A DNA stretch of 44,480 bases, the filler included, from Jimgerdemannia flammicorona (lineage: Eukaryota): the NCBI GenBank assembly GCA_003990765.1. It is 2 parts of 2 records of this genome, joined end to end, with 100 filler letters (N's around TTAATTAATTAA, not from the genome) between each part and the next. Parts side by side here need not be neighbours in the genome. Positions count along the whole stretch, not along the records: positions 1 to 22,196 come from RBNJ01001322.1; 1 more part is not named here. The stretch is one strand, 5' to 3'. Below the pieces are notes generated by a model that did no database searches, had not been told where the DNA came from, and saw only the letters and a list, made by a program, of their open reading frames with translations. This document shows positions 1-44,480 of the stretch, one piece after another. The stretch's first letter is position 1. Each line of letters starts with the position of its first letter. A program made the position numbers and the translations under genes.

Positions 1-111
1 AAACATTTAGACAATGTCTAAATGCTATGCTAAATCGGGGTATTCGATTTGGATAATGTCTAAAATTTAGACAATGTCTAAGAAATTAGACAATGTCGAA
101 ATCGAGGACTG
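1..111. mobile_element. Probable terminus of a DNA transposon with subterminal palindromic repeats
   Basis: Four copies of the palindrome TTTAGACA-A-TGTCTAAA (about 5-23, 48-64, 66-82, 86-101) are followed by TCGAGGACTG, which reads CAGTCCTCGA on the minus strand. The other end is outside the window. Confidence 0.45.
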
Positions 112-1331
112 CTAACTATAAGGCTATACTACTTTGGGAATGGGTGCGATCAAGTGTCTATTCCCTATTTCCTTCTTCCAAATTCGGCTGTACCGTCACA
201 ATATATATAACTATATATATCATTTTTAAGTTACATTACTCAATATATAAATATATACTATCTGAAATAATAAACAATATTCTTCTGCTCTTCTTCTCTG
301 CTCTCCACTTTATACTTTAACTAAGTTATAACAATAACATAATTTTTCTACAAATTTATATCAAACTATTAATATAGCTATTGTCTCAGAAGTATGAGAA
401 TGTTCTTAATGTATTTATTTCTATTTACATGAATTTTCAATCATATATAAAAATAATAATAGAAGTCAGTATATCTCAGTTATATACCTCAGTGAAAATA
501 ATCCTATATAACTCTTACTGAGATACTCTTAATCTGCTTAAATGTGACTTTTTCTTAGTATCTCAAGGTGCTCTTTTCATTGAGGTTATATATATTTTTT
601 TTTCTTTAATACAGAGGGTGGGGTTCTATATTTTTTATATTTTTTCCATGTGAGAGTGACTATTTTTCCTCATTGGCAAATTTGCTTACTCCACCCAATT
701 GGCTAGCTGCAGTCAGCTCATTGACCCCTGATTCATCACATTTGGTCCACATAAAATTTTAACTAGGGACCACATTCCTCACTGTGAGTTAATCTCAAAT
801 TAATCATATCCATACCTATTTTGAGAAGGATTTGACAGTGGACAAAGCTGATTTATATACATCCATCCGATGGCAGCATGGGCTGTTCCAGGCTTCGGAT
901 TAATCTTCCCGTGCTGATCCCCCTCCCTGCGGTTTCATTTATAAATTTTGGAAAATGCTAAATTTGTCACGGTGGCACAGGTGCTGGTACGTGGAATTTG
1001 CACCATTCTGACTGCATATAATTTCCGACATGAATCGCTCCCATGTTTGGGAGTTTATATTCCAGCTTGACCAGAGATATTGAATTTATAATTACATCTA
1101 CTTCTCAATATTAAACTTGGGTCTCTTTTCTTGCAGACGTATCACTTTTTTTTTATTGGTGTTGTAGCATGATGTTTCAGAAACACCACTTGGCAGGATT
1201 CGTCACCTAGACCCTCCCTGGTGTGATGATGTTTTAACTTAACCACCTGTCAACAGCGCGGATTGGATGACGTAAACGAATAGGCTTCATTCCCGCAAAC
1301 ATGCATAAAGCTCCGATTGGGCCGGTTTGGG

Positions 1332-1387
1332 CCCAACCCGAAATCTTTGGTCCCAACCCGAAATCTTTGGTCCCAACCCGAAATCTT
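1332..1387 (+). repeat. 20-bp tandem repeat (CCCAACCCGAAATCTTTGGT), about 2.8 copies
   Basis: Exact 20-bp periodicity read directly. Confidence 0.9.
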
Positions 1388-1675
1388 CTGTTCGGTTTGG
1401 TCCAGGCACATCAAATATATGATGGCGCTCTTGGTAGAAAGAGCATAGAATTGATGGGCGGAGTCCTGGCAGGCGAACTTCATGATTCAATATCATAAGA
1501 TCCAACTTAGAGGTTTATGCTGGTTTGTCATCTCGAAATTTATATCAAACTTTGAAATTCTGTTACTCGACAAAAACATGTCCGAATTTTATGATATTTG
1601 TTGCACTGGATTTTCCTAAATGAGGCGAATCCAAGCTAAAAGTACATCAAAGCTGGATATGTTTTCGTCAACTCC

Positions 1676-1855
1676 GATTCTATTTCGAAATTTAAATTAA
1701 ATTTTAAAATTCTGTTACTAAACGAGAACATGGCCAAATTTTATGATCTTTATTGTACTGGATGAGGCGAATCCAACAAGCTAAAATGCATGAAAATTGG
1801 ACATGTTGTCAAGTAACAGAATTTCAAAGTTTGATTTAAATTTCGATATAGAATC
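1676..1855. repeat. Long imperfect inverted repeat, with a second partial copy of the same unit at about 1530-1670
   Basis: GATTCTATTTCGAAATTTAAATTAAATTTTAAAATTCTGTTACT (1676-1719) pairs with AGTAACAGAATTTCAAAGTTTGATTTAAATTTCGATATAGAATC (1812-1855). Confidence 0.85.
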
Positions 1856-2071
1856 AAATCGACGGGGTTCGGGTACAAAGTCAGGTCGGCGATTTTTCTT
1901 TTCAAATTGCTGCAGGGTCAGCTATTTTTTGGGTTTCGTAAATTCTGGGTAGGCTCCATTGTGTACACGGGTCGGGTCGGTCGGGTTGCGGAGCTCTACC
2001 TGCAACTGAATTTCCCTTGTCCGAGCATCCCTCTGCAGGGTGATGATATTGATGATGACGTTTATAACTAT

Positions 2072-3700
2072 ATGCACAATGCCCAACACCCGAAAAAGAA
2101 AGCCAACCTCGTCGGCGACGTCAGCCCCATGACCAGTGCCTTTGGCGAGGAAAGACACGGCGACGTCGTCGCTCAGAAGCCGAAGTCGAATGAGCTCCCA
2201 GCTTTGCCGCCGGGACCGTTCCAGGACGACATCGTGCGATGCAAGCGGCCAGCTGCTTTGGGTAAAACCGGCATTGTTGATGTCTTTGCACTTGGTTCAA
2301 CAACAGCCAAAAGAAGGTAAGTTGACCATGTATCCAAGACCATCAATGAGAAAAGGTCGAACTCGGCAACAAGAACCTGCTCTGCGATCAAGCCAAGCCC
2401 ATCGATTGCAACGGCAAACCCAATGCCTTTGGCGGAAAGTGGCAGGAACAAAAGTGTCCAGTCCCACGGCGTGGACATTCCATGGTGAGTCGTTCGTCAA
2501 ACTCGTGCAGCGCTGTCCACGCGATGTCATGGGTAAGTATATTAGTTTCGCAACAATTACGGTACATACATCCATGATAGTTGTTGAGACACTTCAGCCG
2601 GCTCTCACAACACGCCTCGCGTGACCGCAGTGCCTGCGCTCATGATGGATGTTGAGACTGTTAAGGCCGCACCCACGCCGCGTCCATCTGCTCTAGAGGA
2701 CAACATGAAAGGCATTGTGCCCCTCCCCGTTCGAACACCATCACTATCCTTCAGATAATTGATATGGATACGGACGTGAACCCACAGCCTGTGGGGAACT
2801 CATTCGCCTACCGCCGGACCGTCCCGCCCATCCGATGCACCGTCCTCTCTCGTTGGTTCTACTCACTGTGGCCAATGAGCAGGACCTTGTCAATCGAAGC
2901 CAATCGTCACCGTCGTCCCCGCGCTATTCGCTCACACCCACCGTTGTTACCTCATCATCCGGTATCACCTCTGCGAATTCCAACTGCCAGACGCAAGGCT
3001 GCATCATCAGTAGGACGAGGTTGCTCTCCTTCGACCTCTAATGATGAGTATATACTAGCGTCCCGTGCCGAAGGTAAATCCGACTACGTGGCGCACAAAC
3101 CTCCCGGGCGGAAAATCACAGTCGATGAAGCCAGCCTCGCGGTCCGGCATGACCGGCTCCGATTCCCTTCAGGTGAGACCCGCTTGGCCTGCAATATCGG
3201 TGCCATTCGTCCGGCTCCATCAGGGACACTACCGCCGCCGCCTCGCCCATCTCGCCCAGTTCTCACTCACTGCTCCCGAGGCGGGGCAAGGAGAGGAGGT
3301 GGTGGTAGTGAATGCTGGCCGAGCTGCGGTGGCAAAGGTAAAAAGTGATGGTCTGAAGGTGAGGTTTTATGGGTGGGGAAAAGAAGACGATGGAAGATGA
3401 AGAGGAGGATGACACAATCGGAGACCATCAAAAACCTGTCTGATGCCTTCAATAACGAGTTGGAGATCAAGAACCAGCTGGTGGCCCGTCATGAACGAGT
3501 TGGAGGCATTGGGAGACCGTCTAAAAGCCCGTCAGACCCCATCGGACCCCGTGAGGGACCAGTCTGACACGGTGAAAAAACGGTCGGACCATGTGAAAAA
3601 CCAGTTGGACGTGACCATGCCTGAGAACCTCATAAAAGGGGTTGAACTCGCTCCGATCTCGCCTGCGCTGGCATTTGTGGTTGTCGCAAGCTTTTTAGGA
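2072..3700 (+). pseudogene. Possible degenerate or spliced Pro/Ser-rich hypothetical gene
   Basis: GC-rich, coding-like stretch with overlapping broken ORFs and GTAAGT donors near 2317 and 2533. No recognisable domain. Confidence 0.25.
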
Positions 3701-3964
3701 TGACTTCAATACTAGATTCGGGCTTTTTTTTTGTTAATAGTCGTGATTGGGCTAGTAGTAAATACTCACGTACTTTCACATTTTACCAGAGATTGAACCA
3801 TTTTGTATTAGAATATTCTACAAGAGCTCCTGCACAAGAGAATTTACGTAATACTGATACAAAACAAGCATAACTGCAAGTTTTACAAGAAATAAAACCC
3901 CTGTGCAACACTTGAGAATTGCAATAATGGGTACAAAAGAACCATGGCTTGGAGCAAGTCGCAA

Positions 3965-4430
3965 ACCATTGTCGCTATTTCGCTCTGTCGTCGTCATTTC
4001 AACCCATCATCATAACTTGGCCATTCGCCACCGTTCGGCGTTGTTTTCAGTCTATTGCTATCGGTTTGTTGACCGGCTTCATCTTTTTGCAGTTCGGTAT
4101 TGTTTTTACAGTCTGTCCCCGTTGTTTTGTAGTCTATTTGCACTTCGTAGTTGTTTTGCAGTTTGCCATGGTTTGGCAGTCCGTCATCATCCTTTCAGAT
4201 TTCAGTCCGCCATTGTAATTTTTACAGGCCATCACCATTTTGCAATCCATCGTCGTCATTGTTTTTGGTCAGTCATCGTCGTTTTGTAGTCCATCGTCGT
4301 TTTGCAGTCCATCGTTTTGCAGTCCATCGTCGTCGTTTTACAGTTTTGCGGTCCTTCATAATCGCTTTGAAGGCGTCGGTGTGTCGCCATTATCACGTCC
4401 CCTGGCAATTTCTGTCGTTTGCGTACGCTA
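3965..4430 (+). repeat. Degenerate ~21-bp GTCGTCGTTTTGCAGTC minisatellite, unit A (also 6515-6960 and 15985-16300; inverted at 8870-9365 and 18880-19333)
   Basis: Repeated TTTTGCAGTC and GTCGTC motifs that generate the spurious LQSVVV / FCSPSSS / FAVRRR ORFs. Confidence 0.8.
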
Positions 4431-4736
4431 CGTGGCCTTTCCTTCACCTTTGCTATCATTCCTCGCCCCCCTTTGGTAATTATTTCCCCATGCTGCAGGG
4501 CATATAAATGCCTGCGGAGTTGCACGTCGACATATTCTTATTTCTGTTTAGGACTGAATCATCCAGTAGGAACACCAAGATACCTAAGCAATAGAAAAAG
4601 AAAAACATATATAGTATATGGTGTTGCTTTATTCCTTGTCACGATGTGACATGAAATGCCAAATGGTAAGTCACGTAGCATATGAGTGTGCACCGTGCTT
4701 TCACACCATGGTCTTTGGGTCTGTGACGATGCATTC

Positions 4737-4772
<36 letters not shown>

Positions 4773-5112
4773 CAGACGAAAGCGGCGTCTGGCTATTGTA
4801 TTTGTGAGGGAAAATATATTAGAAAACAGAGTAAAGCACCAACCGTTCGCGTTACCTCAAAAAAAGAAAAAAAATACCAAGTAACTAATTCACACGATTG
4901 CATAGTGTAATATCTGCCACAGGAATGACATCAATTGATCATCTGAAACTCAAGTGGAAGATATTACCGTGGGAAGGTCGAACGGTATGGATATAGGCAT
5001 AGGTATGAAAATGAGAATATGCATATTGTTCGTAATGCTCTTTCTACTTTAAACGAATCATGCCACTAGCTAATCAACTTGTTGGAATGCATGTGTTTCA
5101 TAAATAGGATGC

Positions 5113-5604
5113 CTAATCGAAATCGTGGAACCTGAGCCGAAATCGAATCAAGCGCATATTGGGGTCCTCCTTCTCCGCACTTATGTCGTCGACACTAAAT
5201 CGGTCCCGATTAACCAATGCCACGAGCTCCAGCTTGAAATTTTGCAACGCCGCATCGGTCTGGGGGAAGCGCTCATCGACGAAGTCCCAGAGAATCGACC
5301 AGTCTGGCCGGCCACAGGCGCGGCGCTCAGCAAAGTTGAGTTTATTCAACATCTCCTCCCGGCCCCCGCCGCCCGCTGGGTCTTCTGCTGTGGCCGCCAC
5401 CAGCCTCTCCGGCCTCGAGTTCGGGAACCTCAGGTCAAGCACCACGAAGCTGCCCCAGTGTTTTTTCTTTCTTAGGACGGGGTCGTGGATCGCCTGAATG
5501 AAGCGCGCTATGTGCACACCGTACACCACCATCATATTGCTAAGGCGGAATATCTCATGTTTAGGAGGTGTGCGGGACCGACGGTTTGAGAATGTGTTAC
5601 CCAT
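5113..5604 (-). CDS. Hypothetical 163-aa protein with N-myristoylation motif (MGNTFS); array family member 1, intact
   Basis: Intronless ORF sharing YGVHIARFIQ, FVVLDLRFPNSxPERLVAATA, WDFVDERF and DPNMRLIR blocks with the 17224-17745 paralog. Confidence 0.75.
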   Translation of the reverse strand: MGNTFSNRRSRTPPKHEIFRLSNMMVVYGVHIARFIQAIHDPVLRKKKHWGSFVVLDLRFPNSRPERLVAATAEDPAGGGGREEMLNKLNFAERRACGRPDWSILWDFVDERFPQTDAALQNFKLELVALVNRDRFSVDDISAEKEDPNMRLIRFRLRFHDFD

Positions 5605-5733
5605 ATTAGATTCGGTAAAAATGGGGAATCTAATTTGTTTTATTTATTACAGACCGAGATTGTTTGGATCTGGTTGTGTAACCCCGATGATTTACGCTTC
5701 AGTCATTAAAATTTGGTACATTAAAAGACTACA

Positions 5734-5783
<50 letters not shown>

Positions 5784-7550
5784 AAATAGCTAGTGAAGGG
5801 CGCTTCCTTCCATGATTTTCTATTGTTCGGCGTCTTCCTTTATGGCTATGGCGTTTCTTTGATAAATAAAACTATGAGTCAGGGAAAATAGAGTTCGCCT
5901 AGAAAGCACATCACGGAGAAACAGTCTGTATAATAGTATTCTACAGCCAAACCCGACCCGACTTGACCCTGTTGACCAGACTTGAAACCTAGCAATTTAT
6001 TTAATTTGATCGTGCGGAGTTTTATAATGATTTGATTCCTCGAGTTGCCCCTATTAAATTAAAATTCAAACGTCAGCGAGGGCGTTTTATCCTCCTGAAC
6101 GGTAGTGGGCCGACCTTTTAGAGAAATAAAACGGACGAAAAAAAATTGCGATTTCTTGCGTGATGATCTCTTTTAATTGCTATAGCGACCCTTTGAGATA
6201 GGTGCCAAAAAGACAACACAAGAGCAATAGGACTACAAAAATTCGGGTCCCGACTTGAAAGATTCCGAAATATATTTGGGAATTCTCGCCCTATTTGTCA
6301 ATTTAAACCTAGCTGGAGGGGCACATCAAAACACAATGCCATGCCATAGAAGAGAAATTTACCACATTTTGTACCAGAATATTCATACAAGAGCCCCTGC
6401 ACAAGGAAATTTACATAAGACCGATGCAAGTGAAGCACAACTGCAAGTTTGTATATACCAGAAATAAAGCCGCTGTACAACACTTGAGAATTGCGATTTA
6501 GCAAGTTGCAAACCATTGTCGTTATTTCGCTCTGTCGTCGTCATTTCGAATAATCGTAAATTTGCCATCCGTCACCGTTCGGCGTTGCTTTGCAGTCTGT
6601 GCTGTCGGTCGTATTCCATCTTCATCCTTTTGCAGTCTGTCGTCGTTTTGCAGTTCGGCTTTTTTTTTTTTTTTGCAGCTTATCATAGTTTGGCAGTCCT
6701 CAGAACGTCACTTTACAGGCCGTCACCACGTCATTGTTTTGTCGTCATTTTACAGTCCGTCATCGTCGTTTTTCATCCGTCGTTTTGCATTCCATCGCCA
6801 TTTTGCAGTCCATCGTTGTCGTTTTAGAATTCAGTATTGTTTTCGCAGTCTATCCACTGGTTGTTTTGCAGTCCGTCATCCTTGTTTTGCAGGCGTTGGT
6901 GTATGTCGCCACCATCATTCCTTGACAATGTCCGTCGTTTGCATACGCTATGTCGCTTTCTTCTTAACCTTTTCCATCATTCCTTGACTCCTTTTTGGTA
7001 ATTTTTTCCCTATGCTGCAGAACATAGAAATTCCTGCGGATTTGCAGATCGACATATCCTTATTTCCGTTTAGGATCTGCAACAGGACTGAAGCATCTAG
7101 TAGGGACACCAAGATACCTAAACAATAGAAAAATAAAAATATATAGTATAGTGTTGACTTCATTCCTAGTCATTATTTCATGATTTTCATAGCTCTCTTC
7201 ATTAAATGCTAACATATATCACGTAGCCTATGAATGTACACCGTGATTTCACACCGCGATCCTTCCCAAATGAAAAGAGGTAGACGAAACCGGAATCTGC
7301 TTACATTGTTTCCCACTAAGAGAAAAATTTATTAGAAAGCACACATGTCAGCAGATACGACCAGTGCTTTTCGTGAACTCCGCCAACTGTTCGCGCTACC
7401 ACGAAATGTATCTACAGCGAGTTGCATAGTGTAATATCTGCCTCAAGTGGAAGATATTAGCACGGAAAGGACGAACGGTTTGGATATAATCATAGGCAGA
7501 GAAATGAAAGTAGTGTATATTGTTTGTAATGCCATTTGTACTTCAAAACG

Positions 7551-8018
7551 CTATTCGAAATCGTGGACTCGAAGCCGAAAGCAAATCAAGCGCATATTGG
7601 GCCCCCGCCTCTGTACTAATGCCGTCCACACTGAGCCGGCCCCTATTCACCATTGCCACGAGCTCCAGCTTGAGATTTTCCAACTCCGCCTCGGTCTGGT
7701 GCGCTCATCGACGAAACCCCAGAAGATTGACCAGGCCGGGCGGCCGCAGCCACGGCGCTCGACAAAGTTGAGTTTATTCAACATACCCTTCCGATTCTTT
7801 CTTTGGCCGTGGCCCACCAGCCTCTCCGACTTCGAGTTCGGGAACCGAAGGTCGAGCACCACGAGGCCTCCCCCAAAGTTTTTTCTTCACTAGGGGGTGG
7901 TGGATCGCCTGAATGAAGCGCGTTATGTGCACACCGTACACCTCCATCATAAGGCATCTTCAGGAGGTATGCAGGACCGACGGTTTGAGGCACGAAGGCG
8001 AGAAGATGTGTTGCCCAT
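7551..8018 (-). pseudogene. Array family member 2, frameshifted (starts MGNTSS)
   Basis: Early frameshift and stop. VVLDLRFPNSKSERLV and WGFVDER are retained, and the homologous stop codon is at 7551. Confidence 0.8.
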
Positions 8019-8449
8019 GTTGGATTCAGTATGATTGTGGAATTATTATTATTATTATTATTATTAAAGAGCAGGCCGAGAGGGTCCGTATATTTATTGG
8101 ATCAGACTATGGACTTCTATAATGTAGACTGCTTAAGCCATTAAATCAGATACGTGAAATTTCAATAAATTATAATAATAATTATCAATACAGCGGAGGG
8201 AGTTCGTGCATTATATTCTTTAGTCCGGCCTCTTCCTTTAATCACTAGGGCGACCCTTTGAAAAATGGGGGCCAAAAGAGATAACACAAGGAAAAATAGA
8301 ACTATGAGGTCAAGGAAAAGCCAGGAGAGCCGAGTCACTCAAACGTATACTCGTAGAAAAAGTATATAATAGTGTTCGCAGCCAAACACGACCCGACTTG
8401 ACCCGAGAGTGGGAATAAATTCGCGGAGTCATACCCCAGATCAAATCGC

Positions 8450-8515
8450 GATTTGGCGATTTGGCGATTTGACAATTTGAAAATTTGACGATTTGACGAT
8501 TTTGGCGATTTGATG
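8450..8515 (+). repeat. 8-bp degenerate tandem repeat (GATTTGGC/GATTTGAC)
   Basis: Read directly. Confidence 0.75.
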
Positions 8516-9498
8516 CATTGAGGATTTGAGAGGGGCGCACAATCCAAATGTCATGCCATACAAGAGAATTGCCCGAGGGTTAGCTATTTTGTACCAGAAT
8601 ATTCATGCATAAGAGACTTTATAAGGCCGAGAGTATTGTAGAGAAGTTGAGAACCCTTGTACAAAACTGCAAATGCAGTTAAAGGATACGGAGAGCCATG
8701 AAAATCGTGAGAAATGAAGTCAACACAATATACTATACATTTTTTACCCTATTGTTTAAATATCTTCAATCCATTTGCCGATCCTATACAGTGTCGACAC
8801 GCCACTCCGCAGGCATTTCTATGCTCCGCAGCATGATGCTAAAGAAGGAAGAAAGCGTAAACGAAGGAACGTGATGTTTGCACACGCCGACGCCTGATGC
8901 TGGACTGCAAATAAAGACGAACTGCAAAATGTGACGGCCTGCAAAATGACAACGGACTAAAATGACGACGGCGAACTGCGAACTGCAAAACGGCGGATTG
9001 CAAACAATGAAGAGCCGCTAAACAATGACGACACGGACTAAAATGTCGACGGCAAACTGCAAAACAACTTGTAAACAATAAACAATAATAATGAACTACA
9101 AATAATGACGGCAGACTGCAAAACAACGGGGGCATACTGCGAAACAGCGGGGACAGACTGCAAAACAACAGAAAAACAACCGGAATAGACTGCAAAACAA
9201 CAGGAAACAACGGGGACAGACTGCAAAACAACGGAGACAGACTGCAAAACAACGGAGACAGACTGCAAAACAACGGGGACAGACTGCGAAAACAATGCCA
9301 AAATATAAACGATGACGATGGACTGCAAAACAATGATGACGGGTTGCAAAACAACGACGGCGGTCAACTGTTCGTGCTCCTTCGAAAAAAATGCCGAGTA
9401 TTAATTTACATCGAGTTGCATAGTTTAATATTTGACATAATCATATCGGAATAACATAAATTATGCGAGCGATTCTGGGTTCATATATTATTGACATA

Positions 9499-10853
9499 CA
9501 GTGGGTCCCAAAACCGGTATTTTAATTATTTTAAATACAAATAAAATATAGATATATGCCATATTATAATATATTGTAGCCTTATGTCAAAGGTATCCAC
9601 AATTTTATTGAATTAAGATTCATTTACACTCTTTGTCCCGTGGATGCATGAAATTTTTATGGTTCTTTCAATACCCCCATACAATTTATTCTGCCGAAAT
9701 CCCCCCTTTTTAAAAAATAATGAAGAAAATCACCGTAGACGTTCACAACAACGTCATCAGTATGCTGAATTCGGGCGCATCGACACGAAAAATCGCTGAA
9801 CAGATGGCGTTGGCAAAACATCCGTCATCCGTATTAGAAAGACATTGCAACGACATTATCTTGTCCAAAGGGGATACTTTCAGCTCGCGATAAATCATCA
9901 GGTGACGAGCGGTAAGGTGGATACCGCCCCAATGGCTGCAAAACGGCTTCAAGAAGATGGCAAAGCCAATGCCAGTGCGGAAAGGGTGCGTCGGCCCCTG
10001 AAAGAAACCGGTTTGAAAGCCGCCGTGAAGCAAAAGAAACCAAGATTGCTACCCCGGCATGTTAAGGCTCGATACAAATTCGCCTGCAAGCGCAAGACTG
10101 GACGGTAGATGACTGGAAACGCATCGTAATCTCGGTTTGGGTCTGACGGACGACAATGGGTATGGAAAACAAAGGGCGGACCTATCAAAGAGAATCACGT
10201 TACACCGACGGTAAAATTCGGAGGCGCCGGATATGCATGCAAGATCGACGGAACTATGGATGCGGAGCTCTACAAGAACATCCTCGACGATGAATTGAAG
10301 GAATCTATTGATTATTTTAAGATCGATCGAAAACGGATGATATTTCAACAAGACAATGATCCAAAACATACCTTGCATATCGCGAAGAAATGGTTCAAAA
10401 ACCACTCTATTCGTCTTTTAGACTGGCTGGCTCAGTCTCCCGACCTAAACACAATCGAACACCTGTGGGCGCATCTCAACAGTCAGCTCGATGCATATGA
10501 GAACACCCCAAGGGGATACATGAGCTTTGGGAGCGGGTGGAGGATGAATGGAATGCAATTCCAGCCCAAGTTTGTGCGGATTTAATCGAGAGCATGCCGG
10601 GACGCCTTTTGGCAGTGTATAAGGCCAAAGGAGGCTACGTGAAGTATTAAAACGGTACGGCCACAAAGCTGGTCCAATGCGCCGCCGTTTTTAAGGATTT
10701 TTTTAAAGGTGAAATAAATATTAAATTCAATAAAATTAGTATTCTTGGATAGGGCTACAATATATTATAATATGGCATATATCTATATTTTATTTGTATT
10801 TAAAATAATTAAAATAGAAAATTTAATAAAATGTTGGACCGGTTTTGGGACTG
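9499..10853 (+). mobile_element. Tc1/mariner (DD34E) DNA transposon, defective
   Basis: TA flanks both ends. TIRs of more than 100 bp start CAGT(GGGT)CCCAAAACCGGT and carry indels. A transposase relic lies inside. Confidence 0.92.
9720..10650 (+). pseudogene. Tc1 transposase pseudogene
   Basis: FQQDNDPKHT...QSPDLNTIEHLW with 34 residues between D and E; C-terminus GGYVKY*; several frameshifts; the first catalytic WSDE motif is deleted between DDWKRIVI and RFGSDGRQWVW. Confidence 0.9.
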
Positions 10854-11117
10854 TATGATGCTTACAGTGTGAGTCTCATAAGAACATAGATATTTTGGTA
10901 TAATACTCCGACTCGATCATATATTGTGCATCTTCTAGCTTATGGTATATACCGCTCAATACATTGGATTAGTTACACATCGGAAGCACATGAAGACCTA
11001 AGTGGAAGATATTTGCACAGGAAGATCAAATTGTTCGTAGTGATCTTTCTCCTTTTAAAAGAATCATGTCCTGGCTAATTGACTCGTTAGAATGCATGTA
11101 TTCCATATATAAAACGT

Positions 11118-11518
11118 CTATTCGAAGTCGTGGAATTGGAGCTGAAAGCGAATTAAGCGCATGTTCGGGTCCTTCGAAGGCCAACCGAAGGGTCCGTCGC
11201 CGTAACGATGTGGTCCACTTTGTCCAGTTCCAGGAAGTCGCGGGTGCTGCGCTCCACGGAATTTTATTCATTGTTTCCTACTATCCGCGGGGCCCTTTGC
11301 CGTGGCCACCAATAGCCTCTCCGGCTCCTAGTTCGAGAACTGCAAGTCAAGCACCACCGAGCTGCCCCAGCGTATCCGGTTCCTCACCAGGACGCGTTCG
11401 TGAATCATCTGGATAAAGCACACTATGAGCACGCCGTACACCCCATCATAGAACTGGGGCGGAATATCTTCAGGAGGTGCGGGGTCGACGACCGACAGCG
11501 AGAGGAAATGTTGCCCAT
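11118..11518 (-). pseudogene. Array family member 3, frameshifted and internally deleted (starts MGNISS)
   Basis: WGSSVVLDLQFSN segment, with homologous start and stop contexts. Confidence 0.75.
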
Positions 11519-11573
11519 TTGGATTGGATGAAACGAAGGGAAGCCGCTGGGCTAAGATACACAAATAAAATAG

Positions 11574-11902
11574 CTATTCGAAGTCGCGAAATTGGGCCGA
11601 AGGCGAATCACCTTCGAAGGCCAGTACACCAGTACACCGAGGGATTTGTCTTTGTAGTGATGTGGACACACTGAGTTGGCCTATTCACCTTTGTCGAACT
11701 CCAATTTGTAATTATATTTCGAACTCCGTCTCGGTCTGGTCAAAGCGCTCGACGAAGTCCCAGATAATTTCTAGGTCACAGGTGCTGTGCTCTGCGGCGT
11801 CGAGCTTCCACATTCGTTTTCTATTCTTACTGTCCGCGGGACTCGTTGCTTTGACGGCCACCAGCCTCTCCGGCTCTGAGCTCGAGAAGCACCACGAAGC
11901 TG
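11574..11902 (-). pseudogene. Array family member 4, 3' half (5' half at 15090-15260)
   Basis: Homology to 17224-17580 stops at AGCACCACGAAGCTG, where the insertion begins. Confidence 0.8.
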
Positions 11903-12007
11903 CATCACGAAAATTTTGCAGATATCCCTTGAAAAAATATTTATGGTATTAGCACGCCCGCAACATCCCTTTTGTGAGATTCCACAGAAATTGATCGATA
12001 ATAAAGG

Positions 12008-12046
12008 GGCGGTGGACGGGCGGTGGACGGGCGGTGGACGGGCGGT
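12008..12046 (+). repeat. 11-bp tandem repeat (GGCGGTGGACG), about 3.5 copies
   Basis: Read directly. Confidence 0.85.
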
Positions 12047-12976
12047 GTGCAGTCCGAAATTGTTAGGTCTAGAACGATGCTCCACGGAAATCACTCTGTC
12101 TGTTCCTCTTAGAGCTTCGTAGTGGTTGTGTCTTGGGTCTTGGCTTTCACAGCAGTTGTGTTTGGATTTTTGTTGGATTCGGAAGTTTATACTCCATTTA
12201 TTTATTCAGTTCAAATTCTAAAAATATGTGTATATACACGCACTGCTATTCGCACTCAACAGCCCTCCACTGTGAACACAGACGCGGCCACGGAGAATTA
12301 CTGGATTCTCCTTCTCCTTCTCCACCGGCACCGCGGTTATCTGGCATACACGCTCACACAAGAGCTCGAATGGCTTTATACACCGCACATTGGAGGACTA
12401 CGGGTAAGTCGCTGAACAACACCATCTCCCTCTGTCTCCAATGCTGCCGCTATCTCACGTATGCACTCACACAACTCGAATAGCTGCTCGCTTACTAATA
12501 GACCGCCGTTCCACTGAGATTCCTGTCGACGTCTCAAACCGAATCTGTTGTGAATATGGTTTTGACAAAGAGCGGCACTTTGTTGATATTGCAAATAACG
12601 CGCTTTACGCGTAACTGATTACTGATGACGTAAACTGATGACGTATTACATTGATAACGAGTTGTAAATCCCAACAGAATCTCTCCGCAGGTCATTATAA
12701 CTGTAAGCCAAGACCTCTCTCTTCTCCTCTTTACTGAAATCAGAGATCCATCCCTTTCGCTGAAAATCGGTACCTCCACCAAGATCCATTCCTCCGCCGA
12801 GATCCGTCCCTTCACCAAGAATTTGGTATGTTTGAAAAATGCATGCGTGAGGAAACGTCTCGGGATCCGTGCAATTGGTTAGCTGGAAGGACAAGGCGAG
12901 AGATGTCAGGAGGAAAAAAAAGAAAAAGCGAACCCCGTATTAAATCGAGCGATCCTTCTTACTTATTCCGATTTAT

Positions 12977-14080
12977 ACAGAATTTAGCACAACGCCTTAT
13001 TCCAACTTGCACGGAATTCAGCACCACACCCACATGCCGACCCAGCACCACACCCATATTTGGAACCAGCACGGCAACAACTGTATTCTGACTTACACGA
13101 ATTTAGGACACACGTATTCCGACCCAGCACGATGTCCGTATTTCGACTCACAGCGCAACATCTATATTCTGACAAGGAACTCAGCACACGCCGATCCTGC
13201 CCGACTTACTGTATTCCAACTTACAGGGAATTCGGAACGACACCCACCCATATTCCGACTTCCAGAACGACGTCCATATTCTGACTTACAAGCAATTCAG
13301 CATGTCACCCATATTCCGATCCCGCTCGACCCCCCGTATTCCGACTTCTCGAATTCCAACTTATTGGGAATTCAGAACGACTCCCGTATTCCGACCCAGC
13401 ACGACGTCCATATTCTGACTTACACGGAATTCCGTCTAAGTCCGAATATAGACGTCGTGCTGAATTCTGTGTAAGTCGGAATATAGAAAATCAGAAATAC
13501 CATCGTGCTGGGTTGGAATATGGTGTCGTTCTTAATTCCTTGTACACCGGAATATGGGAAGTCAAAATACAGACTGGATGGCAATATGGGTATCATACTG
13601 AATTCCGTGCAAGTCAGAATATACTGGGTCAGAATAAAGGTGTTGTCCTGAATTCGGAATACAGGCTGGATGAGAATACGGGTGTCATGCTATAAGTCGG
13701 AATGGGCGTCGTGCTGGGTGGAAATATGGGTGTCGTTCATAATTCTCTGTACGGCGGAATTTGGGAAGTCGGAATACAAGCTAGAAGGGAATACAGGTGT
13801 CGTGCTGTAAGTCGGAATGGGCGTCATGCTGGGTCGGAATACGGGTGTCGTTTTAATTCCTTGTATGGCAGAATATTGGAAGTCAGAATACAGGCTGGAT
13901 GGGAATATGGGTGTTGTGCTGAATTCAGCACGACACCCGTTTCCCATCTACCCTGTATTCTGACTTCTCATATTCCGTCGTACAAGGATTTAAAGACGAA
14001 ACCCATTCCGACTTACAGTATGACACCAGCCTGTATTTCGATTTTCCGCCGTACAGGAAACTAGGGACGACACACGTATT
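12977..14080. repeat. Foldback satellite built from TATTCCGACTTACACGGAATTCAGCACGAC / TATTCCGACCCAGCACGAC modules
   Basis: Forward modules run to about 13430, reverse-complement modules from 13432 to 13925, and forward again after the GTGCTGAATTCAGCAC palindrome. Confidence 0.8.
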
Positions 14081-14934
14081 ATGATCCAGTCACGCTACGA
14101 AAATTGGCAGGACACCCTAATTCCCTTTGTCTGTCATCTGTCGTCCATCATCTGTCATCATCGTCATCGTTGGTCCGCACTTGGTCCTCATTCTGTGCTT
14201 AGTCGTCTGTCATCTGTTGTCCATCGTCTGCCGTCATCATCATCACCGGTCTGCGCTTGGTCATCGTTAAACATTATTTCTGCACTTAGTCACCTTTCAT
14301 GTATCGTTTATCGTATGTCATTATCGTCATCACTGGTCTGCGCTTGGTGTTGTCCTGTGCTTAGTCATCGTTCTGGACTTAGTCTTCATTCATGGCCACC
14401 ATCGTTCTGCGTTCATTGCTCATCGTCTATCATCTGTCATCATCTGTCATCTGTCATGTTGTCTTATATTTCATTATTATTTTTATTTCTAGTAATCTTA
14501 TAATTACTTTAGTATTCTATAATAACAAAAAATACAACCCTAATGTACATAATAAAACTATATGCTGATAGAATTAATACATTGTGGATAATCAAACTGA
14601 CTATTAGCCTTAAGTTCTGAATTTTTGTGAGGAAGTACTGAGTTCCAATTGCCTGTTGCAGCAGAGTCCAGATATTGCTTTCAGGTTCTTGTATGAATGA
14701 AAGTGCCATATTTGTATCCCAAGTTGATCAGGCTTGAAATTATTAACAAGTCAGGTCTGAGGGTTTTGTGATAAGAATACTGCTTTATTCTTGTGTTTGG
14801 GGAAAGCAGAGCTGAGGTTTCAATACACTTAGTACAAAGAGTATTTATATATATTTGAGGCCATGACTAAATATGATACACTAGGTATGTCCATATACAG
14901 TTATACTACTTTGGGCAACTATGACTACTAGTCA

Positions 14935-15038
14935 GAAATTCCATAGGAATTTCTATAAGAATTTCCATAGGAATTTCCATAGGAATTTCTATAAGAATTT
15001 CCATAGGAATTTCCATAGGAATTTCTGTCAGAAATTCC
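14935..15038 (+). repeat. 12-bp subterminal tandem repeat (GAATTTCCATAG) of the CMC-like element
   Basis: About 8 copies with C>T and G>A variants; generates the spurious (EIPM)n ORF. Confidence 0.85.
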
Positions 15039-15089
15039 AGTGGCTTTGTAGGTATGTAACGATTCGTTACATCTAAAATATTTGTGATG

Positions 15090-15260
15090 TGCCCCAGCGT
15101 TTTCGGTTCTTCACCAGGACCTGGTCGTGGATTATCTAGGAGGAGCACAAAATAAACAAACATTTCACGTCCATCACAAAGCCAAGGCGCGATATATCAA
15201 CTTCAGGAGGTGTGCGGGACCGACGTTTTAAGCACGAAGTCAGGAGAATTTGTTACCCAT
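15090..15260 (-). pseudogene. Array family member 4, 5' half (MGNKFS then TGA)
   Basis: Homologous to 5452-5604 and resumes exactly at the TSD. Confidence 0.75.
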
Positions 15261-17223
15261 GTTAGATTCTGTGAAAATGTGGAATCTATTGGGGGGTTTT
15301 TATTATTATTATTACAAACCAGACCAAGAGGTGTTGTAGTTATTGGATTGGGCTTTGTAACCCCCTATATTTTCTATGATTTAGGGTATATTCCAGAACG
15401 TCGACGATTTAGCCATTAAATTCGGTATATGAAATTCCAATAAACAAGATATCAAATAGCACAGCGAAGAGTGCTTCTTTCCTCCTGAACAATAGTATGT
15501 CGAGCGTTTGCAACTTCAAAGAGAAAATAGAACGGATGAAAAAACTCATGACGTTCTATAGTTCAGCCTCCTCCTTTAATTGCGGAAGCAAAAAGATAAC
15601 CCAAGGACAAAATAAAACCATGACGTAAGAAAAAATCAGGACCGAGAAAGAATATCACATATATACACTCGGAGAATCAGTAGGTAGTAGTGTTCCCGAC
15701 CCGACTTGACCCGTGAGTGGGGGGATATTTGATCAAACTTCAAACTTGGGCTTGGTTGGCCCGATTTGTCGATTTGATTTGACAGCAACCAAACTGGAGG
15801 AGCGAGTCAACCCAAAATGCCATGCTATACAAAAGAATTTTCATTCAAGAGCTCCTGCACAAGAAACGTTGTATAATACTGATACAAGACAAGAATACTG
15901 CAAGTTTGTATCCATAAATAAAGGCCTTGTACAACACTCGAGAACTCAGATTTTAGTTACATATGCAATTGAAACAACAGGTTGTCGTCATTTTGCTCTG
16001 TCATCGTCATTTCAAACCATCATCATTATCTTGTCATCATTGTCATTCGGCATCGTATTTCAGTCCATCGTCATCGTTTTGCAGTTCAGCATTATTATTA
16101 TTATTATTATTATTATTCGCAGTCTGACCCCGTTATTTTGCAGTCTGTCGTCATCGTTTTGCAGTCTATCGTCATCGTTTAACAGATCTTCGTTGTTTTG
16201 CAACTTCATGATGGTCATTTCAGCCCGTCGTCGTCATTGTTTTGAGTCCATCGTCGCCGTTTTGCAGTCCGTCATTAGGCGTCGGTGTTTAATGTCCATT
16301 GCGTACGCCACGTAACTTTTCCTCCCCCTTTGGTAATTATTTCCACATGCCACAGAGCATAGAAATCCTGCGGAGTTTCATAACGACGTATCCTTTTTTC
16401 CGTTTACGATTCGCAACAAGACTGCCAACAAGAATAAAAAAGAAATATACAGTATATGGCGTTGACTTCATTTTTCATAATTTTATGGCTCTCCGTATCT
16501 CATCATGAAATTCGAACATGGTAAGTCACATAGCCTATGAATGTATACTGTTCTTTCACCATGGCCCTTGAGTCCGTGGCGATGCATTCCTGAAAGAAAA
16601 AAAGGTAACGAAACCGGCGTCTGGCCATTGTGTTTTGCATGAACTCAGACGGTAAAGTTCCAACCGTTCGCGCTACCTCAAAAAAATGCCGAGTACTAAT
16701 TTACAGCGATGGTTGCATAGTGCAATATCTACCACAGGAATGACATTAATTGACACCTGAAGACTCAAGTGGAAGATATTAGCAAGGGAAAGTCGAAGGG
16801 TATGGATGTAGGCATAAGCATGAAATGAGAATAATGTATATTGTTCGTAATGTTCTTGCTTCTTTAAACTAATCATGCCGCTAGCTAATTAACTTGTTGG
16901 AATGCATGTGTTTCATAAATAAAATGTCTATGAATCCGAGGCGAAATCGAATCAAGTGCATATTTGCGGCGTATAACAAAGGTGAGCTTATTCGACATCT
17001 CCTTTCGGTTCCCACTGTCCGCTTTTCGGACTTATAATAAACGAACATTGCGTTCGTTGCATATATGAAACCCTAAAAGGAAATATTAGCATATGAACAT
17101 AAGCATAGGCAAGAAATGAATAAAAGTAGTGCAAATTGTTCGTAATGCTCTTTCTACTTTTAAACGAATCATGACAACAGCTAATTAACTTGTTATATAT
17201 CGCATGTTTCATAAATAAATTGT

Positions 17224-17745
17224 CTATTCGAGGTCGTGGAATTGAAGCTGAATCCGAATCAAGCGCATGTTGGGGTCTTTCGAAGGCCAGTACACCGAGG
17301 GATTGGTCTTTGTAATGAAGTTGTCCACGCTGATCCGGCCCCTATTCACCTTCTTCACGAGCTCCTGCTTGAAGCTTTCGAATTCCGTTCCAGTCTTTTC
17401 GAAGCGCTCATCGACGAAATCCCAGAAGATTTCCCAGTTCAGGGGGTCGTAGGCGCTGCGCTCGACGTTTTTCAATATCTCTTTTCGATTCTTGCTGTTG
17501 GCAGGATCTTTTGCCGTGGCCGCCACTAGTCTCTCCGGTTTCGAGTTAGGGAACCGCAAGTCAAGCACCACGAAGGTGCCCCAGCGTTTTTTCTTCACTA
17601 GGACGGCGTCGTGCATCACCTGAATGAAGCGCGCTATGTGCACTCCATACAGCTCCATCGTAGGGCTAAGGTGGAATGCCTCATCTTCAGGAAATGTGCG
17701 GCACCGACTTTTTGCGGCACCACGGCAGGAGAATATGTTGCCCAT
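17224..17745 (-). CDS. Hypothetical 173-aa protein with N-myristoylation motif and adjacent Cys (MGNIFSC); array family member 5, intact
   Basis: Intact intronless ORF, colinear paralog of 5113-5604. Confidence 0.75.
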   Translation of the reverse strand: MGNIFSCRGAAKSRCRTFPEDEAFHLSPTMELYGVHIARFIQVMHDAVLVKKKRWGTFVVLDLRFPNSKPERLVAATAKDPANSKNRKEILKNVERSAYDPLNWEIFWDFVDERFEKTGTEFESFKQELVKKVNRGRISVDNFITKTNPSVYWPSKDPNMRLIRIQLQFHDLE

Positions 17746-19740
17746 ATTGGATTCGGTAAAATTGTGGAATCTAAATTTTTAATTACAGAGCAGTGAGGGC
17801 TTGTATAGTAATTGGATCGGGCTGTCAAATTCTACGATATTATGTAGATATTCTAGATTATGGGCGCTTCAGCCATATAAATTAAAATTCAAACAGCACA
17901 GCGGAGGGTATTTCATTCCTCTAAACGATAGTAGGCCGACCGTTTACAACTCCAAAGAGAAAATAAAACGAATGAGTTCATGCATGACGATCTATAGTGC
18001 AGTTTGCTCCTTTAATCGCTATGGTGACCCTTTGAAAAATAGGAGCCAAAAAAGATAGCACAAGAAAAAAATAGAACTATGAGGTCAAGGAAAAGTTGGG
18101 AGAACTGAGTCCACTTAGACGTATACTCAGAGAACAAGTATATATATTAGTATTCCGACTTGCCCCGGTGCTTATGATCGACCATTCGCGGAGTTACATC
18201 TCGATTTGATTCTCAGGTTGCCCAATTTCTCGATGTGCCGATTTGACAAGGTCGCGTCAACCCCAAACGCCGGAATTGTACGTCATTTGCAACGGAATAT
18301 TCATGCACTAGCTAATTTATATAAGACATTGTACAACACTGCGATTTTAGTTACAGATGCAATCGAAACAACAGATGTAAAGAAACATGACTTGGAGCAA
18401 GTCGCAAACCATTGTCGTCATTGCTCTGTCACCGTTGAGCGGCCTCCCAACGGACGATGAGATCGGCCCTACGCCCTTCACTGTAAAATCATGAGCCTGG
18501 TAGAGGGTAACGAGCTGGTCGCGTGTCGGAGGGCTTGAAGTTCGGATAGGGAGGAGATCGTCGGTCGACGTGAGGTGGGTCGGGCATGGGGGCAGGAACT
18601 GGAGCGGGCAATGGAGGGGTAGGCAAACGGCCGCGTAGCCAGCGGGTAGGAGACATAGGTAAATGTGCGAAGACTCTAGGTCATGAATCGGAAGGTTACG
18701 AGTGGATTGGGCTTCATTAACGAGGTTGACATATTTATCTGTGAATCAAAGAATGGAGCGCCAATGAATTTCGTTGCGTGGAACGCTGTATATGTGGAAA
18801 TCTGCGACCTGTCTCGCGATAAAGTGAGACAAGCGACTGGTGTGTGAAGAGTGACAACGATGGCTGGTGAAGAGTGACAACGATGGCTGGTGACGGACTG
18901 CAAAAGGATGATAACAAACTGAAAATGACGAGGGCACAACAATGATGGACTGCAAAAGGATGATAACAAACTGAAAAATGACGAGGGCTGCACAACAATG
19001 ATGGACTGCAAAACGATGACGACGGACTGCAAAACGATGACGACGGACTGCAAAAGGATGAAAAATGACGAGGGCTGCACAAGAATGATGACGGACTGCA
19101 AAACGACGCACAAAATGATGACAGACTGAAATGACGAGACGGACTGCAAAATGATGACGACCGACTGAAATGACAGACTGCAAAACTATGACAACCTACA
19201 AACCGATTACAATGGACTGTAAAAACAGCGCCAGAACAATGCTAAGCTGAAAAATTACTGCAAAGCGAAGACGGACTGCAAGACAATACCGAACGACGAC
19301 GGAAGGCAAAACGATGATGACGGTTTGAAATGCAATTCCCCGGGTCCCTAACCTCCACGCCCTGAGGGGCCGGCGACATTGCCCTCATCAGACGATTCCT
19401 TCCCATCCTCTTCACCCGCCTCCAGGCATTTGCCCCACAATCTATTATACCCCTACCCGCACCAACAGCTCTTGCCTCGCCACCCTTCATATCCGAATCT
19501 GCACCAACGGCTCTCAGCTCCGCAACCCTTCATACCGGCAGCCTCTTCTTCCCTCGGCTTCACATCATCTTCCTCTTGGATTGCTACCTTCAACTCCCCC
19601 AGCGCCGCCGATATCGTCAGCCAGCCTAATGTCCCTAACCCTTCCGTCCCCCCTCGCCTAATGGTCAGTCTTCGTCGTCTTCTCCTTACATCTCTGACAC
19701 AGTACTTCGCCATAGTTGGGTCACTGGCCGAGTGGTTAGG

Positions 19741-19833
19741 GAACCCCTATTAACCGTTTTCACCAGCTCCAACTTGAATCTTTCGAACTCCACCTCGGTC
19801 TGGCCAAACCGGTTTTCGATGAAGTCCAAGAAG
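19741..19833 (-). pseudogene. Internal fragment of array family member 6
   Basis: CCCTATTAACC...AGCTCCAACTTGAA...GATGAAGTCCAAGAAG matches 17340-17430 and is truncated by insertions on both sides. Confidence 0.6.
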
Positions 19834-19838
19834 GTTAG

Positions 19839-21370
19839 TGTGACTACTATGATGTCACTGGCTGAAGAGGGCTGAAATTAGTGCAAAATCATTATGATCT
19901 CACTAATATTCTTGGTTTTTCTAGCATGAAGCCTTACAGGTGACATGAATCCAATGATGTCAATTTGATGACATCATTGTTTGTGATATTGGAATGTAAT
20001 TTCATTACATTATCTCCCTTTTAAGATTTAATGTCTTTATTAAATAGTTTTATAGGATTTTTCTTTAAAACAAAGAATTCTTGATATAATAATTTTTATC
20101 TCTTTCTCTTTTAAGGTTTTTGTAGAGTATTCTCAGGGTTTGGCACTCAGCTTTACTATATAATTAAGAAGTCTTAATTTAGTTCTTAAGCTGATTTCTC
20201 AAATTTTTCTTAACTTTTTATAGAAAGTTAGTTATACTATTAAGATATTGAGCTTTTGGTCTACAGACTGAGAGTTCAACCTATTCTAAGTTCTTCTGAT
20301 AAAGATTTATCATACTAAATGCTAGGTACATTTTGATATTCCAGAAGTTTCTGGCTTCTTTTTATTATACTACTAGGTATAGACTAGATATAAGTTAAAG
20401 TTAGAGTTAACTATTGCAAAAAAAAAAAAAAAAATAGAGCTAACTATTGCTTTAGACTATATTTATAAGTGCTAATCTATACTAGGTTAGTCATCTGGTA
20501 GGCTGTATCAGAATATGAACACTCTGTCTAGACTTCTGAATGTAGAATTCATTAATAGTATAGAGAATTATACTCTTTTTATTTCAGTCTTTATTACTAT
20601 TCTTATGATCAATCTTTTTAAATTACTAGTCTTGGCTTATAAAAATTTTCTTGTGACTTTTTCTGTATTTACTTGTTTTATCCTAGCAATCAGTATCTTA
20701 TAATATAGTAGGTAATAGATTAATCTCAGAACTATAAGTTAAAGGTTTAACTTCCTCAAATTCAGTATATTATATATATTCTTTAGCCCACATTATCTGG
20801 ATATATTATATTTATTCATTCTTCTGAACTAGAAGATATGAGTGATATATCAGCAAAATTACAGTTTTCTTTCTTATTATAATAAATACTCTAAGATCTT
20901 TTCTTTAATATTGGTAAGATTTCTTTCTAGCTCTTAGATAGAATCATATAAAGAATAGCCTTCTCATTTTACTAAATATTCTAAAGAGATTTCTTGGCCC
21001 CTTTTTATAACTTAGCAGTTCTACAATATATTTTAATTATCCTTCAAATATTATAGATAATAGCAGAAGTATTTTCCAATTAGAAATTTGATTTAGAGTA
21101 TATTACTTGAGTAGTGAGATATGAAATATATTATATATTTTCATATCTTGAGAGAGTTCTAATTGGTATAATATATTAGATATTATTTTTTTAACTAAAT
21201 AGGGTCTAATATATTTTAGATATAGACTTTGTTTAGAACATCTAGTCTGATTTGCTATAGTTATATTAGAGGCTTCTAAGAGAACTAAGTCTCCTACTTT
21301 AAAAAGAACTTCTCTTCTATATTAGTTGATATATTTGATTTGTTGCTCCTGAGCCTTCTGTAATTCTTTT
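19839..21370 (-). mobile_element. Hypermutated Ty3/gypsy chromovirus relic (integrase C-terminus, chromodomain, PPT, putative 3' LTR)
   Basis: Minus-strand translation gives FKVGDLVLL...RPYLV...YQLEL...FHISLLK (GPY/F module, about 21105-21360) and EYLVK*EGY...SI*ELERNL (chromodomain, about 20915-20985). The PPT AAAAGGGAGATAA precedes TGTAATG at 20009; putative LTR 19839-20009 has TG...CA ends. Confidence 0.8.
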
Positions 21371-22196
21371 TGTACTAACTATTATAATGGTGACCTCAGA
21401 ATGATGATATCATTACAGGAGACAGTCTTTTCTTATAAGCTACTAGATCAAAGTATAAGAAGATCATATAGTATGACTCACCCAGACTACAAAATGAGTA
21501 ATAATAATCAACCATGAGTTATTATGACCATAAAATAGATATCTTGAGGAATATAAAAGAAGAATCAAGAAACTACAGTAGCAGCAACTCAAACAAGACT
21601 TACAGAAATAGTTCAAAAGACTTACTATAAATAAAAATGCCTACCACTCACCAAACCTCAAGGTCTAGGAATCACCAAGACCCCTCAGTCTAGGAAAGGA
21701 TATTCCAAGACATCAGAAGAGCCATGAGAACCTGCATAAGAAGGACTTCTAGCCTCAACCTGAACACTAGTGACTCTTATCACTATATCTTCTACTATTG
21801 TAAAATGGAAACAAGAATCACTATTACTACTGAATATCTCTAGATATGGCAGAAATATGAAATAGGAAACCTTCTCTGCTGGGAATTCTCTCAGACCAGT
21901 CTCCAAGAGATACAAGATACCACTCCTATGGATATATATAAAATAAGGATAGTCAAGAAGATTCATCAGGTCTTCAGACATGTACTATGGTCAATCTCAA
22001 ACTTAGAGTATATTAGAATCTCAGACTTCAAGAAATTGTCAGCTTACTATACCAATACACTGGAGGCCATAGTGGCCACAGAAGCCCAGTCCACTATCAC
22101 TCTCAATAGTGATAAAGTAGAAGAAATTCCATCCTTCAGAACAATCCAGACCAATTTCTATAAGAATTGATCTCTTTTTTTTTTTTTTTTTTTTTT

Positions 22197-22296
22197 NNNN
22201 NNNNNNNNNNNNNNNNNNNNNNNNNNNNNNNNNNNNNNNNTTAATTAATTAANNNNNNNNNNNNNNNNNNNNNNNNNNNNNNNNNNNNNNNNNNNN
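22197..22296. other. Artificial assembly joint (44 N + TTAATTAATTAA + 44 N)
   Basis: Exactly 100 bp, with a six-frame stop linker between two symmetrical N runs. Confidence 0.95.
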
Positions 22297-23304
22297 AAAA
22301 AAAAAAAATACAATTGGTATAATAAAAATATACAATTGGTATATAATAAAATATAAATATATATATATATATATATAGCAAAAATATAAAAACATATAGT
22401 ATAATTATAATTTACATACAAATTGTGGCTTAGTACACTCACTTTGTAGTTTAGTACACTCCTAAACAACAGTTTTATGCATGACACATATTTTGAGGAA
22501 TGTGTCATTATTCCTTCAGAACTCTAGCTATATTGTCTACAGATATCCCTTATACTCTGGCTACTTGATTTGGAGTTAAACGTGATGTTATATTATAAAT
22601 TCTTCTTGCCCAAGTAAGAATCTTGTCTTTGTTCCGTAAATGTAGTGTAGATAGCTCTTCACAGAATTTCCTTCCAACTGTTATTTCTTTAGAATGCTGA
22701 GTAGCTAAATTGTCATCTTGCTCATCAGTTCAAAGTTTTTTTCCAAGCAAATGTCATGTACATAAAATTTCACCAGTCTGGGAACCATTATTGACTTAGT
22801 ATACTAGGTCTTGATAATTTCCAATAGGATCTTCTTCTTGTGGCTCAATTTGGTTTTGGGCCTTTTGAAGGGCTGCTCCAATATCTTGAGGGGTCACCAT
22901 TACTGTTATAATCTTTTGTTTAGTTGTCTGCTTTCTCTTCTTGATGGCAGCTCGATGAGGTGGTGGTCTCTCTTGTGATGCAGTAGGAGAAGGAGAGAAT
23001 TCAGTAATTCCAGTACAGAACATTGGACCTTTTCATGGAATATGAATTTCAGACCATATTGAGCTGCGAAGATGTACTTGTATAAGATCTAAGGCAATTT
23101 TGACCTTGTTTGGAAAGTCAGAGCAGTTGAGTCACTGCTCTGTCTGCTTCATCATTTTGAGTAATCTCCTACCTTTGTTTATACAGATAGCTACTTTAAG
23201 ACAGTGACTGTCCTTGATTGAAGGCTGCCCATGCCATCAAGAACAGGTTGAAGATTACAAATAGCCAATATTTTTCCGACTCAATGCTCTTTTCCAACTT
23301 CCTT

Positions 23305-26300
23305 CAATGTCTTGCCTCCAACATCGCCTCACCTCCAATATCTTGCCTCCAACATCGCCTCGCCTCCAATGCCTCACTGGAGGTGAGGCGACATTGGAGG
23401 TGAGGTGACATTGGAGGCGAGACATTGGAGGCAAGGTGACATTGGAGGCGAGGCAATGTTGGAGGTGAGGCGATGTTGAAGGCAAGGCGACGTTGGAGGT
23501 GAGGCAATATTACTTATCAACTGCTGTAAAATCTGATATTTTTTAATAGTATTTTAAGCCACTTAAGTTGCTCAAGCTACTTATTAACTGCTGGTTGAAA
23601 TCTTTAAATAAATTTATTTAAATAAGAAATTGGTTAAGTTACAATTTTCTGAGAGACATGATGATATGAATGATATTTCTTAACAGCATTTTCAGTATCA
23701 AGAAGTTTCCCATTTAGTTCCAATCCTGAATTGGTAAAAAACACATGACTAGGTGGTATATATCAAAACATGTAAAAACACACATCTTGCCCTCCAACGT
23801 CGCCTCCAACATTGCCTCGCCTCCAACATCCAACATCATCTCCAATGTCCAACATCGCCTCCAACCTCACTGCCAACATCACCTTATTGCCAATGTCACC
23901 TTGCCACTAATGTCGCCTCACTACCAACAGCTCTTGCTCTAGGTTTGAAATTTCTTTTTATTGGCACTCTATGGAGGGGGGAGCATCACCTTGTCACTCA
24001 TTCTGAAGCCTCAGCTCACTCTGATGCTCTTTTCCAACACCTGTCCATTTTAGTGTACCTCGCCTCCAACATTGACTCCAATGTTGCCTTGCCACCAACG
24101 TCACCTCACCATCAACATCACCTCGCCGCCAACATTGCCTTATCACCAATATCACCTCACCACCAACGTTGCCTCACCGCCAACATCACCTCACCACCAA
24201 CACCTTGTCTTGGGCCCTTGCTCTAGGTTTGGAATTTCTTTTTGTTGACATTCTATGGAGTGGGGAGCCTCACCTTGTCACCCATTCTGAAGCCTCAGCT
24301 CACTCCGATGCTCTTTTCCAACACCTGTCCATTTTATATCTATCATGATGCCAAAAACTATAAGTGATGCCAAAAACTATAAGTGATGCCAAAAACTATA
24401 AGTGATGCCAAAAACTATAAGTGATACCAAAAACTATAAGTGATGCCAAAAACTATAAGTGATGCCAAAAACTATAAGTGATACCAAAAACTATAAGTGA
24501 TGTCAAAAACTATAAGTGATGCCAAAACTATAAGTGATGCCAAAAACTATAAGTGATACCAAAAACTATAAGTGATTAAAACACATAAAACACATCTCTA
24601 ACATGCATCTTACTCTTTTCTAACCTCTAACATTATCTCCTCCAACACCTCGCCTTCAACGTCACCTCACCTCCAATGTCACCTCACCTCCAATGTTGCC
24701 TTACCTCCAATGCCTTGTCTTGGATCCTTGCCCATCAACGTCTTGTCTTAGGCCCTTGCTCTAGGGGGGAGCCTCACCTTGTCACCTGTTCTGAAGCCTC
24801 AGCTCACTCCAATGCTCTCTTTTCCAATACCTGTCCATTTTAGTGTACCTCTAACATTGCCTTGCTGCTAACATCACCTTGCCGCCAATATTGCCTTGCC
24901 ACCAGTATCGCCCCTCACCACCAATATCACCCCTCACTGCCAATATCACCTCACTGCCAACATCGCCTTGCCATCAATGCCTTGTCTTGGGCCCTTGCTC
25001 TAGGTTTGGAATTTCTTTTTGTTGGTGCTCGGGAGCCTCGCCTCGTCACCCATTCTGAAGCCTCAGCTCACTTTAATGCTCTTTTTCAATATCTGTCCAT
25101 AGTGTACCTCGCCTCCAATATCACCTCCAATGTTGCCTTGCCACTAACGTTGCCTCACCGCCAACACCTTGTCTTGGGCCCTTACTCTAGATTTGGAATT
25201 TCTTGTTGGCACTCTATGGAGGGGAGAGCCTTGCCTCATTACCCATTCTGAAGCCTCAGCTCACTCTAATGCTCTTTTCCAACACCTGTCCATTTTAGTA
25301 TACCTCATCTCCAATATCGTCTCCAATGTTGCCTCGCCACCAATGTTGCCTTGCTGCTAATGCCTTGTCTTGGGCCCTTGCTCTAGGTTTGGAATTTCTT
25401 TTTGTTGGCACTCAGGAGCCTTGTCTTATCACCTATTCTGAAGCCTCAGCTCACTCTGATGCTCTTTTCCAACACCTGTCCATTTTAGTGTACCTTGCCT
25501 CCAATGTCCCCTCACCACCAATATCACCTTGCTGCTAATGCCTTGTCTTGGGCCCTTGCTCTAGGTTTGGAATTTCTTTTTGTTGGCACTTGGGAGCCTC
25601 ACCTTGTCACCCATTCTGAAGCCTCAGCTTACTCCGATGCTCTTTTCCAACACCTGTCCATAGTGTACCTCACCTCCAACATCGCCTCCAACATTGCCTC
25701 ACCGCCAACGTTGCCTCGCTGCCAATGCCTTATCTTGGGCCCTTGCTCTAGGTTTGGAATTTCTTGTTGGCACTCTATAGAGGGGGGAGCCTTGCCTCAT
25801 CACCTGTTCTGAAGCCTCAGCTCACTCCAATGCTCTTTTCCAACACCTGTCCATTTTAGTGTACCTCATCTCCAATATCACCTCCAACGTCACCTCACCT
25901 CCAACATTGCCTCACCTCCAACATTGCCTTGCCTCTAATATTGCCTCACCTCCAACATTGCCTTGCCTCCAATATTGTCTTACCTCCAACGTTGCCTCAC
26001 CTCCAATATTACCTCACCTCCAATATCACCTCACCTCCAACATTGCCTCACCTCCAACATTGCCTCACCTCCAATGTTGCCTCACCTCCAATGTCGCCCT
26101 GCTTCAACGTTACCTTGCTTTCAACGTCAAATTATAATCCTTTGAAAAAACCTGATTCTTTACTTTTAAATAAATCTGCATTTACAACAGAACTTGCAGA
26201 TTATTATATTATATTAAGAGAATGGTGTATGAGGTGTGAACATGTTAAAGATACAATATCTTATTTTTCTCAATTTTCTTTTATTTTTAAAAAACATCCT

Positions 26301-26880
26301 GTAAGAATATAATTAATAAAGAACTGGTGCCGAAATTGCAGCTTGAAGCCTTAAGAACTGCTTGCCTCCAATGCCTCCAACATTGCCTCACTTCCAATGT
26401 TGCCTCATCTTCAATGTCACCTCACCTCCAATGTTGCCTTGCCTCCAATGTTGCCTCATCTCCAACATTGCCTCGCCTCCAATGCCTTGCCTCCAATGTC
26501 GCCTCGCCTCCAATGTTGCCTCGCCTCCAATGCCTCACCTCACCTCCAATGTTGCCTTGTCTCCAACATCGCCTTGCCTCTAACATCCTCCAACACCAAT
26601 GTTGCCTCACCTCCAACATTGCCTCGCCTCCAATGTTGCCTCACCTCCAACGTCGCCTCGCCTCCAACACCTTGTCTTGAGCTCTTGCTCTAGGTTTGGA
26701 ATTTTTTTTTTTTTTTTTTTGAAGGGTGGTGGAGGCGAGGCGACTTTGGAGATGATGTTAGAGGCGAGGTAATGTTGGACTTTTCATGTTCATTGTAGAA
26801 GGAGGTGATGTTGGAGGTGAGGTGACATTGGAGGTGAGGCGATATTGGAGGTAAGGTGACATTGGAGGTGAGGCAACATC
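23305..26880. repeat. Satellite of a 17-bp unit (consensus CCTCCAACGTCGCCTCG) with about 8 interspersed ~130-bp modules
   Basis: The module GGGCCCTTGCTCTAGGTTTGGAATTTC...TTCTGAAGCCTCAGCTCACTC...CCTGTCCATTTTAGTGTACC recurs at about 23930, 24210, 24750, 24990, 25175, 25370, 25550 and 25735. Orientation switches near 23377 and 26720. Confidence 0.85.
24346..24576 (+). repeat. 19-bp tandem repeat (TGATGCCAAAAACTATAAG), about 12 copies
   Basis: Near-perfect head-to-tail copies without spacers. Confidence 0.95.
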
Positions 26881-27619
26881 AGTAAACTTGGTCGAAAATT
26901 GTGTGTGGCTGGCTGACTTGAGCAGCAGCTTGAGTAACTTGAAACTGGCTTACAATTCATTACTTTTTAAAGCCAAATTTTGATTTTTTGAAATAGATTT
27001 AAGGCCGAAATTGTGACTAGTTTTAGTGCAAATACAAAAAATGATGATAATTGATATAAAAAACTATTTTACTATAATATTATGAACAATAATAAAAAAA
27101 ACTCTCTATTTGGTTAAACATGATAGAATTCTATAATAATATATGATTTTTTTAAATTTTTTATTAAGTAGAATATAAAGTTATAAGCAAAAGGTTGAGT
27201 ATAAGTACTGTGCACTATATATATATAAGCTTTTTATATACAAGTTACTTATAAAATTTCAATTTCTGATTTTTTTAAAAAAAATAAAAATAAATAAAAT
27301 GTTGACAGATTTTTTTTTTATTTTTATAAATTTATAATTAACTTTATGTATTATTCATATTTGCCTGCATTACGAACTAAGGGGTATCCCTGTGATGGTG
27401 GATCGTGCGTGTCATCGATTGTGAATGTCTTTTTTGCGCGTGTGTTGGTGTGCTGGAGTTCGTGCTCTTCACACACGATATGAAGGCAGTCGCAAATTTT
27501 ATCTTCTAAGCAAGATTGTCGATCAATCCAATCGCGGAAGTGGGTAACCCCTTATACGTCGGAGATAAAAGAGGGGGGCTGCGGGGGGTGACATAATTAC
27601 GATCACACATGATACAACA

Positions 27620-28230
27620 CTGACAAACTCCAAACGTTTAAACAACTGACATTTACTGATCTCGTGATTGGTGTGCATGGATGCCGCGCATGCAAGTGGC
27701 GCTTAAACGGGAATTACGCAATTGCTTGGCATAATGACCATCTTTGAAGCCACATTTGTCAAAAGACAAGATTCTTCATAAATGAAAGACATCAATTGCA
27801 TTTCGTTCAATCCAAGGCTCCAAGCGCAAACGCATCTTTTATCTTTGGCGAAGTATCTATTACGAGTAGTGCATTTCACACTTTCGCCTCTCAGAAATCT
27901 CGGCCTTTGGGAGTTGCGGAGGACAGTAGGTGTGTTTTTGCACATTTATCTCATTCTAATTAAATCACTCGTCATATTTCAATTTTTACCGGCGATATTT
28001 TAGCAGTGTCTGCGAAATTACATATCGAGTATATTGGCTTCGATTCGACGTTCTTTGGCCGCTCTTTTTTTGAAGTTGGCTTACATACGTAGTATGAAGG
28101 TACATCCAACAAACGGTCTAGGCTCCAACAAGTATCCTACCTATTTTTATTCTCCATTAGTTAGCAGTATTAATTATGCCGTCCAGCAGCATTTCGAACG
28201 ATTTGTCATACAAGGCGTATATACCTTATA
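27620..28230 (+). pseudogene. Internally deleted remnant of the kinase gene
   Basis: GACAAACTCCAAACGTTTAAACAACT matches 28406-28431, then jumps to 3' homology (GCGCTTAAACGGG; AGACAAGAT..TTCATAAATGA; CGTTCTTTGGCCGC). Confidence 0.8.
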
Positions 28231-28396
28231 AATAATAAAACAAAATGGTCACGGCCTATTGGTTCAACAATACGAACATAATACAAACCTGGGCAAAAGA
28301 TATATTACTACATTAAATAATGTAATAGGCTACTACACATGGGTTGGATACATTTACCTCTATTCACCCAACCTGAATCTGAACCAACTCTTAATC

Positions 28397-29931
28397 ATGA
28401 ACGACGACAAACTCCAAACGTTTAAACAACTTTTTGCGAAAGGCGTCGTCACCAAAGAGCAAGCTTTGGTGATACAAGCCAACAAACTCAATTTTCCGAG
28501 CAACGACGAGCTGTTGCGTCTCCACCTGGCAAGGCTAGATGTGTCCGAGCTCCTCGAATACCTTGTATGGATACCGATTGAAAGATTCAGTGGTAACCTG
28601 AAGGTATTAGGAAAAGGCGGATACTCGACCGTGTACACGGGGATTGTCGAGTGGCCGACCGGCTTTGCCTTTCCAACCATTCATACCATTCGACGTGAGG
28701 AAACCATCGTTAGACGGAAATATGCATTGAAAGTGATTGATATCAGTATGGCCCACGAGGTGAGCAGACGCAAGATCCTATCTTTTATCTCTAACACCCA
28801 TACCTACTTTGTATCTCATCATTGATCCCGAACCTTTCCACTTGTCGGTGTAGGTGATGGTGGCAACGCATATCTCATATCATACCATAACATCCGTTGG
28901 AAATGCTATTACAATGCCTGTGATCGGACTCTCTCCAAACCCCGACCCTACCTCGAACAACTATCTCCTCGTCATGGAGTGCGCAAATGGGAATGTTGCT
29001 TAATTTCTCGAACTGGACAGAAGTCATGACTGCTACGATCGAACTGGTACGAAGCATCATGGTTTTGCATAAACTAGGCGTCATCCATGGGGACCTTCAC
29101 CCAGGAAACCTTGTCACAAGGGGAAAATGGCGCCAGCTACGTATCATCGACGTCGGACTCAGTGGCGCCATAAACATGCTACATGGCTCAGATGGTGTCT
29201 ACGGCCGGCTTGCGTATCTTCCGCCTGAAGTCTTCAATGGTGCACCCTATACACAAGCCTCTGATATTTACTGTCTTGGCACTCTGCTGTGGCAACTAAT
29301 AACCGGTGTTCCTCCACGGGGTATCGCCAGTTCAAATAATTGTCTGCGAGAAGAAATGATACCGCACATGCCAACGGCGCTTAAACGGGCATTACAGAAT
29401 TGTTGGAAAATTGACCCGGACAGGCGACCTTCCGCTACCATCCTATTTGAATCCCTCATGCCAAGTCTTGGGGAACCAATTATGTACCTTGGGGGTGATC
29501 GAGATTTTACGCTACCTATGATACCTTTGTCTCGCAAGACAAGATCCTTCATAAATGAGAGGCATCAATTGCATTTAGCTCAATCTAAGGCTTCAAGCAT
29601 AAACACATCTTTTGTCTTTGGTGAAGCATCTACTACGAGCAGTGAATTTCACACGTATGCCTCTCTCAGGAATCTTGGAGCCGTAGAGGACAATAGGTGT
29701 GTTTTCACACATGTACATGATGTTCATCTCATCCTTTTATCACACGCTCAAATCAATGCTCACTCGTCATATTTTCATTTTCGCCGGCGAAACTTTAGTA
29801 GTGTATCGAATGTGTCGGCTTCGAGGCGGCAAAGTCGTGTATCGAATACATCGGCTTCGACTCGGCGGAGTCGTGTATCGAATATATCGGCTTTGATTCG
29901 GCGCTCTTTGGCCGCCGCCCTGTCTTTGTGA
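28397..29931 (+). pseudogene. Tyrosine-kinase-like (TKL-type) protein kinase, frameshifted
   Basis: Motifs GKGGYSTV, ALK, HGDLHPGN, IIDVGLS, YLPPE and SDIYCLG. GT-AG intron 28760-28853 and a probable intron 29697-29798. An 11-nt deletion at 28998/28999 relative to the inverted paralog gives a stop after NGNVA. Confidence 0.85.
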
Positions 29932-30334
29932 AGTTGGCTTACATCACCGTCCAGCATTAATTGCAACGTCAGTTTATGTGGGACTCCCAACTTTCGAAAG
30001 ATTTGTCATGCAGAGCGTCCCTTTTGACAATAAAACAAATATTTATATTTATTCACCTGAATATCCTCTTGTTTGTATAACCTAAGAATGGGCTACATAT
30101 TATATAATATGGGTCACGTTGGTTGACATCAGTATATATACTGGTTTATCAGAGCTATAAAAGCTTCTCTCCTCATTTTTCCTCCATAATTTTCGTTGGA
30201 TGGAACAGCCTTTTTCCAGAAACCGACTATTACATTGTGAAGAATGTCCTTTTGCGGAACAAATCACCACCTATTCGTCATCCAATGATACAACCAGCCT
30301 TTTCTTGTTCTCCTCCATTAAACCCCGTTCAAGT

Positions 30335-31220
30335 ACCACTGGCATCTGCGGTATCATCTCTTCTCGCAGACAGTTGTTTGAACTAGCAATACCCTGTGGA
30401 GGCGCACCAGTTACGAGTTGCCACAACATGGTACTAAGACAGTAAATACTAGAGGCTTGTGTATAAGGTGCGCCGTGGAAGAATCCAGGCGGAAGGTACG
30501 CAAGCCGGCTGTAGACACCATCCGAGCCGTGTAGCATGTTGATGGTGCCGCTGAGTCCGACGTCGATTGTGACATTTTCCTTTTGTAGCAAGGTTTCCTG
30601 GGGGAAGGTCCCCATGGATGATGCCTAACTTATGCAAAACCATGATGCTTCATAGGCAGTAGATGAGATTTCTGTCCAGTTTGAGAAATCGAGTGGTTCT
30701 TGTTCAACATCCCCATTCGCGTACTCCATGACTAGAGATAGTTGTTCGAGGTAGGGTCGGGCCAACAGATGTTATGGTATGATATGAGATGTGCATTGCC
30801 ACCATCAGCTATACCGACAAGTAGAAAGATTCGGGATCATGATGAGGTATGAATTTTAGAGAAAAAAATAGGATCTTGTCGTCTGCTCACCTCGTGAGTC
30901 ACACTGATATCGATCATTTTCAATGTGAATTTCCGTCTAACGATGGTTTTCTTACGTCGAATGGTATGAATGGTTGGAAAAGCAAAGCCAGTCGGCCACT
31001 TGACGATCCCTGTGTATACGGTCGAGTATCCGCCTTTCCCCAATACTTTCGGGTTGCCACTGAATCTTTCAATCAGTACCCACACAAGGTACTCGAGGAG
31101 CTCGGGAACACCCAACTTTGCCAGGTGGAAGAGCAGTTGCTCGTCGTTGCTCGGAAAGTTGAGGGTGACGACGCCTTTTGCAAAAAGTTGTTTAAACGTT
31201 TGGAGTTTGTCGGCGTTCAT
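30335..31220 (-). pseudogene. Inverted, truncated paralog of the kinase gene
   Basis: Starts MNADKLQTFKQLFAKG, with the same intron position, GKGGYSTV and HGDLPPGN. Several frameshifts and no C-terminus. Confidence 0.85.
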
Positions 31221-32557
31221 AATTAAGATTCACATTCGATGAATTAAAGAAAATATATCTGACTCATGTGCAGTAGCTTATTACATTATGTAATGATAAT
31301 GTTTATTGTAATTAATTGACAGTGAAGAGGATTAAGATGGCGTATTTCAGGGGAGAGTAATTGATTTGTGTGACCGGAATTGGTATCTTTCAAAATGTTG
31401 GCTGACTCCCAAAGTATCAAACTCCCGAATTGGAGAAGCCGAATCCAATGGATAATGCGATAAATAAATGGAGCGTCCAGTGATATGTAGTAGCTCGGAT
31501 ACTCTCTAATTTATTTTCCTTCGAGTCATATTCACCAAGACAATTGAAAGTCGTACCTAATGATCCGATGGCTTCGTGCACCATCAGACATATGGCAATT
31601 CACCTTGAAGTGATTTCCGTAATCGTTATGACGGCACTCGCTTCCACGTTTCTGCTCCACCCAAGTCGTTGCTCTCAATCTATTGTCGGCTGGCGATTTG
31701 GCATCGGCGTTTCTTTCTCTATTTCCCCCTGTCGCGTCTCCCATAACCGCCAGGGTAGCTATTTCGATGCAACTACGACGTGTTTAGATCGGGCTGCAAT
31801 TAAACCATTGCTCGTGGTGATTTTTATGGAACTCGTGGTGCTGCCAGAAACACCTCCGGTATCAACTTCTGACGTGAAATTGGGAAATACGCACGATTGA
31901 CAACAAACGATTTTCTTCTCCAAACGCGCGGATGCTGGCAGTATATCACCGGATGGAAATCTTCTGCCACTTACCCACAACTTCCTTCCAATTATTAGGT
32001 CAAATCTGTGGGCAGATGCTACCTTCGACGGACCAACCGTAGTTACGGCTAATACTGCCAGAATTTACATTCCACAATCGTAAATAGCGCCTCCAGCATT
32101 GTCATGCCTCATAGAAGGACTTTTAAAGCCTAAAAGCTTTGCAACTTCCCTGGATGCCAAATAATGGAGGGGTTTCGCACAGAAAGGATCACAGAGTAGA
32201 GAATGGGATGTAAAAGAAGATTACTAACACGACCTGCACATATTGAGATAAAATGCTTATTCTTTTTCTTGGCTGTCAATACCTTTGTACTTACTGGTCG
32301 CGCCTCTGCCCCTTTCAACGCCCTGCATAGGGCGTGTCATACCATCGGCTACCGTGTCGCCTACGCGAAGGATTGCCTCCATGCAAATTCCAGTCTATTT
32401 TTCCAAGAGAAAATCAGGGTGTGAGGCATGCTTTCGGCGCCAACCGTAAGGTACAGCTCAACCTCTTGGAGGAAATGGCGCTGAGATCGGAGACACGCTG
32501 AGATTTGTTAAACATTACATTTTTAGCAGCACTTGGAATTATATCAACTACCGATTT

Positions 32558-34078
32558 TTATTGCTGAGCTGAGAGATAATGGGTAGTAGGATAGGTCAAA
32601 GAGTATCGATATATGTTTCCTGGGAACAACGTCACGGCAGGATAGACTTTGTCAGGAAGATTGTGCCAGGCCACACCGTAGCCGCGCCCATTGATTGAGA
32701 GGGAGCATGTTCGATCGTTCATATTGAGGTGGAAGGTGACAACATCGTCTGGTTGGAGAATGTGCCCAAAATTGGTTGCACCAGGGTAGACTACATGGTA
32801 TCGGTCATACGATTGAAAGGACCATGTACACGAAGACAAAAAAGCCGCCATGGTCCTGTCAAATTGATTGAAAGCAGCGCTAACCAATCCCATGGTATTG
32901 ACAGGTACTCCAAAAACCTTGGCGCTTGATTCAACAACAATGTTCCATTCGTATACGCCCGCGCCCGATGCTGTGAAGGGTGTCTCGATTCTGGCTGTGC
33001 TACAGCGTTTGCAGAATATCGGGTACTCGAGCACCGCACCATCTTCGGAGACGATAACACCCTTCCCAGTTCTCCATTTGTAACAGGCCGGTTTTAGTTC
33101 TTGCGGCGGTTGTTTTCCACGAGTTTTGGATGGATGCCCCGGAGAACATTTGATATTAGCGCAAGCGAGCTGAGAAAACGCCTTATACTGTGGCGAGTCG
33201 TCCCCAATTGCGTCGATAGACTCCATCATCAGCCTCAAACGATGCGGGCACATGAGAACCAAGTCTATGTGTCGCCACATCCTCCGCATCGATTCCCGTG
33301 CACGTCGATCCACCAGACAGACCCGCATGTCTGCGTCCGGCTCTCCGTCCGGCTCCACCGGGTTCTCCAGCAGCTTCAGACGCGTGTGACGTTCGGCATC
33401 TCCCGGGTCCCGCTCACCGCGGGACCACGCCCAATCCACGACACAGAGCAAGAGCGTGTGCTCGAGCGTCCTGAATGGCCGGGTGGGATCTGACCTCGTT
33501 CGCGTGAGGAGAAGCTCGAGTGCCGTCTCGGAGAGCCCGTTCAGATCCCCGATGGCAAGCGCGCGACGGCAAAACGGTTCGAGTAGCGCGTCGTACAGCC
33601 CCGCGTTCGCTGCATCGCCCGGGGGGATGATGCTGACGGCTCGGTCGAGAAGCGACCTGGCCTCGCGGAGGCCCTCGGTATCGCTGTCCTGTCGGGACTG
33701 TTCCAGGACCAGTTTCTTCAGTTTGGGGAGGCGGAGGAGCGCCGCGACTTGGTACGTCTCGATGGCGTCCAAGGGTGAGAGCGGATCGGAGCCGACGGTG
33801 TCGGTGTGGATGTAGCGTAAGGCGACGCGCAGGGCCGTCGATTGAATCCCCTCGAGCTGAATCCGATTGCTGATGTGGGGCTTGCTCGTTTCGGGACCGT
33901 AGATCATGCGCTTAAGAACCGGCGATCTGGCAGCTAGGAAAGCGCGACTGGATCGAACCTCGACTTTGTCGCCGCTGCAGAAGATAATTAAGTCGTGGAA
34001 AATTGGATCCACGAGAAGGGTTGCAACGGCTTCCTTCAGACTAACGTCGCTCTCAGGCTGGTAGGACGGGTCCACCAT
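32558..34078 (-). CDS. BTB/POZ plus C-terminal SPRY/B30.2-like domain protein, 506 aa
   Basis: BTB signature DLIIF...SSRAFLAARSPVLKRMI...ALRYIHTD; SPRY-like GVYEWNIVV...MGL...DDVVTFHLNMNDRTCSLSINGR...VYPAVTL; intact and intronless. Confidence 0.88.
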   Translation of the reverse strand: MVDPSYQPESDVSLKEAVATLLVDPIFHDLIIFCSGDKVEVRSSRAFLAARSPVLKRMIYGPETSKPHISNRIQLEGIQSTALRVALRYIHTDTVGSDPLSPLDAIETYQVAALLRLPKLKKLVLEQSRQDSDTEGLREARSLLDRAVSIIPPGDAANAGLYDALLEPFCRRALAIGDLNGLSETALELLLTRTRSDPTRPFRTLEHTLLLCVVDWAWSRGERDPGDAERHTRLKLLENPVEPDGEPDADMRVCLVDRRARESMRRMWRHIDLVLMCPHRLRLMMESIDAIGDDSPQYKAFSQLACANIKCSPGHPSKTRGKQPPQELKPACYKWRTGKGVIVSEDGAVLEYPIFCKRCSTARIETPFTASGAGVYEWNIVVESSAKVFGVPVNTMGLVSAAFNQFDRTMAAFLSSCTWSFQSYDRYHVVYPGATNFGHILQPDDVVTFHLNMNDRTCSLSINGRGYGVAWHNLPDKVYPAVTLFPGNIYRYSLTYPTTHYLSAQQ

Positions 34079-34462
34079 GGTAGTTGCGGAATATTTTAGG
34101 GGAGACGGTTGTCAGAGGTGTGATATATATATACCTGCTTTGGCTGGAGAAAAGGGGGTTGATAGACTCACTTACATAAAGGTTTTTAGCATCCCAGAAA
34201 CCTTGTCCTAGCTTTGGCCGAAAATCAGGTGCAAAACGAACTAGTGTATAGTGTTGGCGATGAAACGTGTCTTCAGATGGCCAGAATTCTTTTGATCTTT
34301 GAAAACTGATGTTACCATTGTATTAACTTGAGATTGACATGTTACTCGTAATTCAAATAACTACTATCATCCGCCTATTGATACACGCCACGACGCTTGC
34401 CTCACAAGACCAACTCCTTTCTGTATAATCTAAATAAAAATATCCGTCCAAACCACCCAACC

Positions 34463-35694
34463 TCATAACACAAACAGTGCTCCCACGACAGTCATCCCTG
34501 CGATCTGCCAGTTCATCTCCTTACTCGCCTCCTTCCACGAGTTGCGACCCTGCACAATGGCCTGGAACGGGATCAGCGAGGTCTTCTCATAGAAAGACGC
34601 CGGAAGCGTCTTTCTCTGCCGGTAATCCTGGTGCGCAGAACCAATGAACCAGAAGACCGGGTACCCGCCCCAGTAGAGGATGTCTGCAAAACAATGGTGT
34701 AAGAATATGAAGGAGGGTGTGAGGAGGATAGGGAACGGGTCGCGCTGTATAGAAGTGGAAGATAATACTGGTAATACCGCGCGCTGTGGGTGGATACTTA
34801 CCGCCAAGACGACCACGAGTCATGAGCTGGCCAATGCCAAGGAGAGCAACGCCGAAAAATAGACCTAACAATAAAATGTAACAAAGGAAGCAAAGGTGAG
34901 ATTGACTTAAAAAGCAGCGCCGCATTTAATTTACAGGTCAGATATAATATACAAATTCGGTATACAACTCACCATGCCTCGTCACTCGCTGGATTCCCTT
35001 TGGTTCCACTGCATTACTCTCCTCCACCTCTCCTTCGGCCTCCCTCTCGAGTGAGGACTTACCCGCTGCTGCGACGGGAGATGGCGTTGAAATGGCCTTC
35101 CGAGAATCATAAATTTTGAGTGTGAATGGGGTTTCAGGAAGAACGTGATCCACAAGAACCTATGCATCATCCCTGGGAACGTACCTGCGTAAACGAGATG
35201 GCACCAAGGACTTTGGTCGACCACCCCGCGGCGCGCACAAAACGCGAGCTACCAGACCAGAACTTTGTGCCCTTGCCCGCTCCGTATCGAGCTGCAGGTT
35301 AACACGTTGAGCGAGCATTGATGCACAAGAAAGCAGGGATAAGTATGTGTGGACTCCAATCGCCCAAAGACTCCCAAAGGTTGACGCATCCAACACGATA
35401 CGATACGCACCGTATATTAGCGTCGTGGGAACAAAGGTCGCAAATGCGATAATGCTGTAGGCCGCCAAAAACGGCTTCTCTCCGAGGGTGTTTATTAACT
35501 TTTCCCTGTTACTCGGGTGACTCATCTAGGGGTTTCGATTGTAGTTATTCGTTGAGGAATCGAAAAAATACGGAACGAGGAGGACAACGTACCACCATAT
35601 GGCTTCCAGCAAACGCCGACCACCCGACAACGATTCCAACTGGAGAGCGAAGCGTAGCAAGCATTGCGTTGGAGAAAGGGAGCGTGGAATCCAT
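34463..35694 (-). CDS. NnrU / Z-ISO family membrane protein, 6 exons, 243 aa
   Basis: Exons 35593-35694, 35411-35525, 35185-35291, 34973-35096, 34802-34864 and 34463-34683 with GT-AG introns splice in frame. Motifs: GSH...R..LI..LGE...YS, GIQRVTRHG, HQDYR...TSLIPFQAIVQGR. Confidence 0.82.
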
Positions 35695-36183
35695 GACGGC
35701 TTTTTCCGCTTTAAGGGAAATTCTGTGGCTTGTCGTGTCCCATCTGAAATATGGGAACACGTTATTTCTTATTAGCCTATGCATAAGGGTGAATCGTGCA
35801 TAGGAATTTCTTCGCAGAACACTTCGGCGTAGTCACATCATTGTAGTGAACCTCGTCCCAATCTGTTTCCATCTGGACCAAGAAAACGGAAAACAGACGT
35901 TGCCCAAAATCTTCTCCGTTTGACATACGTCTACCACCATAAACTATCACGCATCGCCACGTCCACGCCCCGCATAAAAAAAAAAAAAAAAAAAGATGCA
36001 TTACAAAATCCAGCCTAAAACACGATCTTACTTTCCCTGCTCAATCTTCAACCGGTTTATTACTGTAAAGTGATCACACCAAACCGAATGACCGAGGCAA
36101 AGCAAAAAAGAAAGAAAGAAAAAAAAAACTTTGTGCGTCGCTCCATTCTACCACCAGACCCGATAGCACCACCGAATGTGCGC

Positions 36184-37353
36184 CTAGAACCCCTTACTGT
36201 ACGCGGGGTGGTCGGCATAGAATTTGTTGAGTTCGACGACAATGTTCTCGAGGGCTGAGAGCCAGGTGTCCATTTGGGCGCGGACGGTGTCATTGTCGCC
36301 GCCCAGCTTATCGTAGAAGACGGCACGGTAGGGGCAGGCTTTCATGGCGAGCTGAGCAACGAAAGGATTAGAGGTGTAAGTGTGGAGAGGCGATGATTAA
36401 GGAGTGATTTGGGGCATATTTGTAGATACATGCGCCTCGCTCCCAATGATTTCCCCCATCAGACTGCCCAACTCAGTAAGACCAGCTCCCTTCCACCATA
36501 CTCTCCAACACCTACCGTGAACACGGGCCGGATCATCATACCATGGAACTGCTTCAAGGTGCCCTCATATGCCTTGGTGAAGGAAACGGACAGCTCTTCG
36601 TTGGGATCGTCGAGGCTGCGGCGGAGCGCCAGCGCTGTGAAACCGAGGCCGCTGTTTGACGGATAGGGATAACAAAGAGAAAATAAGTGAGCGTCATGTT
36701 CTCGTCATATCTCTGCAGTACTGAGTTGAACTTTCCCCCTCCCTTTAACCTCCATTCCCTGTCCTTTCTTTTGTAAAAATTACAGTGCTATCCCTGTCCT
36801 TCCACATCAATCATACCCCACACTACTTACAACCCTATGCCTCTACATTCCTCTTTACAGTAAAAGCAAAGAAAACCGCACGTACCGGTTCAACCAGAGC
36901 AACCCTTGCGTGGCGATGCGCTTCTCCCCGCCCTGCTCGCCGGCGACGAGGTTCTGGAGGGTGTCGTTGCCAGTGGGGTTAATGAGGAAGCGTTCGCGGA
37001 TTTTCTGCAACCACGGAGGAAGGAGCGATTCCCGAGAGAGGGAGTGAGTTGGTTTATATTGGAACGCAAAGCTGCTAGAGTTCGTCCAGACAAGGAAACT
37101 TATAACACCTTGATGTTACCGTTCATGTCGCTCACGACAACGGTAAAGGCAGAGGAACCCAAGAGGTCTGAAAAAGGAGATGAGTGAGATACATGATGGA
37201 AAGTTCCCGATCTCTGCAACAAAGTCAATCCGTACCTAATAGCTTGACGAGATTCTCTGTGGCCTCGAGGAACTCGTCAGTGTCGATGCCATCCTTTGTG
37301 ATTGTGACATCGGCATAGGAGCGGGAGATTTCCTGGAAGAAAGTTGTTGCCAT
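36184..37353 (-). CDS. Glycolipid transfer protein (GLTP; HET-C2/het-c-like), copy 1, 5 exons, 199 aa
   Basis: Exons 37236-37353, 37109-37167, 36886-37004, 36516-36651 and 36184-36351. Motifs DMNGNIKK, ATQGLLWLNRGL, AYEGTLKQFHG and AMKACPYR. Confidence 0.92.
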
Positions 37354-38896
37354 TGTTGAAAGGAAGGACTTGAATGATGGGAAAGAAGGGTGAGAGGGGG
37401 TAGCTACGCGTCCATGGCAACAGGCAACCTCGACTTACCCCTTTCGATCCTGTGACATAAGGGCGTGATGTCATCCTCCCCCCCTATTGCCTCTTTTGCT
37501 GAGTTCAATTCCTTATTGGCATCCGCCATCATTGGTCGTTGTCATTAATGAAACGGTCTAGCTCTCTGGGGCTGCTCTTGGCAGCGGGTGCAAGCTCCGC
37601 ACGACAATTCGTACATACTAAATCTATGAGGCCATGACTCTGTTGGCCTTTTTTTTAAACATCCCGGACGCAGAGACACAACACGATTAGGTTTTGTTTT
37701 TTTGGATCAAAAGTGGGTATGATTTATTACAAACCATTAACCATTTTAAAATGTTTAGAAAAGTAAAACTTTTGAACAAATGATTCTGCTGTCACAGAAA
37801 ATAACCAAAAAAAAAAAAAAATGGAGATGCGATATGATACAATGATCTAGGAGATGCACAAGTTCTGCTTTCGGCCAAAAATCTCTATAGACACCGTCCA
37901 GGACAATCAGCACTTTAATCATTCTGACATCCTCGCTACGCTTCCTCTTCTGACGCAGCTCCTTGCCAGCCAGCTTGTCACTAACCCAATTGTGACCGGA
38001 AGCGACGACACTCGAAGGTGATGCCCGTCAGCTGGGGCGGGATACTGGAAGGTGACCGCGTATTTTGAGGATGGCTTCTCCTCGAAGATCGAAAGGGGTT
38101 GACGAAGGAATTATTTTTTTTTCTTATTTTATTTTATTTTTGTAATCTTGTCTAAAATGCACATCATTGCCTTTTGCTCCATTCCTTATAGGGAGGGTCA
38201 CCTCTAAAAAAATAAAAATAAAAAAATAGCAATTTTCGGATTTGGTAGCAGATCGCAACATGCGAGAGGGCGCCTCGCGAGCGTCAAGCTGACTTCCAAT
38301 TCCATGCATTCGATCTTGAATAGGAAAGAAAAATAAATTCCTCGTGACACTAATGACTCCGGACAGGTGACAGGAATATCGTGGCCATGCCTTGTTTCTC
38401 CATCTGAAAAAAAGTGACGACGTTGGTGCCGCCGATGTCGTATTCGGGAGCCGATGCTGTCCGGTGTCATGTGACAAGCTCGAAGGACTTCTCCATCGCA
38501 AAAGGCTGATGTTACTGGCGTGTTTTTTTTTTTTTTAATTGGTCGTAGTTTTACTTTGGTGCAATCAGCTCCACCCGTGTCGTTGCCCGTGCATTTCTAT
38601 TTGGCCTTTGTGGTTATACAGAAATTCTCAACTATCAAGATCCCACATTTGGTACTAAAAAAAAAACGTGCAAAGCCAAGGTGTATTAAGGCAGATTGAG
38701 CAAGCAAAGCTCGGTTTTCTTCTCTTTCCCAATTGCTCATTCCGTTTCTCCCCATCTTTCCCACAATTTTATGTCTCTCAATTTCCCTCCCACGCTCTCT
38801 TCCAACAGACGCATATCTTTCGCGACATAACCCGTATCGGTCAAATTCCTTTTCATAAAGTGGTCATCCACACGGCAGCCAGCCGGTACGACAAAC

Positions 38897-39999
38897 TTAC
38901 AATTCTGAAGATCGTTCAAATTGTTTGTTGAGGTCGGCGACAATGTGCTCGAGGGCTGAGAGCCAGCTGCCCATTTGGGCATGGACCTTCTTGTTGTTGC
39001 CGCCCAGCTTTTCGTAGAAGACGGCGCGGGGGGGGCAGGCTTGCATGGCGAGCTGGGCAACGAAAGGATTAGAGGTGTGAGTGTGAATATGAGGTGATTA
39101 AGGAGTGATTTGGGACATGTTTGTAGATACATACGCCTCGCTCCCAATGCTATCTCCAGACTGCCATGTACATACTCTTCTCTCATCCCCAACACCTACC
39201 ACGAATACGGGCCGGACAAATATGCTATGGAACTGACTCAAGGTGCCCTCATATGCCTTGACGAAGGAGACGGACAGCTCTTCGTTGGGATCATTGAGGT
39301 TGCGTCGGAGCGCCGTCGCTGTGAAACCGAGGCCACTATTTGACGGATGGGATAACAAAGAGAGAATAAAGTGAGCACCGCGTTCTCGGCGTATCTCTGC
39401 AGTCCTGAGATGAACCTTCCCCCTTTCTCCAACCTCCATCCCCCTGTCCTTCCACGTTCATCATACCCCATACTATTTACAACTTTATGCCTCTGAATTC
39501 CTCTTTACAGTAAAAAGCAAAGAAAATCGCACGTACCGGTTCAGCCAGAGCAACCCTTCCGTGGCGATGCGCTTCTTCTCGACCTTCTCGCCAGCGACGA
39601 GCTTCTGGAGGGTGTTGCTGCCAGTGGGGTTAATGAGGTAGCGCTCGCGGATTTTCTGCAACCACCGGAGGAAGGAGGGACGGGGAGTGAGTTAGTTATA
39701 TTGGAATGCGAAGTTGCTAGAGTTTGTGCGGACAAGAAACTTACAACACCTTGATGTTGCCGTTCATGTCGTTCACGACAATGGAAAAGGCGGAGGAGCC
39801 CAAGAGGTCTGAAAAGTTAAGGGGAGAGATGAGTGAGACACATGGTGAAAAGTCCTCGATTTCTGCAACAAAGCCAACTCGTACCGAATAGCTTGACGAG
39901 ATTCTCTGTGGCCTCGATGAACTGGGGAGTATCGATACCATTCTTTGTGATTTTAACGTCGGCATAGGAGCGGGAGATTTTCTCGAAGAAGGTTTGCAT
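38897..39999 (-). CDS. Glycolipid transfer protein (GLTP; HET-C2/het-c-like), copy 2, 5 exons, 194 aa
   Basis: Exons 39885-39999, 39750-39808, 39537-39655, 39200-39335 and 38897-39052. Intron positions are identical to copy 1 and the C-terminus differs. Confidence 0.88.
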
Positions 40000-40074
40000 T
40001 GTTGAAACAGAAGGTGAGAAGAGTAGTTACGTTACGCGTAATGGTCTCTCTTGGCTATTAATGGCTAACGTACA

Positions 40075-40106
40075 CGTGACATAACACAAACGTGACATAA
40101 CACAAA
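40075..40106 (+). promoter_or_regulatory. 16-bp direct repeat CGTGACATAACACAAA x2 upstream of GLTP copy 2
   Basis: Read directly. The GTGACATAA core also occurs upstream of GLTP copy 1 (about 37452). Confidence 0.35.
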
Positions 40107-40649
40107 CCAACAGACCTATGCAAGCAGCTCCTTTCTCCGCTACCATACCGGTCACAGGGTATTGGTGGGTGACTGTCTGGGTCCCTTTTCCCCTAACTTA
40201 ACACTTTCTACTCCAGTGTGGTTTGCTGTACCTGTTGCAGGGAAGGCATTAGTGATGTAGTGCCCCTTTATTAGTATCTGATCAGTGTTTCTATCACTTT
40301 TTCATAGTTTCTGATGCCTCTGGCTGCATCTGGGGTGCACCCATTTTGGCAAGGCTCCTTCTTCCTTTTGCTGTCATCAACAAGGTATCATCTCAGTGTC
40401 TCACAGACTATATAGAGAGTCAGCTGACCTTGGGTGTTAAGTACTAGTATAGATTGTTGATATCTGTAGTAAGATCTTCTGAGCTTTGACAAGCTTCCTG
40501 GCAAGTGCAGTTCTGGTATAGATGACTGTTTTTCAGATGGTGTCAAGATAGGAGGAGAGATGGTTGTTATAGATAGGTAAAAGGATGATTATAGTGAACT
40601 AATTAGATATTAGACTAGTAATAGCTATTAATCAGGTTGATGATCAGTG

Positions 40650-43600
40650 AGAGGAGAAGCTTAGAAGGATTGCGAGTGACCGGGCGCTTGTCTTGTGGAA
40701 CTCGAGGAAGGGACTAGAGAAGTGGCGTGCAGTCTGCTTGGATTACAGAGCGGATATGGAGGAGGTGGACAGGGTGGAGTGTCAGGAAATCTTGGGGGCA
40801 CTGGATGCTCGGGATATTGCGGAGGGTGAATTGGAAGCTGAGCAGCTCTTGGACTTGGTGAGGGATGAGATGAGCATGGAATTATAGGTTGAGGTCTCTT
40901 TTACAATTTCTATTCAATATGAACAGTACAACAAGAATATTTTCATTGAACATTAATGGGTTATATGGGGTGGCTAGGAGGAAGTACATCTTTGGTTGGC
41001 TTCGGGGTCTGGATGCGGACCTCTTCTTATTACAGGATGTTCGGTATGATGCAGATGTGGATTTCTAGGACTGGACTAAGGAATGGGGGGGTGCAGCAGT
41101 TTGGAGGGGGAAAGTGGGTATTCTTGTTTGGAAAGGGATGGGGGACATTGGGGACATTGGACATTGGGGGTCACGGGTGGTGTGGAGAGTATGGAAGAGG
41201 CCTGGATGGGGCTTGCTGACGGTTGGGTCTTGTTACTGCCCGGCTGAGAGAGGGGAGAGAGTGGATTGGATTCGCAGATTGAAAGGGGCTGGTTTGTTGG
41301 GAGAAGTTGAGTTAGACTGTATGGGAGGGGACTTCAACATGGTATGGGATAAGGAGTTGGACAGGACTGATGGAGGGCGAGGCATGCGAGGTGAAAGTGG
41401 TGGGTTGGCGGACTGGTTGGAGATGGAAAGGTTGTGTTCTTTAGTGGACTCAGGGAGACACTTTTGGGCTGATCGGCGGGTGTATACCCATTGGGCAGCA
41501 GGACTGGGCTCTAGGATTGACTGGGTTCTCACAGCAGAGTGTTGGGGAGCAGATGTCTGGACGGTGCTGGGAGTCGTATGGTGTCCATGGTCTGATCATT
41601 GGGGGTTGCTTGGAGGGGGGAGGTTTGGGGGAAATGAGGATGGGCCTGGACATTGGCGGCTAAACTCTTCCTTGTTGGAGGATAGGGCATTGTGGGAGGG
41701 TTGGGAAGCAGAGGTGGTTGGCAGTATCGGCAGGTGGTGGGATCAAGGACTGGCGATTGGGGACCGCTGGAGAAGGTTGAAGATGAAGGCTCAGGGGTAT
41801 TGGAGGGAAGCGGGGAAAGGGAAGTGTGCTCAGCAAAGGCGGCGGGTGACGTGGGCCTCGCGGCATTTGGCGGTGCTCATGGGGAGATGGGTGGGTGTAC
41901 TGGAGGATAGGGCCGAGACTGATTGGCATATTGCGAGGATCCAGCAGGAGGTAGAGGAGCTCAAAGGGGTGCTATGGAGGGAGGAAGAGGAGCAGTTGCA
42001 GGGGATGGTGGCCCGCTTGCACTGGCAGGGGCTAGAGGAAGGGGAGAGACCTACCAGATTCTTGTTGTGGTTGTTACAAGCACGACGAACGAGGCAGCGG
42101 TGGGAGGGAGTTTTGGATGAGAATGGCAAGCTGGTGGTGGGGACTTCGGCGATTTTGGGCCTATTGTGTTCCCAGTAGGGGAACCTTTGGAGTGAGGATG
42201 AAGGGGGACTGGATGCTCAGGACATTGACAGACAGCTGAAGGATTGGCACCCGGACCCTGCTATGGGACTTGGGGCAATGGGGGACCCAGTGAGTGGCGA
42301 GGAGATTTGCAAGGTGGTGGCCTCTATGAGTAAAGGGACGGCCCCGGGAGAAGATGGACTCCCCTGGGATTTTTGGCAGAAGATGACAGGGGTGCAGGAG
42401 GTACTAGAGGAAATGATAGCTATGTGCGATGAAGTTCTTCGGTCTGGTGCCTGGATTGGGGATCAGTGCTTGGGGCTGGTCTCATTGCTATATAAGAACA
42501 AGAGTAGGAGGGAGGATTGGAAGAACTGGCGGCCGATCATGCTTCTGGACATGGACCGCAAACTGGTGATGAAAATCTTGGTGTTACGGTTGCAAGGGAT
42601 TGCACAGCAAGTGCTTGGTTTGGAGCAATGTGGGTTTATCAGTGGTCGGTTGATTCGAGATGGGACGGCCTGGGTTCATGGAGTGATTGAAGGTATCCGG
42701 GCTACAGGGGTGGATGGCAGATTGGTGTTTCTGGACCAGGAGAAGGCTTATGATAGAGTGCGGAGAATTTGGCTGGAGGGAGTGCTGAAGCAGATTGATA
42801 TCCCCTCAGGGTTCCGAGGTTCATTGATCAGACTCTTGGAGGACAGTCAGGCGGTATTGGTCATCAATGACCACCGGGGGGTGACCTTCCCCCTGGGCCA
42901 TGGAGTGCCGCAAGGGGACCCCTTGTCACCCATATTGTATGCCCTTTCCCTAGAACCATTACTGGACAGGATTCGGTGGAAGATTGGAGGTTTGGATATT
43001 TTGGGGGTGAACTGGAAGGTGGGGGCCTTTGCCGATGATATGGTGGTCGGACTGGGTTCCTTGGGGGATGTTGGGGAGTTGCAGAGGATAGTGGAATGGT
43101 ATGAGCGGGGTTCTGGTGCTAAACTGAACTGGCACAAATGCGAGACGCTGGTGCTGGGTGCTGGAATTGTAGGAGGTGATGTTATTGGGATGGTAGTTCT
43201 GGCTGGTGAACCAGTGCGCTACTTGGGGATCTACTTCTCGGTGTTCGGATCTCTTCTTCCCCGGGCATGGTGGGACCGTAAACTGCTGGAGTGGGGCGAT
43301 GTCTTGATATGGTGGGGAGGTCAGCATATGTCCCTTGCCGGAAGGGTGATGGTGTTGAATGTGTACTGGATGCCGAAGCTGTGGTATGTTGGATATCATT
43401 TGGATTTCCCACTGTGGGTGGTTAAGGGGTTGTTGAAGATGGCGAGGTCATGGATTTGGGGAGGGCGGCGGAGCCAGGTTGGTTGGGAGGTGCTCACACT
43501 GCCCTTGGAAAGAGGCAGACTGAGCTTAGTGGACTTTACTAAGCGGCTTCTGTGTCTGAGGGCCTGGTGGCTAAGGAGGGCGAGTGAGCTTAGAGGTCGG

Positions 43601-44480
43601 GAGTGGGTGCCACTCATGCAGAGGTTGTGGGAGGTTCAATACTCCCCTCATGGTGGCTCTGGCGACCTGCTTGCAATGGTGGCCATGGATGGGAGCCGGA
43701 GGATGCAGTTTACAGGCTTTTGGTGGGGTGCGGTGGATAGAGCTAGGAAAATTGGCCTTCGGTGGCAAGGTGATGAGGCCGAGGAGGTTTGGGGACCGCA
43801 GATGTGGAGATGGGACAGACTTCTTTTGGGTGGTGTTCCGGTGGAGGACTTTCAGCTTGGTGAGGGTCTGGAGTGCCTGCGAGGCCTAGGTAGAGACCTG
43901 TGGCCTGAAGCCTGGCAGAGGGTTGGAATTGGAGAAGAGTGGGATTGGAATGGGCTCTGGCTTTGGAGCAAAAGGGTGAGGCAGTGGCTGCCCCCCAAGT
44001 TCTGGTTGGCATGGTGGCGGATCCTTCGGCGGAACGTGATGCTGAACTATCGATCTGGTCACTTAGTGGATGGTGGGGTATTCGAGTGTGAGGATTGCTT
44101 CAATGTTGGTCAGGAGGGAGGAGTGGTACAGATGCCTGAACATTGGCTTAGCGAGTGCGAGGTTTTGGGGGAGTTCTGGAGATGTATAATGGACAGGTTA
44201 GGGTTGGGGGCTGGGGGAGGAGAGGGAGGGGGGAGATGGGGAGAGCTTCGCCTGCGATTGGTGGGTGGGGTTGGGGATGAATGGCTGACACTTGGGTGGG
44301 CCTTGGCCATGTGGGTTGGGTTGGCGGGGCATTGGGTGCATGTATTTGAGGACGGGCGTCGGGTCGGGGTTGGTGAAAAGGTGATACAGTGGGAATGGTT
44401 GCTGTTGGACAATTTAAATAGCTGGTGGTGGGGTTGGGGTTTGGGTGGGGGGTACTGCAAGGGTTTGGTGCAGTGTATCT
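40650..44480 (+). mobile_element. L1-clade non-LTR retrotransposon (LINE), 3' end beyond the window
   Basis: Short ORF1-like tail ending at 40887, followed by an APE-RT-zinc-knuckle ORF2. Confidence 0.92.
40919..44480 (+). pseudogene. LINE ORF2 (APE endonuclease, reverse transcriptase, CCHC/zf-RVT) with two premature TAG codons
   Basis: One frame: IFSLNING, LLQD, GGDFN, SRIDW, SDH, PGEDG, WRPIMLL, LDQEKAYDRV, GVPQGDPLSP, FADD (43028-43039), RYLG, CEDC...H....C. Stops only at 41066 and 42176; 42179-44480 is open to the edge and absent from the ORF track. Confidence 0.9.

What the first reader, a model, noticed from the sequence alone, without database searches (positions are those of the whole stretch)
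3785..19835. Tandem birth-and-death array of an unrecognised small myristoylated-protein family
At least six copies of a ~165-175 aa intronless gene lie in the same orientation in ~2-2.6 kb units. Every copy with a 5' end keeps MGNxxS (MGNTFS, MGNTSS, MGNISS, MGNKFS, MGNIFSC), the established N-myristoyltransferase consensus. A basic stretch follows, and one copy has a Cys that could be palmitoylated. The two intact copies keep core blocks in frame while diverging in loops, which suggests purifying selection. I recognise no domain. Inference: a fast-turnover, membrane-anchored effector, immunity or decoy family; this is the best candidate for an undescribed system in the window.
Basis: partly seen in the sequence, partly recalled or inferred. 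Interest (0 to 1): 0.8.

Follow-up and report, generated by a model that had tools for sequence, protein, structure and literature searches.

The report
Orphan bait domain fused into NLRs
A fungal genome holds over 100 copies of a small, predicted lipid-anchored protein for which no relative was found elsewhere, and its core domain is fused in frame behind the repeat ends of four other genes (three recognisably immune-receptor-like, one of those now broken), so it likely works as a bait for attackers, as integrated decoys do in plants.

Summary
The array is real: seven copies on the minus strand (two intact, three broken, two remnants). It is one cluster of a genome-wide family: 152 matches, on 89 contigs in the 150 rows listed, and 110 near-full open frames. 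Gly2 is kept in 103 of 107 free copies and Ser6 in 100, both with synonymous variation; dN/dS is about 0.3-0.55. No homologue or fold match was found outside this fungal genome, although the core folds confidently (pLDDT 86).

New here: the same domain, without its Met-Gly anchor, is the C-terminal domain of a complete NB-ARC-TPR receptor gene (787 aa) and of a complete 19-exon SAM-LRR gene (890 aa). It also follows an ankyrin repeat on a short contig and ends a broken NB-ARC-TPR-ankyrin gene. The sister receptors checked lack it.

This is the architecture of plant NLRs with integrated decoys, such as small HMA/HIPP proteins. Best reading (0.55): a membrane-anchored target or bait family recruited repeatedly into immune receptors. 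Myristoylation, expression, ligand and immune function are untested. Selection on the fused ankyrin pair is not significant, and accidental fusion in a receptor-rich neighbourhood remains possible.

The parts
5113..5604 (-). Intact family copy c1, 163 aa, starts MGNTFS
   Evidence: omega vs c2 0.52, p=0.007
17224..17745 (-). Intact family copy c2, 173 aa, starts MGNIFSC
   Evidence: folded
7551..8018 (-). Broken full-length copy (MGNTSS), several frameshifting indels
11118..11518 (-). Broken copy (MGNISS), frameshifts, in-frame stop and central deletions
15090..15260 (-). 5' half of a broken copy (MGNKFS, stop at codon 7); reference nt 1-169
11574..11903 (-). 3' half of the same broken copy; reference nt 167-507
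11904..15089 (.). About 3.2 kb of dispersed repeats that split that copy (includes a ~440 nt high-copy repeat near 14550-14990)
16926..17085 (-). Weak remnant of a further copy
19744..19832 (-). Remnant of a further copy (about 30 codons of the core)
3790..4730 (.). Downstream spacer of the duplication unit with a 21-nt minisatellite; repeated at 6365-7255 and 15834-16583. Its long matches elsewhere lie on family-bearing contigs
8690..9360 (.). Inverted copy of part of that spacer (a second inverted piece lies at about 18880-19320)
9518..10816 (+). Broken Tc1/mariner-like DNA transposon with terminal inverted repeats, inserted in one unit
   Evidence: arms 9518-9585 / 10749-10816, 99%; DDE_3 E=2e-6, just under the curated cut-off

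Best explanation
The array is one cluster of a fungal family of more than 100 small genes whose products are predicted to be N-myristoylated and membrane-anchored, and whose core domain is fused in frame behind the repeats of NLR-like receptor genes, where it likely acts as an integrated decoy or sensor. Shown: family size, constraint on Gly2/Ser6 and on the core, and four fusions without the Met-Gly start (two complete gene models, one cut by a contig end, one broken). Inferred: (1) myristate plus a basic patch holds the free proteins at a membrane; (2) they are targets or baits of molecules from a fungal antagonist (bacterium, virus, mycoparasite) or of non-self alleles, which would drive duplication, decay and sequence exchange; (3) receptors that captured a copy would sense the same attack directly; (4) the NB-ARC receptor, which has no N-terminal effector domain, would signal through its short Gly/Asn-rich N-terminus.
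For: Family: 152 matches in the own genome, nearly the same set with two other queries; 110 near-full open frames. Gly2 in 103 of 107 free copies with all four Gly codons used; Ser6 in 100 of 107 with four Ser codons; positions 4 and 5 keep their commonest residue in only 55 and 57 of 107. Median net charge of residues 2-20 is +4. Omega: median 0.31 over 3570 pairs uncorrected; pooled 0.54 over 34 independent sister pairs with kappa 4. Fusions: C872, NB-ARC + DUF7779 + TPR + domain in one frame, gene model 787 aa with one GT-AG intron and no internal stop. C8560, 19 exons, all 18 introns GT-AG, 890 aa, LRR exons running into the domain. C29095, ankyrin repeat, then the former 5' leader read in frame, with both the start codon and the Gly codon changed and the rest open. 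C5108, broken NB-ARC-TPR-ankyrin gene ending in the domain. Control: none of 19 other family frames with long extensions has a Pfam domain. Sisters lack the domain: 0 of 11 SAM-LRR paralogues whose last repeat was in view, and 3 NB-ARC paralogues continue otherwise. The C8560 domain vs its nearest free copies: omega 0.37-0.42, p<=0.002. The C872 and C29095 domains differ at 15.3% of sites but their 3' flanks at 3.3%; in 18 of 19 free pairs with an alignable 3' flank the flank is at least as diverged as the coding part.
Against: No ligand, partner, expression or lipidation was shown. The fused pair C872/C29095 gives omega 0.77, p=0.21 after transition correction (0.51, p=0.013 uncorrected), and a neutral frame would survive that divergence without a stop 6% of the time by substitutions alone. 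Omega for C8560 mixes time as a free gene with time as a fusion. AU tests do not reject one origin of the fused domains (p=0.26 for four, 0.74 for three), so repeated capture rests on the different partners and junctions, not on the tree. The family lies near such receptors more often than chance (3 of 44 other SAM-LRR contigs carry family copies; about 0.3 expected by my hand estimate from contig lengths), which also makes accidental deletion-fusions likelier. One fusion is dead and the C872 ankyrin is cut after half a repeat. No clear positive selection: one site of 154 reaches p=0.003 uncorrected. Mosaic flanks also occur among free copies (two pairs share near-identical upstream DNA). The junctions come from a fragmented assembly and were not checked with reads.
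Confidence: 0.55

Rival explanations
1. The free genes have a membrane function unrelated to immunity, and the fusions are tolerated accidents: deletions in a rearranging, receptor-rich compartment joined a receptor gene to a neighbouring copy.
For: Co-location with receptor genes; a free copy lies 1.2 kb upstream of the C872 receptor; the C872 ankyrin is truncated; C5108 is dead; the fused pair omega is not significantly below 1; the window itself shows insertions, inversions and splits.
Against: Two fusions are complete stop-free gene models. All four recognised partners are repeat proteins and no other Pfam partner appeared in 19 extended frames. Met-Gly is absent in all four fusions but Gly2 in only 4 of 107 free copies. 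In C29095 both codons are point-mutated while 174 codons stay open.
Confidence: 0.2
2. The domain is a signalling adaptor or executioner of the NLR pathway rather than a bait: free myristoylated copies relay receptor activation to the membrane, and fusion hard-wires receptor and adaptor.
For: The C872 receptor lacks a known N-terminal effector domain; conserved surface-type residues (D, Q, E, W, P) are under strong constraint in the family.
Against: The fusions sit at the sensor (C-terminal repeat) end and lose the anchor an executioner would need. They are rare singletons among paralogues. More than 100 diverging copies is more than an adaptor needs (inference).
Confidence: 0.12
3. A selfish or allorecognition family (poison-antidote or het-like) that spreads by duplication and gene conversion; the receptor fusions are suppressors or allele-specific recognisers.
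For: High copy number, many dead copies, mixed orientation, mosaic flanks; deep divergence of the C872/C29095 domain between near-identical flanks resembles balanced alleles.
Against: One short ORF, with no second product or overlapping frame seen. No allelic counterpart of the C872 receptor body was found (best 81%). The resemblance to drive and het genes is recalled, not tested.
Confidence: 0.1
4. The ORF is cargo or an internal gene of a transposable element, and the array is a nest of such elements.
For: Dispersed multicopy distribution; a repeated ~2.4 kb unit in the window.
Against: Flanks of the window copies are shared by at most about 13 of ~80 loci in any 100-nt bin, with no common termini. 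Long matches to the spacer lie on family contigs only. No transposase or RT domain in any member. Closest copies differ by at least 2%.
Confidence: 0.03

Closest known systems
Plant small HMA / HIPP proteins and NLRs with an integrated HMA domain (rice Pik-1, RGA5); PMC12164592, passages read
   Same: A large, expanded family of small lipid-anchored proteins whose domain is also built into NLR receptors; the anchor is absent from the integrated copy (last point: shown here, recalled for plants).
   Different: Fungal; N-terminal myristoylation motif instead of a C-terminal isoprenylation motif; no HMA match; no known effector; integration also into an LRR protein without an NB domain.
Putative integrated PKinase decoy in Sordariales NLRs (Bonometti et al., PMC12258605; passages and section 20 read)
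   Same: A C-terminal non-canonical domain on a fungal NLR, homologous to a stand-alone host protein, proposed as a decoy.
   Different: There: one integration from a single-copy conserved kinase (CHK2/PRD-4) in ascomycetes. Here: an orphan domain from a >100-copy birth-and-death family, in two unrelated receptor types with different junctions.
Fungal guard pairs NLR + SNARE (PLP-1/SEC-9, Bcvic1/Bcvic2; bioRxiv 10.1101/2022.04.03.486892, passages read)
   Same: An NLR linked to a polymorphic membrane-associated host protein thought to be targeted by microbial effectors.
   Different: There the guardee is a separate, conserved SNARE; here it is an orphan family and the domain is fused into the receptor.
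Acylated plant guardees/decoys RIN4 (NOI) and PBS1 (recalled, not looked up)
   Same: Lipid-anchored small host proteins monitored by NLRs; NOI also occurs as an integrated domain.
   Different: No sequence or fold match seen; those families are far smaller and conserved across plants.

Membership tests
N-myristoylated proteins | Gly at position 2 | tested here: met
   103 of 107 free copies, all four Gly codons used
N-myristoylated proteins | Ser/Thr at position 6 (consensus recalled) | tested here: met
   Ser 100, Thr 2 of 107
N-myristoylated proteins | Second membrane signal (basic patch or palmitoyl Cys) | tested here: met
   Median net charge +4 in residues 2-20; Cys at 3-10 in only 16 of 84
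N-myristoylated proteins | Myristate attached in vivo, G2-dependent membrane binding | not testable with these tools
   needs labelling and G2A localisation
NLR with integrated domain (NLR-ID) | Nucleotide-binding domain plus C-terminal repeats | tested here: met
   C872: PF00931 E=7.5e-9, TPR_12 E=3e-13; C5108 likewise but broken. C8560 has LRRs but no NB domain in its gene model, so it is NLR-like only
NLR with integrated domain (NLR-ID) | Extra domain in the same reading frame, homologous to a stand-alone host protein | tested here: met
   Gene models of 787 and 890 aa; domains 74-80% identical to free copies
NLR with integrated domain (NLR-ID) | Domain absent from sister receptors (non-canonical) | tested here: met
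   0 of 11 SAM-LRR paralogues with the last repeat in view (15 fetched of 44 other contigs, 4 cut off); C5308, C2656 and C767 lack it
NLR with integrated domain (NLR-ID) | Several independent integrations | tested here: inconclusive
   Two unrelated partner types and four junctions; the tree needs 3 changes and places the C5108 domain with the window copies (UFBoot 99), but AU p=0.26 and 0.74
NLR with integrated domain (NLR-ID) | Integrated domain binds or is modified by a pathogen effector and triggers defence | not testable with these tools
   no ligand known
Small HMA / HIPP | C-terminal CaaX isoprenylation motif | tested here: not met
   Members end in ...QFHDFE-like sequences
Small HMA / HIPP | HMA fold | tested here: inconclusive
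   No Pfam match in 82 members; no HMA entry among the fold-search rows
Transposon-internal ORF | Shared element termini around the copies | tested here: not met
Transposon-internal ORF | Transposase, RT or gag domain | tested here: not met
   No such Pfam family in 82 members; only sub-0.9 hAT-like Atlas leads at low recognition
Secreted small effector of symbiotic fungi | N-terminal signal peptide | not testable with these tools
   No predictor at hand; by inspection the N-terminus is basic, without a hydrophobic stretch

The most novel reading that the evidence does not exclude
A fungus has independently evolved the plant integrated-decoy system around a protein fold of its own: a >100-member myristoylated bait family under arms-race turnover, captured at least three times by two unrelated receptor classes (NB-ARC-TPR-ankyrin and SAM-LRR), with the captured domain swapped or balanced between haplotypes to change what the receptor recognises.
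Probability: 0.35. Interest if true: 0.88.

Novelty: new variant of a known kind. Interest (0 to 1): 0.72.

Why it matters
Integrated decoys in fungal NLRs are described as not well documented (PMC5658179, passages) and the best-worked case is one putative kinase capture (PMC12258605). A repeatedly captured orphan domain, with more than 100 free donors in the same genome, gives a direct handle on an open question: what fungal NLRs actually sense. The integrated domain can be used as bait to fish for the antagonist molecule, as in plants. It also supplies a confidently modelled alpha/beta domain without a found structural match, and shows that such capture may extend to LRR receptors without a nucleotide-binding domain.

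Tried and rejected
Homologue searches, all blank: 5.8-billion-protein word search with c2, with the 82-member alignment at near lengths and at longer lengths; phmmer of c1 against 1.84 billion representatives, 0 hits (single sequence, not a profile); metagenome, viral and prokaryote contigs; ESM Atlas, no usable hit for c2 and only sub-0.9 leads for a consensus-like member; Pfam, best E=0.001 to DUF2264 in 12 of 82 members, taken as noise; PDB sequences, best E=0.02 to an uncharacterised 98-aa streptococcal protein, a helical stretch only. Caveat: a control protein from this window was also absent from the collection, so the own genome and near relatives may simply not be served; 'orphan' means no match in these collections.

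Expression: no RNA holder listed. Contigs of two runs whose kind is only guessed cover c2 and its flanks, some at about 95-97% identity, and many paralogues; this cannot show transcription.

Promoter: a TATA-like word lies within 150 nt upstream in 47 of 84 copies vs 12-21 of about 80 in control windows, but in 34 of 81 on the reverse strand, and the strict word is missing before all five window ATGs: weak support only.

An apparent frameshift in C8560 proved to be an LRR relic inside an intron. No allelic partner of the C872 receptor body was found. Branch-specific dN/dS was not obtained; only pairwise values are given. No complex prediction was run, as no binding partner is claimed.

Literature: eight searches showed no description of this family in their listings; (myristoylat + fungal NLR + fungi + decoy) returned 0 papers. 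Subscription papers and supplements were not seen.
Full report
1. Observation. Two ORFs are intact (5113-5604, 163 aa; 17224-17745, 173 aa; 56% identical). Aligning the rest to an intact relative gives three broken copies and two remnants. One broken copy is a single gene split at about codon 56 by 3.2 kb of dispersed repeats. A Tc1-like element (9518-10816) and two inverted spacer pieces disturb the ~2.4 kb period. The array lies on contig C1322 of G000; the window beyond the N gap at 22.2 kb lies off that contig. The genome is fungal by its velvet genes; that it is an early-diverging lineage is my inference.

2. The family. A search with c2 gave 152 matches from 150 scored of 272 candidates, on 89 contigs in the 150 rows listed (contigs counted by hand). 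A divergent member and a fused member returned nearly the same set. From the 110 loci fetched first I recovered 110 distinct near-full open frames, the window's two included. Of 107 free copies, 103 keep Gly2 (codons GGC 73, GGT 18, GGA 8, GGG 4) and 100 keep Ser6 (TCT 67, TCG 15, TCC 12, TCA 6), while positions 4 and 5 vary freely. This is protein-level selection on the two positions that define the myristoylation consensus (consensus recalled; PMC3668125 passages support only the roles of Gly2 and position 6 in a plant kinase). A basic patch follows (median +4); Cys is present in only 16 of 84. dN/dS is 0.31 uncorrected (median of 3570 pairs) and 0.54 pooled over 34 independent sister pairs after correcting for kappa 4; c1 vs c2 gives 0.52, p=0.007. 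No site stands out after multiple testing. Flanks are not shared family-wide, so the unit is not a mobile element. The core folds as an alpha/beta domain with pLDDT 85.7 and pTM 0.83. Sequence and fold searches found no match (see Tried and rejected).

3. The fusions. Seven of the 110 frames lack Met-Gly at the start. Four have an altered N-terminus. Three run on from upstream coding sequence. (a) C872: NB-ARC, DUF7779, TPR, half an ankyrin-like repeat, then the domain; the gene model is 787 aa with one 52-nt GT-AG intron and no internal stop. (b) C8560: a weak SAM match, a coiled region, a middle domain without Pfam match (I recall it as COR-like; this label comes from no call), six 84-nt LRR exons and a last exon in which a seventh LRR runs into the domain. 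The hand-built model, guided by paralogue alignments, has 19 exons, 18 GT-AG introns, 890 aa and no internal stop. (c) C29095: an ankyrin repeat at the contig end, then the former 5' leader read in frame; the ATG and the Gly codon are both point-mutated and the remaining 174 codons are open. A fourth case came from the NB-ARC search: C5108, a broken NB-ARC-TPR-ankyrin gene whose last ankyrin repeat leads into the domain. Its domain groups with the window's two copies (UFBoot 99), so the window's own subfamily has been a donor. Controls: none of 19 other family frames with long extensions has a Pfam domain. Of 15 SAM-LRR paralogues fetched (44 other contigs listed), none shows the domain; 11 had their last repeat in view and 4 were cut off. 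The NB-ARC paralogues C5308, C2656 and C767 end in ankyrin repeats or go on to LRRs.

4. How old and how constrained. The C872 and C29095 domains are sisters (UFBoot 100), differ at 70 of 459 sites, and yet share a 3' flank differing at 13 of 393 sites that is found nowhere else at that level. In 18 of 19 free pairs with at least 240 nt of alignable 3' flank, the flank is as diverged as the coding part or more. So the fused domain has been exchanged or kept as deep alleles between near-identical flanks. Two free pairs show a similar mosaic upstream, so exchange is not unique to the fusions, and no allelic partner of the receptor body was found. Omega for this pair is 0.77, not significantly below 1; for C8560 against its nearest free copies it is 0.37-0.42, but that includes time before fusion. 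AU tests do not reject one origin of the fused domains (p=0.26 and 0.74). At least two captures follow from the two unrelated partner types; a third is likely from the C5108 placement. The family also lies near these receptors: 3 of 44 other SAM-LRR contigs carry copies, against about 0.3 expected by my hand estimate (about 1.5 of 231 Mb). This fits a shared immune neighbourhood but also raises the chance of accidental fusion.

5. Mechanism. Shown: a large constrained family with a conserved anchor motif, and its domain, without the anchor, at the sensor end of NLR-like genes. Inferred: the free proteins sit at a membrane and are targets or baits of antagonist molecules; receptors that captured a copy sense the same attack; the C872 receptor, lacking a known effector domain, may signal through a Gly/Asn-rich N-terminus shared by its paralogues (likeness to amyloid signalling motifs is recalled and untested). 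Confidence 0.55. Rivals: tolerated accident 0.2, adaptor/executioner 0.12, selfish or allorecognition family 0.1, transposon ORF 0.03.

6. Comparison with what is known. It works like plant small HMA/HIPP proteins, which are expanded, lipid-anchored, effector-bound and built into NLRs (PMC12164592, passages), but it is not a member: no CaaX motif and no HMA match. In fungi, integrated decoys are called not well documented (PMC5658179, passages). The worked case is one putative capture of a CHK2-like kinase (PMC12258605, passages and section 20). The NLR-SNARE pairs are guard systems with separate genes (bioRxiv 10.1101/2022.04.03.486892, passages). The amyloid-motif survey has no occurrence of 'myristoyl' or 'Mucoromycota' (bioRxiv 10.1101/2022.03.16.484565, term search and passages). 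Eight literature searches showed no description of this family in their listings; supplements and subscription papers were not seen. Earlier notes of this scan describe NLR-like and one-LRR-per-exon genes in this genome but nothing on this family.

7. Verdict. Real and, as far as these collections show, undescribed: a new variant of a known kind (NLR integrated domain), with an orphan donor family. Interest 0.72. The architecture is shown at assembly level; the immune function is inferred.

Noticed in passing
L091:3420-3544 (G000:C872) and paralogues L128, L150, L151, L114, L116: The NB-ARC clade has no known N-terminal effector domain, only a short Gly/Asn-rich N-terminus that recalls fungal amyloid signalling motifs; the likeness is recalled and untested.
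   Followed up: partly
L093 (G000:C8560) and 44 other contigs: A family of SAM - coiled region - unnamed middle domain - one-LRR-per-exon genes without an NB domain, up to about 20 LRR exons each in the loci fetched; the middle domain has no Pfam match.
   Followed up: partly
L112, L113 (G000:C2656, C767): NB-ARC-TPR-ankyrin genes that continue into LRR exons.
   Followed up: no
window 9518-10816: Broken Tc1/mariner-like element with ~110-nt terminal inverted repeats inside one unit.
   Followed up: partly
window 14550-14990: A ~440-nt repeat with very many copies in the genome (934 candidates for the wider query), possibly a solo LTR.
   Followed up: no
window 28360-31240 (beyond the N gap): Inverted duplicate pair of protein-kinase genes; one copy has Pkinase E=1e-19, the other looks decayed.
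   Followed up: no
window 32558-34078: Intronless 506-aa BTB-SPRY gene.
   Followed up: no
window 23300-26900: Long 17-nt-unit satellite with inverted blocks and a 19-nt array at 24327-24621.
   Followed up: no
L114 and L116 (G000:C15844, C24194): Two NB-ARC contigs 92-98% identical that end at the same place, suggesting haplotypes or a recent duplicate; either could be the missing upstream part of the C29095 fusion.
   Followed up: no
L036:8447, L058:873, L074:~4420, L089:~1440: Four free copies have lost Gly2 but keep an open core, possibly soluble variants.
   Followed up: no
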